The notes under the pieces: model-generated | What the model was told of the DNA's origin: nothing | Databases searched by the model: none | The model's input: only the letters and a program-made list of their open reading frames with translations | Source of the DNA: Escherichia coli | GTDB taxonomy: Bacteria > Pseudomonadota > Gammaproteobacteria > Enterobacterales > Enterobacteriaceae | Reading direction: 5' to 3' (one strand) | NCBI GenBank assembly: GCA_025544715.1 | Contig: GCA_025544715.1_4109.5 | Length of the DNA stretch: 23,806 nucleotides | Translations under genes and position numbers: made by a program | Shown: in pieces, positions 1-23,806 of the stretch | Position numbering within the stretch: position 1 is the stretch's first letter | Layout: every line of letters begins with the position of its first letter

Positions 1-51
1 GTATAGTACTGAAAGCATTAATCAATGACAGAAAAAAGTTAAAATAATCTA

Positions 52-80
52 TTGACAATATCATCCAGTACTGGCATAAT
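52..80 (+). promoter_or_regulatory. sigma70-type promoter
   Basis: TTGACA (52-57), 17-nt spacer containing AGTACTG, CATAAT (75-80), then conserved ACTTACATCAAG start region. Confidence 0.6.
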
Positions 81-140
81 ACTTACATCAAGACGAGAAC
101 GTCACTAACCCATAGGGTGCACAAATGTAACTGTCTAATA

Positions 141-176
141 TTGATCAAAAAATGATCTGATCAATACTTGATCAAT
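141..176 (+). promoter_or_regulatory. cluster of TTGATCAA palindromes (four GATC sites in about 32 bp)
   Basis: attgatcaaaaaatgatctgatcaatacttgatcaatttg read directly; overlaps -35 of next promoter. Confidence 0.4.
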
Positions 177-195
177 TTGCGTAAAGTAGTATAAT
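168..195 (+). promoter_or_regulatory. candidate sigma70-type promoter
   Basis: TTGATC (168-173), 16-nt spacer, TATAAT (190-195). Confidence 0.45.
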
Positions 196-378
196 TCTAT
201 GCAGTTGGTTAGACGAAAGGTTATGATTAGTAGTGGAAGTGTATAAAAATTTTCATGGTGTATCGTTTCGCACATATGGCAATGAATATGTGGTATCATG
301 TGGATTGGAAAAAGTAAGAACAAGTAATATTATTGTCGCATTACAGTACTATAGTATTTTTATAATGAGGTTAAAATA

Positions 379-636
379 ATGGCTGTAGGATTCACAAAAG
401 ATGGGGCCGAGCAAGACGAGATTAACGCAGTGATTCAGGCCGCTGTTAACCACGCTAGAACGCAAATTAACGCACAAATAGAATCACTGATACATTGCCT
501 CGACTGCGGTGATAAAATCCCTGAGAATCGCCGCCAGGCCGTTAAGGGGTGTAAGTACTGCATAACTTGCCAGGAGGATCATGATAGTATTTTTAAACGT
601 CAACCGCGTAATTGTTGGCATAGATCTATGAGATAA
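379..636 (+). CDS. TraR/DksA-family C4 zinc-finger protein (85 aa)
   Basis: GAGG 8 nt upstream of ATG; paired Cys motifs CLDCGDKIP...CKYCITCQ typical of TraR/DksA zinc fingers. Confidence 0.75.
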   Translation: MAVGFTKDGAEQDEINAVIQAAVNHARTQINAQIESLIHCLDCGDKIPENRRQAVKGCKYCITCQEDHDSIFKRQPRNCWHRSMR

Positions 637-642
637 AAAGTA

Positions 643-670
643 TTGACAGTACTGAAAGATAGTGTATACT
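643..670 (+). promoter_or_regulatory. sigma70-type promoter
   Basis: TTGACA (643-648), 16-nt spacer with AGTACTG, TATACT (665-670). Confidence 0.6.
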
Positions 671-699
671 ATTTTATATCTTAACTGAGGATTGAAATC

Positions 700-1056
700 A
701 TGGGTATTCAACACATCACGCGTACTACTGACAATGGCGAGATCACTGGCTATCAAGTACAGGGCAAAGTAGCACAATTGCAGTACTGGTTTGTAAAACG
801 TGGATTGATTGCACCGGATCTTGATTATGACCGTGTAGCGTTTATTGATTCTCTTTATGTTGATCCTGATAGTCGGGGCAATGGTGAAGGTAACGAATTA
901 ATGAATGCCTTTATTGATGCCGCCGATGATTCAGATTGTATCATTTTAGAATGCGATACGGGAGAAGATAACGCCTTTAATCTTAAAGAATGGTACGAAG
1001 GTTTCGGATTCGAGGTACTGATCGATAGTGAATATCCTATCATGATTTTATCATAG
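700..1056 (+). CDS. small GNAT-like N-acetyltransferase (118 aa)
   Basis: GAGG RBS; VDPDSRGNGEGNELM resembles GNAT motif A (R-x-x-G-x-G) and C-terminal FNLKEWYEGFGF resembles motif B; judged by eye only. Confidence 0.55.
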   Translation: MGIQHITRTTDNGEITGYQVQGKVAQLQYWFVKRGLIAPDLDYDRVAFIDSLYVDPDSRGNGEGNELMNAFIDAADDSDCIILECDTGEDNAFNLKEWYEGFGFEVLIDSEYPIMILS

Positions 1057-1059
1057 TAC

Positions 1060-1088
1060 TTGCATTTAGTTTTCAGTACTGTTATAGT
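1060..1088 (+). promoter_or_regulatory. sigma70-type promoter
   Basis: TTGCAT (1060-1065), 17-nt spacer with AGTACTG, TATAGT (1083-1088), ACTTACATCAAG downstream. Confidence 0.6.
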
Positions 1089-1100
1089 ACTTACATCAAG

Positions 1101-1117
1101 GGGAAACATCTTCCCCT
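1101..1117 (+). other. 5' leader stem-loop (GGGGAA / TTCCCC)
   Basis: 6-bp inverted repeat just downstream of predicted transcription start, upstream of RBS. Confidence 0.5.
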
Positions 1118-1128
1118 ACTAAGAGGAA

Positions 1129-1323
1129 ATGAAAATGGAAAACTTATCAAGTATTTTAGTACAAGATGATTTCGGTAATCCTGGAAGTGCTATCATTGTT
1201 CGGGGTAATAAAGCAACATTTGTTATTGCTGGTGGACCTGTACAGCGTAGCATTAAAAACAATGCCGTTACTATTAATAATGTACGCTATCGCTTAGATA
1301 AAGAATTGATTCATAAACTGTAA
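1129..1323 (+). CDS. hypothetical protein (64 aa)
   Basis: ORF after promoter, hairpin and AAGAGG; in-frame ATG at 1135 is an alternative start. Confidence 0.6.
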   Translation: MKMENLSSILVQDDFGNPGSAIIVRGNKATFVIAGGPVQRSIKNNAVTINNVRYRLDKELIHKL

Positions 1324-1350
1324 TATTAATTTAATAGAGGATAACAATAA

Positions 1351-1674
1351 ATGTACATTCATACTACTATCACAAAGGAAGTCCGTTGCCAGTTCGAAAG
1401 TATTCCGGGCGTATGTTTCATCACTGGTACGTTTTCCCCTGGTGATCGTGATAATCCAGTACTGTTACAATTACGCCATCCATCATGGGATAAAGCATTT
1501 GATCTACCGTTGAATGAATTCGCAACTACTGCTGAAAAGTACATTAAAAATATTCGTGAGAATGATCGACTATTCATTAATGCTTTTAGTGATTCCGCGT
1601 TAAGCGAGATCCACGGCGTATTGGTTGCAATCATGGAATCAATGGAGAAAACTAAATTCAAACAAGGTGAATAA
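1351..1674 (+). CDS. hypothetical protein (107 aa)
   Basis: GAGGA RBS 8-9 nt upstream of ATG. Confidence 0.65.
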   Translation: MYIHTTITKEVRCQFESIPGVCFITGTFSPGDRDNPVLLQLRHPSWDKAFDLPLNEFATTAEKYIKNIRENDRLFINAFSDSALSEIHGVLVAIMESMEKTKFKQGE

Positions 1675-1680
1675 AAACTA

Positions 1681-1709
1681 TTGACAATGTAATCTAGTAC
1701 TGTATAATA
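1681..1709 (+). promoter_or_regulatory. sigma70-type promoter (consensus)
   Basis: TTGACA (1681-1686), 17-nt spacer with AGTACTG, TATAAT (1704-1709). Confidence 0.7.
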
Positions 1710-1720
1710 AGTTACATGAA

Positions 1721-1741
1721 GGGGAGAAAATGATTCTCCCC
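1721..1741 (+). other. 5' leader stem-loop (GGGGAGAA / TTCTCCCC)
   Basis: perfect 8-bp inverted repeat with 5-nt loop between promoter and RBS. Confidence 0.6.
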
Positions 1742-1758
1742 ACTGAGAGGAAAGAAAA

Positions 1759-1971
1759 ATGCAAGGTCAACTAATCGTTCGTAAATGGTCTGATACTAAT
1801 GAAAAACCGTGGGATGTTCAATACATCGGACCGGATGGGGTATCACGTTATCAGCCTGGCGTAACGCATAGTACTGAGCAATTCGCCAACGCTCACCGCG
1901 AACGCCTGTTAGAATCCATGAAACAGGGATACGGTGAAAAATTCATTCAAGATCATTGGCTGAAAGATTAA
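1759..1971 (+). CDS. hypothetical protein (70 aa)
   Basis: promoter, leader hairpin, GAGAGG RBS, ATG. Confidence 0.7.
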   Translation: MQGQLIVRKWSDTNEKPWDVQYIGPDGVSRYQPGVTHSTEQFANAHRERLLESMKQGYGEKFIQDHWLKD

Positions 1972-1988
1972 TATAAGGAGTACAGCTT

Positions 1989-2081
1989 ATGCAAATGAAT
2001 CCGATGATTATTGTTTTAGCTGTACTTATGATCATTCATGCAATAGTAGAAGTATTAAATCAATCAGGAGTAATAAAATGA
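1989..2081 (+). CDS. small hydrophobic peptide (30 aa, MQMNPMIIVLAVLMIIHAIVEVLNQSGVIK)
   Basis: AAGGAG 8 nt upstream of ATG; below ORF-track size cutoff; stop overlaps next start (ATGA). Confidence 0.4.
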   Translation: MQMNPMIIVLAVLMIIHAIVEVLNQSGVIK

Positions 2082-2251
2082 TCCAGGTAGAATTAACAGT
2101 ACTGAAAGATCTGTTTTATCGGTTAGGTACTACTGGCGAGTATCCTAAAAGTGATACCGCAAAACTTTTTGTATCACTCGATTTATGGCAACGCGAACAA
2201 TTAGTAATGTCCTGGCGTAAAGGTAAAGCAGATAGCGAGGTGAAAGCATGA
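2078..2251 (+). CDS. hypothetical small protein (57 aa)
   Basis: translated by hand; ATGA overlap with neighbours on both sides. Confidence 0.45.
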   Translation: MIQVELTVLKDLFYRLGTTGEYPKSDTAKLFVSLDLWQREQLVMSWRKGKADSEVKA

Positions 2252-2397
2252 AAGAATTCTTATTCGAAGTAGTGTTTCAAGGTGTCGGTAGTAACCAACT
2301 GATTCGCTCAAGTGGTTACAATGTTAACCAGGCATGGAATAACATTAAACAAATGTACCCGAACGCTATCACATATCGCAACCCGAAAGAAGTTTAA
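2248..2397 (+). CDS. hypothetical small protein (49 aa)
   Basis: translated by hand; ATGA overlap upstream; ends just before terminator-like hairpin. Confidence 0.45.
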   Translation: MKEFLFEVVFQGVGSNQLIRSSGYNVNQAWNNIKQMYPNAITYRNPKEV

Positions 2398-2411
2398 AAA
2401 GAATTGAAAAA

Positions 2412-2433
2412 GGGATTGACTCCGGTCAGTCCC
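2412..2433 (+). terminator. terminator-like hairpin GGGATTGAC-TCCG-GTCAGTCCC
   Basis: 9-bp stem with one G-U pair and 4-nt loop, preceded by A-run, followed by TTTGCTATTATATA. Confidence 0.5.
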
Positions 2434-2444
2434 TTTGCTATTAT
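2416..2444 (+). promoter_or_regulatory. promoter embedded in hairpin
   Basis: TTGACT (2416-2421), 17-nt spacer, TATTAT (2439-2444). Confidence 0.55.
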
Positions 2445-2535
2445 ATACGCATAGAAACAAATCAGCCCACAGGGTGCATAAATGTATCTATTGTTTGCTG
2501 GTGGCTAGTACTGAAAACTATTTTTAAAAAAGTAC

Positions 2536-2563
2536 TTGCATTGTACTTAGAATCAAGTATAAT
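2536..2563 (+). promoter_or_regulatory. sigma70-type promoter of the AAAAAGTACTTGCA class
   Basis: A-tract, TTGCAT (2536-2541), 16-nt spacer, TATAAT (2558-2563), GTTTTACAT downstream; same cassette at 5262, 6118, 6453, 7961. Confidence 0.6.
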
Positions 2564-2651
2564 GTTTTACATCAGGACGGGGAACGAAACAAGTAACCCC
2601 GTTAAGTAGTCCAGGAGTAAGACATAAGAAAACCTCCCCTGATAAAATAGT

Positions 2652-2680
2652 TTGACAATAGAAAGTAAACGAGTATAATA
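2652..2680 (+). promoter_or_regulatory. sigma70-type promoter (consensus)
   Basis: TTGACA (2652-2657), 17-nt spacer, TATAAT (2675-2680), ACTTACATCAA downstream. Confidence 0.7.
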
Positions 2681-2712
2681 CTTACATCAACCACTGATAA
2701 GGAAACATTAAA

Positions 2713-2988
2713 ATGCGGATTCTACTGACAGCTAACGAAATCGAACAAGTACTGACTACTAACCTGGAAGACTGGAAACGTGAAGCAGATATCCAGGCGG
2801 TTCAATGGCTTAACGATAAGTTAACGCCGGATGACTTAAGCAAGATTGTAGATCCTCAATTCTACGAAGATATTCACGACACCGCGTTAAGCGTCGAGGA
2901 TGTACTTGATAAGCACTACATTGATATTGATTTGCAGGTTTACGGTCGTAAAAACTTTATCACTATTCACGACATTTACAATAATTAA
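2713..2988 (+). CDS. hypothetical protein (91 aa)
   Basis: AAGGA RBS 10 nt upstream of ATG; promoter upstream. Confidence 0.7.
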   Translation: MRILLTANEIEQVLTTNLEDWKREADIQAVQWLNDKLTPDDLSKIVDPQFYEDIHDTALSVEDVLDKHYIDIDLQVYGRKNFITIHDIYNN

Positions 2989-2991
2989 GTA

Positions 2992-3019
2992 TTGACAAAG
3001 TATCTTAGTACTGTATAAT
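2992..3019 (+). promoter_or_regulatory. sigma70-type promoter (consensus)
   Basis: TTGACA (2992-2997), 16-nt spacer with AGTACTG, TATAAT (3014-3019); almost identical to promoter at 5569. Confidence 0.7.
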
Positions 3020-3034
3020 AGTTTACATCAAGGC

Positions 3035-3052
3035 AGGGGGAATGGTTCCCCT
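3035..3052 (+). other. 5' leader stem-loop (AGGGGGA / TTCCCCT)
   Basis: inverted repeat with AATGG loop between promoter and RBS. Confidence 0.55.
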
Positions 3053-3076
3053 CCTAACTAAAAGAGAGAAATTAAA

Positions 3077-3400
3077 ATGGCTATGATCCTGTCCCAGAAA
3101 GTAGAACTGAAAATTGTAACCTCCTTTGACATTAAAGTGAATCGCTGGACTGATCGGAACGGTAACACTTACCACTCTTGCTACGTGTCCGCATTGATTG
3201 GTGATCGCTGGGAGGATTTAGGACACGAAACATTTACATACGGTTACGGCACTCAAGGCGAATACACGGGCTTGGAGATCATTAAAGAAACCGTTATAGG
3301 TTTCAACCCGAAAGAAAACGTTATTCACCGCATCGAGGAAGAGATCAACAAAGAAATAACAGTTCGCTACTACGATGTAAAACGTAAGAAAGATATGTAA
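3077..3400 (+). CDS. hypothetical protein (107 aa)
   Basis: promoter, leader hairpin, purine-rich RBS, ATG. Confidence 0.7.
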   Translation: MAMILSQKVELKIVTSFDIKVNRWTDRNGNTYHSCYVSALIGDRWEDLGHETFTYGYGTQGEYTGLEIIKETVIGFNPKENVIHRIEEEINKEITVRYYDVKRKKDM

Positions 3401-3422
3401 TAGAATCCATTTAAAGTACTAT

Positions 3423-3451
3423 TTGACATTGCCCAGATAGTACTTTATAAT
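3423..3451 (+). promoter_or_regulatory. sigma70-type promoter (consensus)
   Basis: TTGACA (3423-3428), 17-nt spacer with AGTACT, TATAAT (3446-3451). Confidence 0.7.
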
Positions 3452-3495
3452 AGACTCTAACTTGTAGTACTAACTTAACTAATAGGATATATACC

Positions 3496-3891
3496 ATGAT
3501 TACTAAATTCTACGCTACCCGTGAAGCTGCCCGTATTGTTGCACGCGAGGAAGGAGAAGCATTTAAAGACATGGGCAAAGATGCACCGAAAGGCCAACGC
3601 TGGGCCGTACAGTTCAAAGAAATCTCTGATATTGTGAATTCACCTGAGCCAGTACTAACAGCAGAAGAACAAAAACAAGCTGAAGAACTGGCGGCAATTC
3701 TTAACGCTCAAGATGAATTCGTCGCGGGTACTGATATCCAGGTTGTAGTAAATTCGAATGCATGGACTCACGCGGATCACCTGGCAAACCTGAAGCGTCC
3801 AAGTGAACTGATTCGCAACCAAAAAGAGATCCGTCATGACCGTAAGGGAAACCGTGTTACCGTATACAGTAAACGCCGCCAGGTTATCTAA
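3496..3891 (+). CDS. hypothetical protein (131 aa)
   Basis: AGGA RBS; consensus promoter upstream; followed by strong terminator. Confidence 0.7.
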   Translation: MITKFYATREAARIVAREEGEAFKDMGKDAPKGQRWAVQFKEISDIVNSPEPVLTAEEQKQAEELAAILNAQDEFVAGTDIQVVVNSNAWTHADHLANLKRPSELIRNQKEIRHDRKGNRVTVYSKRRQVI

Positions 3892-3913
3892 TAACTTGCA
3901 GTACTAACAACAC

Positions 3914-3938
3914 GGCGGGATCAGTTCCCGCCTTTTTT
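3914..3938 (+). terminator. rho-independent terminator
   Basis: GGCGGGA-TCAGT-TCCCGCC 7-bp GC-rich stem followed by TTTTTT. Confidence 0.8.
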
Positions 3939-3953
3939 ATAGGATAAACTAAA

Positions 3954-4208
3954 ATGATGAAGGTACAACTATCTAAAGATAATATCTTGCGGGTACACTA
4001 TAAAGCACCACAGAGAATCATCACAAAGGCCGTACAGCTTGCTAATGAGTTTATTAATGGTAGTCTATTACCCAGGAAGTTAAGCAACGGGAAACTACGT
4101 GTTATCGATGTAGACACTAACAACAGAATAGTAATTGAGAATACTGGAAAGATAAACCTTTATGAGCATCAACAGTATAATAAGAAAATAAAACTAATAT
4201 CACGTTGA
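3954..4208 (+). CDS. hypothetical protein (84 aa)
   Basis: AGGA RBS then ATG; lies directly after terminator, so expression may rely on read-through. Confidence 0.6.
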   Translation: MMKVQLSKDNILRVHYKAPQRIITKAVQLANEFINGSLLPRKLSNGKLRVIDVDTNNRIVIENTGKINLYEHQQYNKKIKLISR

Positions 4209-4233
4209 CAGTACTCAAATGTTTTAGTACTAT
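4205..4233 (+). promoter_or_regulatory. candidate sigma70-type promoter
   Basis: TTGACA (4205-4210) overlapping upstream stop codon, 17-nt spacer with two AGTACT, TACTAT (4228-4233). Confidence 0.5.
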
Positions 4234-4262
4234 GTATCTATACCAACACGGGGGAAAACAAA

Positions 4263-4505
4263 ATGATTACTTTAGAAAAACGTATCAAAGAAACTACATC
4301 GCTGGTGGAACTGTTAACTGTACTGAAATGCCGTACTACTCGGTTTAGTACACCGGACTTTATTAATATGGTTGATGTTAACGGTCGTTATCGCATTGCA
4401 GTAGAACAAGGAACAGCGAAAGTATTCAGTACTAAAAACACTAAGGAAGTGATTCACGCTGTAAGTGTTAAAAAAGTAGTTGCAATTGATAGTAAAGTAC
4501 TGTAA
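4263..4505 (+). CDS. hypothetical protein (80 aa)
   Basis: GGGGGA RBS then ATG. Confidence 0.6.
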   Translation: MITLEKRIKETTSLVELLTVLKCRTTRFSTPDFINMVDVNGRYRIAVEQGTAKVFSTKNTKEVIHAVSVKKVVAIDSKVL

Positions 4506-4536
4506 GATAGTTACATTAACTCAAGGAGAACATGCA

Positions 4537-5121
4537 ATGCGTCAATATACTAAATTCATCCGGTCCCTGTCAGAAATGGAAACTAATAAAGAGATCCTTT
4601 CAGCTTGTCGGTTAGCTGGTCTGGAAATCATCGGGGCCGGATCATCCCGTATAGTATTCGCTTTAAATGATCGGTTAGTGATTAAGGTCGCTAATTGTGA
4701 TGCGGGTGTAGAACAAAATGAAACTGAATGTAAGGTATGGAATTTTTTAGACTATGACCGCCCTCAGTTGAAACAGTTCTTTGCTAAGGTGCATATGCAT
4801 TTAAGCGATCCTGATAATATGTTTATTGTTATGGATCGTTTGAGTACTGCAAGCAAAGGCAGTGTAAAGCACGTTAACGCGTGCAACGAATTAAAGTACA
4901 ATATTAAACGTAATGCCATTGAACGCCAGCACCGCTTTGCTGATGCATTACAACACGTTGATGATACCTTATCAACCCTAACGTTAAGAGATATCAGAAA
5001 ACAGAACATCGGCCAGGATCGCAACGGCCTTATTAAAGTACTTGATTACGGTTTAACCCGCAATATCTGGAATCAGTACTATAAAAAGCGTGATGTAAAA
5101 GCCGTAACTATAACACGATAA
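4537..5121 (+). CDS. minimal protein-kinase-like protein (194 aa)
   Basis: AGGAGA RBS 7 nt upstream of ATG 4537 (ORF track extends to 4480). Gly-rich loop IGAGSSRIVF, then VIKV lysine, catalytic-loop-like DIRKQNIG (D-x-K-x-x-N) and DFG-like LDYG. Confidence 0.55.
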   Translation: MRQYTKFIRSLSEMETNKEILSACRLAGLEIIGAGSSRIVFALNDRLVIKVANCDAGVEQNETECKVWNFLDYDRPQLKQFFAKVHMHLSDPDNMFIVMDRLSTASKGSVKHVNACNELKYNIKRNAIERQHRFADALQHVDDTLSTLTLRDIRKQNIGQDRNGLIKVLDYGLTRNIWNQYYKKRDVKAVTITR

Positions 5122-5135
5122 AAAAGATTAAAAAT

Positions 5136-5157
5136 GGGATTGACTTCGGTCAGTCCC
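5136..5157 (+). terminator. terminator-like hairpin GGGATTGAC-TTCG-GTCAGTCCC
   Basis: 9-bp stem, UUCG tetraloop, U-containing tail; directly after stop of kinase-like gene. Confidence 0.5.
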
Positions 5158-5168
5158 TTTGCTATTAT
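5140..5168 (+). promoter_or_regulatory. promoter embedded in hairpin
   Basis: TTGACT, 17-nt spacer, TATTAT (5163-5168). Confidence 0.55.
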
Positions 5169-5261
5169 ATATTCATTGAGAGATAGCTCACTGACCCACA
5201 GGGTGCAGAAGTGTATCTATTATATAAGTATTCAGTACTGAAAACTATTTTTAAAAAGTAC

Positions 5262-5290
5262 TTGCAAACTATCTCAAATCGCGTATAATG
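5262..5290 (+). promoter_or_regulatory. sigma70-type promoter of the AAAAAGTACTTGCA class
   Basis: TTGCAA (5262-5267), 17-nt spacer, TATAAT (5285-5290). Confidence 0.6.
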
Positions 5291-5301
5291 TTTTATATCG
5301 A

Positions 5302-5323
5302 GAGGGGGAAATGGTTCTCCCTG
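5302..5323 (+). other. 5' leader stem-loop (GGGGGAA / TTCTCCC)
   Basis: inverted repeat with AATGG loop; the loop ATG is the spurious ORF-track start at 5311. Confidence 0.55.
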
Positions 5324-5343
5324 GTACATTAAGGAATAAAATC

Positions 5344-5565
5344 ATGACTACAATGACTTGCATTCACGCTTCAAACCTGCTTAATGATGCGGCCTTTAAT
5401 GTTGAAACAGAATATCAATGTTATCGGGATGAAAATAAAAAAGTTTTTGTAGTTGATAATAATGGTTTCCATATTGAATTGCAATCCGGTTTCACTGGCA
5501 TTGATGGTAAATCAGTATGGGGCGTACAGGACGATAAAGGCACATATCATTTTAAACGTAATTAA
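5344..5565 (+). CDS. hypothetical protein (73 aa)
   Basis: start moved from 5311 (hairpin loop) to ATG 5344, 8 nt after AAGGA. Confidence 0.6.
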   Translation: MTTMTCIHASNLLNDAAFNVETEYQCYRDENKKVFVVDNNGFHIELQSGFTGIDGKSVWGVQDDKGTYHFKRN

Positions 5566-5568
5566 GTA

Positions 5569-5596
5569 TTGACAAAGTATATCAGTACTGTATAAT
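5569..5596 (+). promoter_or_regulatory. sigma70-type promoter (consensus)
   Basis: TTGACAAAGTAT-ATCAGTACTG-TATAATAGTTTACATCAAGG, near-identical to 2992-3033. Confidence 0.7.
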
Positions 5597-5608
5597 AGTT
5601 TACATCAA

Positions 5609-5627
5609 GGGGAGAATAGTTCTCCCC
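5609..5627 (+). other. 5' leader stem-loop (GGGGAGAA / TTCTCCCC)
   Basis: perfect 8-bp inverted repeat, loop TAG. Confidence 0.6.
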
Positions 5628-5649
5628 GATACTAAAAGGAAACAAAATT

Positions 5650-5922
5650 ATGTCTAGCTACTCCGCTACTATGATCATTAAAGATATGAACGGTAATCCT
5701 ACTTCTGCTGGTGGATCATTTGGAAACATTAACTTAGATGGTCGGTTATCAATTGAATCAGCCATCAATGCAGCGAAAGAAGTTTTTAAGAATGAATGTA
5801 CTGTAAGCAAGCTGGATTATATGGGCTTCGCTATCGAAAAAACTAATCGTTTTGTGGACTACAAAAAACCACTGATGATTGATACTAACCTGAAAGCGAA
5901 CGAAGTGGAATACTTATTATGA
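5650..5922 (+). CDS. hypothetical protein (90 aa)
   Basis: AAGGA RBS then ATG. Confidence 0.65.
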   Translation: MSSYSATMIIKDMNGNPTSAGGSFGNINLDGRLSIESAINAAKEVFKNECTVSKLDYMGFAIEKTNRFVDYKKPLMIDTNLKANEVEYLL

Positions 5923-6110
5923 CAGTTGAAGAAGTTAAAAAAGTACTGGCAGTACTACGCTATCATAATCATTGCAAGGTTAAGAATGATCCTGATTATC
6001 TTGATTCATCCCTGGAAGAGGATACACTACAAGCAATAAGCCATATGCAAAAAATGCTTAAGCGTATGACTGAAAAGAATAGACCGGACTATATCGGAAA
6101 TAAAATTTAA
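5919..6110 (+). CDS. hypothetical protein (63 aa)
   Basis: ATGA overlap with upstream stop, suggesting translational coupling. Confidence 0.55.
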   Translation: MTVEEVKKVLAVLRYHNHCKVKNDPDYLDSSLEEDTLQAISHMQKMLKRMTEKNRPDYIGNKI

Positions 6111-6117
6111 AAAGTAC

Positions 6118-6145
6118 TTGCATTGTAGTTAGATTAACGTATAAT
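6118..6145 (+). promoter_or_regulatory. sigma70-type promoter of the AAAAAGTACTTGCA class
   Basis: TTGCAT (6118-6123), 16-nt spacer, TATAAT (6140-6145). Confidence 0.6.
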
Positions 6146-6157
6146 GTTTTACATAGA

Positions 6158-6178
6158 GCGGGGGAATAGTTCTCCCGC
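6158..6178 (+). other. 5' leader stem-loop (GCGGGGGAA / TTCTCCCGC)
   Basis: 9-bp stem with one G-U pair; same hairpin repeated at 7132-7152. Confidence 0.6.
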
Positions 6179-6196
6179 CAGTCCAGGAGATACACC

Positions 6197-6463
6197 ATGA
6201 ACACTATCGAAATCACTATCAATGCTCACGTATACGACAACGTAGTACTGCAAACTACTATGACCGCTCACGATACCAGTACTTTGCGGAATACCGTTGT
6301 AAGTGCTGTATGTGCTGCAATCGGTGATGTAGCCCTGGAAAATGCAGAACACATCAACAACGGTTTCACTATGTGCAAGCGTGATAACGCAAAACATATC
6401 ATCGTAGAAGGTTACGGCGGTGTAGAATATAACCTTTATATGAAAAAAGTACTTGCATCGTAA
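6197..6463 (+). CDS. hypothetical protein (88 aa)
   Basis: CCAGGAG RBS then ATG. Confidence 0.65.
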   Translation: MNTIEITINAHVYDNVVLQTTMTAHDTSTLRNTVVSAVCAAIGDVALENAEHINNGFTMCKRDNAKHIIVEGYGGVEYNLYMKKVLAS

Positions 6464-6480
6464 TTAAAACAAAGTATAAT
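6453..6480 (+). promoter_or_regulatory. sigma70-type promoter overlapping end of upstream CDS
   Basis: AAAAAGTACTTGCAT with TTGCAT at 6453-6458, 16-nt spacer, TATAAT (6475-6480). Confidence 0.55.
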
Positions 6481-6490
6481 GTTTTGCATA

Positions 6491-6509
6491 GGGGGAGATA
6501 TCCTCCCCC
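6491..6509 (+). other. 5' leader stem-loop (GGGGGAG / CTCCCCC)
   Basis: perfect 7-bp inverted repeat, loop ATATC. Confidence 0.6.
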
Positions 6510-6528
6510 ACTAATAAGGAGTACTAAA

Positions 6529-6753
6529 ATGGCTAATCATGATGACCTGATTCGGGAAGTAGCTAACCTGGCGGCAGAAAAGAAATCATTCGATTCTATC
6601 TATAACACCGCTCACCGTGATTCAGTACTGGCATCAACGCAAGATCAAAAAGATGAACTGATCGCCACCTATCATGAAGCATGGAAGTATTACCGCCAAT
6701 GGGAGAAAGAAGAAAGTGAGTCTACCATTGACGGCCTCAATAATCTAATCTAA
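6529..6753 (+). CDS. hypothetical protein (74 aa)
   Basis: ORF-track start 6484 is a TTG upstream of the hairpin; ATG 6529 follows AAGGAG RBS. Confidence 0.65.
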   Translation: MANHDDLIREVANLAAEKKSFDSIYNTAHRDSVLASTQDQKDELIATYHEAWKYYRQWEKEESESTIDGLNNLI

Positions 6754-6771
6754 AGTTTTATTTCAGTACTA

Positions 6772-6800
6772 TTGACAATACTGGATAGTACTGATATGAT
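6772..6800 (+). promoter_or_regulatory. sigma70-type promoter
   Basis: TTGACA (6772-6777), 17-nt spacer with AGTACTG, TATGAT (6795-6800). Confidence 0.55.
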
Positions 6801-6827
6801 AACTTTACTATCTAAAGGGGAAACATA

Positions 6828-7085
6828 ATGGAACAGTTCACACAATATCGGGTAAATCCTCAAGCTATGGCCTATGTAGAAGACCATAAAACATTACCAG
6901 TACTGCAACCAGTTAAAGGTCATATCTATCGTGCAATGTCATGGAGTAACGCCCAGGATGGATATACTACCGCCGCCGTGGGTATGTACTGCGGGAATGG
7001 TGAATGGTTTGATCCTAGTAATCCGGTAGCCATTGACAGTACTGAAAAAATGAAATGGGCCGACTACATCGAAGATATTTCATAA
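6828..7085 (+). CDS. hypothetical protein (85 aa)
   Basis: AAAGGGGA RBS then ATG. Confidence 0.65.
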   Translation: MEQFTQYRVNPQAMAYVEDHKTLPVLQPVKGHIYRAMSWSNAQDGYTTAAVGMYCGNGEWFDPSNPVAIDSTEKMKWADYIEDIS

Positions 7086-7091
7086 AACTAT

Positions 7092-7119
7092 TTGACAGTA
7101 CTAACCAGTAATGTATAAT
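7092..7119 (+). promoter_or_regulatory. sigma70-type promoter
   Basis: TTGACA (7092-7097), 16-nt spacer with AGTACT, TATAAT (7114-7119), GTTTTACATAGAG downstream. Confidence 0.65.
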
Positions 7120-7131
7120 GTTTTACATAGA

Positions 7132-7152
7132 GCGGGGGAATAGTTCTCCCGC
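7132..7152 (+). other. 5' leader stem-loop (GCGGGGGAA / TTCTCCCGC)
   Basis: identical to hairpin at 6158-6178. Confidence 0.6.
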
Positions 7153-7174
7153 CAATAGTTTGGAGTAAAACATT

Positions 7175-7375
7175 ATGTCTATCGCTATCGCCCTGGTTGA
7201 AGTACTGAAAGAAGCTAAAGCCAACCTTATCGATGTACAGATTAAGGAATTGCAAAATGGTTTAATCGGCTGTACTTGTACCGCTGGTGGAGCGGCAGAC
7301 TATCGGGAATTCGAATCACTTGAATCGATGGTCCGTTATCTTACCATGATCGTAGAAGATTGGAGAATCATCTAA
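7175..7375 (+). CDS. hypothetical protein (66 aa)
   Basis: GGAG RBS then ATG. Confidence 0.6.
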   Translation: MSIAIALVEVLKEAKANLIDVQIKELQNGLIGCTCTAGGAADYREFESLESMVRYLTMIVEDWRII

Positions 7376-7393
7376 CAAAAAAGAATAAAAAAA

Positions 7394-7415
7394 GGGATTG
7401 ACTCCGGTCAGTCCC
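7394..7415 (+). terminator. terminator-like hairpin GGGATTGAC-TCCG-GTCAGTCCC
   Basis: same hairpin as 2412-2433. Confidence 0.5.
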
Positions 7416-7426
7416 TTTGCTATTAT
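7398..7426 (+). promoter_or_regulatory. promoter embedded in hairpin
   Basis: TTGACT, 17-nt spacer, TATTAT (7421-7426). Confidence 0.55.
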
Positions 7427-7538
7427 ATACGCATAGACAAAAACTAGCCCACTGGGTGCAGGAGTGTATCCAAAATATATAGTTAATAACGGTGAGTAAC
7501 TATTTGCTGGTGGAGTGAAAACTATTAATAAAAAACTA

Positions 7539-7567
7539 TTGACAAAGTATATCAGTACTGCAATAAT
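7539..7567 (+). promoter_or_regulatory. candidate sigma70-type promoter
   Basis: TTGACAAAGTATATCAGTACTG then AATAAT; weaker -10 than sibling promoter at 5569. Confidence 0.5.
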
Positions 7568-7620
7568 GTATCTCGTAGGGCGGCAATGGTGCGACGGCCC
7601 ACAAAGTTAGGAGTAACATC

Positions 7621-7953
7621 ATGTCTACATCAATCGCTATCGTTAAAGCTTTCATCCGTACCAATGTTTCTTCTGTATTCATCGACGGTCTGGATCGGGA
7701 AGTAGAATACTCAATCATTATCGCACAGACTGCAAACGGTGCTCGGTACATCCTGAATGATAGTGAAGCAAATCACTACTACTTCACTAAAGCTACTGGC
7801 TTTAAACGCATCGATGCTGACGTAGTATACGCTAAGATGAATAAGCTGGTAGACAAGATTAACGCTAAAGGTACTATAGATTTACAGTACTGGAACGAAA
7901 CCGATCCAGAATACGGATCTCACCGCTACCTGAATCCAGGAATTAAAATGTAA
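7621..7953 (+). CDS. hypothetical protein (110 aa)
   Basis: TTAGGAG RBS then ATG; GC-rich leader hairpin upstream. Confidence 0.7.
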   Translation: MSTSIAIVKAFIRTNVSSVFIDGLDREVEYSIIIAQTANGARYILNDSEANHYYFTKATGFKRIDADVVYAKMNKLVDKINAKGTIDLQYWNETDPEYGSHRYLNPGIKM

Positions 7954-7960
7954 AAAGTAC

Positions 7961-7988
7961 TTGCATAGTACTTAGAATCAAGTATAAT
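7961..7988 (+). promoter_or_regulatory. sigma70-type promoter of the AAAAAGTACTTGCA class
   Basis: about 45 bp identical to promoter at 2527-2570. Confidence 0.6.
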
Positions 7989-8000
7989 GTTTTACATAGA

Positions 8001-8022
8001 GAGGGAGAAATGGTTCTCCCTC
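8001..8022 (+). other. 5' leader stem-loop (GAGGGAGAA / TTCTCCCTC)
   Basis: perfect 9-bp inverted repeat with ATGG loop; loop ATG is the spurious ORF-track start 8010. Confidence 0.6.
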
Positions 8023-8042
8023 CTAAATTAAGGAGTTTTATC

Positions 8043-8444
8043 ATGACCTTCTCAATCAATTCCTTCGCTGACGTTTTAGTACTGGCACGGACTTTCGGTA
8101 AAGATGCACTGGAGTACGCTGTAAGTAATGGCACTATCCAACCGGAACAATGCCGCATCATTGGAAACTGCAAACGTTGGGCGGTATCCAATACTATTGC
8201 ACTGGAAAACTTCAACGATGGCAACAATGAATATTCTGTTGATGTAGTATTCGAAGCCGTTGATCTCGGCGGTATCTATAACACTAACTTGAATGATGTG
8301 CGTATCGTTCGCACGGGGTTCGGTGCTTATGATGTATCTATCCGTGAAGCTATGGACAAGGGATACATTAGCAAGGACTTACTTGCTCACATCATGCAGC
8401 TGTGGACGGAACGTAACGAAGCACGTACTATCTTAGGGCTGTAA
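8043..8444 (+). CDS. hypothetical protein (133 aa)
   Basis: start moved from 8010 to ATG 8043, which follows AAGGAG RBS. Confidence 0.65.
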   Translation: MTFSINSFADVLVLARTFGKDALEYAVSNGTIQPEQCRIIGNCKRWAVSNTIALENFNDGNNEYSVDVVFEAVDLGGIYNTNLNDVRIVRTGFGAYDVSIREAMDKGYISKDLLAHIMQLWTERNEARTILGL

Positions 8445-8468
8445 GCAATACACATCACCAAACATCAT

Positions 8469-8488
8469 AGGCCGCTCTCTAGCGGCCT
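8469..8488 (+). other. GC-rich palindrome AGGCCGCT-CTCT-AGCGGCCT
   Basis: 8-bp perfect inverted repeat in AT-rich context; no U-run, so not a classic terminator. Confidence 0.35.
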
Positions 8489-8512
8489 TAACTATATCAG
8501 GAGGGCATACAT

Positions 8513-8722
8513 ATGTTCTATACCGTATACAGCGTTCTAGGTACTATTGCAGGCGTACATGATAACGTCAATGATGCTATGCGTACAGTACTGCAACAGG
8601 TTCCACTAAAGCCTAAGACTGTTAAGCAGATGACAGCACGACTAACCAGGGCGACGGATGGCGTGGAAGTATGGCAGGACTACGGGGATACACAGATAAT
8701 CGTTAGCGTAACGAAGGATTAA
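8513..8722 (+). CDS. hypothetical protein (69 aa)
   Basis: AGGAGG RBS then ATG. Confidence 0.6.
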   Translation: MFYTVYSVLGTIAGVHDNVNDAMRTVLQQVPLKPKTVKQMTARLTRATDGVEVWQDYGDTQIIVSVTKD

Positions 8723-8750
8723 TGCGTAAAGGGATCTAGTACTGATTCAG

Positions 8751-8816
8751 AAAAAAGTCAAGGCGTTTTTAAAATTATGCGTTAAAAAAATGCATAGGTA
8801 ATCCCTTGACTTTTTT
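8751..8816 (+). other. 13-bp perfect inverted repeat flanking a 40-bp spacer; possible bidirectional terminator or operator
   Basis: AAAAAAGTCAAGG (8751-8763) and CCTTGACTTTTTT (8804-8816) are exact reverse complements; inner TATGC/GCATA pair. Confidence 0.35.
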
Positions 8817-8913
8817 GAAATAAAAGGGATTGGACTATGGCAAAATGCGTAGGGGGCTAAAGGGCGGGTAACCTTAGCGACTTCGATAAAGGGGTATTAC
8901 GAATAAAATGTTA

Positions 8914-8941
8914 TTGACTTTTTATATGAATCGTATAAAAT
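8914..8941 (+). promoter_or_regulatory. candidate promoter for the paralog array
   Basis: TTGACT (8914-8919), 16-nt spacer, TAAAAT (8936-8941). Confidence 0.5.
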
Positions 8942-8971
8942 ATGATTGATATTAATTTTAAGGGAGTCCCT

Positions 8972-9169
8972 ATGCATATTTTAACTCAAGCAGAACACCA
9001 CGAAAGACTTATCAATAACATGGCTATGATAATGTATAAGTCACATGAACGTGGTATGTCCTATAAGCGTGAATTAGTTATGGCACTATTCATTGGGACT
9101 AACTTTCAGGAAAGGTATGTCAACGATTGGATTTGGTATTTAATTGAAGATATAACGAGTAAACTATGA
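8972..9169 (+). CDS. family-1 paralog 1 (LGTNYQ-motif small protein)
   Basis: AAGGGAG RBS then ATG 8972 (ORF-track start 8942 is upstream of the RBS); C-terminal LFIGTNFQERYV...IEDITSKL. Confidence 0.65.
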   Translation: MHILTQAEHHERLINNMAMIMYKSHERGMSYKRELVMALFIGTNFQERYVNDWIWYLIEDITSKL

Positions 9170-9366
9170 AAATGCGTAAATTAACCGAAAAAGAATATCA
9201 AGCACTGTTACGTAAAAACTACACAAAGATTTATAATACAGACTCACACGTAGAAAGAATGGAGTTATACCTTTTGATTACATTGGGAACTAACTATCAG
9301 GATGCATGGGTAACGAAATATGTGGATACATTGAAAAATAAAACATTGTCCACGAGGAAACAATGA
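9166..9366 (+). CDS. family-1 paralog 2
   Basis: ATGA overlap; ITLGTNYQDAWV motif. Confidence 0.7.
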   Translation: MKMRKLTEKEYQALLRKNYTKIYNTDSHVERMELYLLITLGTNYQDAWVTKYVDTLKNKTLSTRKQ

Positions 9367-9572
9367 AAACTATAACACGAACCCAATCATTCGGACTTAT
9401 CTTGAAATACATGGACTTAATGGTGGATATCAGCAAAGACCTGCCTAAAACTGAAATTGAAGTTGCAAGAGCAGAGATCCGCATGTTGGCTGTACTGAAC
9501 ACAAACCATCAGGAAGATTATGTTGAAGAATGGATTCATTTTTTAATAGAAGATATTAAGAGTAAATTATGA
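9363..9572 (+). CDS. family-1 paralog 3
   Basis: ATGA overlap; AVLNTNHQEDYV...IEDIKSKL. Confidence 0.7.
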   Translation: MKTITRTQSFGLILKYMDLMVDISKDLPKTEIEVARAEIRMLAVLNTNHQEDYVEEWIHFLIEDIKSKL

Positions 9573-9784
9573 TTATTATAGAAAACTCATATCAATATAC
9601 TGAACGCATTGCTGCCAGGCAACTTGAAATCCTCATAATATACGAAGAGACTTCTGATTTAAACTTAGCTGAGGTATTGGAAAATGAAATACTTTTGGGT
9701 GCATTCTTGGGAACTGACTATCAGGAGTATTATGAGCAAAAGTATTTGTCATCTCTTGAGAAATACATCAGGAGCAAATTATGA
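9569..9784 (+). CDS. family-1 paralog 4
   Basis: ATGA overlap; AFLGTDYQEYY motif. Confidence 0.7.
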   Translation: MIIIENSYQYTERIAARQLEILIIYEETSDLNLAEVLENEILLGAFLGTDYQEYYEQKYLSSLEKYIRSKL

Positions 9785-9993
9785 TTTTTTTAACACCTGA
9801 AGAATATAAGAAACGTTTTAATTCTGTCCAGACTGAAATATTACTTATATACCTTTCAAATGCAGACCTTAACTTATCAAGGGCAATGGAGAAGGATTTA
9901 CTTATGGGTGCATTTTTGGATACAGACTTTCAGGAGTATTATGTAGGGAAATACTTAATTGAACTTCAGAACTACATTAAGAGTAAACTATGA
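9781..9993 (+). CDS. family-1 paralog 5
   Basis: ATGA overlap; AFLDTDFQEYYV motif. Confidence 0.7.
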   Translation: MIFLTPEEYKKRFNSVQTEILLIYLSNADLNLSRAMEKDLLMGAFLDTDFQEYYVGKYLIELQNYIKSKL

Positions 9994-10208
9994 AACATTT
10001 AAGTAATATAGAGAAGAATAAAATTATCATAGCTGCAATAAACAAATATTTTACACTTCAACAAAAAGAATGTTTATCTATAAGGGAACACAGAATAAAC
10101 ACCACCGATGTACGCATGATGGCTGTACTGGGGACTAACTTCCAAGAAGGCTATGTTCATGAGCACATCGTTGCACTCACTAATTACATAATGGACAAAT
10201 GTAAATGA
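9990..10208 (+). CDS. family-1 paralog 6
   Basis: ATGA overlap; AVLGTNFQEGYV motif. Confidence 0.7.
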   Translation: MKHLSNIEKNKIIIAAINKYFTLQQKECLSIREHRINTTDVRMMAVLGTNFQEGYVHEHIVALTNYIMDKCK

Positions 10209-10417
10209 AACGTCTTAGCAGCAGAGAATATTCTGCTATATTACATAAAGCTTTACCTGAGTTACAAAACATCGAGACGACCATCCCTGAGCCAACGCGA
10301 GGTGTACTGTTTACGGATTGTATGTTATTACACTTCATGGGAACTAATCACCAAGAATCTATAGTATCATCTCTCATCAACGCACTTAAACTTGAAATAA
10401 GAGACAAATGTAAATGA
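10205..10417 (+). CDS. family-1 paralog 7
   Basis: ATGA overlap; HFMGTNHQESIV motif. Confidence 0.7.
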   Translation: MKRLSSREYSAILHKALPELQNIETTIPEPTRGVLFTDCMLLHFMGTNHQESIVSSLINALKLEIRDKCK

Positions 10418-10671
10418 AACACTTGACAGACGATGAATATTCACTTAGAATTCGAAAGCTCACCCCAGAAGCAAGAGTAATCTACGATGACGATGCACTT
10501 TCATGGGTAGAGATGAAAGTTAAAGTTAATGAGCTATGGTTGCTGTACTTTCTGGGGACTAACTATCAAGAGAAATATTGCACCGATTACATTGAACAAC
10601 TAATGGAACTTATACAGGAAAAACTAAATGATCGAATTGTGGAAAAATATGAAAACTTTATCAAGCACTGA
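10414..10671 (+). CDS. family-1 paralog 8 with C-terminal extension
   Basis: ATGA overlap; YFLGTNYQEKY motif; usual junction stop is missing, giving a 13-aa extension overlapping the next gene. Confidence 0.65.
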   Translation: MKHLTDDEYSLRIRKLTPEARVIYDDDALSWVEMKVKVNELWLLYFLGTNYQEKYCTDYIEQLMELIQEKLNDRIVEKYENFIKH

Positions 10672-10900
10672 GTATCAAACTGCCCTATTCTCTTTACTAA
10701 ACACCCTTCGCAAGAACAATGAACTTTATCCTTCCCCTGAGAATGATGTAGTTAATGGAGACGTGCTCCTTCTTAAATTCATTGGAACTGATAAACAAGA
10801 TACCTTCACTGATCGTTATATCAATGCACTAAGAAACCTTGTAGCATATAAAACCCGCAAGGCCCAAAGAGAATGGAAGAGACAATGCGACAAAGACTAA
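10628..10900 (+). CDS. family-1 paralog 9
   Basis: KFIGTDKQDTF motif; family-like N-terminus begins at in-frame ATG 10649, so the true start may be 10649. Confidence 0.6.
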   Translation: MIELWKNMKTLSSTEYQTALFSLLNTLRKNNELYPSPENDVVNGDVLLLKFIGTDKQDTFTDRYINALRNLVAYKTRKAQREWKRQCDKD

Positions 10901-11136
10901 ATCACAAAATGTATTGTAAACTATTACAATCACTGGCACAGAAACACTATGATACAGTATCTGAAATATTACCCTATGATATCATGCGTTTAATTCATAG
11001 TGAGGCCGAGATGCTTGTACTGATGAGAGGGACTGATAAAACAGCAATAGCCAGATCGATTGAGCAATATATTGATGCACACTGCCAACACATGAGAACC
11101 GAAATCTGGAGGAAAGAGAATGAAACTCCTGAGTAA
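10873..11136 (+). CDS. family-1 paralog 10 (divergent)
   Basis: LMRGTDKTAIARSIEQYI keeps G-T-D and spacing but loses the Q; overlapping frame. Confidence 0.55.
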   Translation: MEETMRQRLNHKMYCKLLQSLAQKHYDTVSEILPYDIMRLIHSEAEMLVLMRGTDKTAIARSIEQYIDAHCQHMRTEIWRKENETPE

Positions 11137-11353
11137 TTATGAATATTATAGTCTGTTGCGAACTATACAAGCAAAAGTTTCTAGTATTTCTTTAAACAAA
11201 TCTATTGCACAAGAGGACAAATGTGTTATAATGGCTGAAATGAAGTTAGCTCTCTTCGTTGGAACAAACTATCAAAACATCTACACTGACGTATTGTTAG
11301 CCAGCCTACGCAACAAGGTGTTATCCAAAAATGAGAAAATTACAAGGTGTTGA
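11120..11353 (+). CDS. family-1 paralog 11
   Basis: MKLLSNYEYYSLLR N-terminus; LFVGTNYQNIY motif. Confidence 0.65.
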   Translation: MKLLSNYEYYSLLRTIQAKVSSISLNKSIAQEDKCVIMAEMKLALFVGTNYQNIYTDVLLASLRNKVLSKNEKITRC

Positions 11354-11549
11354 ATATATTAAGCTTCTGAAAACCTGTGCAAGCAGAAGGAGAAAGATTC
11401 AAAATGATAAAAGCATCTCTATTGACCTTAAGCACGCACTAGTAACTGAACTCTATGTAGGTGCACTCTTAGGCACAGACTATCAACAAATGTATGTAGA
11501 CATGTGGATTGAGGCTCTACTGAAAGAGGTTAAAAGTAAATGCAAATGA
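11331..11549 (+). CDS. family-1 paralog 12
   Basis: ALLGTDYQQMYV...KSKCK. Confidence 0.65.
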   Translation: MRKLQGVEYIKLLKTCASRRRKIQNDKSISIDLKHALVTELYVGALLGTDYQQMYVDMWIEALLKEVKSKCK

Positions 11550-11785
11550 TTAATTTAACTTATATTGAATATCAAAAACGTTTAAATGCATCCAGAGATA
11601 TAAGGATTCAAATATTCAATAACAAAAGATTGAAGCCTGATATCAGGAAAATCAAAATCATAGAAGCAGAGTTGTGCAACTTTTTAGGGACGAACTATCA
11701 GGCAGGTAAGGTAAAAAACTATCTTAGAGAACTCATGAATAGTATTGAAAATAAATGCAAGGATAATGAATATGAAAATGATTAA
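11540..11785 (+). CDS. family-1 paralog 13
   Basis: NFLGTNYQAGKV motif; in-frame ATG 11546 would give the usual ATGA overlap. Confidence 0.65.
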   Translation: MQMINLTYIEYQKRLNASRDIRIQIFNNKRLKPDIRKIKIIEAELCNFLGTNYQAGKVKNYLRELMNSIENKCKDNEYEND

Positions 11786-12011
11786 ATTATCTCAAGCAAA
11801 ATATAAAGAACGCCTGGTGAAAATTGCACCTGGACTTAATGAAATCCATCACGGAGAAGTCATTAAACATGGAAATAAGATGATTATGAAACTTGAGTTA
11901 AAGGTGGGTGCATTCATAGGAACAAACTATCAGGAGTATTATGTAGATGAATACATAATCGCACTTAAGAGATACATTGGAAGAAAACTATATCTACAAA
12001 CTAAAGAATAG
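11772..12011 (+). CDS. family-1 paralog 14
   Basis: ORF-track start 11745 is TTG; ATG 11772 follows AAGGA; AFIGTNYQEYYV motif. Confidence 0.6.
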   Translation: MKMIKLSQAKYKERLVKIAPGLNEIHHGEVIKHGNKMIMKLELKVGAFIGTNYQEYYVDEYIIALKRYIGRKLYLQTKE

Positions 12012-12040
12012 TATTGAAAATAAATGCGAGGATAATGAAC

Positions 12041-12304
12041 ATGAAAATGATTAATTTAAGTAAAGATGAATATACCGAGCGTATGGCAAAAATCTCAACT
12101 AAACGTAACACACTCTATCACAACCCAGAAATTCAACACAGTAAGAAAATGATTATGATGCGTGAGTTAAAGATGGGAGTATTCTTAGGAACAAACTATC
12201 AAGATACAGAAGTAAATCGCTTAATTTCGGAGTTACTAATGGAAATCAGAGGTAAGCTGTACTTTCATCAAATTACCCAACCACTGAGGTGTACTAAGAA
12301 ATGA
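12041..12304 (+). CDS. family-1 paralog 15
   Basis: ORF-track start 12014 is TTG; ATG 12041 follows GAGGA; VFLGTNYQDTEV motif. Confidence 0.6.
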   Translation: MKMINLSKDEYTERMAKISTKRNTLYHNPEIQHSKKMIMMRELKMGVFLGTNYQDTEVNRLISELLMEIRGKLYFHQITQPLRCTKK

Positions 12305-12516
12305 TCAACATCACATTGCAAGAAAGATTCATCCGAATCAACTATGCAATTACCAAATTAGATGCTACTATAGGATTCCAAAGTCTACCATATAAAACCA
12401 GATTGTTATTAGAGTGTGAAGCTAAGTTGGGTGTACTGTTAGGGACGCAACACCAACAACGATATGTGGAAATCTGGATTGACCTTTTAACCCAAAATAT
12501 ATATGAGAGAATGTAA
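12301..12516 (+). CDS. family-1 paralog 16
   Basis: ATGA overlap; VLLGTQHQQRYV motif. Confidence 0.7.
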   Translation: MINITLQERFIRINYAITKLDATIGFQSLPYKTRLLLECEAKLGVLLGTQHQQRYVEIWIDLLTQNIYERM

Positions 12517-12753
12517 ATGCAAAATGAAATGATATACTTAACGAATGAAGAATTTCAAGAGAAGATGTTAAAAACCAAAAACATTAATCTTAAGTTCGTT
12601 CCAAATCAATCAATATCTGAAGTATCTGCAAATGTATTGTTTCAGAAGCTACCATACTTTCTTGGAACTGATAAACAAGAATTTATGGTTCAAAATATGA
12701 TTGAACATCTTATGATGAGTATTAAGGAAAAAGTAAATGCAAAAACAAAATGA
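12517..12753 (+). CDS. family-1 paralog 17
   Basis: starts right after upstream stop; YFLGTDKQEFMV motif; N-terminus MQNEMIYLT shared with next gene. Confidence 0.65.
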   Translation: MQNEMIYLTNEEFQEKMLKTKNINLKFVPNQSISEVSANVLFQKLPYFLGTDKQEFMVQNMIEHLMMSIKEKVNAKTK

Positions 12754-13003
12754 AATGATATACTTAACACCTGCTGAGTTAACAGAAAGACTAGTTAAAT
12801 CCAGAAGATATACAAATCAACTTCCTCACAACCCAAACCAGACCCCAGCCGAAAGGAGTGCAGAAGTTTTATTCCAATCACTACCATACCTTCTTGGAAC
12901 TAATAGACAAGAGTATCATATCGAACGTATAATTAGATATCTTAAAATTACTATTCAGGAAAAGATACATGAACAAGAATATAAAAATCTTTACGGTCAA
13001 TGA
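12737..13003 (+). CDS. family-1 paralog 18
   Basis: YLLGTNRQEYHI motif; N-terminus MQKQNEMIYLT. Confidence 0.65.
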   Translation: MQKQNEMIYLTPAELTERLVKSRRYTNQLPHNPNQTPAERSAEVLFQSLPYLLGTNRQEYHIERIIRYLKITIQEKIHEQEYKNLYGQ

Positions 13004-13226
13004 ATATCATGATATTATAATGAAGACGAATATTGTAAATTCTAAAATTTCAAATACCAAGTTCATCCTTGAACATACATTAGAAGAACGACAATTGATA
13101 TTAGTTGAAGCAAAACTTCTTGCACTATTAGGTTCTAACTATCAAGACGAGTACATAAGAAAACTAATATACCTTTTAACTAAACATATCAGAAAAAAGA
13201 CACATGAAACACTTGACAGACGATGA
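12969..13226 (+). CDS. family-1 paralog 19
   Basis: ALLGSNYQDEYI motif. Confidence 0.65.
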   Translation: MNKNIKIFTVNEYHDIIMKTNIVNSKISNTKFILEHTLEERQLILVEAKLLALLGSNYQDEYIRKLIYLLTKHIRKKTHETLDRR

Positions 13227-13434
13227 ACATGGGCTTATAGTAATGGATGTAATCAACATCGAATACAAAAAGTTGATACGCTACCGTTGTTATGAAGATA
13301 AGCAACTAGTTCTAGCAGAACAGAAGTTGTTTCGACTCTTAAACACAAACTACCAAGCACAATACGAAGAATCGTATATGTACCTTTTGGCGAGGAAAGC
13401 AAAAAGAGATTATGAAAATTTTAAGCAAAGGTGA
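13204..13434 (+). CDS. family-1 paralog 20
   Basis: RLLNTNYQAQY motif; first 24 nt identical to paralog 8 (ATGAAACACTTGACAGACGATGAA). Confidence 0.65.
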   Translation: MKHLTDDEHGLIVMDVINIEYKKLIRYRCYEDKQLVLAEQKLFRLLNTNYQAQYEESYMYLLARKAKRDYENFKQR

Positions 13435-13639
13435 TTCAGTAATATTACTTATAGAGAGTTCAAGTCAATTCTTAAACATATCACTGTCTGATATAGATGA
13501 AGATGATAAAGAAGTACTGAGAGCAGATTTAAGAGTACTGTTACATCTCGGAACAAACCTACAAGAAAGATATGTAGAGTACTACATTGATGAACTTAAA
13601 GAATCAGTACTGAGAAAATGCAAATGCAAATGCGAATGA
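13412..13639 (+). CDS. family-1 paralog 21
   Basis: HLGTNLQERYV motif; C-terminus KCKCKCE encoded by AAATGC hexamer repeat. Confidence 0.65.
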   Translation: MKILSKGDSVILLIESSSQFLNISLSDIDEDDKEVLRADLRVLLHLGTNLQERYVEYYIDELKESVLRKCKCKCE

Positions 13640-13851
13640 TTACCGACGAAGAATACCTAACAATCATAAATGGACTGTTTTTGAAGCTCTTCGTCATTAA
13701 CACATCAGATATACCAGATATGGATAAAATTATTAAGAGAAATGAAATCTATGTTCTAGCTACCCTGGGAACTAACTATCAAGAATACGATATTAATGAT
13801 TATATTAAGACACTTAAACGAGCGATTGAACTAAAATGCCAAAACCACTAG
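13618..13851 (+). CDS. family-1 paralog 22
   Basis: ATLGTNYQEYDI motif; start may be ATG 13636 (ATGA overlap). Confidence 0.6.
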   Translation: MQMQMRMITDEEYLTIINGLFLKLFVINTSDIPDMDKIIKRNEIYVLATLGTNYQEYDINDYIKTLKRAIELKCQNH

Positions 13852-14051
13852 GAACAGCAGAATACATTGAACTCATGGGATTACACTTCTCATCCTTTCA
13901 GAAACTTATGCGAGAATCAAAGAATGATTTAGAATATACCATCAGAGGTTCAGATTTAAGAATGCTTCTCACCCTAGACACAGATTCCCAAGAGCGATTT
14001 GTCAATGAGCACATTAGAGCACTTTTAATGGAAATTCAAAGTAAACTATGA
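13836..14051 (+). CDS. family-1 paralog 23
   Basis: TLDTDSQERFV motif. Confidence 0.65.
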   Translation: MPKPLGTAEYIELMGLHFSSFQKLMRESKNDLEYTIRGSDLRMLLTLDTDSQERFVNEHIRALLMEIQSKL

Positions 14052-14263
14052 AGGTAATATCAAACCAAGAGTACTTGGCACTATTCAGAAAGAATAATCA
14101 TAAATTTATGGCACTTGATACAAGAACTGATATAGGGGAACTTGAAAAAAATCTTTTGCGTTCAGAGATGATAGTACTGACACTCTTAGGAACACAGCAT
14201 CAAGAAAGAACTGTTAATTCACACATAGAAATACTTAAGAAGCTTATACAGGAAAAGTTATGA
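14048..14263 (+). CDS. family-1 paralog 24
   Basis: ATGA overlap; TLLGTQHQERTV motif. Confidence 0.7.
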   Translation: MKVISNQEYLALFRKNNHKFMALDTRTDIGELEKNLLRSEMIVLTLLGTQHQERTVNSHIEILKKLIQEKL

Positions 14264-14481
14264 GAATCATAACACAACAAGATATGTTTAAGTTCACAAG
14301 GGATTATGCATCTGAATTTGATGCTATATTATCAAAAAGTTACAATGACCCTTATACAGAAGATGTACACTACAATGAATTATGGATGTATATACTTTTA
14401 GGTACAAATAAGCAAGAGCAAGCAGTACAGAAGTATTTGACAGCCTTAAGTACTGCTACTGCTAATGGAGTATGTGTTTAA
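14260..14481 (+). CDS. family-1 paralog 25
   Basis: ATGA overlap; ILLGTNKQEQAV motif. Confidence 0.7.
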   Translation: MRIITQQDMFKFTRDYASEFDAILSKSYNDPYTEDVHYNELWMYILLGTNKQEQAVQKYLTALSTATANGVCV

Positions 14482-14725
14482 AATGCTAGTACTGACAGAA
14501 TTAGAAATGGCAATGAGGTTTAATAGATTCAGACATTTACTTAAACCTATACAGAGGATTAAGTGCCCATTTGTAGTGAAACAGGTATTAATTTATGAGC
14601 ATAAGTTATTTGTATCATTAGGTACGAATGAACAAGAGTATTATTTGAAGTTGTACTTAATTACATTAATAGATTTAATTCACTATAAAACCAAACAAGC
14701 TAATAAAGAGAAATATGAAAACTAA
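14465..14725 (+). CDS. family-1 paralog 26
   Basis: VSLGTNEQEYYL motif; alternative start ATG 14483. Confidence 0.6.
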   Translation: MEYVFKMLVLTELEMAMRFNRFRHLLKPIQRIKCPFVVKQVLIYEHKLFVSLGTNEQEYYLKLYLITLIDLIHYKTKQANKEKYEN

Positions 14726-15059
14726 TATACAACTCAAGGTATATAAATCATTTGAACATACATATATCAAAAGTAGTCTATGTAGAGATGTAATGGATTA
14801 CAAGGGTAAGCCATTCACAATTACCTATGATTCTTATGTTAGTGATTTATATATATCATTTGTTAATTACGAAAATAAAATATACAAGCACGTTGATATT
14901 AAAGATTTAAGTACTTTATCACCAGAGGAATACTTTCAGGAATCATTAGTATGGGATTTAGAGTTTCCTATGCCATTAGTACATAAGATGATAGTACTAA
15001 TGAAAGAATCTAAACAGGAGCCTAATAGTGCTTATGAAGAACACATTATTGAGTATTAA
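14715..15059 (+). CDS. family-2 paralog (acidic-FQ motif protein, 114 aa)
   Basis: SPEEYFQESLVWDLEF motif; overlaps end of last family-1 gene. Confidence 0.65.
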   Translation: MKTNIQLKVYKSFEHTYIKSSLCRDVMDYKGKPFTITYDSYVSDLYISFVNYENKIYKHVDIKDLSTLSPEEYFQESLVWDLEFPMPLVHKMIVLMKESKQEPNSAYEEHIIEY

Positions 15060-15082
15060 GAGTACTGATAGTACAAATGTTC

Positions 15083-15111
15083 TTGACTGTACTTTTCATT
15101 ACTGATATAGT
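15083..15111 (+). promoter_or_regulatory. candidate sigma70-type promoter
   Basis: TTGACT (15083-15088), 17-nt spacer, TATAGT (15106-15111). Confidence 0.5.
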
Positions 15112-15140
15112 GCACCAACGTTAATCATAGGGTACAGATT

Positions 15141-15386
15141 ATGTTAAAATTTTTAAATTTCCTTATCGTCTTGTGTATTGTTCTTGGAATTGCACCGTTT
15201 GTATTAGCGTATCTGGATTCAGATGAAATGCAGAAGATGAATTGTACAAAGACAGGACAGAGTAGAGAAGAGACGGTTATGATACCCGTAACGGTTATTG
15301 TTAATAACATACCAATTACGAACATGATTCCTACCCTAACGACAACGTACCAGTACTCTTGTACAGATGGAGAGAGATGGAGATGA
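15141..15386 (+). CDS. small membrane or secreted protein (81 aa)
   Basis: hydrophobic N-terminus MLKFLNFLIVLCIVLGIAPFVLAYL; stop overlaps next start (ATGA). Confidence 0.5.
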   Translation: MLKFLNFLIVLCIVLGIAPFVLAYLDSDEMQKMNCTKTGQSREETVMIPVTVIVNNIPITNMIPTLTTTYQYSCTDGERWR

Positions 15387-15703
15387 AATTTAATATAGCA
15401 AAAACATCGAATGTATGTATATTTGGTTATGCAGATGAGTTAGGTGATCTTGACATTCTTTTGTACAAAAAGGATGGTGTTATGCATTTCAAGTACCAGG
15501 ATGAAGAGGCAGACAATTATCCTTTACCTAATTTAGTACAAATGCAGGAAGATGAATTATTCCAGTACAGCTTAGTATATGACATTGATATTTGCACGAT
15601 GCCAGTACTAATTAATATTCAAAAAGTGATGCTCGATGTGTTTGATAGGCTAATACAAGGCACACAAGGAAGAACCATATATGTCAATGTACAAGACAAT
15701 TAA
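15383..15703 (+). CDS. family-2 paralog (106 aa)
   Basis: ORF-track start 15359 is TTG; ATG 15383 overlaps upstream stop; QEDELFQYSLVYDIDI motif. Confidence 0.6.
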   Translation: MKFNIAKTSNVCIFGYADELGDLDILLYKKDGVMHFKYQDEEADNYPLPNLVQMQEDELFQYSLVYDIDICTMPVLINIQKVMLDVFDRLIQGTQGRTIYVNVQDN

Positions 15704-15745
15704 TCAAGAACATAAAACCTAAAATACAGGGAGTACAGAGAACGT

Positions 15746-16012
15746 ATGCAAAACACAAGGTATTATAAAAAAGTAAACCAATATTTGTACGCATCGAAGT
15801 ACAGGGATTTTTGTTTAAAGGGTGGTGATGAAGATTTTTCTTTGCGATTATCAGAATTTAATCTGTTATTTTATCTTGGTACATCGGAACAAGAAGAAAT
15901 GGCACAGAAATTTATCAAGCACCTTGAACAAAAAATTCATATGCAAATTTTGATGCTTAAGGTACATAATGAGATAAACAAATATGAATCCAACAATAGT
16001 ACAGGATCTTAA
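15746..16012 (+). CDS. family-1 paralog, dispersed copy (88 aa)
   Basis: LFYLGTSEQEEMAQKFIKHLEQKIH matches family-1 C-terminal block although located inside the family-2 zone. Confidence 0.6.
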   Translation: MQNTRYYKKVNQYLYASKYRDFCLKGGDEDFSLRLSEFNLLFYLGTSEQEEMAQKFIKHLEQKIHMQILMLKVHNEINKYESNNSTGS

Positions 16013-16373
16013 ACAAGTAATATTCCTTTTGAATACAAGAAGTTCCTTGTATACAGAGTTAAAAGATATTAATGCATTTTATCAGAATTTTGTAATTCAA
16101 GAGTTCAGTGATTTAATTACAGATGCATTATTTGAATTATCGGAAAAATACAAAGGAAAAGAGTTCAGTGTTAAGAATGTATTACGTCCTTTATCAAAGC
16201 GTATAATAAAATTAGATTGTTTCGAATTTGACAATAAAGATTTATTCGGTCATAATCTAAGTACAGCTTTATATTTTATTCCTGATTCAGACAAAAATCA
16301 TCCTATTCATTACGGATGGATTTTGTCTTACATAGAACAAGGAAAGGAGTATCCTATTAAATGGAACGATTAG
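15984..16373 (+). CDS. hypothetical protein (129 aa), possible degenerate family-2 member
   Basis: long ORF on coding strand; weak NAFYQNFVIQEF resemblance to the FQ motif. Confidence 0.5.
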   Translation: MNPTIVQDLKQVIFLLNTRSSLYTELKDINAFYQNFVIQEFSDLITDALFELSEKYKGKEFSVKNVLRPLSKRIIKLDCFEFDNKDLFGHNLSTALYFIPDSDKNHPIHYGWILSYIEQGKEYPIKWND

Positions 16374-16521
16374 GGCGATTAGATTATTACACAATTAATA
16401 CAAATTATTTGTTGAGTAATATAAAATCCGATTACAAAATATGGATAAAGAACAGAGATAGTATGTGTTATGAATTTTATTTAGATTATGCCATCAAACG
16501 ATTTTTAAGAGAAGAACATTA

Positions 16522-16722
16522 ATGCACACACCGCACAAAGAGCACACAAAGCACAAAAATACAAAAACGATAAATGTTTTAAATGATTCTTTATTGGTGA
16601 GTATAAATTTATATTATAAAATTCATTTAAATGGTGGTATTGAAAATTTTAGTTATTATTTGAGTGCAATATCGCAAGAGCATTTAATATACCAAGATCA
16701 TTTATTGCACCCGAATCCATAA
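16522..16722 (+). CDS. doubtful small ORF (66 aa)
   Basis: no convincing RBS; begins in CA-rich low-complexity DNA; kept only because it is on the coding strand of a 350-bp gap. Confidence 0.25.
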   Translation: MHTPHKEHTKHKNTKTINVLNDSLLVSINLYYKIHLNGGIENFSYYLSAISQEHLIYQDHLLHPNP

Positions 16723-16730
16723 GGCGAATT

Positions 16731-17276
16731 ATGAATGAGATAGAATTATTAGCACACAAGATTAGTACAATAATGCTTATCCTCAATAACAACCATCCTA
16801 TATCGCAGATAGATGGAATCCTGAGTCAGAGGACAGGTGGTAGTTTATATTTGACATTAACAGAGGTTATCGCAAGGAATTACATTGATATTGAAATCGA
16901 GAACAGTGATGCATCAGGAAAGGTTGATGTAGGTGCATTAATCAGTTCAAATCCAGTATCAGCATCACCATTGACACGAAATGTAAGTACAGGATTCGAA
17001 GGGTATTTGTGGTACAATACCAATGATGATTATTTTATATATCAGCATTCAAATACAAATTATGATGAAGACAAATTTAAGTTCATAGACCCTTATGATG
17101 AAGCTGAAGTATTTCAAAAATCATTAATCACAAAACCGCATGAGATGATGTATCTAATGTTATTCAGTACAATGCATTTGAATCCATTAATTAAAGGTTT
17201 AAAATTTTATATTCAATTGAATTTAGTCCATGTAGTTTATGATTTATTAATGCAAGGATATAGTTATGAAGTATAA
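16731..17276 (+). CDS. family-2 paralog, long form (181 aa)
   Basis: DEAEVFQKSLI motif; C-terminus ...VYDLLMQGYSYEV parallels C-terminus of 17887-18462. Confidence 0.65.
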   Translation: MNEIELLAHKISTIMLILNNNHPISQIDGILSQRTGGSLYLTLTEVIARNYIDIEIENSDASGKVDVGALISSNPVSASPLTRNVSTGFEGYLWYNTNDDYFIYQHSNTNYDEDKFKFIDPYDEAEVFQKSLITKPHEMMYLMLFSTMHLNPLIKGLKFYIQLNLVHVVYDLLMQGYSYEV

Positions 17277-17577
17277 AATGCTTTATACATTAACATTAAT
17301 ATATGTAGAATTAGAATCCGATTCAGATGCATGGAATTTAGTTAAAGAGGTCGATACAAATCAATGGTACATGGCAAATTTAGACGCACAGGTTGTTACG
17401 GATTATTTTATAGATTTTAATACATTATCTGAAGAAGAATTTTTCCAAATGCAATTGGTGGTTGACATGTACGGGCATGACATGGTAACATTACGAAATA
17501 TACAGAAAGCCGTTAATGAAATCCAAAGCAAGAAAGATTATGAGGTAGGAGCGTATTATGACATCGACGTACAATGA
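17266..17577 (+). CDS. family-2 paralog (103 aa)
   Basis: LSEEEFFQMQLVVD motif; close paralog of next gene. Confidence 0.7.
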   Translation: MKYKMLYTLTLIYVELESDSDAWNLVKEVDTNQWYMANLDAQVVTDYFIDFNTLSEEEFFQMQLVVDMYGHDMVTLRNIQKAVNEIQSKKDYEVGAYYDIDVQ

Positions 17578-17588
17578 GTACAATAGTT

Positions 17589-17906
17589 ATGAAGTATAAA
17601 ATGCTTAATACAGTATCAGGGATATATGTAGAATTAGAATCCGATTATTCAGATGGATGGAATTTTATTAAACGCCACGATATAAATACATGGTACATGG
17701 CACATTTGGATAATGACGTAATAATAGATAATTTTGTCGATTTTAATACATTATCAGAAGAAGAATTTTTCCAAATGCAATTTGTGCTTGATACAAATGG
17801 ATTTGATTTGCTATTATTAAGGAATATTCAGAAAGCGGTTAATGAATTCATAATCCAAAATAATTCAGGTAAAATGGGGATGTTCCATGATCTGGAAGTA
17901 CAATGA
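17589..17906 (+). CDS. family-2 paralog (105 aa)
   Basis: start placed at ATG 17589, homologous to the start of 17266; LSEEEFFQMQFVLD motif. Confidence 0.65.
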   Translation: MKYKMLNTVSGIYVELESDYSDGWNFIKRHDINTWYMAHLDNDVIIDNFVDFNTLSEEEFFQMQFVLDTNGFDLLLLRNIQKAVNEFIIQNNSGKMGMFHDLEVQ

Positions 17907-18462
17907 AAGCAACGATTACAATGAAATTCAGTACACCTACGCTAATGCAATCCTTATGGGACAAAAATTAGCTTGTATTGTTGCAGCCTTATATAATGCA
18001 CAGAAAGATTACAAGCGTCATATCCACAAATGTATTGGTATTATTCCATCTAAGTACAATACATATATTGCGTGCACGAGTCATTTTGATAAACGATTCA
18101 ATACACCTGATACCCCAAATGCCAGTAGTGTTATTGGTCTTTTGGATTTCGCACCTGGTGCTGTTATTGGAAAGAATGATTTAGAGTACGCATGGTATAA
18201 TAAAAATTCCCCATTAGTAATGGTAAAATATGATACAGAAACGAACAAAACAATAGAGTACAATACATATAAATCAGAGGAAGAATTTTTCCAAGGTTCA
18301 TTGCTTGTGCCAGTGCGTTTGTTGTTTTATAATGTCCTTATTAGTACAGTACACAATAGTCCATTACACAAGAATCACAAAATTAATTTCAATTTTTGTG
18401 CTTATGCGATTGATGGTGTGTATGAGTGTTTAATGGAGGTATTGAGTTATGAAGCTGAATAA
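17887..18462 (+). CDS. family-2 paralog, long form (191 aa)
   Basis: SEEEFFQGSLLV motif; C-terminus ...VYECLMEVLSYEAE. Confidence 0.65.
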   Translation: MIWKYNESNDYNEIQYTYANAILMGQKLACIVAALYNAQKDYKRHIHKCIGIIPSKYNTYIACTSHFDKRFNTPDTPNASSVIGLLDFAPGAVIGKNDLEYAWYNKNSPLVMVKYDTETNKTIEYNTYKSEEEFFQGSLLVPVRLLFYNVLISTVHNSPLHKNHKINFNFCAYAIDGVYECLMEVLSYEAE

Positions 18463-18790
18463 TACATTTGATATTAATAAGTTAAGAGAATGGTTTTATA
18501 GTATTGAAATTGAAGCCATCCCGTATCATAGATATGAACAATATAATTTAACCAGTATTGATATCCGTGAGTTGTACGCGTATTATCAAAGTGCATTAGA
18601 GATGCATAAGTTATTTTTGAGTACAGATTTTGTTCTAAATTACAATTTTGAGGAATTTAATAATTATAATTTAGTACAGAAATATGTAGTAGCAAAGTAC
18701 ATGTACCTTCAAGGAATTACAAGTACCGTGGAATTCAATACAGTCCTTGCTTTAGTTGAGGTAATTTTATGCAGTACATGTATGATTTAG
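18449..18790 (+). CDS. hypothetical protein (113 aa), possible degenerate family-2 member
   Basis: ATG overlapping upstream gene end; ELYAYYQSALEMH weakly motif-like. Confidence 0.55.
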   Translation: MKLNNTFDINKLREWFYSIEIEAIPYHRYEQYNLTSIDIRELYAYYQSALEMHKLFLSTDFVLNYNFEEFNNYNLVQKYVVAKYMYLQGITSTVEFNTVLALVEVILCSTCMI

Positions 18791-19275
18791 AGTTCAGTTT
18801 AGATGCAGCATTTAAATATGTTCACAAGATAGAAACAATATACAGTACATTATGTGCAATACAATCAGTATCATCTGAGTTTGATGTTGGTGAAAAATAT
18901 CAGGTATGGAATAATACATTTCTAAACAAAGAACGTTGCTCTACGGGGTTTAATATTTTAACATTTAATCCCAGCAATTGTTACCCAGAGAAGCATGAAC
19001 GTTATCCGAATGACGACATGTGGTTTGATTACACAAAAGATGGTGATATGTCATCCCTTGTAGTTCCTGATGATTTTAATGCCGAAGATTTAACGAAAGA
19101 GTGGTGGTTTCAACAGAATTTAGTACACGATGATATTGATTTATTTTTTTATGTAGTATTTAAAATGCTTTACCACAACAATATATTAAAAGATAGTGTG
19201 TTTTTTTCATGTCTATATATTGATGATTTGTACAATGAAATCCAAATCAACATGCCCATAACGCCTGTATCGTAA
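18769..19275 (+). CDS. family-2 paralog (168 aa)
   Basis: TKEWWFQQNLVHDDIDL motif. Confidence 0.65.
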   Translation: MQYMYDLEFSLDAAFKYVHKIETIYSTLCAIQSVSSEFDVGEKYQVWNNTFLNKERCSTGFNILTFNPSNCYPEKHERYPNDDMWFDYTKDGDMSSLVVPDDFNAEDLTKEWWFQQNLVHDDIDLFFYVVFKMLYHNNILKDSVFFSCLYIDDLYNEIQINMPITPVS

Positions 19276-19290
19276 GATATGGGCTTTTTT
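19255..19290 (+). terminator. possible terminator (CCCATA / TATGGG stem plus T-run)
   Basis: 6-bp stem with large 17-nt loop followed by CTTTTTTCGTTTT; large loop lowers confidence. Confidence 0.35.
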
Positions 19291-19300
19291 CGTTTTGGTA

Positions 19301-19329
19301 TTGACAAAGAAGTGCAAAGCTGTTATCAT
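19301..19329 (+). promoter_or_regulatory. sigma70-type promoter
   Basis: TTGACA (19301-19306), 17-nt spacer, TATCAT (19324-19329). Confidence 0.6.
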
Positions 19330-19357
19330 GTGTAATCATTTTAAAGGAGAACATATA

Positions 19358-19870
19358 GTGAGTTTCATAATCCCAAGTACATACGAAGATGCATCAAGTG
19401 CAGTTCATAAGATTCATTATATTTTTAATTTAATTATTAGATCTGCAAAAATTAAAATGTATGCACCTCTTGTGACAAATAATCGAAATGAAGAAATTTT
19501 TATTAGCACAGACAAAATTATTTTTCCATATTTCAATGAAGATAGATTGTGGTTCATACATTTAGCTGCATTACAAAAATATAAGATGTCAATTCGTAAT
19601 AATTTGGTTATACCGTTATATCATCCCGATATTGGAGAGGATGAATATTTTCAGTACAGCACAGTACACCGCCATGAAGATATCTTTGCTGCTATGCTTA
19701 TTGCTAAATTGAACACCGTTGATTTGGAGCAGTACAAATACAATAATAAATCATGTAAGATCATAATCCCTGCATTCATAGCTCTTTATGATTATGTGGT
19801 GCATAACAAAAAAGATGATACATATGCTTTCAATGAAGAGTATTTGGATTTTTTTAAGGAGAACATATGA
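19358..19870 (+). CDS. family-2 paralog (170 aa), GTG start
   Basis: ORF-track start 19295 is TTG inside the promoter; GTG 19358 lies 8 nt after AAGGAG; GEDEYFQYSTVH motif. Confidence 0.55.
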   Translation: MSFIIPSTYEDASSAVHKIHYIFNLIIRSAKIKMYAPLVTNNRNEEIFISTDKIIFPYFNEDRLWFIHLAALQKYKMSIRNNLVIPLYHPDIGEDEYFQYSTVHRHEDIFAAMLIAKLNTVDLEQYKYNNKSCKIIIPAFIALYDYVVHNKKDDTYAFNEEYLDFFKENI

Positions 19871-20394
19871 GCAGTGAAGTAGAGAAAGCAATGACATTCA
19901 ATGAAATTGGTACATTTAAAGATAAGATCATTGATTGTCTTGAATACATGATTTGTAGTAATATCGAGAGTATTGAGATATTTAACAAGAGAAATCGCTC
20001 TTATCATATGATGTACATTGCAAACAATAATGGTATCCTTCCATTTATTTCGGATAGTACAATATGGTACGCATGTGATACGAAAAAATACACAGTAGGT
20101 TCACATGTATTTGAGACACATTATGATCTAATTATTCCTGAGCATTGTATGCAAGAAGAAGAATATTTTCAAATGCAATGTGTACATGCACCATTAGTGT
20201 TGTTTAGTTTATATATTGTACCTTATATCACCAAATGTGTTCATGAGAATAAAGCTCCGTGGAATCATGAATTTGTATCATTGAAGTTATTGTATAATGT
20301 ATTAGCAGAATATTATGATTACAGGCACAATGGTACAATCAGCGATGTATGGGATTTCGAAAATTTAAGGGTGAAAACATACACAGGGGCATAA
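19867..20394 (+). CDS. family-2 paralog (175 aa)
   Basis: ATGA overlap; QEEEYFQMQCVH motif. Confidence 0.7.
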   Translation: MSSEVEKAMTFNEIGTFKDKIIDCLEYMICSNIESIEIFNKRNRSYHMMYIANNNGILPFISDSTIWYACDTKKYTVGSHVFETHYDLIIPEHCMQEEEYFQMQCVHAPLVLFSLYIVPYITKCVHENKAPWNHEFVSLKLLYNVLAEYYDYRHNGTISDVWDFENLRVKTYTGA

Positions 20395-20395
20395 C

Positions 20396-21010
20396 ATGAG
20401 CAGAATGAAAATGAATGATTTGATGCAGTACAGTAAAATTGCTATTCCAGTGCTTAATAAAGTGCTGGATGCATTCATTGCCAAATACCCTGAGAATTCA
20501 GTGTTATGTATTCCATTTAGTGTTCCAGATAAAGATGATATATTCCAAGTGAATGTCAGTACACGTGGTATTACATTACAGCAGAAATACATGGATACGG
20601 AATATTATGGAATAAAGTTGGATTCAGTACAGGGTTCAAAATCAGCCTATGATTTTTTTGTTCCTAATAATATAGAGTCATGGGAAACAAACATTTCAAA
20701 GAAAGATGAAAATGATGTTCCTATTAGTGGTGTGTTCAACAATAAAGTTTTTTATTATTACGAAACCGACAAATTCCCTGAAGAGTTATATTATAATTCA
20801 GAAATGAATGAAGATGTAGATGCATTCATGTTTCAATTATCGTTAGTACATGATATCATTGATGTTCAAGAGTTAAGAGCAGAAATCAATTTAGCTAAAG
20901 AATTATCGGACATGCTGCCACCGTTTAGTATGCTTTTTTGTGAAGGAGGTTATTTTTCAAAAGAAGTGTTTGAACATTTCGTAGATGTTGTAAAAGGGTT
21001 GGATATATAG
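20396..21010 (+). CDS. family-2 paralog (204 aa)
   Basis: EDVDAFMFQLSLVHDIIDV motif. Confidence 0.65.
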   Translation: MSRMKMNDLMQYSKIAIPVLNKVLDAFIAKYPENSVLCIPFSVPDKDDIFQVNVSTRGITLQQKYMDTEYYGIKLDSVQGSKSAYDFFVPNNIESWETNISKKDENDVPISGVFNNKVFYYYETDKFPEELYYNSEMNEDVDAFMFQLSLVHDIIDVQELRAEINLAKELSDMLPPFSMLFCEGGYFSKEVFEHFVDVVKGLDI

Positions 21011-21011
21011 T

Positions 21012-21206
21012 ATGCTTATAGTTGATATTAAACAAAAATACCGTAAGTTTGATTGGTTCACCGACAGTTTCCAGCTTGAATTATTACATTTGAATATCTG
21101 TGAAACATTATGTGCAGAAACACAAGATGAATTAGATGATAGAGTGATGAACATAGTAATGCTTTCTTGCTTTAAACATTTTGGTTATTTTTTCGGACAG
21201 AATTGA
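21012..21206 (+). CDS. hypothetical protein (64 aa), possible degenerate family-2 member
   Basis: FTDSFQLELLHLNI weakly motif-like; tightly packed between neighbours. Confidence 0.5.
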   Translation: MLIVDIKQKYRKFDWFTDSFQLELLHLNICETLCAETQDELDDRVMNIVMLSCFKHFGYFFGQN

Positions 21207-21214
21207 GGTATAAA

Positions 21215-21730
21215 ATGCATCAACACAAGCATCATTCATATGATTTTGCAATTAACATCATGAAGTTCATTCGAGCGTTGGAGGATGGTAAGCTTAGTCA
21301 TAAGTACAGGGAAGAGGGTAACAATTGGTTCAGAAATGATTCCGAGTTCAGTTGTCATAAAATCGTGTATAGTAATCATTACAGGGCCAATTACCTACAA
21401 GATGTAGTGATGTGTTTTGAATATGTGTTGCAGTTCAGGGGTTCAATCCAAGATGAGTTGATGGAGAACATGTACATCCGATACCTTCCAATGCTCAAAG
21501 ATGAAAATGTAGCATTCAATTCGATATACCAACGAGTTCGTGAAATAGAGTGCAGGGATATATTAGATACAGAAGAATCGTATTTCCAGCAATCCCTGAT
21601 TTATGCACCTGATTTATTACAGGTACATAATTTGTTTAATACATTACGTCAGAACATCAGTACAGACATATTTTTGTCATTATCGGATTATGATACATTT
21701 GTCAAAGATTTAGAGGAAATAGGTTTATGA
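21215..21730 (+). CDS. family-2 paralog (171 aa)
   Basis: ORF-track start 21203 is TTG; ATG 21215 follows GAGG; TEESYFQQSLIYAPDLL motif. Confidence 0.65.
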   Translation: MHQHKHHSYDFAINIMKFIRALEDGKLSHKYREEGNNWFRNDSEFSCHKIVYSNHYRANYLQDVVMCFEYVLQFRGSIQDELMENMYIRYLPMLKDENVAFNSIYQRVREIECRDILDTEESYFQQSLIYAPDLLQVHNLFNTLRQNISTDIFLSLSDYDTFVKDLEEIGL

Positions 21731-22071
21731 GTAGGTTTTCAGTTTATATAGTAAACGTCAGTAAAGATGGTAGTTTAATTGAATTTGATGTAGTTGATAA
21801 CAATGATAATTCATATGGTATTAAGGTACAAGACAATGATGTACAGTTCAGTACAAGGACAAATTTTGAGAATCCAGTCCAAGTTCCGAATTTCATAGAA
21901 GATGAAGCTGCACGATTCCAATACGAAACGGCATATGACAATGTACATATGCATATTATTATGCAAACGAGTTTAGTTCAATTAGTTCCTTTGTTCAGAC
22001 AAAATATATATGTACATGAAGTGTCGATTAATGGCATTCAAAGTTCCGTTTTGTTCGGTACAAATATGTAA
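21727..22071 (+). CDS. family-2 paralog (114 aa)
   Basis: ATGA overlap; EDEAARFQYETAYDNV motif. Confidence 0.65.
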   Translation: MSRFSVYIVNVSKDGSLIEFDVVDNNDNSYGIKVQDNDVQFSTRTNFENPVQVPNFIEDEAARFQYETAYDNVHMHIIMQTSLVQLVPLFRQNIYVHEVSINGIQSSVLFGTNM

Positions 22072-22081
22072 GGAAAGTACA

Positions 22082-22633
22082 ATGAGTTCAATGAGTTTAT
22101 TAGATACATTAGAAAAAGACAGAAGTGCCATTAAGCGTTTAAAAGAGCAAGTACAGAAGATTGTATACAACGTTGATAAGTTTGAGGTTCCCGGAAGATT
22201 TGGTGATATTTCCCATACGGAGATCAAATCCCTTAAGTCAGATTTGTTGATTAAAAATAAAAATGCGTTGATTTTAGTTTTGAGTTCAGATATGATGGGG
22301 GCAACACATAGTTATAATGCCGTATCAGTGCGTTCCGAGTGTGAAGGTATATATCTATCACAGGGTTTCAATAGTGAGACACAGGTTGGGTTTTGTGATG
22401 CTGTACATGACCCTATGAAGTTCACGAGAAGTGAAGCCCAAGCGTTATTAGAGCTATCAGACGAGAGTTTGTTTCAGTACAGTACAATGTATGACAATGA
22501 TAAGCTTCGTTGTATGTACGCTGTGAAGCATTATACACATGAGTTCTCTGGATTTGCATACCTTTTAGTTAGAACCAATACCTCATATATTGATATGTTA
22601 GAAGATTACATCGATAAAGTTGTTAATGTATGA
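22082..22633 (+). CDS. family-2 paralog (183 aa)
   Basis: ATG 22082 follows AAGGA (ORF-track start 22010 lies inside upstream gene); SDESLFQYSTMYDND motif. Confidence 0.6.
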   Translation: MSSMSLLDTLEKDRSAIKRLKEQVQKIVYNVDKFEVPGRFGDISHTEIKSLKSDLLIKNKNALILVLSSDMMGATHSYNAVSVRSECEGIYLSQGFNSETQVGFCDAVHDPMKFTRSEAQALLELSDESLFQYSTMYDNDKLRCMYAVKHYTHEFSGFAYLLVRTNTSYIDMLEDYIDKVVNV

Positions 22634-22652
22634 TGTATGATTATGGGATGGG

Positions 22653-22823
22653 ATGATGCTGATGAAAGAGTTATTTGAAGATCAGTTCAATACATATGTG
22701 GACAATATTCTTTATTCTAGCCGTGCTAGTCAACGAGGAAATCGTGCTTACAACATAGATTACCTATTAGTGGTGCTGAGTTCACAGTACACCTACGCTG
22801 TACAGAGGACATATTATGAATAG
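22653..22823 (+). CDS. doubtful small ORF (56 aa)
   Basis: translated by hand from ATG 22653; weak RBS; fills gap between neighbours on coding strand. Confidence 0.3.
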   Translation: MMLMKELFEDQFNTYVDNILYSSRASQRGNRAYNIDYLLVVLSSQYTYAVQRTYYE

Positions 22824-23025
22824 TGCAAGTAATAGTGATATTGCCAAGGAGAAGTTTAAGTGCAGTTTAGATTACGGTTTAAATGATTTTCTTACATGCA
22901 CAATGTACAGGGATGATGATTATGAACAATCCGTAATTTCGTTGCACAGATATTTCGAAATAATTTACGCAAGATATCTTAGAAGGTTAGAGGGAATAGG
23001 GGATTGGAATTATGATTACGTTTGA
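22816..23025 (+). CDS. hypothetical protein (69 aa)
   Basis: ORF on coding strand; end overlaps next start. Confidence 0.5.
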   Translation: MNSASNSDIAKEKFKCSLDYGLNDFLTCTMYRDDDYEQSVISLHRYFEIIYARYLRRLEGIGDWNYDYV

Positions 23026-23236
23026 AGAGCCGGAAGTGGCATATTGCTTTAGTGTGAAAGGTTTTGAATTCATGATGGATTCGATTTTGAAGGATACATA
23101 TTTGGTTCAGATTGCAGTTACAGATAATACAGATAATGTATTACAGCGTGTATTGAATATATACGAGAGGACGAGTCGAAGGCTTTGTGCAATGAAAAGG
23201 ATTGAAGAAATCAAGGTTTCTAGGCTGAATAAATAG
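23012..23236 (+). CDS. hypothetical protein (74 aa)
   Basis: ATGA-type overlap with upstream gene. Confidence 0.55.
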   Translation: MITFEEPEVAYCFSVKGFEFMMDSILKDTYLVQIAVTDNTDNVLQRVLNIYERTSRRLCAMKRIEEIKVSRLNK

Positions 23237-23427
23237 AGACATTTCGTTTTCACAGGCCGCTGGAGGGGGTCAAAAAAATTTCCGCTGAAAAACATGCTAA
23301 GGTATATGTTTAATATAAAGTTTTATATTGTGTTTTTCAGAGTACAGTTCATGTTTCCTTAAACAAAAATACCCCGCCGCCGAACGTGCTCTTTATATTG
23401 TAGTTTACCTTATTAATTATAGTAGAG

Positions 23428-23806
23428 ATGAAGATGGAAATAAAATATAATGAATTTTGTGCAAGGACATGGATGTACACTGGTGAGTTAGTTACGCACT
23501 CTAACTTATACAAGGGTGATTTAAACTACGCTAGGGACAAGATTTTAAAGTACTGGAATGCTGACTTTTATTTGATGGATTTTAGTACTGGGTTTAGGGG
23601 TAAAGCAACCGAGATGTTGGACTATACAGTACTTGATGATGCTGCACTGTTTCAGGAGGCATTAGTATTTGACAAGAAGTACATCTGTACATTAGAAGAG
23701 ATGATTGAATTACAGCGTAGAATTAAATGTATTCACAGGGAATGTATAGATATCTGGTGCAGTACTGGTGAAGATGATTTTTGTAATCATTTCAATCTAG
23801 GGGAAG
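23428..23806 (+). CDS. family-2 paralog, 3'-truncated by window end
   Basis: translated by hand: MKMEIKYNEF...LDDAALFQEALVFDKKY...; no stop before window end; start may be 23434. Confidence 0.55.
   Translation, partial: MKMEIKYNEFCARTWMYTGELVTHSNLYKGDLNYARDKILKYWNADFYLMDFSTGFRGKATEMLDYTVLDDAALFQEALVFDKKYICTLEEMIELQRRIKCIHRECIDIWCSTGEDDFCNHFNLGE

What the first reader, a model, noticed from the sequence alone, without database searches (positions are those of the whole stretch)
2536..2651. Promoter plus leader unit with no gene behind it (decayed gene start or small RNA)
The promoter at 2536-2563 is almost identical to those at 7961 and 6118 and is followed by a hairpin and the RBS-like GTCCAGGAG (compare CAGTCCAGGAGATACACCATG at 6177-6199), but here the expected ATG is missing (..CCAGGAGTAAGACATAAG..) and the next promoter begins about 40 nt later. 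Either this is the remnant of a gene start lost by deletion, or the unit makes a short non-coding transcript.
Basis: seen in the sequence. Interest (0 to 1): 0.5.

Follow-up and report, generated by a model that had tools for sequence, protein, structure and literature searches.

The report
Phage early RNA antisense to ghxP
The "promoter with no gene" is a conserved phage unit that makes a small folded RNA instead of a protein, and in this phage the RNA is an almost perfect mirror image of the start of the E. coli guanine/hypoxanthine transporter message, so it probably switches that host gene off early in infection.

Summary
Window 2536-2563 is one of five or six near-identical promoters. It is followed by a hairpin and an SD-like CCAGGAG, but there is no start codon or ORF, and the next promoter starts at 2652.

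It is not a private decay product. The window is the terminal-repeat early region of an Asteriusvirus (a PBECO4/121Q-like E. coli jumbo phage). The transcribed ~75 nt (2569-2648) is present, always without an ORF, in all 45 related phage records. These include unrelated ~145-kb Stephanstirmvirinae/Vequintavirinae phages, where other promoters drive it and other genes follow it. Asteriusviruses carry a second copy.

All variants fold alike: a closing stem, a hairpin with a variable loop, and a second hairpin with a 16-nt loop. Three stem changes are G-C to G-U. No Rfam family matches.

Window 2620-2642 matches E. coli at one place only (22/23). That place is the complement of the Shine-Dalgarno sequence and AUG of ghxP.

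Best reading: an early phage RNA, derived from a cassette leader, that blocks ghxP translation by antisense pairing. Confidence is about 0.45 for the target and about 0.75-0.8 for a selected RNA unit.

Caveats:
- There is no terminator.
- Complementarity is weaker in other alleles.
- There are no expression data.

The parts
2409..2436 (+). Terminator-like hairpin closing the upstream cassette (AAAGGGATTGAC-TCCG-GTCAGTCCCTTT). It is part of a 3-copy repeat module and marks the upstream boundary of the unit's intergenic region.
2536..2563 (+). Promoter of the unit: -35 TTGCAT (2536-2541), 16-nt spacer, -10 TATAAT (2558-2563), with an A/T-rich tract at 2518-2531 upstream. It belongs to the class AAGTACTTGC-N-GTATAATGTTTTACAT.
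   Evidence: Function is inferred from consensus only.
2569..2648 (+). Conserved ORF-less transcribed unit (~75-80 nt). The predicted +1 is at A2569 or A2571 in the conserved ACAT initiator.
   Evidence: Present in 45 phage records. 15 distinct variants were aligned, with 92% mean column identity. The covariance model finds only these copies. MFE is -19.2 kcal/mol, z = -2.9.
2571..2576 (+). P1 5' strand, ATCAGG. It pairs with 2638-2643.
   Evidence: Invariant in 15/15 variants.
2577..2602 (+). P2 hairpin: ACGGGG / CCCCGT with a 14-nt loop (2583-2596). The loop varies in sequence and length between phages.
   Evidence: Three sequences, at two pair positions, carry G-C to G-U changes, which are compatible with RNA on this strand only.
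2603..2617 (+). Invariant single-stranded linker TAAGTAG(T/C)CCA plus the SD-like GGAG (2614-2617, the P3 5' strand). This is homologous to the TIR of normal cassettes.
2618..2633 (+). 16-nt P3 loop, TAAGACATAAGAAAAC, predicted to be unpaired.
   Evidence: unpaired probabilities
2620..2642 (+). 23-nt stretch AGACATAAGAAAACCTCCCCTGA. It is complementary in 22/23 positions to the E. coli ghxP mRNA 5'-UCAGGGGAUGUUUUCUUAUGUCU-3', which contains the SD GGGGA and the AUG. The single mismatch is at C2634.
2634..2643 (+). P3 3' strand CTCC (2634-2637) and P1 3' strand CCTGAT (2638-2643).
2652..2679 (+). Next promoter (TTGACA-16-TATAAT, a 12/12 match), which serves the gene at 2713. No terminator separates it from the unit.
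2713..2988 (+). Downstream 91-aa gene (phrog_14947, unknown function). It is not specifically linked to the unit, because six different genes follow the unit in other phages or copies.

Best explanation
The unit is a cassette whose cargo is an RNA rather than a protein.

**How it is made.** A host-type (sigma-70-like) early promoter in the phage's ~21-kb terminal repeat starts transcription at about 2569-2571.

**How it folds.** The first ~75 nt fold into three helices:
- a closing stem, P1 (2571-2576 with 2638-2643);
- a 5' hairpin, P2, with a variable loop;
- a second hairpin, P3 (GGAG/CUCC), that displays a 16-nt loop.

**Where it came from.** By descent it is the leader and ribosome-binding region of an ordinary early-gene cassette that lost its ORF (inferred).

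**Evidence of selection.** It has since been kept as an ORF-less unit in two unrelated groups of E. coli phages and duplicated in Asteriusvirus. I read that as selection on the RNA (inferred from conservation).

**Proposed action.** In the allele of this window, the P3 loop and the 3' strands of P3 and P1 form a 22/23 antisense match to the Shine-Dalgarno sequence and start codon of the host guanine/hypoxanthine transporter gene ghxP (shown). The most likely mechanism is that pairing begins in the loop, opens P3 and P1, and occludes the ghxP ribosome-binding site. That would shut off new GhxP synthesis early in infection (inferred).

**3' end.** There is no terminator. The RNA therefore either acts as the 5' part of a read-through transcript into the gene at 2713, or is cut out by host RNases, as DicF is (inferred).

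**Sub-claim confidence.**
- A selected, independently transcribed non-coding unit rather than a neutral relic: about 0.75-0.8.
- ghxP as its target: about 0.45.
For: 1. **Distribution.** The 88-nt leader is found in 45 phage records. These are 38 records of Asteriusvirus-type jumbo phages and 7 records (six phages; muut appears under two accessions) of ~145-kb Stephanstirmvirinae/Vequintavirinae phages, at 84-100% identity, and none has an annotated or possible gene.
2. **Conservation boundaries.** In the ~145-kb phages the upstream promoters have different sequences (TTGACA types). Six different genes follow the unit. Conservation starts at the -10/+1 region and ends at the next -35.
3. **Copy number.** A second copy lies ~10 kb upstream in the terminal repeat of Asteriusviruses. 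PBECO4 and JP4 gained cassettes on either side without disturbing the unit.
4. **Strength of conservation.** The RNA is 94% identical to A73 (89% over the 137-nt BLAST segment with promoter flanks), while shared protein genes are 73-87% identical.
5. **Structure.** All variants give the same three-helix fold. 98.6% of pair cells are standard pairs, against 37-50% when the partners are slid. Variation concentrates in the P2 loop. The stem changes are G-C to G-U.
6. **Host match.** blastn against 5426 E. coli genomes gives a single locus in 4907 genomes, at 22/23 (24/26 in some strains). It lies on the strand opposite to ghxP and spans its SD and ATG.
   - Three other non-coding queries from the same phage region gave no hit at the same threshold.
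   - A degenerate 23-mer pattern scanned over 185,579 species genomes hit only this ghxP site, in Escherichia/Shigella-type sequence.
   - The reverse search, ghxP TIR against 50,697 phage records, returns only the four Asteriusviruses that carry this allele, in antisense orientation.
7. **Energetics.** Co-folding with 141 nt of ghxP mRNA gives a net gain after opening both RNAs. The values are -23.9 kcal/mol (this allele), -19.7 (121Q/A73 allele), -14.3 (PBECO4), and -8.3 and -8.9 (most divergent alleles). P2 is retained in the complex. 13 of the 23 antisense nucleotides sit in the predicted open loop.
8. **Precedents.** The related jumbo phage PA5oct has two highly transcribed ncRNAs in its terminal repeat by RNA-seq (PMC7318152). 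DicF is a phage-derived RNA cut from an operon transcript that blocks a host TIR (PMC12197685).
Against: - No transcript data exist for any of these phages. The promoter, the +1 and the existence of a discrete RNA are all predictions.
- There is no intrinsic terminator and no U-tail. A defined 3' end, as in classical sRNAs, is missing.
- The antisense stretch is not the best-conserved part. Four of its 23 positions vary. Complementarity falls from 22/23 to 21, 20, 19 and about 17-18 in other alleles. The copy-2 allele gives no BLAST hit in E. coli. The invariant parts (P1, the P2 stem, the linker and the SD-like motif) point to an additional or different constraint.
- Energy alone does not single out ghxP. 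In 100 kb of E. coli, RNAduplex windows reach -34.5 kcal/mol, against -40 for ghxP. A crude extreme-value fit allows tens of such sites per genome.
- Almost no covariation supports the fold, because the stems are nearly invariant.
- No literature links ghxP (yjcD) to phage infection or to sRNA control, and I cannot give a compelling reason why the phage would need to silence it.
- The match could be a historical capture of host DNA with no present role.
Confidence: 0.45

Rival explanations
1. A cis-acting structured leader, or simply a tandem promoter. Transcripts from 2536 read through the second promoter into the gene at 2713 and beyond. The conserved fold acts only in cis. It could be a 5' cap-like structure that protects the long early transcript from RNase E. 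Alternatively it could be a put-like RNA that makes RNA polymerase resistant to the terminators between cassettes, so that it can reach the promoter-less gene array beyond ~8.9 kb.
For: - There is no terminator between the unit and the gene.
- The 5' end of the transcript is base-paired, as in the 5' hairpins of every normal cassette.
- Terminator-like hairpins lie downstream at 3914, 5136 and 7391.
- They are followed by more than 60 tightly packed ORFs without promoters.
- The most conserved parts of the unit are structural and lie outside the ghxP-antisense stretch.
- A weak third relative sits as a long leader in front of CRJP21 gp_11.
Against: - Every downstream gene has its own consensus promoter within 10 nt of the unit, so read-through is not needed for that gene.
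- Ordinary cassettes achieve 5' protection with a simple hairpin.
- This reading does not explain the 22/23 match to a host TIR.
- No similarity to a known antiterminator RNA could be tested. Rfam gives nothing.
Confidence: 0.25
2. A neutral relic. This would be a gene cassette that lost its ORF and start codon and survives only by hitch-hiking between two useful promoters. On this reading the ghxP match is coincidence or an old captured scrap.
For: - The leader is built like the neighbouring cassettes.
- CCAGGAGTAAGA is a normal TIR module.
- ACG or AAG sits where an ATG is expected.
- Within Asteriusvirus the flanks are as conserved as the unit (94-99%).
- Cassettes are exchanged freely between these phages. 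The cassette downstream in phage muut is nearly identical to the window's.
Against: - All 45 genomes of two phage families retain the unit despite rapid cassette gain and loss around it.
- Different promoters and different neighbours flank it.
- Two full copies occur per Asteriusvirus genome.
- It is conserved more than the shared coding genes.
- Substitutions avoid the stems or give G-U pairs.
- The host match has a BLAST expectation of roughly 1e-3 per E. coli genome, before taking into account that it falls antisense on a TIR.
Confidence: 0.12
3. A protein or ribosome decoy. On this reading the RNA titrates a host RNA-binding factor through its two CAGGA(C/G)G motifs (2573-2579 and 2612-2618), as the CsrA sponges CsrB and CsrC do. 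Alternatively it binds 30S subunits through its start-codon-less SD.
For: - There are two invariant CAGGA motifs 39 nt apart.
- The second can be presented in a 9-nt loop closed by GUC/GAC, the only pair that shows a compensatory change (U-A to C-G in 5 sequences).
- The resemblance to the CsrB repeat CAGGA(U/C/A)G comes from my own knowledge.
Against: - In the predicted fold both motifs are inside stems.
- Two sites are few for a sponge.
- AGGAG is in any case expected in a former TIR.
- The single covariation is confounded by haplotype linkage.
- This was not tested further.
Confidence: 0.07
4. A 7-codon micro-ORF on the reverse strand: GGGGAGG-N7-ATG TCT TAC TCC TGG ACT ACT TAA, at 2641-2603.
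For: - The reverse complement has a strong SD and an ATG at ideal spacing.
- The ATG becomes GTG in some variants.
- A weak promoter-like site lies on the minus strand at 2700-2672.
Against: - The SD+ATG look is explained by the match to the real ghxP TIR.
- All three variable positions inside the ORF change the start codon or an amino acid, and none is synonymous.
- The minus-strand promoter-like site is the back of the variable downstream promoter and is absent in A7_1.
- All genes in the region are on the plus strand.
Confidence: 0.02

Closest known systems
DicF RNA of the Qin/Kim defective prophage (blocks ftsZ and other host mRNAs)
   Same: It is a phage-derived, ORF-less short RNA that base-pairs with the ribosome-binding region of a host mRNA. 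It can be released from a longer operon transcript by RNase III/E rather than ended by its own terminator (PMC12197685).
   Different: There is no sequence or Rfam relationship. DicF sits in a prophage and is Hfq-dependent. The present unit is in virulent phages, has its own promoter directly in front, has a three-helix fold with paired ends, and has a much longer (22/23) match to a different target, a purine transporter.
C4 antisense RNA of P1/P7 and CI RNA of P4 (Rfam C4, RF01695; recalled from my own knowledge)
   Same: These are phage RNAs of about 77-79 nt with paired 5' and 3' ends enclosing two hairpins. Their loops carry the antisense sequences, and they are matured from a longer transcript.
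   Different: Their targets are the phage's own transcripts, for immunity control. No phage target was found here, and the Rfam model does not match even at E<=10.
HK022 putL/putR antiterminator RNAs (my own knowledge)
   Same: They are promoter-proximal, ORF-less, ~70-nt two-hairpin RNAs present in two copies per genome at the head of early transcription units that contain terminators.
   Different: put RNAs act in cis on RNA polymerase and have no host antisense stretch.
ncRNA001/ncRNA002 of Pseudomonas jumbo phage PA5oct (same Rak2/121Q-like clade)
   Same: They are highly transcribed ORF-less regions inside the direct terminal repeat of a related jumbo phage, found by RNA-seq, with unknown function (PMC7318152).
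   Different: They are 236-451 nt long and were reported to have no sequence similarity to anything else. No structure or target has been proposed.
Ordinary early-gene cassettes of this phage (promoter, 5' hairpin, SD, small ORF)
   Same: They share the promoter class, the ACAT initiator, the 5' hairpin position and the CCAGGAG(TAAGA) SD module.
   Different: The unit has no start codon and no ORF. It has an extra closing stem and a second hairpin, and it is conserved across phage families independently of any gene.

Membership tests
Any curated RNA family (Rfam 15), including C4 antisense RNA | Covariance-model match at or near the gathering score | tested here: not met
   There were no matches at gathering thresholds in the whole window. 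At E<=10 on 2380-2720, the only hits were two chance-level matches on the minus strand (CRISPR-DR65, a snoRNA).
tRNA / tmRNA | ARAGORN-detectable cloverleaf | tested here: not met
   0 genes in the window.
Trans-acting base-pairing sRNA that blocks a TIR | Own promoter and no ORF | tested here: met
   A promoter-like site lies directly upstream in every phage, with three different promoter sequences. There is no start codon or ORF. Promoter activity itself was not measured.
Trans-acting base-pairing sRNA that blocks a TIR | Extended complementarity to the SD/start-codon region of a target mRNA | tested here: met
   22/23 match to ghxP, in antisense orientation, covering the SD and the AUG. Net cofold gain is -23.9 kcal/mol.
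Trans-acting base-pairing sRNA that blocks a TIR | Seed or target complementarity conserved among homologues | tested here: inconclusive
   An 8-nt block (CCCCUGA plus the preceding U) that pairs with the ghxP SD is invariant. Total complementarity drops to about 17-21 of 23 in other alleles. The copy-2 allele has no BLAST hit.
Trans-acting base-pairing sRNA that blocks a TIR | Defined 3' end (intrinsic terminator with a U-tail) and Hfq binding | tested here: not met
   There is no terminator-like site between 2569 and 2713. Hfq binding is not testable with these tools.
Trans-acting base-pairing sRNA that blocks a TIR | Accumulation of a discrete RNA and repression of the target in vivo | not testable with these tools
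   No transcriptome data for Asteriusvirus or Stephanstirmvirinae turned up in the library.
Protein-coding early cassette (intact or recently decayed) | A start codon at SD spacing, or an intact ORF at this place in relatives | tested here: not met
   ACG or AAG sits at the expected position. 0 of 45 relatives have an ORF in the unit.
put-type processive antiterminator RNA | Promoter-proximal two-hairpin RNA upstream of terminators | tested here: inconclusive
   The architecture is compatible, but that is generic. Homology and read-through activity were not testable.
CsrB-like CsrA sponge | Multiple GGA motifs displayed in hairpin loops | tested here: inconclusive
   There are only two CAGGA motifs, both inside predicted stems. 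An alternative 3-bp hairpin would expose one of them.

The most novel reading that the evidence does not exclude
Virulent E. coli phages of two unrelated lineages share a mobile 'RNA cassette'. It is an early, terminal-repeat-encoded antisense RNA that knocks down the host guanine/hypoxanthine importer GhxP. Its alleles are tuned by point mutation, running from 17 to 22 of 23 complementary positions. If true, purine uptake or GhxP itself matters for infection, whether through nucleotide economy, exclusion or defence. It would also mean that lytic phages use captured host TIR fragments as ready-made antisense knock-down modules.
Probability: 0.4. Interest if true: 0.75.

Novelty: new member of a known kind. 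Interest (0 to 1): 0.6.

Why it matters
Regulatory RNAs of virulent phages are almost unknown. The few well-studied phage RNAs that act on host messages come from prophages.

Here a simple sequence oddity turns out to be an unannotated RNA family. No gene can be encoded in the unit in any of the 45 GenBank records, and where anything is annotated over it, it is only a short hypothetical ORF. The family is present in jumbo and mid-sized coliphages used in therapy and biocontrol studies.

It comes with a concrete, cheap-to-test target hypothesis: ghxP translation. If confirmed, it would give four things:
- a first host target for the very large set of early genes of unknown function in the terminal repeats of Rak2/121Q-like jumbo phages;
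- a new link between phage infection and purine salvage;
- an example of how a gene cassette can be converted into an RNA cassette;
- a reason to annotate such units, because gene callers either leave them blank or fill them with spurious ORFs.

Tried and rejected
- **Reverse-strand 7-codon ORF.** I noticed it first. It is explained by the ghxP TIR match, and all variable sites in it are non-synonymous.
- **Antisense targets inside the phage.**
  - Complementary k-mers in the window and in the whole 142-kb A73 genome are no more frequent than for shuffled queries. The long 'hits' are same-sense SD modules of other cassettes.
  - RNAduplex scanning of the window was no better than with shuffled RNAs.
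- **Energy-based significance of the ghxP pairing.** Against 100 kb of E. coli, the observed -40 kcal/mol beats the best background window (-34.5). A crude Gumbel extrapolation predicts tens of equal sites per genome. Energy alone is therefore not evidence, and the identity statistic carries the argument.
- **More distant homologues.** Three IMG/VR pattern scans and one metagenome scan returned only Asteriusvirus contigs. The plasmid collection gave nothing.
- **Covariance model.** It found only the canonical copies, plus one weak divergent element in CRJP21 at 5948-6012 (25.7 bits). That element's own fold is not better than shuffles.
- **Host matches for other elements.** The copy-2 allele, the third element and the upstream repeat module gave none.
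- **Rfam and ARAGORN.** Both gave nothing.
- **CMSTMSU variant** (missing CAG in the SD). I discounted it because that record carries many single-base indels in neighbouring genes.
- **Function of flanking genes.** They match only PHROGs of unknown function and have no Pfam hit.
- **Literature.** Nothing was found on ghxP/yjcD and phage or sRNA, or on Asteriusvirus promoters or transcripts.
Full report
**1. Where the window comes from**

The region 2300-3000 is 94-99% identical to 38 records of jumbo E. coli/Salmonella phages of the genus Asteriusvirus (PBECO4, 121Q, slurp01 and others). The closest is vB_EcoM_CRJP21 at 99%. Window position x corresponds to CRJP21 position x + 10,731.

The finding therefore lies about 13.3 kb into the direct terminal repeat, which published genome papers put at about 21 kb (PMC13070987; PMC11895373).

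All genes are on the plus strand. The first ~9 kb is a series of single-gene cassettes. Each cassette has its own promoter, a 5' hairpin, an SD and a small ORF.

**2. The observation**

- -35 TTGCAT at 2536-2541, a 16-nt spacer and -10 TATAAT at 2558-2563;
- a hairpin, ACGGGG (2577-2582) with CCCCGT (2597-2602);
- GTCCAGGAG at 2609-2617;
- no ATG, GTG or TTG at SD spacing and no credible ORF;
- the next promoter, TTGACA-16-TATAAT (12/12), at 2652-2679.

The promoter belongs to a repeat family with copies at 2527, 5253, 6109, 6444, 7083 and 7952. The pattern AAGTACTTGC-N17-19-GTATAATGTTTT occurs five times in the window, against none in 100 shuffles. It occurs at least ten times in the first 18 kb of CRJP21, always on the plus strand. 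The other copies are followed by hairpin, SD and ATG.

**3. It is not a private decay product**

PBECO4 and JP4 looked at first as if they might carry the 'missing' gene, because their matches are 226-270 bp longer. Reading them shows something else. PBECO4 has an extra promoter-plus-gene cassette inserted upstream of the unit. JP4 has one inserted downstream. In both, the ORF-less unit itself is intact.

A search with the transcribed part alone (2564-2651) found it in 45 phage records. Seven of these (six phages; muut appears under two accessions) are not jumbo phages. They are ~137-147-kb phages filed under Stephanstirmvirinae (Justusliebigvirus) or Vequintavirinae: A73, W70, A7_1, A5-4, EmilieFrey, outra and muut. 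Identity to these is 84-94%.

In those phages:
- the unit is driven by promoters of different sequence (TTGACA-N17-TATAAT, -TAAAAT or -TAAGAT);
- different genes follow it;
- it is again followed within a few bases by another promoter.

Asteriusviruses also carry a second full copy about 10 kb upstream in the terminal repeat, in front of yet another gene. Six different genes follow the unit in the various phages and copies.

Conservation begins at the -10/+1 region and stops at the next -35. Between this window and the whole A73 genome, the unit is the best-conserved shared segment. The BLAST segment, which includes promoter flanks, is 89% identical over 137 nt. The RNA part alone is 94% identical. 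The shared protein-coding genes are 87, 74 and 73% identical.

No record has a possible gene in the unit. A few automatic annotations place short spurious ORFs over it.

**4. Anatomy of the RNA**

The conserved ACAT initiator places the predicted start at A2569 or A2571.

The 82-nt RNA folds at -19.2 kcal/mol, z = -2.9 against dinucleotide shuffles. The fold has three helices:
- P1: AUCAGG (2571-2576) with CCUGAU (2638-2643);
- P3: GGAG (2614-2617) with CUCC (2634-2637), enclosing a 16-nt loop.

Fifteen distinct variants were aligned. All give the same consensus fold.

Pair counts:
- 98.6% of pair cells are standard pairs, against 37-50% when partners are slid by 1-3 columns.
- The variable columns cluster in the P2 loop, which also varies in length.
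- Three sequences carry stem changes, at two pair positions, and all are G-C to G-U. These preserve pairing only in RNA of this strand.

P1 and P3 never vary, so they neither support nor contradict the fold. The only double change is U-A to C-G in an alternative 3-bp helix, GUC/GAC. It is confounded by haplotype linkage.

The structural evidence is therefore consistent but thin. The stronger argument for selection is the conservation pattern in section 3.

No Rfam family matches at gathering scores or at E<=10. There is no tRNA or tmRNA.

A covariance model built from the alignment finds only the canonical copies. The one exception is a weak divergent relative in CRJP21 at 5948-6012 (25.7 bits). 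It lies in front of gp_11, and there the P3 pairs read CCAG/CUGG instead of GGAG/CUCC. That element does not fold better than shuffles, so I give it little weight.

**5. Origin**

The unit is built like a normal cassette leader. CCAGGAGTAAGA is a standard ribosome-binding module in these phages, for example TTCCAGGAGTAAGAGAAATG in front of A73_21 and CAGTCCAGGAGATACACCATG at 6179-6199. Where an ATG would be expected, the unit reads ACG (most alleles) or AAG (this window).

It does not describe what the unit is now.

**6. The host match**

While checking the reverse strand I noted that the reverse complement looks like a perfect translation start: GGGGAGG, seven bases, then ATG. A blastn of the unit against 5426 complete E. 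coli genomes explains this.
- There is exactly one matching locus, present in 4907 genomes.
- It is 22/23 identical (24/26 in some strains) to window 2620-2642.
- It lies on the strand opposite to ghxP (yjcD), the guanine/hypoxanthine transporter gene, and covers its Shine-Dalgarno sequence and start codon.

The plus-strand RNA of the unit is therefore antisense to 5'-UCAGGGGAUGUUUUCUUAUGUCU-3' of the ghxP mRNA. The single mismatch is at C2634.

Controls:
- The copy-2 allele, the weak third element and the neighbouring repeat module gave no E. coli hit at the same threshold.
- A degenerate 23-mer allowing all phage alleles was scanned over one genome from each of 185,579 species. It hit only this ghxP site. 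All eight loci were Escherichia/Shigella or E. coli-identical sequence in mislabelled records.
- Searching the ghxP TIR against 50,697 phage records returned only the four Asteriusviruses that carry this allele, in antisense orientation.
- Salmonella ghxP has the same TIR minus one U.

Significance, by my own arithmetic from the reported scores:
- The BLAST bit score (38-39) corresponds to an expectation of roughly 1e-3 for one E. coli genome.
- That is before considering that the match falls antisense on a TIR, which makes up about 1-3% of positions.
- I therefore regard the match as non-random.

**7. Would it pair?**

Thirteen of the 23 antisense nucleotides lie in the predicted open 16-nt loop. 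The rest are the 3' strands of P3 and P1.

Co-folding the RNA with 141 nt of ghxP mRNA gives a complex in which P2 persists and P1 and P3 open to cover the SD through codon 2. The net gain, after paying for opening both RNAs, depends on the allele:

| Allele | Net gain (kcal/mol) |
|---|---|
| This window | -23.9 |
| 121Q/A73 | -19.7 |
| PBECO4 | -14.3 |
| EmilieFrey | -8.3 |
| Copy 2 (CRJP21) | -8.9 |

**8. What weakens the ghxP reading**

- The antisense stretch contains four of the few variable positions outside the P2 loop. The 22/23 allele occurs only in four closely related records plus this window. Other alleles have 21, 20, 19 or about 17-18 matches.
- The invariant linker and SD-like motif are not explained by ghxP pairing.
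- An energy-only null fails. 100 kb of E. coli already yields RNAduplex windows down to -34.5 kcal/mol, against -40 for ghxP. A crude extreme-value fit allows tens of equal sites per genome.
- There is no terminator, so a discrete RNA needs processing.
- No paper links ghxP/yjcD to phages or to sRNA control.
- No transcriptome exists for these phages.
- I cannot say why silencing a purine importer would help the phage.

**9. Other targets and functions considered**

No complementary site beyond chance exists in the window, in 36 kb of CRJP21, or in the whole A73 genome. A C4/CI-like action on the phage's own transcripts is therefore unsupported.

Three rivals remain:
- read-through or cis-leader roles, meaning stabilisation or put-like antitermination ahead of the terminators at 3914, 5136 and 7391 and the promoter-less ORF array beyond 8.9 kb;
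- a CsrA or ribosome decoy role, based on the two CAGGA motifs;
- a neutral relic.

The reverse-strand micro-ORF is rejected (section 6).

**10. Comparison with what is known**

Functionally, the closest cases are these:
- DicF, a phage-derived RNA cut from an operon transcript that blocks host TIRs (PMC12197685).
- The C4/CI RNAs of P1/P7/P4, which have paired ends and two hairpins with antisense loops (my own knowledge).
- HK022 put RNAs, which are promoter-proximal, ORF-less, two-hairpin RNAs present in two copies (my own knowledge).
- The two abundant ncRNAs found by RNA-seq in the terminal repeat of the related jumbo phage PA5oct (PMC7318152).

The unit is not a member of any curated RNA family. 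I file it as a new family of a known kind, a phage-encoded regulatory RNA. Its distinctive features are:
- it occurs in virulent phages of two lineages;
- it is arranged as promoter-RNA-promoter;
- it has no terminator;
- its proposed target is a host purine-transporter TIR.

**11. Verdict**

| Question | Verdict |
|---|---|
| Observation | Confirmed |
| Selected, independently promoted RNA unit | Confidence about 0.75-0.8 |
| Acts by antisense repression of ghxP | Confidence about 0.45 |
| Interest | 0.6 |

The hypothesis is concrete, unexpected for virulent phages, and testable with a Northern blot and a reporter fusion.

Noticed in passing
window 2396-2530, 5120-5252, 7378-7530 (also L009 ~780-1000, upstream of copy 2 in 121Q): A second repeated non-coding module. 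It consists of a terminator-like hairpin (AAAGGGATTGAC-UCCG/UUCG-GTCAGTCCCTTT) that itself contains a promoter-like TTGACT-17-TGCTATTAT, then a conserved ~45 nt (CATAGA..GCCCACNGGGTGC..AGTGTATC), then GTACTGAAAACTATTTTTAAAAAGTAC and the next promoter. It folds strongly (-39.4 kcal/mol, z = -4.2). It has no E. coli match. It could be another small RNA or a terminator/insulator module.
   Followed up: partly
window 8942-14725: A tandem array of about 26 paralogous ~70-aa ORFs with overlapping stops and starts and no promoters of their own. GC is 0.30-0.33, against 0.37-0.42 upstream. There are 152 pairwise blastp hits at E<1e-3. The change of architecture at ~9-10 kb coincides with where the ~21-kb terminal repeat should end.
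   Followed up: partly
L027 (CRJP21) 5948-6012, outside the window: A weak, divergent relative of the unit (25.7 bits, E = 3e-4) that forms a ~115-nt leader in front of gp_11. It shares ACATCAAGACGGGGA, TAAGTAG and a P3-like hairpin with the stem changed to CCAG/CUGG. Its own fold is no better than shuffles, and it has no host match.
   Followed up: partly
window 2652-3069 vs L006 (phage muut) 1590-2003; L001 1700-1945; L002 1850-2125: Early-gene cassettes are exchanged between Asteriusvirus and Stephanstirmvirinae. The promoter and the start of the gene at 2713 read essentially identical in muut, and the whole 515-nt BLAST segment that also includes the unit is 93.8% identical, while the adjacent unit alone is only 84% identical. 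PBECO4 and JP4 have extra cassettes inserted at promoter boundaries. This suggests recombination at the shared promoter sequences.
   Followed up: partly
window 5296-5320, 6156-6180, 7128-7150, 7998-8022 and equivalents in A73, EmilieFrey and A7_1: Nearly every cassette transcript begins ACAT(A/C)RAG followed by a G-rich hairpin (for example GCGGGGGAA-UAG-UUCUCCCGC). These are probably 5' stabilising stem-loops shared by both phage groups.
   Followed up: no
window 2536-2541 and the other promoters of this class: The -35 of this promoter class is only 3/6 to TTGACA (TTGCAT/TTGCAA, within the conserved GTACTTGCA). The interleaved second class is a perfect TTGACA-16-TATAAT. The two classes might be used at different times or need a phage factor.
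   Followed up: no
L015 (CMSTMSU), L019, L021, L026, and hits H137/H138: Data-quality issues in public records. CMSTMSU has many single-base indels. Two Salmonella chromosomal contigs sit in the phage collection. A 'Bacillota MAG' contig and two 'Enterobacter hormaechei' chromosomes carry E. coli-identical ghxP sequence.
   Followed up: no

What the first reader, a model, noticed from the sequence alone, without database searches (positions are those of the whole stretch)
8723..8941. Boundary region between the promoter-rich zone and array 1 with inverted and direct repeats
This 220-bp gap contains a perfect 13-bp inverted repeat (AAAAAAGTCAAGG / CCTTGACTTTTTT) around a 40-bp spacer with an inner TATGC/GCATA pair, several ATGCGTA repeats (8722, 8777, 8845) and AAAGGGAT repeats (8728, 8823), then the only promoter seen before the array. 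It marks a switch in gene type and composition and could be a terminator, an operator or a recombination boundary.
Basis: seen in the sequence. Interest (0 to 1): 0.5.

Follow-up and report, generated by a model that had tools for sequence, protein, structure and literature searches.

The report
Jumbo phage terminal-repeat end site

Summary
The 13-bp inverted repeat is the longest perfect one in the window, and 0 of 300 shuffles reach it.

The window is an Asteriusvirus (121Q/PBECO4-type, Rak2-like jumbo coliphage). The gap is the junction between the ~20-21.5 kb direct terminal repeat (DTR) and unique DNA. Six separately deposited relatives end at the same nucleotide, window 8874|8875 (...GGGTAACCT|TAGCGAC...). 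One of them was mapped by PhageTerm plus restriction digests.

The same position in a conserved module (GGTAATCCCTTGACT, TTGGACTATG, 33 nt, CT|TAGC) is the DTR or record end in Klebsiella fENko-Kae01, Pectobacterium CBB and two Erwinia phages. In three lineages where both boundaries can be read, both boundaries carry TAGC/TAGT immediately outside the repeat. This gives the inverted arrangement GCTA|DTR|TAGC.

Synteny breaks 12-15 nt past the cut. GC content drops there. A conserved sigma-70-like promoter (8914-8941) then drives an array of phrog_4148 paralogues.

Best reading: a cis-acting end-forming site, plausibly cut by staggered nicks as in the T7 model. That mechanism is inferred, not shown. 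A terminator role for the inverted repeat is possible but unproven. The boundary itself is already annotated in relatives; its anatomy is not described in the papers I read.

The parts
8513..8722 (+). Last gene of the terminal repeat (69 aa, phrog_17833, function unknown).
   Evidence: ORF list. PHROG hit with E = 1e-37. Its homologue is the last CDS before the record end in six relatives, always 152 nt from the end.
8737..8745 (+). TAGTACTGA. This is the last copy of the AGTACT motif that saturates the repeat part of the window.
   Evidence: There are 53 AGTACT in 1-8874 against 17 in 8875-23806, and none between 8744 and 13512. TAGTACTGA with up to 1 mismatch gives 53 matches against 6.6 expected. 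CAGTACT also lies 14-19 nt outside the left boundary in MJ, Kae01 and CBB.
8751..8816 (.). Perfect 13-bp inverted repeat (arms 8751-8763 and 8804-8816) enclosing a 40-nt interior with an inner hairpin. It is a possible transcription terminator or DNA hairpin.
   Evidence: The AGTCAA/TTGACT core recurs as an inverted repeat in A4, Kae01, Kaldavass and Hallingskeid with loops of 7-40 nt. It is not an inverted repeat in CBB, L031, L033, L055 or L063.
8787..8811 (+). Block conserved across genera: AAAATGCATAGGTAATCCCTTGACT.
   Evidence: This is one of the few segments of window 5000-13000 that aligns at DNA level with jumbo contigs of other genera (8787-8840, 85-87% identity). Alignment.
8828..8839 (+). 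GATTGGACTATG box (core TTGGACTATG, 8830-8839). Exactly 33 nt separate it from CTTAGC.
   Evidence: It is unique in the window. The same box at the same 33-nt distance from the cut is found in Kae01, L031, L033, L055 (Yersinia fHe-Yen9-04), L063 and L127. Diverged forms occur in EJP2, A4, CBB and the Erwinia phages.
8857..8874 (+). Terminal block CTAAAGGGCGGGTAACCT. Base 8874 is the last base of the terminal repeat, i.e. the right physical genome end.
   Evidence: The records of MJ, CRJP21, E9.1, BF17, fEgEco12 and G17 (reverse complement) all end at this nucleotide. The DTR feature of vB_Ec-M-J ends here. CBB, Kae01, Kaldavass and Hallingskeid end at the homologous base...GGCCAGTAAYGCT|.
8875..8900 (+). 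Conserved flank just outside the repeat: TAGCGACTTCGAT (8875-8887) and GGGGTATTAC (8891-8900).
   Evidence: GTAA-TTAGC is the most conserved island of the gap in divergent Asteriusvirus genomes. Synteny breaks only after about 8887. TAGC, or T-TAGT, starts the outward flank at all six boundaries examined. GGGGTA recurs further out on most of those flanks.
8914..8941 (+). Sigma-70-like promoter TTGACT-16-TAAAAT. It is the first promoter of the unique region, 40 nt beyond the repeat end.
   Evidence: The -35 element and spacing are kept in MJ, CRJP21, EJP2, Turkey5 and JNE01, with -10 reading TATTAT, TATAAT or TAAAAT. It is deleted in the SD phages and replaced in BF17.
8972..9169 (+). First gene of the tandem array of phrog_4148 paralogues (65 aa; ribosome-binding site AAGGGAG at 8960-8966). 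The array runs to about 14725.
   Evidence: Relatives annotate a 198-nt CDS at the homologous position.

Best explanation
The gap is the junction between the long direct terminal repeat (DTR, about 20-21.5 kb) and the unique part of an Asteriusvirus (Rak2-like jumbo myovirus) genome.

Shown:
- In relatives the right end of virion DNA lies between window bases 8874 and 8875 (...GGGCGGGTAACCT|TAGCGACTTCGAT...).
- About 190 bp around that point (roughly 8751-8900) form a module conserved across at least five genera.
- The module's boxes are GGTAATCCCTTGACT, then TTGGACTATG, then 33 nt, then CT|TAGC, then GGGGTA on the outside.
- A conserved sigma-70-like promoter at 8914-8941 precedes the phrog_4148 gene array.

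Inferred:
- The module is the cis-acting site that tells the packaging/processing nuclease where to make the right end.
- The left boundary of the repeat carries the same TAGC/TAGT motif just outside the repeat but in the opposite orientation, giving 5'-GCTA|DTR|TAGC-3'.
- The most economical mechanism is therefore one enzyme acting at both edges in mirror orientation.
- I favour staggered single-strand nicks (GCTA^ on the strand whose 5' end becomes the DTR end). Strand-displacement synthesis through the repeat then gives each daughter genome a full copy. This is Watson's model for T7, cited from my own knowledge.
- The 13-bp inverted repeat lies inside the repeat, 58 nt before the end. It may also terminate transcription of the last repeat gene.
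- The promoter restarts transcription into the array.
For: Identity of the window
- It is 95-96.5% identical to 121Q, slurp01, G17 and related phages.

Position of the end in the genus
- The DTR feature of vB_Ec-M-J (1-21525) ends 152 nt after the homologue of ORF 8513-8722.
- Six records from different laboratories end at the identical nucleotide.
- Five records start at the identical left end, AGTAGGCAGAGG.
- The fEgEco12 termini were set by PhageTerm and confirmed by restriction digests (PMC13070987).
- PhageTerm gave Sharanji a DTR of 20,668 bp.

Other genera
- Kae01: the PhageTerm DTR of 19,736 bp ends at TTGGACTATG-N35-|TAGC, i.e. CT|TAGC.
- CBB: the 'redundant repeat' 1-22456, set by read depth and PFGE, ends GTAACGCT|TAGCGAGG.
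- Kaldavass and Hallingskeid: the records end at GTAATGCT|.
- Serratia BF and the Erwinia pEa phages: the module sits 19.3-20 kb from the record start, and the BF record starts at the same left terminus as Kae01 and CBB.

Conservation
- GTAA-TTAGC is the invariant island in divergent Asteriusvirus genomes.
- The only DNA-level hit to phage EJP2 in window 8500-9170 spans 8796-8958, essentially the intergenic gap.
- Cross-genus local BLAST finds 8787-8840.
- The distance from the stop codon to the end is kept at 145-165 nt, except for an 80-nt duplication in Turkey5.
- Synteny breaks 12-15 nt outside the cut.

Mirror motif
- Reading outward, the six boundary flanks start TAGCGAC, T-TAGTGAC, TAGCCAC, TAGCGGA, TAGCGAG and TAGCGGA.
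- A rough post-hoc joint probability is about 6e-5.
Against: - No read-start or end-mapping data exist for the phage this window comes from. The end is placed by homology only.
- Record ends could in part have been harmonised by authors orienting their genomes on earlier entries.
- One relative, BAU.Micro_ELP-22, ends 128 nt earlier. UE-S1 reports an 8.3-kb repeat, which the fEgEco12 authors consider mis-assigned.
- The Asteriusvirus left boundary fits the TAGY rule only with a 1-nt offset.
- The shared motif is only 4 nt long and was noticed after the fact.
- None of the right-end boxes (TTGGACTATG, GGTAATCCCTT) is found at the left boundary, so the two ends are not simply two copies of one site.
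- Nothing here shows which protein binds, whether cuts are nicks or double-strand breaks, or whether the ends are blunt.
- The inverted repeat is not kept as an inverted repeat in several genera.
Confidence: 0.75

Rival explanations
1. Ordinary intergenic control region. The inverted repeat is an intrinsic terminator for the last repeat gene and 8914-8941 is the next promoter. The conservation reflects transcription signals, and the genome end merely happens to fall between them.
For: - The composite hairpin is stable: -43 kcal/mol for 8723-8880, z = -2.97.
- Its 3' arm ends in T6.
- EJP2, A4, Turkey5 and JNE01 carry different hairpins at the same place, some followed by T-runs.
- The promoter is conserved within the genus.
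Against: - Conservation peaks at the cut itself (GTAA-TTAGC) and at TTGGACTATG, not at the hairpin or the promoter.
- The cut position is identical in five lineages.
- The promoter can be deleted (SD phages) or replaced (BF17) while the block up to about 8887 is kept.
- The terminator scan does not call this site.
- A4's hairpin has no T-run on the + strand.
- This rival is compatible with, rather than exclusive of, the best explanation.
Confidence: 0.15
2. T5-like injection stop or pause signal. If DNA entry were to start at the left end, structured DNA at the inner edge of the left repeat would halt it, so that only the promoter-rich repeat genes are expressed first.
For: - The repeat part of the window carries six perfect consensus sigma-70 promoters and many small genes, like an immediate-early region.
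- The strongest inverted repeat of the window sits at its inner edge.
- In T5 the stop signal lies near the inner end of the left repeat and is rich in inverted repeats (my own knowledge, not tested here).
Against: - There is no evidence that these phages inject in two steps.
- The structured region is only about 70 nt, against more than 1 kb in T5.
- The inverted repeat is not conserved as such across genera.
- Which end enters first is unknown.
Confidence: 0.07
3. Recombination or mobile-element boundary. The repeats mark the edge of an inserted or exchangeable cassette.
For: Gene content changes immediately downstream in BF17, the SD phages and A4. GC content shifts here.
Against: - The breakpoints lie outside a block that is itself conserved and that coincides with mapped genome ends.
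- No integrase, transposase or target-site duplication is seen.
- The flux is better explained as a consequence of a recombinogenic DNA end and a paralogue array next to it.
Confidence: 0.05
4. Operator. The 13-bp arms bind a dimeric regulator that controls the neighbouring promoters.
For: The repeat has perfect symmetry, and each arm contains a -35-like TTGACT.
Against: - A 40-nt spacing is atypical for an operator.
- The loop length varies from 7 to 40 nt among lineages, and the symmetry is lost in CBB, L031, L033, L055 and L063.
- No -10 element lies at a usable distance from either TTGACT (sequence).
Confidence: 0.04

Closest known systems
Annotated direct terminal repeats of Asteriusvirus and other Rak2-like jumbo phages (vB_Ec-M-J 21,525 bp; fEgEco12 20,993 bp; Sharanji 20,668 bp; fENko-Kae01 19,736 bp; CBB 22,456 bp)
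   Same: This is the same element. The window's 8874|8875 is homologous, to the nucleotide, with the right edge of those repeats.
   Different: The papers I read report only the lengths of the repeats. None describes the sequence at the edges. The conserved boxes, the conserved cut CT|TAGC and the mirror GCTA|...|TAGC arrangement are, as far as my searches show, undescribed.
Phage T7/T3 terminal repeat and concatemer-junction processing (Watson's staggered-nick model; hairpin intermediates reported by Chung, Nardone and Hinkle). Cited from my own knowledge.
   Same: Both have exact, non-permuted ends and a direct terminal repeat that must be duplicated from a single copy in the concatemer. The mirror-image motif at the two edges fits nicks on opposite strands followed by fill-in.
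   Different: The repeat here is about 130 times longer (20 kb against 160 bp). There is no sequence similarity. The phages belong to the T4-like lineage by portal phylogeny (CBB paper), whereas T4 itself packages by the headful. No biochemical data exist.
Phage T5 long terminal repeat (about 10 kb) with pre-early genes and an injection stop signal. Cited from my own knowledge.
   Same: Both have a long DTR packed with small genes behind strong host-type promoters, and structured non-coding DNA at the inner edge of the repeat.
   Different: Two-step DNA transfer has not been shown for these phages. The structured region here is far shorter. There is no homology.
Intrinsic (Rho-independent) terminators
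   Same: A stable hairpin with a T-run follows a gene, and a promoter follows further on.
   Different: The interior is 40 nt, the outer stem is A/T-rich, and the T-run is paired within the stem. The consensus scan does not call it.

Membership tests
Right boundary of the long direct terminal repeat of Rak2-like/Asteriusvirus phages | The sequence is homologous to genomes whose DTR is annotated or mapped, and the boundary falls inside the feature. | tested here: met
   The window is 95-96.5% identical to its relatives. The DTR feature of vB_Ec-M-J ends at the homologue of 8874. Six records end there.
Right boundary of the long direct terminal repeat of Rak2-like/Asteriusvirus phages | DNA upstream of the boundary is present at both genome ends, and DNA downstream is present only once. 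| tested here: met
   This holds in relatives. The right-end copies carry the same genes up to the 69-aa gene plus 152 nt and then stop. It cannot be tested for the window's own genome, because only one copy is given.
Right boundary of the long direct terminal repeat of Rak2-like/Asteriusvirus phages | The physical end of virion DNA is mapped experimentally at this nucleotide in this phage. | not testable with these tools
   It is known only for relatives: fEgEco12 by PhageTerm plus restriction, Kae01 by PhageTerm, CBB by read depth plus PFGE.
T7-type end formation (same nuclease site at both repeat edges, staggered nicks, fill-in) | A shared recognition or cleavage motif lies at both edges of the repeat in a consistent orientation. 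| tested here: inconclusive
   Five of six boundaries show TAGC immediately outside the repeat, and one shows T-TAGT, all in mirror orientation. The rough post-hoc p is about 6e-5. The motif is short, and the other right-end boxes are absent at the left edge.
T7-type end formation (same nuclease site at both repeat edges, staggered nicks, fill-in) | Concatemers carry one repeat per junction, with strand-specific nicks and displacement synthesis. | not testable with these tools
   This needs intracellular DNA analysis.
Intrinsic terminator | A G+C-rich stem with a short loop, followed directly by an unpaired T-run. | tested here: not met
   There is no + strand call at 8751-8822 in the scan. 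The stem encloses 40 nt, and T6 pairs with A6.
Intrinsic terminator | Transcript 3' ends map at the site. | not testable with these tools
   No transcript data are available.
Sigma-70 promoter (8914-8941) | -35 and -10 hexamers at 16-18 nt spacing, conserved in relatives and placed upstream of a gene. | tested here: met
   TTGACT-16-TAAAAT scores 10/12. It is conserved in MJ, CRJP21, EJP2, Turkey5 and JNE01. The gene starts at 8972. Promoter activity itself was not tested.
T5-type injection stop signal | DNA entry pauses at the inner end of the left repeat until pre-early proteins are made. | not testable with these tools
   Only the position and the promoter-rich nature of the repeat resemble T5.
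Palindromic operator | Symmetry and spacing of the two half-sites are kept in relatives. | tested here: not met
   The loop varies from 7 to 40 nt, and the symmetry is absent in CBB, L031, L033, L055 and L063.
Known RNA family (Rfam) | The score reaches the family's gathering threshold. | tested here: not met
   The only hit is bglG-cis-reg at 28.4 bits against a threshold of 80.

The most novel reading that the evidence does not exclude
The conserved module plus its mirror-image GCTA|...|TAGC bracket is the recognition system of a site-specific nicking step. That step would produce 20-kb terminal repeats in Rak2-like jumbo phages by strand-displacement synthesis, i.e. a T7-style mechanism scaled up about 130-fold in a T4-related lineage. 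The boxes TTGGACTATG and GGTAATCCCTTGACT would be binding sites for a so far unidentified end-recognition protein.
Probability: 0.25. Interest if true: 0.6.

Novelty: new member of a known kind. Interest (0 to 1): 0.4.

Why it matters
How phages make long exact terminal repeats (T5, SPO1, Rak2-like jumbo phages) is still not understood.

For this jumbo-phage group the ends had been reported only as repeat lengths. This analysis shows three things:
- The right end lies at one conserved nucleotide, inside a box-structured module shared by Escherichia, Klebsiella, Pectobacterium, Erwinia, Yersinia and Serratia phages.
- Both edges of the repeat carry the same short motif in mirror orientation.
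- That gives concrete, mutable targets for testing end formation.

There is also a practical use. The motif TTGGACTATG-N33-CTTAGC locates the repeat edge in the many deposited genomes of this group that were assembled without their second repeat.

Upstream is the promoter-dense, twice-present early region. Downstream is unique DNA that starts with a paralogue array.

Tried and rejected
- Protein-based locus search. Using the 69-aa last repeat gene as query found only 121Q in IMG/VR, which was too shallow to help.
- Pattern scan of IMG/VR with TTGGACTATG-N28-40-CTTAGC. It returned 101 stretches. Most of the N=33 hits are an unrelated coding family (TTGGACTATGTAGTCGCCTTGATATCC...). Only L031, L033/L078, L055, L063/L100, L127 and L047 are true jumbo-phage homologues.
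- Search for long motifs shared by the left and right boundary regions. Only TTAGTACTGAAT stood out, and AGTACT turned out to be enriched throughout the early region. It is therefore not specific to the ends.
- Reading TTGACT (8806) or TTGGAC (8831) as -35 elements. No acceptable -10 lies at 16-18 nt in the window or in other genera, so this was rejected (sequence).
- A MotA-box reading of TGCTTA in other genera. There is no -10 at the right distance and the box is absent in Asteriusvirus, so this was rejected.
- The inner TATGC/GCATA pair. It is not conserved in the MJ/fEgEco12 group, so it is probably not functional in itself.
- Rfam. Only a sub-threshold bglG-cis-reg hit was found.
- Literature searches on how long DTRs are processed. 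They returned nothing specific.
- AGTACT density as a marker of the repeat edge in other genera. The density does not drop there in L055, L063 or L033, so it is not a general boundary marker.

Full report
**1. The observation**

- The 13-bp perfect inverted repeat has arms at 8751-8763 and 8804-8816 with 40 nt between them.
- It is the longest perfect inverted repeat with a loop of 3-60 nt in the whole window. None of 300 dinucleotide shuffles of the 219-bp region reaches 13; the mean longest is 7 and the maximum 11.
- AAAGGGAT occurs at 8728 and 8823.
- ATGCGTA occurs at 8722 and 8845. The copy at 8777 is ATGCGTT.
- The longer box AATGCRTARRG occurs only twice in the window, both here, against 0.12 expected for the whole window.
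- A sigma-70-like site TTGACT-16-TAAAAT lies at 8914-8941.
- GC content is 0.388 before 8874 and 0.326 after it.

**2. What the window is**

Window 8000-10000 is 95-96.5% identical to Escherichia phages of the genus Asteriusvirus, such as 121Q, PBECO4, slurp01, G17 and Sharanji. These are Rak2-like jumbo myoviruses of about 350 kb. Records of 366-384 kb hold this stretch twice and records of about 348-352 kb hold it once. The longer records therefore include a second copy of a long terminal repeat.

**3. The gap holds the edge of the terminal repeat**

- In vB_Ec-M-J a 'Direct Terminal Repeats' feature spans 1-21525. It ends 152 nt after the stop of the homologue of window ORF 8513-8722.
- I fetched the far ends of the long records. 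In vB_Ec-M-J, CRJP21, E9.1, BF17, fEgEco12 and (reverse complement) G17, the last gene is that same 69-aa gene. The record stops exactly 152 nt after it.
- Aligned to the window, all six end at the same nucleotide...GGGCGGGTAACCT. This is window 8874. The internal copies continue with TAGCGACTTCGAT.
- Five of the records also start with the identical left end, AGTAGGCAGAGGAAGTCTGCC.
- The fEgEco12 ends were found with PhageTerm and confirmed by restriction digests, giving a repeat of 20,993 bp (PMC13070987).
- PhageTerm gave Sharanji 20,668 bp. G17 showed about 20 kb of doubled coverage.
- One record disagrees: BAU.Micro_ELP-22 stops 128 nt earlier. The 8.3-kb repeat of UE-S1 is regarded as mis-assigned by the fEgEco12 authors.

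**4. Conservation within the genus**

- In the divergent members EJP2, Turkey5, JNE01 and A4, the gap is largely rewritten. The invariant island is GTAA..TTAGC, straddling the cut.
- The next best conserved elements are the box GATTGGACTATG, the -35 element of the promoter, and the ribosome-binding site.
- For EJP2 the only DNA-level match to window 8500-9170 is 8796-8958, essentially the intergenic gap and not the flanking genes.
- The distance from the stop codon to the inferred end is kept: 152, 153, 152, 154 and 145 nt. Turkey5 has 225 nt because of an 80-nt tandem duplication.
- Synteny breaks just outside the cut:
  - BF17 diverges after TAGCGACTTCGA and carries an extra 122-aa gene.
  - The Salmonella SD phages delete about 75 bp, including the promoter, after TTCGATAAA.
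  - A4 has a different gene.

**5. Conservation across genera**

- Klebsiella phage fENko-Kae01 has about 29% ANI to fEgEco12 and a PhageTerm repeat of 19,736 bp. Its repeat ends ...TTGATTGGACTATG-N35-|TAGCCACCCG. It has the same box, the same distance and the same CT|TAGC cut, 145 nt after the last repeat gene.
- A pattern scan of IMG/VR found the module in five further jumbo contigs. One is Yersinia phage fHe-Yen9-04. All have exactly 33 nt between TTGGACTATG and CTTAGC.
- A multiple alignment gives the module as: (A)AAAAGT.., then AAAATGCRTAGGTAATCCCTTGACTTTTCT, about 12 nt, TTGGACTATG, about 10 T-rich nt, CTAAAGGSCRGTAAYSCT|TAGCG, a few nt, GGGGTAT.
- BLAST with the module found it in Pectobacterium CBB, Cronobacter GAP32, Xanthomonas XbC2, Erwinia, Serratia and Yersinia phages.
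- In CBB the annotated 'redundant repeat' 1-22456 was set from read depth and PFGE. It ends ...GGCCAGTAACGCT|TAGCGAGG.
- The records of Erwinia phages Kaldavass and Hallingskeid stop at ...GTAATGCT|.
- In Serratia BF and the Erwinia pEa phages the module lies 19.3-20 kb from the record start.
- Mapped or deposited ends thus fall on the same module position in five lineages.

**6. The other edge of the repeat**

The left boundaries read as follows:
- CBB: ...cagtactgttgaccccttccGCTA|TATCCG
- Kae01: ...cagtacttacccccttccGCTA|TATCTT
- vB_Ec-M-J: ...cagtactgatatgtcaCTAA|AGTAGG

Serratia BF's record begins TATCTTCTCC, the same left terminus.

Read outward from the repeat, all six edges begin with TAGC or, once, T-TAGT:

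| Lineage | Right edge | Left edge |
|---|---|---|
| Asteriusvirus | TAGCGAC | T-TAGTGAC |
| Kae01 | TAGCCAC | TAGCGGA |
| CBB | TAGCGAG | TAGCGGA |

- GGGGTA follows 3-11 nt further out on most flanks.
- TAGC occurs at 0.002 per position in the window. Counting the right edge as the reference and the two kinds of left edge as independent tests, a rough post-hoc probability is about 6e-5.
- The right-end boxes TTGGACTATG and GGTAATCCCTT are not present at the left edge.

**7. How it most likely works**

Shown:
- The position of the end in relatives.
- The conserved module.
- The mirror motif.
- The promoter consensus.
- The gene families on the two sides.

Inferred:
- The module is the cis site that positions end formation.
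- A concatemer with one repeat per junction cannot be cut through both strands at both edges without losing the repeat. The mirror arrangement GCTA|DTR|TAGC therefore fits Watson's staggered-nick scheme for T7 (my own knowledge).
- In that scheme a nick after GCTA falls on the top strand at the left edge and on the bottom strand at the right edge.
- The two 3'-OH ends are then extended through the repeat with strand displacement, so each neighbour receives a complete repeat.
- I give the identity as the repeat edge and end site 0.75. I give the nick model about 0.25.

The inverted repeat:
- It folds into a stable composite hairpin (-43 kcal/mol for 8723-8880, z = -2.97).
- Other lineages have different hairpins in the same place.
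- The AGTCAA/TTGACT core recurs in A4, Kae01, Kaldavass and Hallingskeid with loops of 7-40 nt.
- It is absent as an inverted repeat in CBB, L031, L033, L055 and L063.
- It does not meet the terminator consensus.
- A terminator or DNA-hairpin role is therefore possible but unproven.

The promoter at 8914-8941 is conserved in the genus. It precedes the gene at 8972-9169, the first of an array in which all 13 tested genes belong to phrog_4148.

**8. Comparison with what is known**

- The repeat and its length are published for several relatives, so the boundary itself is not new.
- The papers I read give no description of the sequence at the edges.
- The CBB paper states that the physical nature of the genome was still unknown.
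- The closest mechanistic models are T7 (exact ends, repeat duplication) and T5 (long repeat with early genes, structured inner edge). Both are cited from my own knowledge. Neither shares sequence with this module.
- Rfam has nothing above threshold here.

**9. Verdict**

- This is a new member of a known kind. It is a DTR end site, already annotated by coordinate in relatives, with a previously undescribed conserved anatomy.
- Interest is 0.4.

Noticed in passing
window 1-8874, e.g. 1696, 3007, 5584, 6787, 7554 and 8738: The palindrome AGTACT, often as (T/C)AGTACTG, is about 5 times denser in the repeat part (53 copies in 8.9 kb) than in the rest (17 in 14.9 kb). It is far above chance: TAGTACTGA with up to 1 mismatch gives 53 matches against 6.6 expected. 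It often sits in the spacer of the consensus promoters (TTGACA-N9-AGTACTG-TATAAT). It could be an extended promoter element or a regulator site. In other genera it is dense on both sides of the module.
   Followed up: partly
window 2409-2444, 5136-5168, 7391-7426: There are three near-identical hairpin-plus-promoter elements, AAAGGGATTGACTCCGGTCAGTCCCTTT-GCTATTATAT. The -35 TTGACT lies inside a 9-12 bp stem and the -10 just after it. They are reminiscent of the promoter stem-loops of T4-type phages (my own knowledge). Parts align at DNA level with jumbo phages of other genera.
   Followed up: no
window 1681, 2652, 2992, 3423, 5569, 7092: Six perfect 12/12 sigma-70 consensus promoters (TTGACA-16/17-TATAAT) lie on the + strand within 5.5 kb of the repeat. 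This fits an immediate-early region read by host polymerase.
   Followed up: no
window 8972-14725: A tandem array of about 26 overlapping genes of 65-96 aa starts 98 nt after the repeat end. All 13 tested genes belong to phrog_4148 (function unknown, shared GTN(F/Y)Q motif). Copy content differs between relatives.
   Followed up: partly
window 8469-8488: A G+C-rich 8-bp hairpin AGGCCGCT-ctct-AGCGGCCT lies between ORFs 8010-8444 and 8513-8722. The scan calls it terminator-like only on the minus strand.
   Followed up: no
L010 850-1100 and L011 1-150 (vB_Ec-M-J left boundary; not in the window): At least seven copies of (A/T)GTAATCA flank the left genome end on both sides. The first 26 nt of the genome form a near-palindrome (AGTAGGCAGA-ggaag-TCTGCCGTACT). 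Kae01 has TATCTTCT-ctgtata-AGAAGATA at the same place. These could be binding-site arrays and a terminal hairpin.
   Followed up: partly
L017 1412-1636 (phage Turkey5): An 80-nt tandem duplication inside the module repeats the end of the last repeat gene plus its hairpin.
   Followed up: no
L006 2946-3001 (BAU.Micro_ELP-22 right end): This record ends at ...TAGTACTGAT, 128 nt short of the end shared by six other records. It is probably a differently estimated repeat edge.
   Followed up: no
IMG/VR loci L030, L034-L036, L051 and others: About 35 metagenomic contigs share TTGGACTATGTAGTCGCCTTGATATCC...TTTCTTAGC with the same 33-nt spacing. This is a conserved stretch of an unrelated phage group that matched my pattern by coincidence.
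   Followed up: no
window 8785-8807 and 8960-8982: A 23-nt imperfect inverted repeat (87% complementary), AAAAAATGCATAGGTAATCCCTT / AAGGGAGTCCCTATGCATATTTT, brackets the genome end. Its right arm overlaps the ribosome-binding site and start codon of the first array gene (I1).
   Followed up: no

Follow-up and report, generated by a model that had tools for sequence, protein, structure and literature searches.

What does a jumbo coliphage gain from more than two dozen neighbouring genes that all encode small proteins of one family? The question is raised by a 23,806-nt stretch of DNA (the window) that derives from an Asteriusvirus jumbo coliphage of the PBECO4/121Q group and in which an earlier note, made from the letters alone, had described a tandem paralogue array with a further copy set apart from it.

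The array is a single family of small proteins

The list of open reading frames agrees with that description: 26 contiguous small ORFs occupy positions 8942-14725 of the plus strand, 25 of them clear paralogues and one (m10) divergent, and a detached copy lies at 15746-16012. Some plus-strand frame is stop-free across 99.9% of the array, compared with 11% on the minus strand and an average of 11% in 200 shuffled sequences. In leave-one-out (LOO) HMM scoring, members reach 27-75 bits and m10 only 9, versus at most 11 bits for shuffles. BLASTP links 25 members and the HMM all 27 into one family. The N- and C-terminal motifs are as previously described: conservation reaches 90% or more at T, Q and one L, and both G-T-[ND]-x-Q-[ED] and [ST]-x-x-E-Y are clearly recognizable. 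The mean pairwise protein identity of 24% bears out the proposed diversification. The genes are as follows.

8942-9169, +, m01: longest ORF 75 aa; probable start 8972, giving 65 aa; 43.9 bits LOO
8960-8966, +, Shine-Dalgarno AAGGGAG for the probable m01 start (ATG 8972)
9166-9366, +, m02: 66 aa; 47.9 bits LOO
9363-9572, +, m03: 69 aa; 56.1 bits LOO
9569-9784, +, m04: 71 aa; 51.2 bits LOO; most acidic member, pI 4.3
9781-9993, +, m05: 70 aa; 59.1 bits LOO
9990-10208, +, m06: 72 aa; 57.6 bits LOO
10205-10417, +, m07: 70 aa; 57.4 bits LOO
10414-10671, +, m08: 85 aa; 74.7 bits LOO
10628-10900, +, m09: longest ORF 90 aa; 42.0 bits LOO
10873-11136, +, m10: 87 aa; divergent positional member; 9 bits LOO
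11120-11353, +, m11: 77 aa; 51.6 bits LOO
11331-11549, +, m12: 72 aa; 67.6 bits LOO; used for the structure model
11540-11785, +, m13: 81 aa; 59.1 bits LOO
11745-12011, +, m14: longest ORF from TTG; probable start ATG 11772 or 11778; 72.7 bits
12014-12304, +, m15: longest ORF from TTG; probable start among ATGs 12035-12047; 71.9 bits
12301-12516, +, m16: 71 aa; 44.9 bits LOO
12517-12753, +, m17: 78 aa; 50.8 bits LOO
12737-13003, +, m18: 88 aa; 39.3 bits LOO
12969-13226, +, m19: 85 aa; 40.8 bits LOO
13204-13434, +, m20: 76 aa; 32.3 bits LOO
13412-13639, +, m21: 75 aa; 61.3 bits LOO
13618-13851, +, m22: 77 aa; 62.0 bits LOO
13836-14051, +, m23: 71 aa; 43.3 bits LOO
14048-14263, +, m24: 71 aa; 61.9 bits LOO
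14260-14481, +, m25: 73 aa; 46.1 bits LOO
14465-14725, +, m26: 86 aa; 37.2 bits LOO; contiguous array ends here
15746-16012, +, m27: 88 aa; 26.7 bits LOO; detached copy inside a second, unrelated paralogue array

Some details of the earlier description need adjusting. The longest ORFs measure 66-96 aa rather than 65-88 aa, and judging from the sequence internal ATGs are probably the true starts of several members, such as m01 at 8972, whose homologues in the database have an annotated length of 65 aa (P0055); the TTG codons of m14 and m15 are probably not the true starts. The spacing of about 213 bp holds for the median distance between starts (212 bp); the mean, however, is 221 bp. The 4-bp ATGA overlaps said to join most of the genes occur at 10 of the 25 junctions when longest-ORF starts are used and at about 12-13 with alternative starts, the remaining genes overlapping by 10-44 nt or abutting. 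The products, of about 8 kDa, are soluble, have no transmembrane segment and span pI values of 4.3-9.9.

Database relatives and predicted structure

The PHROG 4148 HMM matches 26 of the 27 members (best E 1.3e-26), and 13 additionally match phrog_28039; m10 is probably the single miss against PHROG 4148, since its SHEFM2K orthologue is an array gene annotated without a PHROG. PHROG 4148 and PHROG 28039, which hold proteins of 121Q, PBECO4, phAPEC6, G17 and others, are thus the same family as the array, but the PHROG entry describes no function, structure or array. In a set of 1.84 billion proteins only 92 clusters match the family, none of them multidomain. Searches of Pfam returned no family match, only weak single-member hits to SarA/Rot and PucR (E ~0.05); a profile search of PDB sequences gave nothing below E = 0.46 and PADLOC only single-member hits at chance level, and neither PADLOC nor the PDB searches matched a profile of a catalogued anti-phage defence or anti-defence family.

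The AlphaFold model of m12 is a four-helix domain of very high confidence (pLDDT 97.7, pTM 0.83) with no structural relatives outside these phages. In this model the conserved residues would account for the hydrophobic core and for two helix-capping motifs of the form S/T-x-x-E, the G-T-N-x-Q-E loop among them. By class, 18 positions are core, 11 conserved polar and 41 hypervariable, such that about 60% of positions vary freely. No Cys/His/Ser/Asp pattern that would suggest catalysis is conserved across members, which supports a non-enzymatic role. A tri-helical helix-turn-helix fold was found neither by structure nor by profile. The divergent m10 carries a 6-residue insertion in the G-T-D loop, and its model (pLDDT 77) has three long helices; its orthologues share 83-92% identity, and their pN is far lower than their pS.

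Old duplications maintained by purifying selection

Every Asteriusvirus genome examined carries this array at the same locus. Full-length ORFs account for most HMM hits in the good genomes: 27 of the 28 hits in the window are of this kind, and each relative has 16-30, a tally in which the poor-quality CMSTMSU record was set apart and the divergent JNE01 has the lowest share. Among orthologues, dN/dS is about 0.34 in the array compared with 0.13 for the upstream genes, and within the array 0.19 at core and 0.46 at surface positions. These values indicate that the genes are translated and constrained, and the surface value that the specific surface of each paralogue is constrained as well. The members are kept intact and under purifying selection. 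Orthologues show no sign of a continuing arms race, the pooled surface dN/dS of 0.46 being below 1.

The contiguous array ranges from about 17 to 29 units among eight relatives, so copy number does vary between related phages. The 204 members from eight genomes sort into 70 types, only one of which is duplicated within a genome, and m07 has no orthologue in any of seven clustered relatives (identity at most 40%). Thus, the variant set differs from phage isolate to isolate.

One event has left a visible trace.

11959-12051, +, m13 C-terminal tail relic, out of frame (…NSIENKCEDNEHEND); 17 bits; repeat D1

Here, the 3' tail of m13 (NSIENKCKDNEYEND*) has been copied about 93% identically after m14; the relic, at the m14/m15 junction, is also found in SHEFM2K, PBECO4 and ECO103, and m14 and m15 share a common 226-nt repeat at a spacing of 269 bp. 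The relic is a footprint of unequal crossing-over, and together with the 226-nt repeat and the range of copy numbers it supports the suggestion that such exchange occurred repeatedly. Because the best DNA identity between array units is only about 74-77%, the duplications are old and do not reflect recent amplification. The array therefore grew long ago via unequal crossing-over. Isolate-variable copy number (about 17 to 29 units in the eight relatives) is a property expected of a gene 'accordion', but a recent accordion was rejected, given that near-identical copies are absent in both DNA and protein.

The array starts beside a putative terminal-repeat boundary

Two non-coding features precede the array.

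8806-8941, +, conserved non-coding spacer ahead of the array; 95-100% identical in most relatives
8914-8941, +, sigma-70-like promoter candidate TTGACT-16-TAAAAT (10/12), by consensus match only

The experimentally demonstrated terminal repeat of phage fEgEco12 (PMC13070987) allows a boundary to be transferred from that other phage to the window. At its right end, the fEgEco12 record repeats its own positions 20794-20993 exactly, and the boundary aligns to window position 8874|8875 (GGGCGGGTAACCT|TAGCGACTTCG), inside the spacer, as the putative inner limit of the left direct terminal repeat. By this homology, the array would begin 98 bp beyond the inner edge of a 21-kb direct terminal repeat. 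The repeat itself would be an early region under strong sigma-70 promotion. The lower GC content of the array, formerly estimated by eye against the 1-8.7 kb zone, is confirmed by the values of 0.331 in the array and 0.388 in 1-8874, and the shift coincides with the boundary.

Positions 1-8874 contain ten sigma-70 sites matching at least 11/12 consensus positions, six of them perfect and all on the plus strand, where shuffles average 0.27. Three 11/12 sites lie inside the array, and at a threshold of 9/12 promoter-like sites are not enriched in 7500-17000 (47 found, 46.6 expected). The candidate at 8914-8941 lies 31 bp upstream of the probable start at 8972, so that the leader could include the strong Shine-Dalgarno sequence.

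Discussion

On balance, we tentatively favour a model, with low confidence, somewhat less than even, in which the array is an early operon of diversified non-enzymatic binders for host takeover or counter-defence; this reading is drawn from analogy and from the conservation pattern. In the model, host RNA polymerase would transcribe the array early into one or a few polycistronic mRNAs, either starting at the promoter-like site (8914-8941) or at internal sites, or by read-through, and translation would be coupled across the gene overlaps. The products would constitute a battery of binding proteins, each paralogue recognizing through its own surface its own, probably polymorphic, host or competitor target, to take over the host or to neutralize defence or toxin proteins.

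Modules with aims like those proposed here are found elsewhere. According to the abstracts of bioRxiv 10.1101/569657 and PMC10644984, the SPO1 host-takeover module and the T5/BF23 pre-early genes comprise about two dozen small genes at a genome end, mostly of unknown function, with strong host-type early promoters and directed at host shut-off and restriction evasion. The terminal-repeat part of the window has six perfect sigma-70 promoters; the modules, however, consist of unrelated genes and lie inside the repeat, whereas the present array is one paralogous family that begins just outside the putative boundary. The existence of a large tandem array in 121Q is already published, in one sentence of a 2017 mBio paper that reads it as tandem duplication (PMC5646251). 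That remark leaves the genes unspecified and comes without structure, selection or repertoire analysis; 121Q carries two large families here, the present one with about 26 members and another with at least 34; nor are the members studied here 'very similar', as stated there. Among viruses of eukaryotes, the ASFV MGF110/360/505 families and the poxvirus host-range families are likewise tandem paralogues near genome ends with isolate-variable copy number, implicated in host range and immune evasion, and poxvirus 'accordions' are recent near-identical copies. We use these families as an analogy only, as the viruses and folds are unrelated and the array units, unlike poxvirus accordions, are old.

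The proteins might instead assist the machinery of the phage itself, acting as partners, adaptors or chaperones of another multi-copy component, such as the products of the neighbouring paralogue array or the numerous fibre proteins carried by these 'hairy' phages. The second large family comprises at least 34 paralogues of larger size (104-207 aa, motif EE[YF]FQxSLV); it begins directly after the array, encloses m27 and has a copy number of similar order. In RaK2-like Klebsiella phages, members of the small-protein family stand singly or in groups of up to three, interspersed with three other paralogue families. In Asteriusvirus, however, the two families are segregated with no gene-by-gene pairing, and HMM-HMM comparison finds them unrelated. 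The phAPEC6 virion proteome (PMC7247149, Table 1) contains no family member, though small proteins are easily missed by mass spectrometry; nothing of 7-10 kDa appears in it, nor any protein from between gp347 and gp549. We regard this explanation as unlikely, and slightly more so the idea that the array is largely dispensable filler with weak residual function, tolerated or favoured by head-full packaging in a large capsid. Hua et al. proposed a capsid-size 'ratchet' in which jumbo genomes could grow by tandem duplication, and cited an array in 121Q (PMC5646251); a dN/dS for the upstream genes that is lower than the array's by a factor of about 2.5, and a copy number that varies without obvious harm, would fit. 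Yet in good genomes most HMM hits correspond to full-length ORFs, even the variable positions have a dN/dS well below 1, and the units are intact despite their age. Redundancy within a genome is almost absent, an outcome not expected from neutral duplication.

A role of the members as DNA-binding transcription factors or nucleoid-associated proteins, with L-G-T-N-x-Q as a helix-turn-helix-like element, appears improbable. The pattern L-G-[TS]-x-x-Q-x-x-[VI] is reminiscent of the turns of helix-turn-helix proteins, among them LGVYQSAINKAI of lambda Cro, which we take as a lead only, and the weak Pfam hits to SarA/Rot and PucR point the same way; a net charge ranging from -7 to +9, in contrast, argues against a common nucleic-acid-binding role. 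A precedent is offered by Bacillus phage G, where the products of a lineage-specific zinc ribbon expansion of about 35 copies have been put forward as DNA-binding transcription factors (Iyer et al. 2021, PMC7824862). Both cases are very large expansions of one small-protein family in a jumbo phage; phage G, however, belongs to another lineage, its zinc ribbon contrasts with an all-helical domain lacking conserved Cys/His, and the transcription-factor proposal is not supported by the evidence for the present array.

Extending the favoured model of diversified binders, we speculate, with considerable reserve, that the array is a phage-encoded binder repertoire in which one rigid four-helix scaffold with hypervariable surfaces provides 17-29 non-redundant specificities per phage, drawn from about 90 or more types reshuffled by unequal crossing-over. 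Such a repertoire might act as a broad-spectrum early counter-defence library against strain-variable Enterobacteriaceae defence and toxin proteins and contribute to host range.

More than 80% of jumbo-phage genes have no known function, and the array alone makes up about 4-5% of an Asteriusvirus gene set. Should its members prove to be diversified inhibitors, the array would offer new anti-defence or host-takeover proteins in compact form, all built on one scaffold. In that case it would also illustrate how a repertoire evolves naturally within a phage, and it might help to determine the host range of phages now proposed for therapy. Finally, the placement of the array at the putative terminal-repeat boundary, beside perfect sigma-70 promoters, may provide a first sketch of the Asteriusvirus early region.

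A family of small paralogous genes

The window matches the Asteriusvirus jumbo coliphages SHEFM2K, phAPEC6, G17, PBECO4 and 121Q at 82-93% identity across the greater part of its length, and at 8942-14725 it carries, as the earlier note had described, 26 consecutive small ORFs (m01-m26) on the plus strand without intergenic space, together with a 27th related ORF (m27) at 15746-16012. Some frame is free of stops in 99.9% of the array on the plus strand, compared with 11% on the opposite strand and 11% in shuffled sequences. The kinship of the proteins extends beyond composition, with leave-one-out profile HMMs scoring 26 of the 27 at 26.7-74.7 bits and 1080 shuffled controls at no more than 11.2 bits. 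The ORF set and these scores confirm the earlier description with small corrections: start spacing, put at about 213 bp, has a median of 212 bp, and the ATGA overlaps said to join most units are present but occur at only 10 of the 25 junctions. For several units the true start is probably an ATG inside the longest ORF. We found no further hidden family members in any frame of the window.

The sole leave-one-out exception is m10 (10873-11136; 9 bits), in which six inserted residues lengthen the conserved loop and whose structure model is weaker and different (pLDDT 77). Even so, m10 is conserved as a gene, sharing 83-92% identity with its orthologues at a pN far below pS.

Conserved scaffold and variable surface

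Profile searches of Pfam, PADLOC and PDB sequences returned no match for the family. In PHROGs, 26 of the 27 members belong to phrog_4148 and phrog_28039 was also matched, neither group having an assigned function. We projected the window alignment onto the AlphaFold model of m12 (a four-helix domain, pLDDT 97.7), itself predicted from an alignment of the 27 window paralogues, and classed the positions into a conserved hydrophobic core (18 positions), conserved polar positions (11), comprising two S/T-x-x-E capping boxes (L-[ST]-x-x-E-Y and G-T-[ND]-x-Q-[ED]) plus E40 and K70, and hypervariable positions (41 of 70; mean entropy 3.24 bits). From this mapping, the LGTNYQ motif is a fold-defining loop and helix cap rather than an obvious active site, and nothing in the mapped alignment hints at catalysis or metal binding by conserved Cys, His, Ser or Asp residues. 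A helix-turn-helix reading, suggested by the LGTNYQ string, was dropped after structure modelling and fold searches.

None of the proteins has a hydrophobic segment of membrane-spanning length. Across the set, pI values span 4.3-9.9 and net charges lie between -7 and +9. The phAPEC6 virion proteome (PMC7247149) lists no protein of the array family, in a type of experiment that small proteins can escape. The members share a conserved scaffold with variable surfaces.

Selection

Positional orthologues in SHEFM2K, 121Q, PBECO4 and ECO103 give a pooled dN/dS of 0.33-0.39, and the array genes are clearly under purifying selection. This is about 2.5-fold more relaxed than in the upstream single-copy genes (0.13-0.14) and similar to the downstream paralogous genes (0.30-0.36). 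Shifts of one residue in register blur the per-column values from an hmmalign alignment of 204 members, so dN/dS was taken by structural class through the clean window alignment: the core has 0.19, the conserved polar positions have 0.22 and the variable positions 0.46; the last value means that each paralogue's own surface is also conserved between phages. The pooled orthologue dN/dS gives no signal of positive selection. Altogether, the array family is real, selected, non-virion, soluble and single-domain.

The majority of copies are intact ORFs in the other genomes, leaving aside CMSTMSU. There the array (L008, the CMSTMSU locus, 7730-15965) is broken into 26 partial and 15 full HMM matches, along with what looks like one fusion of two or three units. 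The record bears the flag UNVERIFIED_ORG and has unusually short annotated genes, and the fragmentation most likely reflects sequencing frameshift errors rather than biology.

Origin, copy number and distribution

The proposal in the earlier note that the array grew by unequal crossing-over with diversification holds up. The 3' tail of m13 (…NSIENKCKDNEYEND, then stop) recurs out of frame behind m14, as a relic at 11959-12051, and m14 has a chimeric C-terminus. The relic, also present in three relatives, is a direct footprint of unequal crossing-over, by which the array originated. The duplications are ancient, because identity between units is low in both DNA (the best pair, m14/m15, is 74% identical over 226 nt at a spacing of 269 bp) and protein (24% on average). 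Copy number differs among the GenBank phage records compared, with 26 contiguous units in the window, 27 each in SHEFM2K, ECO103 and TH47, 23 in 121Q, 29 in PBECO4, about 20 in A4 and about 17 in JNE01; locus and strand are identical in all.

At a threshold of ≥62% identity, the 204 full-length members found in eight genomes sort into 70 types, only one of which occurs twice in one genome. JNE01 has only 2 of its 16 types in common with the other genomes, and m07 has no orthologue in the other seven clustered genomes. The repertoire is non-redundant inside a genome and differs from one genome to another.

Searched exhaustively with the family profile, 1.84 billion representative proteins yielded only 92 clusters, all of 52-122 residues, and the named members come solely from Escherichia/Salmonella Asteriusvirus phages or RaK2-like Klebsiella jumbo phages. 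At least 13 members occur in a RaK2-like genome, where they stand singly or in twos and threes between genes of three other paralogue families; the family is thus older than Asteriusvirus, where one contiguous block formed. An IMG/VR search anchored on the upstream gene returned 121Q alone. The database homologue P0001 (154 aa; ENA metagenome contig, 3149 bp) is an in-frame fusion of m19-like and m20-like units; two adjacent units may have been joined naturally and the product tolerated, or the assembly is in error.

The terminal repeat edge and signals for expression

Direct terminal repeats of 20,993 bp are reported for fEgEco12, with confirmation by PhageTerm and restriction mapping (PMC13070987). 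In its record the last 200 bases are those of positions 20794-20993, the first array gene starts at 21,091, and the repeat boundary aligns to window 8874|8875 (GGGCGGGTAACCT|TAGCGACTTCG). By homology, window 1-8874 would belong to the terminal repeat, with the array as the next feature beyond it. The lower GC that had been estimated for the array is borne out (0.331, against 0.388 upstream), a step explained by this boundary. The surrounding spacer (8726-8941) is GC-rich, 95-100% conserved in most relatives, and may hold a packaging or terminus signal.

A scan of 1-8874 for sigma-70 consensus matches of at least 11/12 found ten sites, all in intergenic spacers on the plus strand and none on the minus strand; shuffled sequences average 0.27 such sites. 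At a threshold of 9/12 the scan is uninformative for the array; only sites of at least 11/12 stand out.

Promoter-like sites
1681, 2652, 2992, 3423, 5569, 7092; plus strand; perfect TTGACA-16/17-TATAAT
52, 643, 6772, 7539; plus strand; 11/12 sigma-70 sites
8914-8941; plus strand; 10/12 sigma-70, promoter-like, heading the array
10423, 12904, 13213; internal 11/12 sigma-70 sites within the array

Such a promoter set is the predicted signature of a host-RNA-polymerase early region, like those of T5, SPO1 and related phages. At the array head a strong Shine-Dalgarno sequence precedes ATG 8972; about half of the internal starts lack one, which fits translational coupling across the overlaps.

Several further elements were seen. 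Over their opening 34 nt (10414-10447 and 13204-13237), m08 and m20 are 88% identical (ATGAAACACTTGACAGACGATGAA...), the remainder of both genes having diverged, and each start has an 11/12 promoter-like TTGACA-17-TA[GT]A[AG]T; the shared start could be an internal promoter or a product of gene conversion. A repeated hairpin (2409-2436, 7391-7418 and 5136-5157; AAAGGGATTGACTCCGGTCAGTCCCTTT then GCTATTATAT) contains the -35-like hexamer TTGACT and precedes a TG-extended -10-like TATTAT; it could act between early genes as terminator and promoter in one. Directly after the ORF at 8010-8444 lies a GC-rich hairpin with an 8-bp stem (AGGCCGCTCTCTAGCGGCCT, 8469-8488), which no T-run follows on the plus strand. 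Rfam identified no RNA family in the window.

A second paralogue family and the detached copies

Downstream lies a second tandem family of 103-207 aa proteins with an EE[YF]FQxSLV motif (14715-22633 and beyond). The 121Q locus contains at least 34 of its members, and none of its Pfam matches reaches the curated cut-off of a family.

Second-family genes (examples)
14715-15059
15359-15703
16731-17276
17266-17577
17574-17906
17887-18462
22010-22633

Neither hhalign nor hmmsearch detected a relation between this and the array family. The detached m27 sits inside the second family, alone in the window, where SHEFM2K, 121Q, PBECO4, TH47 and ECO103 have two adjacent members; just 43 bp separate it from the preceding gene (15703-15746, compared with 16549-17024 in a relative's locus, L001). 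Beyond the stretch covered by the window, a further family pair lies deep in the second array, about 13 kb past the first, in 121Q (L002 31051-31441) and PBECO4 (L003 32260-32650).

Functional interpretation

We tentatively propose that early polycistronic expression starting at the terminal repeat edge would produce a set of binding proteins without enzymatic activity, each directed at its own host or competitor target, that may serve host takeover or counter-defence; we regard this reading as possible but short of probable. A role alongside multi-copy components that the phage itself encodes, for instance the adjacent second family in which m27 is embedded, is an unlikely alternative to it. 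The surface conservation argues for a specific role of each member and against junk DNA, and largely dispensable duplication 'filler' appears distinctly unlikely. DNA-binding regulators, to which the LGTNYQ string had pointed, are very improbable.

Our literature search found no functional or transcriptomic study of the array genes and no paper on their fold, selection, repertoire or position. ASFV and poxviruses have terminal multigene families that resemble the array by analogy only. The existence of the array is already visible in published genomes, and Hua et al. (PMC5646251) give one sentence to a tandem array in 121Q; since 121Q has two such families here, either may be meant. Among the closest analogues are the ~35-copy zinc-ribbon expansion of phage G (PMC7824862) and the clusters of small host-takeover genes that SPO1 and T5 carry at their terminal repeats (bioRxiv 10.1101/569657, PMC10644984). 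The array is a real, striking and directly testable case of a known phenomenon, the lineage-specific tandem expansions of jumbo phages.

What the first reader, a model, noticed from the sequence alone, without database searches (positions are those of the whole stretch)
10414..13227. Mosaic N-termini among array members
Paralogs 8 (10414) and 20 (13204) begin with the same 24 nt, ATGAAACACTTGACAGACGATGAA (MKHLTDDE), although the rest of the genes differ; paralogs 17 and 18 both begin MQ(K)NEMIYLT. Short identical blocks among otherwise divergent paralogs suggest gene conversion or recombination between units.
Basis: seen in the sequence. Interest (0 to 1): 0.45.

Follow-up and report, generated by a model that had tools for sequence, protein, structure and literature searches.

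The report
Shared gene starts in phage paralog array
Two small genes in a 26-copy tandem gene family of a giant E. coli phage really do start with the same 24 bases, but that shared start is old and present in related phages, and it is one ordinary trace of the unequal recombination that keeps adding, deleting and splicing units in this array.

Summary
ATGAAACACTTGACAGACGATGAA occurs exactly twice (10414, 13204), at the starts of units 8 and 20 of a tandem array of PHROG-4148 mini-proteins (26 units, 8972-14725, plus a stray copy at 15746). The host genome is an Asteriusvirus (121Q/PBECO4-like) jumbo coliphage. Units 17 and 18 share 23 nt. Both blocks exceed chance and family-wide conservation.

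The 8/20 start is old. In 12 related phages and 2 metagenome contigs, the orthologues present already begin M(K/R/L)HL(T/N)xDE and differ at 1-6 of 24 nt, so there was no recent large conversion. Perfect identity here rests on two synonymous states private to this genome (10428 A, 13221 C). The latter is the only private substitution in gene 20. This fits a very short conversion tract but does not prove one.

Recombination between units is directly visible elsewhere:
- Units 7, 14, 17 and 19 are flanked by 14-55-nt direct junction repeats. They are absent from relatives, which keep a single repeat copy.
- 121Q carries the exact crossover product inside the 17/18 block.
- Window unit 18 is a chimera of two paralog subtypes.

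This is ordinary tandem-array dynamics in an uncharacterised, fast-evolving early-gene family. One extra: both 8/20 starts contain TTGACA-17-TAnAnT, a sigma-70-like promoter.

The parts
8972..14725 (+). Tandem array of 26 small paralogous genes (64-85 aa from the anchored starts; motif LGTNYQE). There is almost no intergenic space: 11 junctions are ATGA stop/start overlaps, and most others overlap by 8-35 nt.
   Evidence: ORF list. HMM-anchored units. 26 of 27 units match PHROG 4148. Syntenic arrays of 23-31 units occur in 12 related Asteriusvirus genomes.
10414..10671 (+). Unit 8 (MKHLTDDEYSLRIRKLTP...)
   Evidence: Allelic types in relatives are 75-93% identical in nucleotides.
13204..13434 (+). 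Unit 20 (MKHLTDDEHGLIVMDV...)
   Evidence: It is 95-100% identical in 10 relatives and 72% in phage A4.
10414..10437 (+). Copy 1 of the exact 24-nt shared start. Position 10428 (A) is private to this genome.
13204..13227 (+). Copy 2 of the exact 24-nt shared start. Position 13221 (C) is the only window-private site in gene 20.
12520..12542 (+). Left copy of the exact 23-nt junction/start repeat (unit 17).
   Evidence: It is the crossover site of the one-unit deletion seen in 121Q.
12746..12768 (+). Right copy of the exact 23-nt junction/start repeat (unit 18).
12529..12753 (+). Unit 17 (subtype A of the MIYLT subgroup; alternative upstream ATG at 12517). It is absent from 121Q, E9.1, PBECO4 and JP4.
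12755..13003 (+). Unit 18 (alternative ATG at 12737). It is a chimera: the subtype-B start and body (near-identical to the 121Q orthologue, about 2 mismatches in the first ~209 nt) is joined to a subtype-C tail, with the crossover at about 12945-12966. A separate subtype-C unit is missing here.
10194..10211 (+). Left copy of the 18-nt direct repeat GACAAATGTAAATGAAAC flanking unit 7.
   Evidence: (D12).
10403..10420 (+). Right copy of the 18-nt direct repeat. It overlaps the first 7 nt of unit 8.
10205..10417 (+). Unit 7. It is present only in this genome. Relatives join unit 6 directly to unit 8 or carry other units at this position.
   Evidence: Its body has no nucleotide match in 50,697 phage records. 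It is at most 40% identical in protein to any member in 12 relatives.
11735..11789 (+). Left copy of a 55-nt direct repeat (51/55 identical): the tail of unit 13 plus the start of unit 14.
   Evidence: (D1).
12004..12058 (+). Right copy of the 55-nt repeat: a relic of the unit-13 tail plus the start of unit 15.
11778..12011 (+). Unit 14, absent from 121Q and Ecwhy_1, which keep one copy of the junction repeat.
12960..12973 (+). Left copy of a 14-nt imperfect repeat AAAAGA(T/C)ACATGAA flanking unit 19.
13195..13208 (+). Right copy of the 14-nt imperfect repeat. It overlaps the ATGAA of unit 20.
12969..13226 (+). Unit 19, absent from 121Q. Its tail reads through the start of unit 20 in another frame (…THETLDRR*).
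10423..10451 (+). Sigma-70-like promoter match TTGACA-17-TAGAAT (11/12) inside the start of unit 8.
13213..13241 (+). Sigma-70-like promoter match TTGACA-17-TATAGT (11/12) inside the start of unit 20.
8914..8941 (+). Promoter-like site TTGACT-16-TAAAAT, 31 nt before the start of unit 1. It is the likely promoter of the array.
15746..16012 (+). Stray member of the same family, lying inside the next paralog array.
   Evidence: E = 1.6e-19 to the family HMM.

Best explanation
**What it is.** The window is part of the early-gene region of an Asteriusvirus (121Q/PBECO4-like) jumbo coliphage. Coordinates 8972-14725 hold 26 head-to-tail copies of one small gene family (PHROG 4148). The proteins are predicted as a confident three-helix bundle of unknown function.

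**Two layers behind the shared starts.**
- Layer 1 is structural. All units share an N-terminal motif, M-x-x-L-T/S-x-x-E-Y/F. In the model, residue 2 pairs with the invariant GT(N)xQ turn, and T/S-x-x-E caps helix 1.
- Layer 2 is recombinational. The unit junctions (the tail of one unit plus the start of the next) are where the array breaks and rejoins. Unequal homologous or microhomology-mediated recombination between junctions deletes or duplicates whole units. It also produces units whose start or tail comes from a different paralog than their body.

**What is shown.** The 17/18 block is such a junction, and one relative carries the exact crossover product. Three more units (7, 14, 19) are bounded by junction repeats and missing in relatives. 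Unit 18 is a chimera.

**What is inferred.**
- The 8/20 start is an old product of the same process. One start sequence now sits on two unrelated bodies. It predates the sampled relatives apart from the most divergent, A4, and has since been held by purifying selection.
- In this genome the two copies were made perfectly identical by a very short conversion tract (or two point mutations) affecting 10428 and 13221.
- The array as a whole is a patchwork of alleles exchanged between co-infecting phages. It is under relaxed purifying selection, as expected of accessory early host-interaction proteins.
For: **Identity of the genome.**

**Family and structure.**
- 26 of 27 units match PHROG 4148.
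- AlphaFold2 gives mean pLDDT 97.6, helices 6-24, 31-45 and 52-84, and single bridge residues at positions 2 and 49.

**The 8/20 block is non-random.**

**The block is old.**
- Gene-20 orthologues in all sampled relatives read ATGAA(A/G)CACTTGACAGATGATGAA, or ATGCTGCACTTGACAAATGACGAA in the most divergent phage, A4.
- Gene-8 alleles differ from that sequence at 1-6 of 24 nt.
- Start and body disagree. The bodies of units 8 and 20 are about 18% identical, below the family mean of 24%, and each has a different best partner.

**The homogenising states are private.**
- 13221 T>C is the only window-private site in the 231 nt of gene 20, compared with 10 orthologues.
- None of 31 phage records or 2 metagenome contigs has it.
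- 10428 G>A is absent from all 10 records that carry this allele type.
- My rough estimate of reaching perfect identity by independent point mutations is about 1e-3.

**Recombination at junctions.**
- Three-way alignments for units 7, 17 and 19 and unit 14.
- Exact repeat coordinates.
- Unit order differs across 13 genomes.
- Subtype-A loss, with the unit-16 tail fused to the subtype-B start, in 121Q, E9.1, PBECO4 and JP4.
- Unit 18 is a B/C chimera.
- A G17 unit (label xc) joins a new start to a unit-6-like tail.

**Patchwork of alleles.** Per-unit identity to relatives runs from 69% to 100%.

**Selection.** Median dN/dS among alleles is 0.37.

**Early-gene setting.** Six perfect 12/12 sigma-70 promoters lie in upstream intergenic regions. 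Related phage CBB has RpoD-like promoters concentrated among short early ORFs (PMC5259590).
Against: - No genome sampled shows a direct 8 x 20 recombinant, which would be a 2.79-kb deletion or a swapped start. The 8/20 exchange is therefore inferred, not seen.
- In relatives, the nucleotide similarity of the two starts is explained by amino-acid identity plus codon bias (P = 0.18). The ancient exchange thus rests mainly on eight identical residues, four of which are family-consensus positions.
- The recent-conversion component rests on two single-base changes and cannot be told apart from point mutation.
- Junctions are not conserved linkers. Among alleles the last 45 nt before each start are the most variable part (0.18 against about 0.09 differences per site).
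- The function of the proteins is unknown. There is no Pfam, NCBIfam, PADLOC, PDB or fold match.
Confidence: 0.7

Rival explanations
1. Independent conservation only. The starts of units 8 and 20 are alike because the N-terminus is a constrained structural element of the fold, and both genes happen to keep the same version. No exchange between units ever took place.
For: - The family-wide consensus is M-x-x-L-T-x-x-E-Y.
- The model places residue 2 against the invariant GT(N)xQ turn and starts helix 1 at residue 6.
- Both starts are conserved in orthologues across the genus.
- Starts diverge less than bodies among gene-8 alleles.
- In relatives, codon sharing is not significant once amino acids are the same (P = 0.18).
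Against: - The four non-consensus positions (K2, H3, D6, D7) are also identical. 0.007 identical pairs are expected, and 0.12% of column shuffles give one.
- The bodies are less alike than an average pair.
- Two private synonymous changes each move towards the other paralog.
- Recombination at exactly such junctions is documented four times in the same array.
Confidence: 0.2
2. Embedded promoter. The shared block is held at the nucleotide level because it carries the -35 element of an internal sigma-70 early promoter (TTGACA, 17-nt spacer, TAnAnT). Transcription would restart inside the 26-gene array at units 8 and 20. This is not exclusive of the best explanation.
For: - 11/12 matches at 10423-10451 and 13213-13241.
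- Only 3 matches of at least 11/12 lie on the + strand of the array, against 0.32 expected (P = 0.003). Units 8 and 20 are the only units that score high at this homologous position.
- The score stays 10-11/12 in four of five gene-8 allele types although the hexamers differ (TTGACG+TAGAAT, TTAACT+TATAAT, TTAACA+TATAGT).
- The score also holds in the 72%-identical A4 allele of gene 20 (TTGACA+TATCAT).
- The phage clearly uses sigma-70-type early promoters (CBB paper).
- Leu is encoded by the rarer TTG codon (13% usage) only in these two units.
Against: - Both sites lack the extra features of this phage's intergenic promoters: A-rich...TA before the -35, and AGTACTG before the -10.
- They lie inside coding sequence, so a transcript would not encode unit 8 or unit 20 itself.
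- The -35 is simply the dipeptide Leu-Thr of the family motif.
- The 121Q gene-8 allele scores 6/12.
- A promoter explains 6 to 12 of the 24 bases, not K-H and D-D-E.
- There are no transcript data.
Confidence: 0.2
3. Recent gene conversion or recombination in this genome copied a 24-nt tract from one unit to the other.
For: The 24/24 identity includes every synonymous site (P = 0.004 given identical amino acids).
Against: 22 of the 24 bases were already shared by the closest alleles in other phages, and 18-22 in all of them. At most positions 15 and 18 changed in this lineage.
Confidence: 0.05
4. Chance, or an RNA-structure or translation-initiation signal shared by the two starts.
For: None beyond AT-rich composition. 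Start regions are expected to be unstructured.
Against: - Shuffles never give the match.
- Both 71-nt regions fold no better than shuffles (z = +1.2 and +0.7).
- No Rfam family matches anywhere in the window.
- Other units use different start sequences with the same ATGA coupling.
Confidence: 0.01

Closest known systems
Staphylococcus aureus lpl tandem paralog cluster (Tsuru & Kobayashi 2008, PMC2568036)
   Same: - A tandem cluster of diverged paralogs.
- Copy number and composition differ between strains.
- Short conserved stretches serve as sites of homologous recombination that shuffle variable parts.
- The history is reconstructed by comparing many genomes of one lineage.
   Different: - In lpl the recombination site is one highly conserved central region of each ORF, so the evolutionary unit runs from mid-ORF to mid-ORF.
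- Here the documented breakpoints lie at the junctions (tail plus start: units 7, 14, 17, 19) and in the C-terminal helix (unit 18).
- The repeats are only 14-55 nt.
- The setting is a virulent jumbo phage, not a bacterial genomic island.
Interlocus (ectopic) gene conversion and concerted evolution of tandem paralogs (general concept; my own knowledge, with examples listed)
   Same: A short tract of identity sits inside otherwise diverged paralogs. Two private changes each match the other copy.
   Different: There is no concerted evolution. Orthologous starts group across genomes, not paralogous starts within genomes. The possible tract is 1-4 nt of informative sequence.
Lineage-specific expansions of small proteins in jumbo phages, for example about 35 zinc-ribbon copies in Bacillus phage G (Iyer et al. 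2021, PMC7824862), and the early region of short ORFs with RpoD-like promoters in phage CBB (PMC5259590)
   Same: - A large phage-specific paralog expansion of a small domain.
- A position among short early ORFs driven by sigma-70-type promoters.
   Different: - This is a different protein family (PHROG 4148, three-helix bundle, restricted to Asteriusvirus).
- I found no paper that describes this array or its recombination dynamics.
Poxvirus 'genomic accordions' (copy-number expansion and contraction of a host-antagonist gene; my own knowledge, not tested here)
   Same: Recombination-driven gain and loss of tandem gene copies in a large DNA virus.
   Different: - Accordions are recent, near-identical amplifications under acute selection.
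- Here the copies are ancient (mean 24% protein identity) and each unit has its own orthologues across the genus.

Membership tests
PHROG 4148 (phage protein family of unknown function) | A significant match to the family HMM over most of its length. | tested here: met
   26 of 27 units match, with best E = 8.6e-27. Unit 8 aligns at residues 1-72 to profile positions 1-72 of 74. The SHEFM2K annotation gives the same PHROG.
Unequal recombination in a tandem array (copy-number variation) | Units are present or absent between related genomes while the flanks stay collinear. | tested here: met
   Arrays hold 23-31 units in 13 genomes. Units 7, 14, 17 and 19, and units labelled xa and xc, are variably present.
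Unequal recombination in a tandem array (copy-number variation) | The variable unit is bounded by direct repeats, and the shorter genome keeps exactly one copy, with the left flank on one side and the right flank on the other. | tested here: met
   - Unit 17: 23/23 nt. 121Q switches from 100% left-type to 100% right-type inside the repeat.
- Unit 7: 18/18 nt.
- Unit 19: 13/14 nt.
- Unit 14: 51/55 nt.
Unequal recombination in a tandem array (copy-number variation) | Chimeric units that combine parts of two paralogs. | tested here: met
   Window unit 18 is near-identical to 121Q subtype B (about 2 mismatches) over the first ~209 nt. It then follows the subtype-C tail and the C-to-19 junction.
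Interlocus gene conversion between units 8 and 20 | A tract of significantly elevated identity bounded by diverged sequence. | tested here: met
   A run of 24 in a pair with 42% overall nucleotide identity, global permutation P < 3.3e-4.
Interlocus gene conversion between units 8 and 20 | Within the tract, paralogs of one genome are closer to each other than to their orthologues in other genomes. | tested here: not met
   The gene-20 start is 22-24/24 identical across 11 genomes. The starts of genes 8 and 20 within other genomes differ at 2-6 sites. Only positions 15 and 18 follow the paralog pattern, and only in the window.
Interlocus gene conversion between units 8 and 20 | Non-reciprocal transfer with an identifiable donor and recipient. 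| tested here: inconclusive
   Each copy carries one private change towards the other. This needs two tracts or patchy repair of one heteroduplex, or two point mutations.
Sigma-70-type promoter | -35 and -10 hexamers close to TTGACA and TATAAT, with a 16-18-nt spacer. | tested here: met
   11/12 with a 17-nt spacer at 10423 and 13213.
Sigma-70-type promoter | The context of this phage's own early promoters: intergenic, 28-58 nt before a start codon, with TA before the -35 and AGTACTG before the -10. | tested here: not met
   Both sites lie inside coding sequence and lack both extras. Compare the 12/12 sites at 1681, 2652, 2992, 3423, 5569 and 7092.
Sigma-70-type promoter | A mapped transcription start. 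| not testable with these tools
   No transcript data were available.
S. aureus lpl-type cluster evolution | Recombination at a conserved central region, so that the 3' part, the spacer and the next 5' part travel together. | tested here: inconclusive
   - The central GT(N)xQ block is the most conserved nucleotide stretch.
- One G17 unit (xc) looks like a new start joined to a unit-6 tail after that block.
- The four clear breakpoints are at junctions. Phylogenies of starts against tails were not compared.

The most novel reading that the evidence does not exclude
The MKHLTDDE starts of units 8 and 20 are dual-use sequence. They encode the N-terminus and at the same time act as internal sigma-70 early promoters (TTGACA-17-TAnAnT). 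These would split the 26-gene, spacer-free array into separately transcribed blocks. Selection for promoter strength, helped by occasional exchange between the two copies, would then explain why they are identical to the base here and stay promoter-like in alleles as low as 72% identical.
Probability: 0.2. Interest if true: 0.5.

Novelty: new member of a known kind. Interest (0 to 1): 0.33.

Why it matters
The finding itself is ordinary. Short identical blocks among tandem paralogs are what unequal crossing-over and conversion leave behind.

The modest value lies in the case. This is a 23-31-copy family of confidently folded three-helix mini-proteins, found so far only in Asteriusvirus jumbo phages. 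The literature searched does not describe it. Its units can be seen being deleted, inserted and spliced at 14-55-nt junction repeats, and its alleles are reshuffled between phages.

That behaviour, together with the position among sigma-70-driven early genes, marks the array as a candidate host-takeover or counter-defence repertoire worth a functional screen. For genome annotation, it warns that gene starts and tails in this region are recombinant and often overlap the next gene.

Tried and rejected
- **Function by sequence.** Single-member noise only in Pfam, NCBIfam and PADLOC. No PDB sequence relative.
- **Wider distribution.** The profile search found 90 proteins, all unnamed. The named ones were all Asteriusvirus phages or E. 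coli-labelled assemblies, several on contigs of about 350 kb.
- **RNA explanation.** No Rfam match, and the two start regions fold no better than shuffles.
- **Large multi-unit duplication.** I asked whether a segmental duplication placed unit 8 and unit 20 at equivalent positions. The best-partner lists show no parallel series 8-9-10 / 20-21-22.
- **Junctions as conserved linkers for cassette exchange.** Rejected. Among alleles the 45 nt before each start are the most variable part.
- **A direct 8 x 20 recombinant.** None in 12 relatives.
- **Other carriers of the window-private states.**
  - 31 and 10 phage records: none.
  - IMG/VR: only 121Q.
  - JGI metagenomes: 2 contigs, both of the common type.
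  - GTDB genomes: none.
  - Complete E. coli genomes: no match.
- **Technical dead ends.** A global MAFFT alignment of whole arrays timed out. A greedy BLAST chain was confused by paralogous matches. A pairwise MAFFT loop timed out and was redone with Biopython.

Full report
**1. What the window is**

The whole window matches jumbo coliphages of the genus Asteriusvirus (121Q, PBECO4, phAPEC6, G17, SHEFM2K and others). The best match is 93.5% identical over 91% of the window.

On the + strand, 8972-14725 carries 26 small genes packed head to tail. Each has a central LGTNYQE-like motif, and a 27th copy lies at 15746-16012.

26 of the 27 units match PHROG 4148, a family of unknown function. The units are very diverged, with mean pairwise protein identity of 24% and a maximum of 49%.

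**2. The observation**

The 24-mer occurs exactly at 10414 and 13204 and nowhere else, even with three mismatches allowed, and never in shuffles. It is the longest exact run shared by any two units. The 23-mer of units 17 and 18 is second.

Three nulls were tried:
- Column frequencies of the first 24 aligned bases expect 1.7e-5 identical pairs, and no codon-column shuffle out of 2000 reaches 24/24.
- Permuting alignment columns in the style of GENECONV gives global P < 3.3e-4.
- At protein level, 0.007 pairs identical over eight residues are expected.

Outside the block, units 8 and 20 are about 18% identical in protein, below the family average. It is not explained by a motif that is identical in every unit.

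**3. The 8/20 start is old**

I fetched the array from 12 related phages and two metagenome contigs.

Gene 20 is present in all of them. It begins ATGAA(A/G)CACTTGACAGATGATGAA in every one except the most divergent phage, A4, which has ATGCTGCACTTGACAAATGACGAA.

Gene 8, absent from A4, exists in at least five allelic types that are 75-93% identical to the window's copy. All begin M(K/R)HL(T/N)xDE and differ from the gene-20 start at 1-6 of 24 bases.

A third lineage, subtype C of the 17/18 group, begins MKYLTDDEL.

In the relatives, 5 of 7 codons are shared between the two starts. Given identical amino acids and the array's codon usage, that is unremarkable (P = 0.18). The bulk of the block is therefore not a recent conversion in this genome.

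What still needs explaining is why two bodies as unlike as 8 and 20 carry the same eight residues. Four of those residues (K2, H3, D6, D7) are not family-consensus positions.

**4. The last two bases**

Perfect identity in the window depends on A at 10428 and C at 13221. The closest gene-8 alleles have G at the first position. Every other gene-20 sequence has T at the second.

- 13221 is the only window-private site in the 231 nt of gene 20, compared with ten orthologues.
- None of 31 phage records or two metagenome contigs has C at that position.
- None of the ten records with the window-type gene-8 allele has A at 10428.

Each private change moves one copy to the state of the other. My rough estimate for reaching identity by independent point mutations is about 1e-3. 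It uses 17 private sites in the 258 nt of gene 8 and 1 in the 231 nt of gene 20, and allows either copy to change at each site. This is suggestive of a short conversion tract or patchy heteroduplex repair across 2.79 kb. With two informative bases it cannot be proved.

**5. Recombination between units is directly visible elsewhere in the array**

Unit order is collinear across 13 genomes, but units come and go. Three-way alignments compare the window's left junction, the relative, and the window's right junction.

| Unit | Flanking repeat in the window | Relatives lacking the unit |
|---|---|---|
| 17 | 23/23 nt, 12520-12542 and 12746-12768 | 121Q; the same loss in E9.1, PBECO4 and JP4 |
| 7 | 18/18 nt, GACAAATGTAAATGAAAC, 10194-10211 and 10403-10420 | SHEFM2K, phAPEC6, ECO103, E9.1 and others join unit 6 to unit 8 through one copy |
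| 14 | 51/55 nt, 11735-11789 and 12004-12058 | 121Q and Ecwhy_1 keep one copy |
| 19 | 13/14 nt, AAAAGA(T/C)ACATGAA, 12960-12973 and 13195-13208 | 121Q joins the preceding unit to gene 20 there |

- **Unit 17.** 121Q is 100% the left type up to and through the 23-nt block and 100% the right type after it. In E9.1, PBECO4 and JP4 the tail of unit 16 is fused to the subtype-B start.
- **Unit 7.** The second repeat copy includes the first seven bases of gene 8. The unit-7 body has no nucleotide match in 50,697 phage records.
- **Unit 14.** The right repeat copy carries a relic of the unit-13 tail.
- **Unit 19.** The right repeat copy overlaps the ATGAA of gene 20.
- **Unit 18.** It is a chimera. 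It is near-identical to 121Q subtype B (about 2 mismatches) for the first ~209 nt, then follows the subtype-C tail and the C-to-19 junction. A separate C unit is missing from the window.

**6. What this says about mechanism**

The breakpoints fall in the tail-plus-start junctions and in the conserved C-terminal helix. A crossover there deletes or duplicates a unit and leaves a gene whose start or tail comes from another paralog.

"Mosaic N-termini" are therefore an expected by-product. The 8/20 start is most simply an old product of the same process, later held by selection. This step is inferred, because no 8 x 20 recombinant was seen.

The junctions are not conserved linkers. Among alleles the 45 nt before each start are the most variable stretch, at 0.18 differences per site against about 0.09. 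That fits repeated breakage and rejoining rather than constraint.

Per-unit identity between the window and any one relative jumps between 69% and 100%. The array as a whole is less similar to relatives (83-91%) than the window overall (93.5%). This indicates exchange of alleles between phages. Median dN/dS among alleles is 0.37, so the genes are real and under relaxed purifying selection, not overall positive selection.

**7. The protein**

With only the 27 paralogs as alignment, AlphaFold2 gives mean pLDDT 97.6 for unit 8. The model has three helices (6-24, 31-45, 52-84) and single bridge residues at positions 2 and 49.

I infer that the N-terminal strand pairs with the invariant GT(N)xQ turn, and that T5-x-x-E8 caps helix 1. 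This would explain the consensus L-T/S-x-x-E-Y/F.

No fold or sequence relative with a known function was found. Homologues identified to source are confined to Asteriusvirus phages and E. coli-labelled assemblies, several on contigs of about 350 kb.

**8. A promoter-like signal in the two starts**

The consensus scan put its best + strand hits in the array at 10423-10451 (TTGACA-17-TAGAAT) and 13213-13241 (TTGACA-17-TATAGT).

For the promoter reading:
- Three hits of at least 11/12 lie on the + strand of the array, against 0.32 expected (P = 0.003). Units 8 and 20 are the only units that score high at this position.
- The score stays 10-11/12 in four of five gene-8 allele types and in the 72%-identical A4 allele of gene 20, with different hexamers.
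- The phage plainly uses sigma-70-type early promoters. Six 12/12 sites lie 34-58 nt before start codons in the first 8 kb. Related phage CBB is reported to have RpoD-like promoters concentrated among short early ORFs.

Against it:
- The two sites lack the extended features of those canonical promoters: TA before the -35, and AGTACTG before the -10.
- They lie inside coding sequence.
- The -35 hexamer is simply the Leu-Thr of the family motif.
- The 121Q gene-8 allele scores 6/12.

I keep this as a non-exclusive rival at about 0.2.

**9. Comparison with what is known**

The closest described case is the S. aureus lpl tandem paralog cluster. There, recombination at a conserved stretch shuffles variable parts between units and strains. 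The differences here are the junctional position of the breakpoints, the very short repeats, and the phage setting.

Large paralog expansions of small proteins are known in jumbo phages, for example about 35 zinc ribbons in phage G. I found no paper that describes this family or its dynamics.

**10. Verdict**

Recombination between units is real and is shown at the 17/18 block. The 8/20 block is ancient, with at most a two-base recent homogenisation.
- This is a new member of a known kind of process, of modest interest.

Noticed in passing
window 1681-1708, 2652-2679, 2992-3019, 3423-3451, 5569-5596, 7092-7119 (also 52, 643, 6772, 7539): Nearly every intergenic gap in the first 8 kb holds a perfect or near-perfect sigma-70 promoter with a phage-specific extended consensus, roughly AAAA(A/G)TA-TTGACA-N9-AGTACTG-TATAAT. 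The perfect 12/12 sites lie 34-58 nt before a start codon. This looks like the early promoter class of this phage.
   Followed up: partly
window 2405-2450, about 5130-5175, about 7388-7433: Three copies of one hairpin element, AAAAAGGGATTGACTCCGGTCAGTCCCTTTGCTATTAT. The first folds at -19.5 kcal/mol with z = -5. Each follows a gene end, and they are probably shared intrinsic terminators. The promoter scan picked them up as false TTGACT hits.
   Followed up: partly
window 14715-22633: A second, different paralog array follows directly. At least 13 ORFs of 103-207 aa share a motif like (E/D)E(E/Y)FFQxSLVxD. SHEFM2K annotates them as PHROGs 13866, 15629, 19795 and others. The stray PHROG-4148 unit at 15746-16012 sits inside it.
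   Followed up: no
window 10205-10417: Unit 7 is a family member with no nucleotide match in 50,697 phage records. It is at most 40% identical in protein to any member in 12 relatives. Other phages have nothing, or two different units, at this position.
   Followed up: yes
window 12755-13003: Gene 18 is a chimera of two paralog subtypes (B body, C tail). This genome lacks the separate MKYLTDDEL (subtype C) unit that nine relatives have.
   Followed up: yes
window 8900-14800 versus the rest of the window: The array is clearly more diverged from relatives (83-91% identity) than the window as a whole (93.5% to SHEFM2K). Each unit has a different closest relative. This indicates allele shuffling between phages.
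   Followed up: partly
window 10414-10668 (protein model): AlphaFold2 reaches mean pLDDT 97.6 using only the 27 in-window paralogs as the alignment, yet the fold has no significant match in PDB.
   Followed up: partly
L003 (G17) 3029-3187: G17 and its relatives carry a truncated unit (52 aa). Its part after the GT..Q motif resembles the tail of unit 6 (HEHIVALTNLIRDKCK). This suggests a breakpoint at the central conserved motif as well.
   Followed up: no
protein P0001 (ENA contig, 154 aa): The best profile hit is a 154-aa protein, twice the unit length (E = 9.4e-31). It is probably two units fused in frame.
   Followed up: no
L009 (CMSTMSU) about 2801-2860: The gene-8 orthologue in the UNVERIFIED CMSTMSU record is interrupted by a stop after 18 codons, and the record annotates few array genes. 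This is probably due to sequencing errors.
   Followed up: no

What the first reader, a model, noticed from the sequence alone, without database searches (positions are those of the whole stretch)
11738..12054. Fresh duplication footprint inside array 1 (about 49 bp, coding in one copy, intergenic in the other)
GAATAGTATTGAAAATAAATGCAAGGATAATGAATATGAAAATGATTAA at 11738-11786 recurs at 12006-12054 with two substitutions. In the first copy it encodes the C-terminus of paralog 13 (..IENKCKDNEYEND) and the start of paralog 14; in the second it is a non-coding remnant before paralog 15. Paralogs 14 and 15 therefore share the N-terminal context MKINARIMNMKMI. This is what a recent tandem duplication by unequal crossing-over would leave.
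Basis: seen in the sequence. Interest (0 to 1): 0.6.

Follow-up and report, generated by a model that had tools for sequence, protein, structure and literature searches.

The report
Old repeat flanking a gene cassette
Two near-identical 49-base stretches flank one small gene in a giant E. coli phage's tandem gene array; they come from an old duplication shared with many related phages and kept alike by recombination, so this is ordinary gene-array evolution, not a fresh event.

Summary
The repeat is real. They match at 47/49 bases, 269 nt apart. No shuffle gave a second match, and the next most similar of 351 junction pairs matches at 34/49.

It is not a fresh tandem duplication. The rest of the 269-nt unit is only 60% identical (132/220; p=1.7e-7). 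The same layout (g13, J1, g14, J2, g15, 269-nt spacing) occurs in 14 other Asteriusvirus genomes read here. Ten relatives lack g14.

Paralog 14's closest relative is not paralog 15. It is a gene (gX, 83% nt) in another slot in phages WPEC3 and fEgEco12.

J2 is a displaced copy of the 3' end of g13 plus the ribosome-binding site and start codon of the next gene.

The within-genome identity comes from recombination. The window's J1 and J2 carry the same mosaic of the two alleles seen in G17, plus two bases (positions 22 and 27) found in no orthologous J. Other phages show partial and near-complete conversion of J2. UB, which lacks g14, has a hybrid J.

I found no promoter, terminator, RNA structure or Rfam match in J. 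The protein family (phrog_4148, a three-helix fold) has no known function.

Interest is low to moderate.

The parts
11737..11785 (+). J1: 49-nt repeat, copy 1. It holds the last 16 codons and stop of paralog 13, the Shine-Dalgarno-like AAGGA (11759-11763), and the ATG of paralog 14 (11772).
   Evidence: the orthologue annotation in G17 puts the start at repeat position 36
12006..12054 (+). J2: 49-nt repeat, copy 2 (47/49 identical). It holds GAA-TAG, the end of paralog 14, then a 29-nt non-coding remnant (12012-12040) with GAGGA (12028-12032), then the ATG of paralog 15 (12041).
11711..11736 (+). Weaker leftward extension of the repeat (g13 3' coding region). AAAACTAT and AACT.A. match 11980-12005 in register. 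The left boundary is fuzzy.
   Evidence: 17 of the 30 nt left of J match in register, against 9-12 for shifted registers
11980..12005 (+). Tail of paralog 14 (..KLYLQTKE). It aligns in register with the g13 3' end but is read in a different frame. The homology with gX ends at AAACTA.
11540..11785 (+). Paralog 13 (81 aa). In this phage it is 5 codons longer than in G17, because repeat position 32 is G (TAA->GAA).
11772..12011 (+). Paralog 14 (79 aa), the cassette gene between the repeats. The block 11772-12026 differs from G17 at a single base, while the flanks differ by about 6%.
12041..12304 (+). Paralog 15 (87 aa). It is an allelic mosaic: 12086-12113 matches the 121Q/TH47 allele.
8942..14725 (+). 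Tandem array of 26 small paralogues (phrog_4148). A 27th, outlying copy lies at 15746-16012.

Best explanation
The window comes from an Asteriusvirus-type jumbo coliphage. The two 49-nt copies (J1, J2) are direct repeats flanking paralog 14, a 79-codon member of a roughly 27-copy tandem family. J is the 3' end of paralog 13 fused to the ribosome-binding site and start codon of the next gene. J2 arose when a gX-like gene body was joined out of frame, near an AAACTA microhomology, to a second copy of the g13 3' end (inferred from the anatomy). That event is old: the same joints are shared by many sequenced relatives. Since then the repeats have served as homology for recombination. This has produced three outcomes. 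(a) Loss or gain of exactly one 269-nt unit, so that relatives have g13-J-g15. (b) Patchy non-allelic gene conversion between J1 and J2, which in this genome has made them 96% identical. (c) Exchange of the g14 cassette between co-infecting phages, with crossovers inside J. J2 is retained because it supplies the translation start region of paralog 15. There is no sign of any other function. Shown here: the repeat, its distribution, the unit-sized polymorphism, the hybrid and mosaic alleles, and the uneven divergence. Inferred: the order of events and the conversion mechanism.
For: Identity is uneven across the unit: 47/49 in J against 132/220 in the rest (Fisher p=1.7e-7). The layout g13-J1-g14-J2-g15 with 269-nt spacing is present in slurp01, UE-S1, G17, PBECO4, ELP-22, SD-2_S15, SD-15_S21, phAPEC6, CRJP21 and five E. 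coli-labelled assemblies. It is absent (g13-J-g15, or no g13) in 121Q, TH47, Turkey3, UB, Ecwhy_1, WPEC3, vB_Ec-M-J, ph0011, fEgEco12 and A4. The window's J1 and J2 differ from each other at 2 positions, but from orthologous J1 at >=4 and from orthologous J2 at >=5. Both copies carry C22 and A27, which no orthologous J has. At the six positions that separate G17's J1 (A-type) from its J2 (B-type), the two window copies show the same A/B mosaic at five. There is a graded series of within-genome J1-J2 differences: G17/slurp01 6, PBECO4/SD-2 2 (J2 is A-type on the left, B-type on the right), ELP-22 1. UB lacks g14, yet its g13 is 100% and its g15 98.8% identical to G17's. Its single J equals G17 J1 positions 1-38 plus G17 J2 positions 39-49. 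The g14 body is 97-99.5% identical across carriers, while g13 is 90-95% and g15 93-94% identical to the window. There is 1 mismatch in 11772-12026 against G17. The exact g14 protein is on record in 68 blocks of the public collection. The closest paralogue of g14 is gX of WPEC3/fEgEco12; the homology runs from ATGATTAA to GGAAG.AAACTA and then stops. An ENA contig carries g12-gY-g14'-tail-J without g13. J is more variable between genomes than the g14 body: 13 and 10 variable columns of 49, against 8 of 220.
Against: A single conversion tract covering positions 22-32 should also have homogenised position 23, which still differs (A in J1, G in J2, matching the orthologous states). So either the repair was patchy or there were several events. 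Direction (gain versus loss of g14, or which J converted which) cannot be rooted without a recombination-aware genome phylogeny. UB's hybrid J could equally come from an inter-phage crossover pairing J1 with the single J of a g14-less phage. The origin of the 15 nt between AAACTAT and AACT is ambiguous: 70% identical to the g13 tail and 59% to the g15 tail (and manual count). The window's own closest relatives are not in the collections, so its recent history is unsampled.
Confidence: 0.72

Rival explanations
1. Fresh tandem duplication by unequal crossing-over in the recent ancestry of this phage. A 269-nt unit was copied recently and the 49-mer is its still-undiverged footprint.
For: The repeats are direct, exactly one unit apart, and 96% identical. 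Paralogs 14 and 15 are each other's closest relatives within this window: 46% aa, and the longest direct repeat in the array.
Against: The other 220 nt of the unit are 60% identical. The same arrangement and joints occur in 14 other genomes. g14 and g15 have separate orthologues at 99% and 94%. g14 is nearer to gX (83% nt) than to g15.
Confidence: 0.04
2. Recent acquisition in this lineage. An ancestor with a single J (g13-J-g15) picked up the g14 cassette from a G17-like phage by crossovers inside J. Both copies would then descend from one J allele and be alike because the acquisition is recent, though not by self-duplication.
For: The block 11772-12026 has 1 mismatch to G17 while the flanks are about 6% divergent, with boundaries inside J1 (position 35/36) and J2 (position 21/22). 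Both J cores carry the same lineage-specific bases. A J with GCAAGGATAATG exists in an unrelated arrangement in an ENA contig.
Against: It needs at least three crossovers. The two J cores (positions 22-35) differ at 2 of 14 positions, while the supposedly co-acquired 255-nt block differs from G17 at 1 of 255. The difference at position 23 matches the orthologous J1/J2 states of G17. A simple allelic patch replacement of g14 in a phage that already had two J copies explains the same block with two crossovers.
Confidence: 0.15
3. Purifying selection on a functional element. The 49-mer would be a regulatory or RNA element (promoter, terminator, translational coupling or frameshift signal) needed upstream of both genes, and is conserved for that reason.
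For: It contains a Shine-Dalgarno-like AAGGA/GAGGA 8 nt before the ATG of both downstream genes. The last 14 nt are coding in both copies.
Against: No sigma-70-like promoter or intrinsic terminator lies in J. Folding is no better than shuffles: z = +0.59 and 0.00 for the 81-nt contexts, -1.4 for the 49-mers. There is no Rfam match. Between genomes J is more variable than the adjacent g14 body, and three quite different J allele types serve the same position. The g14 stop inside J2 is TTG in UE-S1, so no conserved frameshift or stop context exists.
Confidence: 0.07

Closest known systems
Staphylococcus aureus lpl tandem paralogue cluster (Tsuru & Kobayashi 2008, PMC2568036)
   Same: Both are tandem arrays of paralogues compared across many genomes of one group. 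The conserved unit spans the 3' end of one ORF, the spacer, and the 5' end of the next ORF. Homologous recombination between short conserved stretches causes unit gain, loss and shuffling among strains (for the paper; here).
   Different: In lpl the recombination site proposed is a central conserved region inside each ORF. Here the crossovers I could map lie in the junction repeat, although a conserved central GGAACAAACTATCA (LGTNYQ) also exists. The genes here are about 70-codon phage proteins, not lipoproteins. Only one junction pair (J1/J2) is highly similar.
Interlocus (non-allelic) gene conversion and concerted evolution of tandem duplicates
   Same: The paralogous segments are more alike within a genome than their orthologues are between genomes. 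They share lineage-specific bases at homologous positions. The tracts are short, bounded by diverged flanks, and differ in length between lineages.
   Different: The tract is very short (<=49-75 nt) and patchy. In phages the same pattern can also be produced by exchange between co-infecting genomes, which cannot be separated from intragenomic conversion with these data.
Gene-amplification 'genomic accordions' in large DNA viruses (poxvirus K3L; own knowledge, Elde et al. 2012)
   Same: Both involve recombination-driven change in the copy number of small accessory genes in a large viral genome.
   Different: Accordions are rapid amplifications of near-identical copies under selection. Here the copies are old and about 20-46% identical at the protein level, no amplification of identical units is seen, and no selective agent is known.

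Membership tests
Recent tandem (segmental) duplication | Direct repeats in the same orientation, one unit apart | tested here: met
   11737 and 12006, spacing 269
Recent tandem (segmental) duplication | Roughly uniform, high identity across the whole duplicated unit | tested here: not met
   47/49 against 132/220, p=1.7e-7
Recent tandem (segmental) duplication | Absent from related genomes (lineage-specific) | tested here: not met
   Same layout and spacing in 14 other genomes
Recent tandem (segmental) duplication | The two duplicated genes are each other's closest relatives overall | tested here: not met
   g14 is 83% nt identical to gX of WPEC3 and 92% to g14' of the ENA contig, but only about 73-76% to g15 over its central part
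Interlocus gene conversion / concerted evolution | Paralogous tract more similar within a genome than orthologous tracts between genomes | tested here: met
   2 differences within the window against >=4 (J1) and >=5 (J2) to orthologues
Interlocus gene conversion / concerted evolution | Same derived bases at homologous positions of both copies | tested here: met
   C22 and A27 in both copies (11758/12027 and 11763/12032), and the same A/B mosaic at 5 of 6 diagnostic sites
Interlocus gene conversion / concerted evolution | One contiguous converted tract | tested here: inconclusive
   Position 23, between the shared positions 22 and 27, still differs. This requires patchy repair or several events.
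Repeat-mediated unit deletion/insertion polymorphism | Relatives differ by exactly one repeat plus the intervening DNA | tested here: met
   Ten relatives lack g14; nine of them have g13-J-g15 with no other change at the joint and A4 also lacks g13
Repeat-mediated unit deletion/insertion polymorphism | Hybrid repeat at the joint | tested here: met
   UB's J equals G17 J1 (positions 1-38) plus G17 J2 (positions 39-49), with g13 100% identical to G17
phrog_4148 protein family | Significant full-length match to the family profile | tested here: met
   E = 1.5e-22 to 9e-27 for paralogs 12-15 and 24. No Pfam, NCBIfam or PDB match.
Mobile element with target-site duplication | Encodes a transposase, homing endonuclease or integrase, with short target-site duplications | tested here: not met
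   The only gene between the repeats is a 79-aa three-helix family member. The repeat is 49-75 nt and is itself part of the neighbouring gene.
cis-regulatory or structured RNA element | Promoter or terminator consensus, stable or conserved structure, or an Rfam match | tested here: not met
S. aureus lpl-type paralogue cluster evolution | Recombination at a central conserved region inside each ORF | tested here: inconclusive
   A conserved central motif exists (families D2-D6), but the mapped breakpoints lie at junctions

The most novel reading that the evidence does not exclude
The short conserved gene-start and gene-end sequences of this roughly 27-copy array, of which J1/J2 is the most active pair, may act as built-in recombination boundaries. 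They would let Asteriusvirus phages gain, lose and swap individual three-helix protein cassettes during co-infection. That would be a modular, accordion-like system for diversifying a lineage-specific family of host-interaction or counter-defence proteins, with detectable copy-number heterogeneity inside single phage stocks.
Probability: 0.2. Interest if true: 0.55.

Novelty: new member of a known kind. Interest (0 to 1): 0.3.

Why it matters
The locus shows, at base resolution, how a tandem array of small accessory genes in a jumbo phage changes: by unit-sized gain and loss, by short conversion tracts, and by cassette exchange at gene junctions. It also warns that a near-perfect short repeat inside a paralogue array should not be read as evidence of a young duplication. 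The array has at least seven arrangements between g12 and g15 among 25 related sequences and the window. It encodes a lineage-specific family of unknown function, with only 91 representatives at 50% clustering among 1.84 billion proteins. That makes it a reasonable place to look for host-range or anti-defence functions. The repeat itself does not point to new biology.

Tried and rejected
J as a promoter or terminator: none was found in J, and counts over the whole array equal shuffle expectation.
J as structured RNA: folding is no better than shuffles and there is no Rfam match. The window has no tRNAs.
Programmed frameshift at the g14 stop: rejected. GAA-TAG has no slippery context, and UE-S1 has TTG there.
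Mobile element with a target-site duplication: rejected, because no mobility gene is present.
Finding the window's own genome or close kin: the exact g13 and g15 proteins are not on record. The window-type J pattern is absent from IMG/VR. The two metagenome hits were chance matches with no similarity to the window.
Function of the family: no Pfam, NCBIfam or PDB sequence match. The AlphaFold model is confident (pLDDT 96.6, three helices), but Foldseek found nothing significant in PDB and only family members in BFVD.
Literature: the Asteriusvirus and jumbo-phage papers I searched (UE-S1, Sharanji, fEgEco12, CBB, the Iyer et al. overview) do not describe this array. My first literature search was badly framed and wasted.

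Full report
**1. Context**

The window is most similar to jumbo coliphages of the genus Asteriusvirus. The array region is 97% covered at 90.9% identity by vB_EcoM_G17 and Sharanji, and 36 phage records match.

Bases 8942-14725 hold 26 head-to-tail genes of about 70 codons. Their starts and stops mostly overlap. A 27th copy lies at 15746. All five copies tested match phrog_4148, a family of unknown function, with E-values of 1e-21 to 1e-27. None matches Pfam.

**2. The observation**

The 49-mer is at 11737-11785, one base to the left of the coordinates given. It recurs at 12006-12054 with two substitutions.

- No second match appeared in 100 shuffles.
- I compared the equivalent 49-nt window in front of every gene of the array. 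This pair scores 47/49, the next of 351 pairs scores 34/49, and the mean is 21.2 with sd 3.2.
- The repeat finder ranks 11710-11935 vs 11979-12204 (74% identity, spacing 269) as the largest direct repeat in the array.

The coding description is also right. Copy 1 (J1) encodes ..NSIENKCKDNEYEND* of g13 and holds the g14 start. Copy 2 (J2) holds GAA-TAG, the end of g14, then 29 non-coding bases, then the g15 start.

The orthologues in G17 and slurp01 are annotated from the ATG at repeat position 36. That ATG lies 8 nt after AAGGA/GAGGA. The shared N-terminus MKINARIMN.. from an upstream TTG is therefore probably not translated.

**3. Why it is not a fresh duplication**

Four results argue against it.

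- **Uneven identity.** In register, the remaining 220 nt of the 269-nt unit are 60% identical (132/220), against 96% for J. Fisher's exact test gives p=1.7e-7. One recent copying event would leave uniform identity.
- **Shared arrangement.** g13-J1-g14-J2-g15, with the same 269-nt spacing and the same flanking sequence at both joints, is present in 14 other genomes. These are slurp01, UE-S1, G17, PBECO4, ELP-22, SD-2_S15, SD-15_S21, phAPEC6, CRJP21 and five E. coli-labelled assemblies. The records come from Germany, Korea, Pakistan, Bangladesh and South Africa, among others.
- **Separate orthologues.** The g14 body is 97-99.5% identical to its orthologues and the g15 body about 93-94%.
- **A closer paralogue elsewhere.** The closest paralogue of g14 is not g15, which is 46% identical in protein and about 73-76% in DNA over the central 100-136 nt. 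It is a gene I call gX, which sits between g12 and gY in WPEC3 and fEgEco12 and is 83% identical over 191-227 nt. An ENA metagenome contig (L017) also carries a 92%-identical g14'.

**4. Anatomy of the joint**

The homology between g14 and gX runs from the start (ATGATTAA..) to ..GGAAG.AAACTA, the codons for ..G(R/S)KL that normally end a family member. It then stops.

From AAAACTAT onward, the g14 tail aligns in register with the 3' end of g13. Seventeen of the 30 nt left of J match, against 9-12 for shifted registers, and the match is clearest from AACT at 11729/11998. This tail is read in a different frame from g13. As a result g14 ends ..KLYLQTKE* at a TAG inside J2.

J2 together with the tail is therefore a displaced, out-of-frame copy of the last 57-75 nt of g13, including the translation start region that follows it. 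The 15 nt between AAACTAT and AACT are ambiguous: they are 70% identical to g13 and 59% to g15.

L017 carries g12-gY-g14'-tail-J, with an ordinary junction upstream and no g13. So the chimeric g14-plus-g13-tail gene also exists without J1.

One route consistent with all of this is inferred, not shown. First a g13 body was replaced by a gX-type body. Then an unequal crossover at the conserved gene start (AAATGATTAA) placed that chimera behind an intact g13-J. The reverse order, with deletion of g13-J1 producing L017, is equally possible.

**5. The repeats as recombination substrates**

(a) **Unit-sized polymorphism.** Ten relatives lack g14. Nine have g13-J-g15 with a single J, and A4 also lacks g13. 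UB is the clearest case. Its g13 is 100% and its g15 98.8% identical to G17's. Its single J equals G17 J1 for positions 1-38 and G17 J2 for positions 39-49. That is the hybrid expected from a crossover inside J, either J1xJ2 within one genome or J1 paired with the single J of a g14-less phage.

(b) **Conversion series.** G17 and slurp01 have distinct alleles at the two sites. I call J1 A-type (..GTAAGGGTAATTAACATGAAAATGATTAA) and J2 B-type (..GTGAGGTTGATGAACATGCAAATGATCAA). They differ at six positions.

| Phage | J2 state | J1-J2 differences |
|---|---|---|
| G17, slurp01 | B-type throughout | 6 |
| PBECO4, SD-2 | A-type on the left, B-type on the right | 2 |
| ELP-22 | A-type throughout, except one base | 1 |

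(c) **The window.** The six diagnostic positions are 23, 27, 29, 32, 39 and 47.

| Copy | 23 | 27 | 29 | 32 | 39 | 47 |
|---|---|---|---|---|---|---|
| G17 J1 (A-type) | A | G | A | T | A | T |
| G17 J2 (B-type) | G | T | G | G | C | C |
| Window J1 | A | A | A | G | A | T |
| Window J2 | G | A | A | G | A | T |

- The two window copies carry the same mosaic of A-type and B-type states at five of the six positions.
- Both have A at position 27 and C at position 22. No orthologous J has either base.
- The two copies differ at 2 positions, while their orthologues differ from them at >=4 (J1) and >=5 (J2).
- The G at position 32 in J1 removes the TAA that ends g13 in G17. In this phage g13 is therefore five codons longer.

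(d) **Cassette exchange.** Against G17 the window has 12 mismatches in the g13 body and 4 in J1 positions 22-35. It then has a single mismatch across 11772-12026 (255 nt), followed by 5 in J2 positions 22-47 and 16 in g15. The g14 cassette is thus a nearly identical block whose boundaries lie inside the two repeats. The exact g14 protein is on record in 68 blocks of the public collection.

(e) **Variability.** J is not unusually constrained. Among the seven genomes compared, 13 (J1) and 10 (J2) of 49 columns vary, against 8 of 220 in the g14 body. Three very different J allele types occupy the same position in different phages.

**6. What J does**

I found no evidence for an independent function.

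- No sigma-70-like promoter or intrinsic terminator falls in J. Promoter-like hits across the array (39) match the shuffle expectation (33.7 +/- 5.5).
- The RNA folds no better than shuffled sequence.
- There is no Rfam match in the window.

J does carry the Shine-Dalgarno-like element and the start codon of the downstream gene in both copies. That is enough to explain why J2 has not decayed away. A frameshift reading of the g14 stop is unlikely, because UE-S1 has TTG there and simply extends g14 by four codons (..KELYCK).

**7. The gene family**

An alignment of the 27 window copies gave a confident AlphaFold model of g14: pLDDT 96.6, three helices.

- Foldseek found nothing significant in PDB. 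In BFVD it found only members of the same family from 121Q, UB, PBECO4 and slurp01.
- Profile searches found 93 proteins in the 90%-clustered collection. All that are named come from Asteriusvirus phages or E. coli-labelled assemblies of about 350 kb.
- A profile search of 1.84 billion proteins clustered at 50% found only 91 representatives.
- There is no NCBIfam or PDB sequence match.

This is a lineage-specific expansion of unknown function.

The interval from g12 to g15 alone shows seven arrangements among the 25 related sequences and the window:

- 12-13-15
- 12-13-14-15
- 12-Y-13-15
- 12-Y-13-14-15
- 12-X-Y-13-15
- 12-Y-15
- 12-Y-14'

**8. Comparison with what is known**

The behaviour is that of a tandem paralogue cluster evolving by homologous recombination between short conserved stretches. 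[quoted passage not shown] The within-genome homogenisation is standard interlocus gene conversion, also called concerted evolution.

The locus resembles viral 'genomic accordions' only loosely (own knowledge). The copies here are old and divergent, and no amplification of identical units is seen.

The Asteriusvirus and jumbo-phage papers I could search do not describe this array. That is a limit of the library, not proof that it is undescribed.

**9. Verdict**

- **Observation:** confirmed, with a one-base offset in the first copy.
- **Interpretation:** partly supported. It is a duplication footprint and a site of unit-sized copy-number variation. It is not fresh, and g14 is not a recent copy of its neighbour.
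- **Best explanation (confidence about 0.7):** an old duplicated junction that flanks a gene cassette and is kept similar by recombination.
- **Main rival (about 0.15):** this lineage acquired the cassette recently through crossovers in a single ancestral J. Two things weigh against it. The two J cores differ at 2 of 14 positions, while the supposedly co-acquired 255-nt block differs from G17 at 1 of 255. Position 23 also keeps the orthologous J1/J2 states.
- **Novelty:** a new example of a known kind of process.
- **Interest:** 0.3.

Noticed in passing
window 14715-22633: A second, different paralogue family follows the array. About a dozen ORFs of 100-207 aa share an E-E-(E/Y)-F-F-Q-x-x-L-V-x-D-like motif near the C-terminal half. 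Examples are 14715-15059, 15359-15703, 17266-17577, 17574-17906, 17887-18462, 19867-20394 and 22010-22633.
   Followed up: no
window 11546-11549 (g12/g13 junction) vs L003 1362-1580: The window, UE-S1 and 121Q lack a whole unit (gY, 219 nt) that G17, slurp01, PBECO4 and most other relatives carry between g12 and g13. WPEC3 and fEgEco12 carry an additional unit, gX. There are seven arrangements of the g12-g15 interval among 25 related sequences and the window.
   Followed up: partly
window 12086-12113: Nine mismatches to the G17/slurp01 allele of g15 cluster within 28 nt. The window sequence there (AAAATCTCAACTAAACG) matches the 121Q/TH47 allele instead, so g15 is an allelic mosaic.
   Followed up: partly
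window 11768 (repeat position 32 of J1): G instead of T turns the TAA that ends g13 in G17/PBECO4 into GAA. In this phage g13 is therefore five codons longer (..KCKDNEYEND) and overlaps the g14 start by 14 nt.
   Followed up: yes
L002 (UE-S1) 2176-2224; protein P0003: In UE-S1 and 27 other collection members, the TAG inside J2 is TTG, so g14 runs four codons further (..KELYCK). The remnant is thus partly recruited as coding sequence.
   Followed up: partly
protein P0001 (ENA contig, 154 aa); window 12969-13434: One metagenomic relative encodes an in-frame fusion of the units corresponding to paralogs 19 and 20.
   Followed up: no
window 10414-10447 and 13204-13237: The 5' ends of units 8 and 20 (MKHLTDDEY / MKHLTDDEH) are 88% identical over 34 nt although they lie 2790 nt apart. 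This is the next most striking short repeat in the array and may be another conversion or duplication footprint.
   Followed up: no
L017 (ENA ERZ27303252 k141_956555) 2504-2763: A divergent metagenomic relative has the g14-type gene directly after gY, with an ordinary junction and no g13. It is followed by the same tail and a J carrying the window-type GCAAGGATAATG. The contig ends inside J.
   Followed up: partly

What the first reader, a model, noticed from the sequence alone, without database searches (positions are those of the whole stretch)
13612..13640. Hexanucleotide repeat at a gene junction creating a KCKCKCE tail
AAATGCAAATGCAAATGCGAATGA at the 13412/13618 junction is three copies of AAATGC. 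The same unit occurs in one or two copies at other junctions (AAATGCAAATGA at 11540, AAATGTAAATGA at 10205 and 10414). Copy-number change of this unit alters both the C-terminal tail of the upstream protein and the number of in-frame ATGs for the downstream one, so it could act as a slip-strand variable junction.
Basis: partly seen in the sequence, partly recalled or inferred. Interest (0 to 1): 0.5.

Follow-up and report, generated by a model that had tools for sequence, protein, structure and literature searches.

The report
Variable six-base repeat at gene junction
A short six-base repeat sits where one small jumbo-phage gene ends and its neighbour begins, and related phages carry three, four or five copies of it, but every change stays in frame, so it looks like an ordinary tolerated microsatellite and not a genetic switch.

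Summary
AAATGC occurs three times at 13616-13633, followed by a degenerate fourth unit, GAATGA, at 13634-13639. This gives the upstream protein a KCKCKCE tail and gives the downstream frame four in-frame ATGs. It is the only 3-copy hexamer in the window (chance about 0.004).

The window comes from an Asteriusvirus-type jumbo coliphage (the PBECO4/121Q/G17 group). The tract lies between two of 27 tandem paralogues, each about 70 aa (PHROG 4148, function unknown). Many of these genes end in K-C-K or S-K-L with an ATGA stop/start overlap, which explains the two-unit copies at 10197, 10406 and 11538.

The junction does vary in length. Of 39 sequences (the window and 38 relatives), 22 have 3 units, 15 have 4 and 2 have 5. 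Five nearly identical haplotypes carry 3, 4 or 5 units, and this is their only indel in about 1.8 kb. Identical 69-aa protein bodies carry one, two or three CK units. The two-unit junctions never vary. TGC/TGA point changes also move the stop codon along the tract, and whole paralogues are gained or lost at this site.

Best reading: a coding microsatellite changed by slippage or unequal exchange, in frame for both genes. Its variability is shown here. A regulatory or switch role is not.

The parts
13616..13633 (+). Three perfect tandem copies of AAATGC. They read K-C three times in the upstream frame and ATG-CAA/ATG-CGA in the downstream frame.
   Evidence: TRF: period 6, 3.8 copies.
13634..13639 (+). 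Degenerate fourth unit, GAATGA. It holds the upstream Glu codon and TGA stop (13637-13639), overlapping an ATG of the downstream frame (13636-13638) as ATGA.
   Evidence: The same terminal unit is found in ERR12263181 and the SRR15217871 group.
13412..13639 (+). Upstream paralogue, 75 aa, PHROG 4148, with the tail RKCKCKCE. It is predicted to form a 4-helix protein, and the tail continues the last helix.
   Evidence: (E = 1.6e-21; pLDDT 96; last 5 residues 78).
13630..13851 (+). Downstream paralogue, PHROG 4148. The start that matches the family and the orthologues is ATG 13630 (MRMITDEEY, against MKIITD.EY in G17) or the ATGA start at 13636. ATGs 13618 and 13624 lie inside the KC codons.
   Evidence: None of the four ATGs has a good Shine-Dalgarno match.
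8942..14725 (+). Tandem array of 26 paralogous genes of about 70 aa (consensus MxxLTxxEY...LGTNxQExYV...IxxK). Thirteen of the junctions are ATGA overlaps. A 27th copy lies at 15746-16012.
15746..16012 (+). The 27th, detached member of the paralogue family.
10197..10208 (+). Two-unit junction AAATGTAAATGA (tail DKCK* with an ATGA start).
10406..10417 (+). Two-unit junction AAATGTAAATGA (tail DKCK* with an ATGA start). Every relative that has the matching junction carries two units.
11538..11549 (+). Two-unit junction AAATGCAAATGA (tail SKCK* with an ATGA start). All 8 relatives examined carry two units.

Best explanation
The tract is a short coding microsatellite, (AAATGM)n. It formed at the stop/start overlap between two neighbouring members of a 27-gene tandem paralogue family in an Asteriusvirus-type jumbo coliphage. 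Many family members end in Lys-Cys-Lys-stop (AAA TGY AAA TGA), and the next gene starts at the ATG inside that sequence. The junction is therefore self-similar with a period of 6. Each unit gives Lys-Cys (TGC) or Lys-stop (TGA) in the upstream frame and an ATG in the downstream frame. Once three or more units were present, replication slippage or unequal exchange within the tract added and removed single units. C/A changes at the sixth position of a unit move the stop codon along the tract. Recombination between the similar junctions of adjacent paralogues also inserts or deletes whole genes at this site. Because the unit is two codons long and carries its own restart codon, every product keeps both ORFs and a stop/start overlap. 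The changes are therefore tolerated, and the only consequence seen is zero to two extra Lys-Cys residues on a C-terminal helix. Shown here: the anatomy, the length polymorphism, the hot-spot behaviour compared with the flanks and with the two-unit junctions, and the gain and loss of a paralogue at the site. Inferred: slippage as the mechanism, termination-reinitiation as the way the downstream gene is translated, and near-neutrality.
For: Anatomy and significance. Identity of the phage: (84-94% identity to 36 Asteriusvirus-type genomes). Paralogue family and variable C-terminal extensions. Allelic series: 22, 15 and 2 sequences with 3, 4 and 5 units. G17, SHEFM2K and CRJP21 (4 units), SP27 (3) and SRR31730431 (5) differ by 0-2 substitutions per 200 nt on each side. 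The tract is their only indel in about 1.8 kb of aligned sequence, against 18 variable columns in the surrounding 1.1 kb. Identical 69-aa protein bodies end in CK (12 contigs), CKCK (56 contigs) or CKCKCK (1 contig). The sequence closest to the window on its right flank (ERR12263181, 2 differences in 200 nt) has a junction exactly one AAATGC shorter. Controls: the two-unit junctions have two units in every relative examined, and the right junction of the extra paralogue is identical in all 11 genomes that carry it among those compared. Stop-codon shifts at constant length: UB against PBECO4, 121Q, ERZ808240 and ERR10789687. Paralogue gain or loss at the site: 233 or 227 nt present in 16 sequences and absent in 23; TH47 matches exactly the product expected from a crossover between the two junctions of an ELP-22-like arrangement (my reading of the sequences). 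No RNA structure or RNA family.
Against: All the variation seen is between isolates or metagenomes, so no mutation rate was measured and nothing is known about a single lysate. Three to five units is a small number for frequent slippage. The array is strongly mosaic, so some of the apparent unit changes could be alleles moved by recombination and not new events. The window's left flank matches no sampled haplotype closely (5-10 differences in 200 nt), so the origin of its own allele is unresolved. No allele has more than 5 units or more than 3 CK units. This could mean that longer tails are selected against, in which case the tail is not fully neutral.
Confidence: 0.7

Rival explanations
1. 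The tract is a functional contingency locus. Changes in unit number tune translation of the downstream paralogue, through the distance or number of restart codons relative to the stop. Alternatively they change the activity of the upstream protein through its Cys-Lys tail, giving the phage population useful heterogeneity.
For: The tract changes much faster than its flanks. It lies exactly on a stop/start overlap with no good Shine-Dalgarno sequence, so translation of the downstream gene probably depends on coupling. The array it belongs to is rapidly evolving and mosaic, as expected of host-interaction genes.
Against: The unit is 6 nt long, so no frameshift and no on/off state is possible. Every allele keeps an ATGA-type overlap or an ATG within a few bases of the stop. 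There are only 3-5 units, far fewer than in classical contingency loci (general knowledge). The tail lies beyond the conserved core, at a position where paralogues carry anything from 0 to more than 20 extra residues. No expression or fitness data exist.
Confidence: 0.08
2. No slippage is involved. The window's 3x AAATGC allele and the other length classes are produced only by homologous or unequal recombination between existing junction alleles and between junctions of adjacent paralogues, together with TGC/TGA point substitutions.
For: The window is mosaic around the tract. Its right flank is closest to ERR12263181 and its left flank to a different group, and identity to any one relative jumps between 71% and 100% from tile to tile. 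A crossover within the tract between a 4-unit G17-type allele and a 3-unit ...AAATGC GAATGA allele would give the window's sequence exactly. TH47 matches a crossover product that deletes the extra paralogue. SD-15_S21 carries a 48-nt hybrid junction and P0018 a hybrid protein tail. Stop-codon shifts at constant length are common.
Against: The 3/4/5 series on haplotypes that are otherwise 99-100% identical for hundreds of bases on both sides needs a change inside the tract. In genomes without the extra paralogue, the nearest similar junction is about 2 kb away, and an exchange with it would delete or duplicate genes, not one unit. Recombination between alleles of different length can move length classes around but cannot create the first difference.
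Confidence: 0.17
3. The length differences are sequencing or assembly artefacts, and the repeat has no biological variability.
For: Several of the records are unverified or are short-read metagenome assemblies. CMSTMSU has a 225-nt insert where its relatives have 227, which suggests errors in that record.
Against: Each main allele recurs in independent assemblies from different laboratories and countries: 4 units in G17, SHEFM2K, CRJP21 and three metagenome contigs, and 3 units in SP27, E9.1, UE-S1 and others. The differences are clean 6-nt steps in a tract with no homopolymer run, which is not a typical error pattern. The protein variants are seen on 12 and 56 separate contigs.
Confidence: 0.02

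Closest known systems
Polymorphic coding simple-sequence repeats (microsatellites) in phage and bacterial genomes
   Same: It is a short tandem repeat inside coding sequence, with a unit length divisible by three. Copy number differs between close relatives, and slippage is the presumed mechanism. Surveys of phage genomes find that hexanucleotide SSRs lie overwhelmingly in coding regions (PMC6426759).
   Different: This tract spans the boundary of two overlapping genes and is read in two frames at once: Lys-Cys or Lys-stop in one, and Met-Gln/Met-Arg/Met-Lys in the other. It arose from the conserved junction of a tandem paralogue family.
Contingency loci (slipped-strand phase variation) of Haemophilus, Neisseria, Campylobacter and others (general knowledge)
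   Same: A tandem repeat that mutates faster than its surroundings and sits at a position that touches translation start and stop signals.
   Different: Classical loci have units or tracts that shift the reading frame or alter promoter spacing. They usually have many more copies and show measured high switching rates with on/off phenotypes. Here the unit is 6 nt, there are 3-5 copies, both frames are always kept, and no phenotype is known.
ATGA stop/start overlaps with translational coupling, as in trpE-trpD and many phage operons (general knowledge)
   Same: The upstream TGA overlaps a downstream ATG. There is no good Shine-Dalgarno sequence, and 13 of the 26 junctions listed use the same 4-nt overlap.
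   Different: The overlap motif is itself tandemly repeated, so there are several equivalent restart codons, and the stop can move from unit to unit through a single base change.
Tandem gene duplication arrays in jumbo phages (noted for phAPEC6 and 121Q in PMC7247149)
   Same: [quoted passage not shown]
   Different: The published remark is general. I found no description of this 27-member PHROG 4148 array or of its junction repeat in the papers searched.

Membership tests
Polymorphic coding microsatellite (SSR) | Three or more head-to-tail copies of a 1-6 nt unit | tested here: met
   Three perfect copies and one degenerate copy of AAATGC. TRF gives period 6 and 3.8 copies.
Polymorphic coding microsatellite (SSR) | Lies in coding sequence, with a unit length that preserves the reading frame | tested here: met
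   The tract lies inside ORF 13412-13639 and the overlapping downstream ORF. A 6-nt unit is two codons.
Polymorphic coding microsatellite (SSR) | Copy number differs among close relatives in whole-unit steps | tested here: met
   3, 4 or 5 units in 22, 15 and 2 sequences. The 3/4/5 series occurs on near-identical haplotypes and is their only indel in about 1.8 kb.
Polymorphic coding microsatellite (SSR) | Changes arise by replication slippage | not testable with these tools
   This needs mutation-accumulation or deep sequencing of clonal stocks. The comparative data fit slippage, but exchange within the tract is not excluded.
Contingency locus / slipped-strand phase variation | A change in repeat number switches expression on or off by frameshift or by altered promoter spacing | tested here: not met
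   All alleles differ by multiples of 6 nt and keep both ORFs open with a stop/start overlap. The tract is not in a promoter spacer.
Contingency locus / slipped-strand phase variation | High switching rate within a clonal population | not testable with these tools
   No read-level or lysate data are available.
Contingency locus / slipped-strand phase variation | The tract mutates faster than the flanking sequence | tested here: met
   At least two length changes occurred among five sequences that show 18 variable columns in the surrounding 1.1 kb. This is roughly a hundred times the per-site substitution level, a rough estimate from few sequences.
Translationally coupled ATGA junction | The stop codon of the upstream gene overlaps the start codon of the downstream gene | tested here: met
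   TGA 13637-13639 overlaps ATG 13636-13638. Thirteen of the 26 junctions listed use the same overlap.
Translationally coupled ATGA junction | Downstream translation depends on upstream translation (termination-reinitiation) | not testable with these tools
   There is only indirect support: weak anti-SD complementarity at all four ATGs (-2.7 to +2.2 kcal/mol) and an unstructured RNA context (z = +0.42).
PHROG 4148 small-protein family | Significant match to the family profile over its full length | tested here: met
   Upstream protein E = 1.6e-21 and downstream protein E = 4.1e-21, each covering about 70 of 74 profile positions. No Pfam family passes its threshold.

The most novel reading that the evidence does not exclude
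The repeated AAATGM junction could be a selected tuning device. By adding or removing restart codons, and by moving the stop with single base changes, the phage population would keep a mixture of coupling efficiencies and Cys-Lys tail lengths for two members of a fast-evolving host-interaction gene array. This would be an in-frame, dual-frame form of contingency locus not described for phages.
Probability: 0.07. Interest if true: 0.6.

Novelty: new member of a known kind. Interest (0 to 1): 0.3.

Why it matters
In itself the tract is a small feature: a tolerated length polymorphism that adds a few Lys-Cys residues to a protein of unknown function. It is useful in three ways. First, it is a clean natural example of how a self-similar stop/start junction (AAA TGY AAA TGA) can seed a microsatellite that is read in two frames and still never breaks either gene. 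Second, the tract and the gain or loss of a paralogue next to it could serve as a strain-typing marker for Asteriusvirus phages, several of which are being studied for therapy. Third, it explains why annotators place the start of the downstream gene at different ATGs in different genomes. The surrounding mosaic array of 27 genes, with gene number differing between isolates, is probably the more interesting object for anyone studying the accessory genes of jumbo phages.

Tried and rejected
1. My first idea, from six relatives, was that the window's third AAATGC is only a TGA-to-TGC stop-loss substitution of a G17-type allele of the same length. That path needs three substitutions. I set it aside when metagenome alleles ending ...AAATGC GAATGA turned up that differ from the window by exactly one unit.

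2. I considered that the window's allele is the product of a crossover that deleted the extra paralogue of a PBECO4-like ancestor. The predicted product differs from the window by one base. This origin remains possible for the GAATSA allele class as a whole, and TH47 fits it exactly, but it is not needed for the window.

3. An exact-match scan of IMG/VR with the left flank returned only 121Q itself. The metagenome scan added 4 usable alleles. The genome scan returned only chance matches in unrelated MAGs.

5. RNA-level explanations: no Rfam family, no tRNA, and no stable local fold. The promoter and terminator scan found no more sites than in shuffled sequence.

6. The literature searches found no description of this array or this junction.

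Full report
**The observation.** The sequence at 13610-13639 reads CTG AGA AAA TGC AAA TGC AAA TGC GAA TGA. AAATGC occurs three times in perfect tandem at 13616-13633, and GAATGA at 13634-13639 is a degenerate fourth unit. ORF 13412-13639 therefore ends ...LRKCKCKCE*. The downstream frame has in-frame ATGs at 13618, 13624, 13630 and 13636, and the last overlaps the stop codon as ATGA. Tandem Repeats Finder reports 13616-13638, period 6, 3.8 copies, score 39. It is the only hexamer with three tandem copies in the 23.8-kb window. Only 7 of 2000 simulated sequences that kept the window's dinucleotide content contained any such repeat.

**What surrounds it.** The window is 84-94% identical to 36 jumbo coliphage and Salmonella phage genomes of the Asteriusvirus group, including PBECO4, 121Q, G17, phAPEC6, slurp01 and UE-S1. 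None of them is the same phage. The tract lies between two members of a tandem array of 27 small paralogous genes on the + strand (8942-14725, plus 15746-16012). These genes encode about 70 aa, share the consensus MxxLTxxEY...LGTNxQExYV...IxxK, and are 13-36% identical to the upstream protein. Both genes next to the tract match PHROG 4148 (function unknown, E about 1e-21), and no Pfam family passes its threshold.

An AlphaFold model built on the 27 paralogues is confident (pLDDT 96). It shows a bundle of four helices, with the KCKCKCE tail as the less confident end of the last helix. Fold searches return only generic helical matches and the family's own members from the same phage group. No RNA family, tRNA or stable RNA fold lies at the site.

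**Why the unit recurs at junctions.** Thirteen of the 26 junctions listed are 4-nt ATGA overlaps. Ten paralogues end ...SKL* or ...EKL*, and six have K-C at the same position (DKCK*, DKCK*, SKCK*, NKCK..., RKCKCKCE*, LKCQNH*). The sequence AAA TGY AAA TGA gives Lys-Cys-Lys-stop in one frame and holds two ATGs in the frame of the next gene. The cited motifs at 10197, 10406 and 11538 are therefore homologous junctions inherited through gene duplication, not independent events. Anti-Shine-Dalgarno complementarity is weak at most paralogue starts and at all four ATGs in the tract. This fits termination-reinitiation coupling, but that is an inference. By alignment with paralogues and orthologues (MKIITD.EY in G17), the homologous start of the downstream gene is ATG 13630 (MRMITDEEY) or the ATGA start at 13636. 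ATGs 13618 and 13624 are by-products of the Lys-Cys codons. Annotators of related genomes chose different ATGs.

**Does the tract vary?** It does. I collected the junction from 22 GenBank relatives, 13 contigs found through the upstream protein's homologues and 4 metagenome contigs. Of these 39 relatives, 38 carried the left anchor and were scored. Between the conserved ...GAATCAGTACTG AGA and the next gene, the 39 sequences scored (the window and these 38 relatives) carry 3 units (22 sequences), 4 units (15, including the window) or 5 units (2).

- The clearest case is a group of near-identical haplotypes. G17, SHEFM2K and CRJP21 have 4 units, SP27 has 3 and SRR31730431 has 5. They differ by 0-2 substitutions per 200 nt on each side.
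- In about 1.8 kb of their alignment the tract is the only indel, while the surrounding 1.1 kb has 18 variable columns.
- At the protein level, identical 69-residue bodies end in CK (12 contigs), CKCK (56 contigs) or CKCKCK (1 contig). Two other protein backbones show the same kind of tail difference.
- The controls behave differently. The two-unit junctions orthologous to 10406 and 11538 have two units in every relative examined. The two-unit right junction of the extra paralogue is identical in all 11 genomes that carry it among those compared.

The tract is thus a local mutational hot spot, and it becomes one only at three or more units. That is what slippage predicts.

**Other processes at the same site.**
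- Base changes at the sixth position of a unit convert TGC (Cys) to TGA or TAA (stop) and back, so the stop moves along the tract with no change in DNA length. Examples are UB against PBECO4, 121Q, ERZ808240 and ERR10789687.
- In 16 sequences a complete extra paralogue (227-233 nt) lies between the same flanks, bounded on its right by CCAATGC AAATGC GAATCA.
- TH47 matches exactly the product expected from a crossover between the left and right junctions of an ELP-22-like arrangement. SD-15_S21 has a 48-nt hybrid junction, and protein P0018 has a hybrid tail. These are my readings of the sequences and are inferences.
- The whole array is mosaic. Identity of the window to any one relative jumps between 71% and 100% from one 150-nt tile to the next.

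**The window's own allele.** AAATGC x3 plus GAATGA, with tail RKCKCKCE, was found in no other sequence, and the protein is absent from the 15-billion-protein collection. The closest sequence on the right flank, ERR12263181 (2 differences in 200 nt), carries AAATGC AAATGC GAATGA, exactly one unit shorter. The left flank has no close match (5-10 differences in 200 nt). The allele could therefore be a one-unit gain, or a crossover inside the tract between a 4-unit G17-type allele and a 3-unit GAATGA-type allele. I cannot tell which.

**Interpretation.** All changes are multiples of six, and every allele keeps both ORFs and a stop/start overlap. The tail sits beyond the conserved core, where paralogues carry 0 to more than 20 extra residues. 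Copy number never exceeds five units. The features that define a phase-variation switch are therefore either absent (no frameshift, no on/off state) or untested (rate within a clone, phenotype). I read the tract as a polymorphic coding microsatellite of a known general kind. Phage SSR surveys find that hexanucleotide repeats lie almost entirely in coding sequence (PMC6426759). Its one unusual detail is that it spans two overlapping genes and is read in two frames. I found no published description of the array or of this junction. The only related remark is a general one on tandem gene duplication in phAPEC6 and 121Q (PMC7247149).

**Scores.** Confidence in the best explanation is 0.7 and interest is 0.3. 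The most novel reading not excluded is a selected tuning device for coupling efficiency or tail length. I give it a probability of about 0.07.

Noticed in passing
window 8942-14725 and 15746-16012: There are 27 tandem paralogues of a small protein of about 70 aa (PHROG 4148, motif LGTNxQE). The protein is confidently predicted as a four-helix bundle, and in BFVD it is found only in Asteriusvirus-type phages. Its function is unknown, and I found no description of the array in the papers searched.
   Followed up: partly
window 13612-13640, compared with L004, L005, L008, L014-L016 and L018-L023: Gene content differs between isolates at this exact junction. Sixteen related sequences carry one extra paralogue (227-233 nt) between the two genes that are adjacent in the window. 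TH47 and SD-15_S21 look like deletion products.
   Followed up: partly
window 12000-15000: The region is strongly mosaic. Identity to any single relative changes between about 71% and 100% from one 150-nt tile to the next, which suggests frequent recombination or gene conversion inside the array.
   Followed up: partly
window 11715-12201: TRF finds a 269-nt-period tandem duplication (1.8 copies, 75% matches). It corresponds to two adjacent paralogues that both begin MKINARIMNMKMI..., a comparatively recent duplication inside the array.
   Followed up: no
window 16533-16567: A 9-nt repeat, GCACAAAAA, occurs four times (81% matches) inside the small ORF 16522-16722. It is another in-frame short tandem repeat.
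   Followed up: no
window 14715-15059 and 15359-15703: Two 114-aa ORFs both match PHROG 13866 (function unknown). They form a second paralogue pair just downstream of the array.
   Followed up: no
window 16731-17276 and 17887-18462; also 17266-17577 and 17574-17906: Two ORFs match PHROG 19795. The two neighbouring ORFs of about 105 aa share the identical stretch TATATGTAGAATTAGAATCCGATT near their starts (17300 and 17623). These are further local duplications.
   Followed up: no
L001, L003 and L006 (UE-S1, G17 and 121Q annotations): Annotators chose different ATGs within the repeat as the start of the downstream gene, giving overlaps of 10 nt, 10 nt and 4 nt. The multiple in-frame ATGs thus cause inconsistent annotation.
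   Followed up: yes
window 700-1056: The only ORF scanned that has a named family match is weakly similar to phage acetyltransferases (PHROG 1249, E = 1e-9). All the other larger ORFs scanned belong to families of unknown function.
   Followed up: no

What the first reader, a model, noticed from the sequence alone, without database searches (positions are those of the whole stretch)
14715..23806. Second paralog family with acidic-FQ motif (at least 14 members)
Genes at 14715, 15383, 16731, 17266, 17589, 17887, 18769, 19358, 19867, 20396, 21215, 21727, 22082 and 23428 share a motif approximating [ED]-[ED]-x-[FYL]-F-Q-x-[SQ]-L-[VI]-x-D (examples EEEFFQMQLVVD, EEEYFQMQCVH, DELFQYSLVYD, ESYFQQSLIY). 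Sizes range from about 100 to 200 aa; the two long members (16731 and 17887) also share a C-terminal ...L-M-x-x-[LY]-SYE end. Degenerate candidates lie at 15984, 18449 and 21012. Together with the first array this gives about 15 kb of paralog expansion.
Basis: seen in the sequence. Interest (0 to 1): 0.8.

Follow-up and report, generated by a model that had tools for sequence, protein, structure and literature searches.

The report
Large FQ-motif jumbo-phage gene family
This stretch of a giant E. coli virus (121Q/PBECO4 type) holds 14 copies of a real, old family of small acidic proteins built around an invariant Phe-Gln helix. The family has about 36-46 copies per genome and no known relative or function, and it probably acts early in host takeover.

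Summary
All 14 listed genes carry the [ED][ED]x[FYL]-F-Q-x-S-[LT]-[VI] segment. There are 12 strict matches against 0.015 expected by shuffling. A profile built only from sequences outside the window hits exactly these 14 genes and no shuffled decoy. The three "degenerate candidates" (15984, 18449, 21012) are not supported.

The window comes from an Asteriusvirus jumbo phage, 95% identical to Escherichia phage 121Q. The array continues past the window end: in 121Q it spans genes 342-408 (about 28 kb). A profile built from other genera supports 36 of those genes, and about 46 carry the motif. The family also occurs in Klebsiella phages (RaK2/Muenster) and in Erwinia phage Hallingskeid, partly as collinear orthologues, so the expansion is old.

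No Pfam, NCBIfam, PADLOC or PDB relative was found. PHROGs splits the family into many groups of unknown function. The AlphaFold model (pLDDT 70) shows a four-stranded sheet plus two helices, with the motif in the first helix, and no convincing fold match.

The proteins are acidic, absent from the phAPEC6 virion proteome and under purifying selection (dN/dS about 0.3). The array lies about 5.8 kb beyond the ~21-kb terminal repeat.

The best reading, which is inferred, is an early battery of host-interaction proteins on one shared scaffold. Function is untested.

The parts
14715..15059 (+). FQ-family member, short form, 114 aa (LSPEEYFQESLVWD)
   Evidence: Non-window HMM E 1.4e-9. Best match is a paralog in the Erwinia phage.
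15383..15703 (+). FQ-family member, short form, 106 aa (MQEDELFQYSLVYD); target of the AlphaFold model
   Evidence: HMM E 1.7e-10. AF2 pLDDT 69.8, pTM 0.64, motif in helix 56-63.
16731..17276 (+). FQ-family member, long form, 181 aa, with ...GYSYEV C-terminus
   Evidence: HMM E 1.2e-6. BLASTP E 4e-7 to 17887.
17266..17577 (+). FQ-family member, short form, 103 aa; extra tandem copy that 121Q lacks
   Evidence: HMM E 3.8e-5. 61% identical to 17589; only 60% identical to 121Q gene 350.
17589..17906 (+). FQ-family member, short form, 105 aa
   Evidence: HMM E 5.9e-6. 98% identical to 121Q gene 350.
17887..18462 (+). FQ-family member, long form, 191 aa, with ...LSYEAE C-terminus
   Evidence: HMM E 3.7e-8.
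18769..19275 (+). FQ-family member, long form, 168 aa (LTKEWWFQQNLVHD)
   Evidence: HMM E 1e-8.
19263..19284 (+). Terminator-like hairpin plus T-run at the end of gene 18769
   Evidence: Consensus scan only.
19301..19329 (+). Sigma-70-like promoter (TTGACA-17-TATCAT with TG), in the 82-nt gap before gene 19358
   Evidence: Consensus scans only, 11 of 12 matches.
19358..19870 (+). FQ-family member, long form, 170 aa (GTG start, AAGGAG ribosome-binding site)
   Evidence: HMM E 1.9e-7. The start agrees with the phAPEC6 gp455c annotation.
19867..20394 (+). FQ-family member, long form, 175 aa (MQEEEYFQMQCVHA)
   Evidence: HMM E 2.8e-8.
20396..21010 (+). FQ-family member, long form, 204 aa; the family motif is the second FQ (aa 146, DVDAFMFQLSLVHD)
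   Evidence: HMM E 3.9e-3, still above all decoys. Weakest member.
21215..21730 (+). FQ-family member, long form, 171 aa (DTEESYFQQSLIYA)
   Evidence: HMM E 3.9e-11, the best window hit. Clusters with 121Q genes 370-391.
21727..22071 (+). FQ-family member, short form, 114 aa, divergent (EDEAARFQYETAYD)
   Evidence: HMM E 1.7e-3, above all decoys.
22082..22633 (+). FQ-family member, long form, 183 aa (LSDESLFQYSTMYD)
   Evidence: HMM E 7.7e-9.
23428..23806 (+). FQ-family member, short form, cut by the window end (LDDAALFQEALVFD); the start may be 23470, as in 121Q gene 365
   Evidence: HMM E 1e-7. 99% identical to 121Q gene 365.
15083..15111 (+). Sigma-70-like promoter (TTGACT-17-TATAGT with TG), in the 81-nt gap after gene 14715
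   Evidence: Consensus scans only, 10 of 12 matches.

Best explanation
Shown:
- The 14 genes are true paralogs of one protein family specific to RaK2-like jumbo phages: Asteriusvirus, Alcyoneusvirus and Erwinia phage Hallingskeid.
- The family has about 36-46 tandem copies per genome.
- The array follows the first small-protein array, which itself starts at the inner edge of the ~21-kb direct terminal repeat. This places the FQ array about 5.8 kb beyond that edge.
- The proteins are small (100-200 aa), acidic, non-virion and cytoplasmic, and they are kept under purifying selection.
- Many copies are retained as separate, collinear orthologues across genera.

Predicted with moderate confidence:
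- The common core is a four-stranded antiparallel sheet packed against two helices.
- The [ST]-E-E-E-h-F-Q-x-S-[TL]-[VI]-h-D segment is the first helix. It has an N-cap plus acidic N-terminus, with F probably buried.
- Long forms add an N-terminal amphipathic helix.

Inferred:
- The family is an early or delayed-early battery of host-interaction (host-takeover or anti-defence) binding proteins.
- Each copy keeps the same keystone helix and scaffold, while its sheet, loops and N-terminal extension have diverged to recognise a different host or defence target.
- The array grew by tandem duplication and is reshuffled by recombination between related phages.
For: Family reality: motif statistics; iterative HMM with no decoy hits; a non-window HMM that hits 14 of 14 genes; a Klebsiella/Erwinia-only HMM that hits 36 121Q genes above the first of about 3750 decoys; F and Q invariant in 85 sequences from three phage groups; independent BFVD models of paralogs with 16-24% identity that superpose at TM 0.61-0.75.

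Extent: 121Q genes 342-408; 27 ORFs in Muenster and 21 in Hallingskeid.

Antiquity and non-redundancy: half of the members match a copy in another genus better than any paralog in their own genome. The pairs are collinear: 121Q genes 388/393/400/405/408 with Muenster genes 107/112/119/124/127.

Selection: dN/dS is 0.1-0.65 for all members.

Non-virion: none of phAPEC6 gp400-470 appears among the 62 virion proteins (PMC7247149 Table 1).

Acidic: pI 4.1-6.1 in the window, median 4.8 in 121Q.

Position and context:
- In fEgEco12 the 20,993-bp terminal repeat, confirmed by restriction digest, ends in the gap that corresponds to window 8723-8941 (PMC13070987).
- The terminal-repeat side carries six perfect sigma-70 consensus promoters plus DksA/TraR, GNAT and kinase-like genes.
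- A putative ADP-ribosyltransferase sits inside the array in 121Q and Muenster.
- In the related jumbo phage PA5oct, the genes of the terminal-repeat end are the early genes (PMC7318152).

Structure: AF2 pLDDT 69.8, pTM 0.64, with the highest confidence (87) over residues 51-60 next to the motif.
Against: - No experiment or homologue ties any member to a function. Timing of expression is inferred from position and from a distant relative (PA5oct) that lacks the family in its first 50 kb.
- Inside the array sigma-70-like promoters are few and imperfect, so the genes could be middle genes.
- dN/dS gives no sign of the positive selection often seen in arms-race genes.
- Long-term conservation of individual copies across hosts fits housekeeping-type targets at least as well as fast-evolving defence systems.
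- The conserved acidic N-cap, F, Q and S could be purely structural, which leaves no clue to what is bound.
Confidence: 0.45

Rival explanations
1. Common-partner (adaptor) model. The invariant acidic FQ helix is an exposed docking surface that every paralog uses to bind one shared partner, either a host hub or a phage enzyme such as the embedded ADP-ribosyltransferase or the kinase. The variable remainder selects different substrates or targets for that partner.
For: F and Q are invariant, and E-E (80% and 72%) and S (84%) are strongly conserved, in proteins otherwise only 10-25% identical. A conserved putative ADP-ribosyltransferase is embedded in the array.
Against: All the conserved residues can be explained structurally: an S/T N-cap, acidic residues at a helix N-terminus, and a buried Phe. 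The motif lies in the most confidently folded part of the model rather than in a linker. No partner is known.
Confidence: 0.2
2. Expendable, selfishly amplified ORFans. The array is duplicated filler with little or no function, and the motif is only what is needed for folding.
For: Copy number differs between close relatives: 17266 is an extra copy, and 121Q has an extra first-family gene 345. No function or homologue is known.
Against: dN/dS is about 0.3 in every member. Individual copies are retained in the same order across genera that infect different hosts. The array takes up about 28 kb of a genome whose size is limited by the capsid.
Confidence: 0.1
3. Small enzymes. The conserved E, E, Q and S residues form an active site, for example for modifying a host molecule.
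For: The invariant or near-invariant residues are polar and clustered.
Against: Only F and Q are invariant. There are no conserved His, Cys, Lys, Asp or Arg residues. The core is only about 100 aa. There is no match to any enzyme family or fold. Forty divergent copies of one enzyme would be unusual.
Confidence: 0.06
4. Processing-site model. The motif is a cleavage site of TEV/3C type (E-x-x-Y-F-Q | G/S) for a Gln-specific protease, so the proteins are cut into two halves during infection.
For: Several copies match E-x-x-Y-x-Q-(G/S) literally, for example EEGYFQGS and EEMYFQGS in 121Q and Muenster and EEEFFQGS in gene 17887.
Against: P1' is highly variable (Y, L, E, Q, M, N, K), while Ser at P2' is the conserved residue. 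Both models place the motif in a helix with the highest confidence, not in an accessible linker. No Gln-specific protease was identified. The only protease seen in the fetched annotations is a head maturation protease, and members are absent from virions.
Confidence: 0.03
5. Motif-only resemblance. Short and long forms are unrelated proteins that share a short convergent or exchanged segment and do not form one homologous family.
For: hhalign between the short and long subfamilies aligns only 15-33 columns around the motif (probability 44-70%).
Against: Other subfamily pairs align over 45-70 columns at 81-95% probability. Conserved positions lie on both sides of the motif, including an upstream D, a downstream h-Q-K helix, an F/Y pair and the C-terminal strand. 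Cross-genus HMMs recover both forms. A 140-aa RaK2 member matches the short-form model structurally.
Confidence: 0.04
6. Virion-packaged or internal head proteins that are injected with the DNA.
For: phAPEC6 has an inner body and many unassigned virion proteins (PMC7247149).
Against: None of the 62 virion proteins detected by mass spectrometry falls in gp400-470.
Confidence: 0.02

Closest known systems
PHROGs groups phrog_13866, 12674, 22855, 15629 and at least nine single-member groups (all of unknown function)
   Same: These groups contain the same proteins. Six, five, four and three of the 14 window members respectively cross-hit the first four profiles.
   Different: PHROGs splits the family into many unlinked groups and gives no function. 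The unifying FQ helix, the count of about 40 copies per genome and the cross-genus extent are not recorded there.
[quoted passage not shown]
   Same: Tandem, same-strand multigene families of small uncharacterised proteins that occupy a sizeable part of a jumbo phage genome.
   Different: This is a different fold and motif with no recognisable domain. This specific family is not described in those papers or in the other papers examined. CBB was reported to have only 22 paralogous ORFs.
Early host-takeover gene blocks at terminally redundant genome ends: PA5oct terminal-repeat early genes (PMC7318152); SPO1 and T5 terminal-repeat modules (own knowledge)
   Same: Position near the terminal-repeat end, small same-strand ORFs, host-type promoters nearby, and non-virion products.
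   Different: Those blocks are mostly unrelated single genes, not a 40-member paralog family. The FQ array lies outside the repeat, after the first array that starts at its edge. Timing has not been measured for any Asteriusvirus.
Tandem arrays of diversified immunity or inhibitor proteins, for example SUKH/Imm families of polymorphic toxin systems (own knowledge; analogy only)
   Same: Small alpha+beta single-domain proteins in tandem arrays of highly divergent paralogs. This is the model of 'one scaffold, many targets'.
TEV NIa and picornaviral 3C protease recognition sites (ENLYFQ|G/S, LEVLFQ|GP) (own knowledge)
   Same: An acidic-x-x-aromatic-F-Q string. Some copies fit E-x-x-Y-x-Q-G literally.
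   Different: The residue after Q is not conserved, the segment is predicted to be a folded helix, and no cognate protease is known.

Membership tests
FQ-helix family of RaK2-like jumbo phages (defined here) | Significant match to a profile built from members in other genomes | tested here: met
   An HMM from 71 non-window sequences hits all 14 genes (E 4e-11 to 4e-3), above all 4800 decoys. No other ORF of the region is hit.
FQ-helix family of RaK2-like jumbo phages (defined here) | F-Q in register, preceded by an acidic [ST]EEE-type stretch and followed by x-S-[TL]-[VI]-aromatic-[DN] | tested here: met
   F and Q are invariant in the 85-sequence alignment. All 14 window genes align in register in the 85-sequence alignment A3, and 13 in A2 and A6. 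In A1 20396 was misaligned.
FQ-helix family of RaK2-like jumbo phages (defined here) | Shared fold among divergent members | tested here: inconclusive
The AF2 model (pLDDT 69.8) matches BFVD models of paralogs at TM 0.61-0.75.
FQ-helix family: degenerate candidates 15984, 18449, 21012 | Profile match or motif in register | tested here: not met
   No hit. 21012 has only a weak pairwise match to 20396 (E 0.38).
First window family (LGTNYQE, about 70 aa) | Profile-profile similarity to the FQ family | tested here: not met
   hhalign probability 0.0-0.2%. The first-family HMM hits only 15746 and 121Q genes 379/380 within the second array.
Any curated protein family (Pfam, NCBIfam, PADLOC) or solved structure | Match above the curated threshold, or E<0.001 | tested here: not met
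Bacterial beta-clamp-binding motif proteins (QL[SD]LF / QLxLxL; own knowledge) | Q followed by a hydrophobic residue at +1, Leu at +3 and a hydrophobic/aromatic end, in a flexible segment | tested here: not met
   Position +1 is variable (Y, L, E, Q...). Position +3 is Thr as often as Leu (39 versus 37). The segment is predicted helical inside the fold.
Substrates of TEV/3C-type Gln-specific proteases | E-x-x-Y-x-Q followed by G/S at P1', in an accessible linker, with a cognate protease encoded | tested here: not met
   P1' is not conserved and the motif lies in a confidently predicted helix. No cognate protease was searched for systematically, and cleavage was not tested.
Virion or structural proteins | Detection in purified particles | tested here: not met
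   Orthologues gp447c-gp466c and their neighbours are absent from the phAPEC6 structural proteome table.
Early (host-RNA-polymerase-transcribed) phage genes | Expression in the first minutes of infection from sigma-70 promoters | not testable with these tools
   Only indirect evidence is available. The array lies about 5.8 kb beyond the terminal repeat, which carries six perfect sigma-70 consensus promoters. The array itself has only two decent promoter-like sites. No transcriptome of an Asteriusvirus was found in the library.

The most novel reading that the evidence does not exclude
The invariant acidic F-Q helix may be a functional 'handle' shared by about 40 paralogs rather than a folding element. 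It could be a docking or recognition element (possibly even a Gln-specific cleavage or modification site) through which one phage or host machine acts on, or is directed by, dozens of different specificity modules. On this reading the array is a phage-encoded adaptor library that retargets a single hub to many host proteins, an organisation known from eukaryotic viruses (F-box/BTB expansions) but not from phages.
Probability: 0.15. Interest if true: 0.85.

Novelty: new member of a known kind. Interest (0 to 1): 0.5.

Why it matters
Asteriusvirus and RaK2-like jumbo phages are being developed for therapy, yet more than 80% of their genes are unannotated. Recognising that about 40-46 'hypothetical proteins' (about 28 kb, 8% of the genome) are one old family with a single invariant helix turns dozens of ORFans into one tractable problem. 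One structure, one mutational handle (F and Q) and one set of pull-downs could inform them all.

The retention of distinct copies across phages of E. coli, Klebsiella and Erwinia implies many separate, conserved tasks in Enterobacterales hosts. These would be candidate host-takeover or anti-defence activities.

The family also offers a clean sequence marker (an HMM) for this phage clade in metagenomes.

Tried and rejected
- An iterative HMM seeded only from window sequences stalled at 6 members. It needed the 121Q paralogs to converge.
The 28-sequence short-form profile returned mostly orthologues of 15383.
- The first AF2 run (14715, mixed short and long alignment) gave pLDDT 56 and was not used for fold search.
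- The afdb50 fold library was unavailable.
- tblastn with the family consensus found almost nothing.
- The first 50 kb of PA5oct, which has RNA-seq data, was scanned for members and none was found. Its timing data therefore serve only as an analogy.
- The beta-clamp-motif and TEV-site readings were considered and rejected on the residue pattern and the predicted helicity.
- The promoter scan of the array region shows no enrichment over shuffles: 80 found against 91 expected.

Full report
ORIGIN OF THE WINDOW
The 9.1-kb region is 95% identical over 99% of its length to Escherichia phage 121Q (KM507819, positions 160771-169641). It is 87-94% identical to about 30 other Asteriusvirus jumbo phages of E. 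coli and Salmonella. Every gene under the match is annotated 'hypothetical protein' in 121Q, phAPEC6 and fEgEco12.

CHECKING THE OBSERVATION
- A strict form of the motif is at least 2 acidic residues in the 5 positions before h-F-Q, then x-[SQAN]-[LTCVF]-[VILM]. It occurs 12 times in the region's ORFs.
- The shuffle expectation is 0.0145 (2000 shuffles). The motif never occurs in the other frames or anywhere in window 1-14714.
- Codons at the invariant positions vary synonymously (TTT/TTC 8:6, CAA/CAG 8:6, Ser as both TCN and AGY). The conservation is therefore at the protein level and is neither a DNA repeat nor an AT-codon artefact.

Pairwise BLASTP alone is weak, except for 17266/17589 (61%) and 16731/17887 (E 4e-7). 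Profiles settle the question:
- An iterative HMM run against a database containing 3750 shuffled decoys and 47 upstream genes converged on 37 members with no false hit.
- An HMM built only from 71 sequences outside the window hit exactly the 14 listed genes (E 4e-11 to 4e-3). All ranked above all 4800 decoys (best decoy E 0.09), and no other ORF of the region was hit.
- The three 'degenerate candidates' (15984, 18449, 21012) are not supported.
- ORF 15746-16012 is a stray copy of the first (LGTNYQE) family.

TRUE EXTENT
In 121Q the array continues beyond the window end through gene 408 (position 189186).
- 33 further genes carry [ED][ED]x[YFL]FQxS[TL][VI].
- An HMM built solely from Klebsiella and Erwinia phage sequences recovers 36 of 121Q genes 342-408 above the first decoy. 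About 46 genes carry the motif.
- The family HMM also finds 27 ORFs in 50 kb of Klebsiella phage Muenster (Alcyoneusvirus, RaK2 group) and 21 ORFs in 50 kb of Erwinia phage Hallingskeid.
- All three phages show the same synteny: array, then DNA methyltransferase, nucleotidyltransferase, RNA ligase and polynucleotide kinase.
- In an 85-sequence alignment F and Q are invariant. The preceding E-E are 80% and 72% conserved, Ser at +2 is 84% conserved, and position +3 is T or L.
- An exhaustive HMMER scan of 1.84 billion representative proteins found only 30 hits at E<=0.001. Of the 23 that were new, 21 carry FQ, one carries FK and one is an N-terminal fragment.

The family is therefore confined to this clade.

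AGE AND DYNAMICS
About half of the members match a copy in a phage of another genus better than any paralog in their own genome.
- The best reciprocal pairs are collinear: 121Q genes 388/393/400/405/408 pair with Muenster genes 107/112/119/124/127.
- The expansion therefore predates the split between Asteriusvirus and Alcyoneusvirus, and individual copies have been kept.
- Recent changes are superimposed on this. The window has an extra copy (17266) that 121Q lacks. Neighbouring genes differ widely in divergence from 121Q and phAPEC6 (dS 0 to 0.97), which indicates mosaic recombination.
- dN/dS is 0.1-0.65 for every member, so all are under purifying selection.

WHAT THE PROTEINS LOOK LIKE
They are acidic (pI 4.1-6.1 in the window, median 4.8 in 121Q) and rich in aromatic residues.
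- Short forms (about 100-125 aa) have FQ at about residue 60-75.
- Long forms (150-200 aa) add about 50-70 N-terminal residues with an amphipathic-helix pattern. This comes from reading alignments A3 and A6 and is an inference.
- AlphaFold on 14715 with a mixed alignment was poor (pLDDT 56).
- AlphaFold on 15383 with a core-trimmed alignment gave pLDDT 69.8 and pTM 0.64. The model has four antiparallel strands (residues 2-38), a helix at 56-63 that contains DELFQYSL, a second helix at 73-90 and a short C-terminal strand. Confidence is highest (87) over residues 51-60.
- BFVD models of paralogs with only 16-24% identity superpose at TM 0.61-0.75, and no other viral protein matches.
- Pfam, NCBIfam, PADLOC and PDB sequence profiles give nothing.
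- PHROGs splits the family into more than 13 groups of unknown function with some cross-hits.
- hhalign links the subfamilies at 44-95% probability. The short-versus-long similarity is concentrated around the motif.

CONTEXT
In fEgEco12 the direct terminal repeat (20,993 bp, confirmed by restriction digest) ends in the gap between g056 and g057 (PMC13070987). That gap corresponds to window 8723-8941.
- Window 1 to about 8870 is therefore the inner end of the terminal repeat. The first family starts exactly at the boundary, and the FQ family follows.
- The terminal-repeat part has six perfect TTGACA-N16/17-TATAAT promoters and three sites with 11 of 12 matches, all in intergenic gaps. It also has DksA/TraR zinc-finger, GNAT and kinase-like genes.
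- The FQ array is tightly packed. 13 of 23 gene junctions overlap, and only 4 gaps exceed 40 nt. It has just two decent promoter-like sites (15083 and 19301), the latter directly after a terminator-like hairpin at 19263-19284.
- A putative ADP-ribosyltransferase is embedded in the array outside the window. It is 59% identical between 121Q gene 404 and Muenster gene 123.
- None of the array's orthologues is among the 62 virion proteins of phAPEC6 (PMC7247149).
- In the more distant jumbo phage PA5oct the genes of the terminal-repeat end are the early genes (PMC7318152). PA5oct lacks the family in its first 50 kb, so this is only an analogy.

INTERPRETATION
Shown: this is a real, old, clade-specific, tandemly expanded family of small acidic non-virion proteins under purifying selection.

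Predicted: a common alpha+beta core with the motif as its first helix.

Inferred: the proteins are expressed early or delayed-early and act as a battery of host-interaction proteins. They share one scaffold, and their diversified surfaces address different targets.

The conserved S/T-EEE-h-F-Q-x-S pattern can be read in two ways. It may be a helix N-cap with an acidic N-terminus and a buried Phe, which is a structural role. It may instead be a shared docking face, which is the adaptor rival. The data cannot separate these readings. The TEV-site and beta-clamp-motif readings do not fit the residue pattern or the predicted helix.

NOVELTY
The RaK2 paper noted that about 10% of its gene products are paralogues (PMC3622015). 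The CBB paper listed 22 paralogous ORFs (PMC5259590). A survey of jumbo phages described other expansions, such as about 35 zinc ribbons in phage G (PMC7824862). None of the papers I searched or read describes this family, its motif or its size.

It is thus a new, uncharacterised family within a known phenomenon: lineage-specific multigene expansions in jumbo phages. Interest is moderate. The family is striking in size and in the invariance of its motif, and it can be tested directly, but its function is unknown and the phenomenon itself is not surprising to specialists.

Noticed in passing
window 640-7130 (promoters at 1681, 2652, 2992, 3423, 5569, 7092; 11 of 12 matches at 643, 6772, 7539): There are six perfect sigma-70 consensus promoters (TTGACA-N16/17-TATAAT) and three near-perfect ones, each in an intergenic gap in front of a small gene. 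About 0.002 would be expected by chance in 8.9 kb. This marks the terminal-repeat end as a dense block of host-RNA-polymerase (immediate-early type) transcription units, in contrast to the promoter-poor arrays downstream.
   Followed up: partly
window 8723-8941: By alignment of gene order with fEgEco12 (terminal repeat of 20,993 bp, confirmed by restriction digest), the inner boundary of the ~21-kb direct terminal repeat falls in this 219-nt gap. The first paralog array begins immediately after it, behind a TTGACT-16-TAAAAT site at 8914.
   Followed up: partly
window 8942-14725 and 15746-16012: The first family (about 70-aa proteins with LGTNYQE) has 26 tandem copies plus a stray copy inside the FQ array. 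121Q has further strays (genes 345, 346, 379, 380). Twelve copies occur in Klebsiella phage Muenster, interleaved with FQ members. hhalign shows it is unrelated to the FQ family.
   Followed up: partly
window 379-636, 700-1056, 4534-5121: The upstream terminal-repeat genes include a DksA/TraR C4 zinc-finger protein (Pfam E 1e-11), a GNAT acetyltransferase (E 4e-9) and a weak protein-kinase-like protein (E 1e-3, annotated as a kinase in Muenster and fEgEco12). All are plausible host-takeover functions.
   Followed up: partly
L002 17922-18335 (121Q gene 404); L004 38161-38571 (Muenster gene 123): A 137-aa gene embedded in the FQ array is 59% identical between 121Q and Muenster, far more conserved than the flanking FQ orthologues (about 30%). 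The Muenster authors annotate it as a putative ADP-ribosyltransferase (HHpred). Pfam gave no hit here.
   Followed up: partly
window 14715-15059, 17266-17577, 21727-22071, 23012-23236: Divergence is mosaic. These genes are 61-86% identical to their 121Q counterparts while neighbours are 93-99% identical. 14715 and 23012 are 97% identical to phAPEC6, and 15141 shows the opposite pattern. This points to frequent recombination or gene replacement inside the array among co-circulating Asteriusviruses.
   Followed up: partly
window 15141-15386, 15984-16373, 16361-16722, 18449-18790, 21012-21206, 22653-23236: Nine small ORFs are interspersed in the array and belong to neither family. They have no Pfam hit. 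They are conserved in 121Q (64-99% identity) with dN/dS 0.05-0.9. 15141 has a hydrophobic N-terminal stretch that suggests a membrane protein.
   Followed up: partly
P0004, P0008, P0013, P0019 and others (homologous-protein hits): Many database copies of these phage proteins are labelled '[Escherichia coli]' and sit on contigs of 270-366 kb. These are whole jumbo-phage genomes deposited within bacterial assemblies.
   Followed up: no
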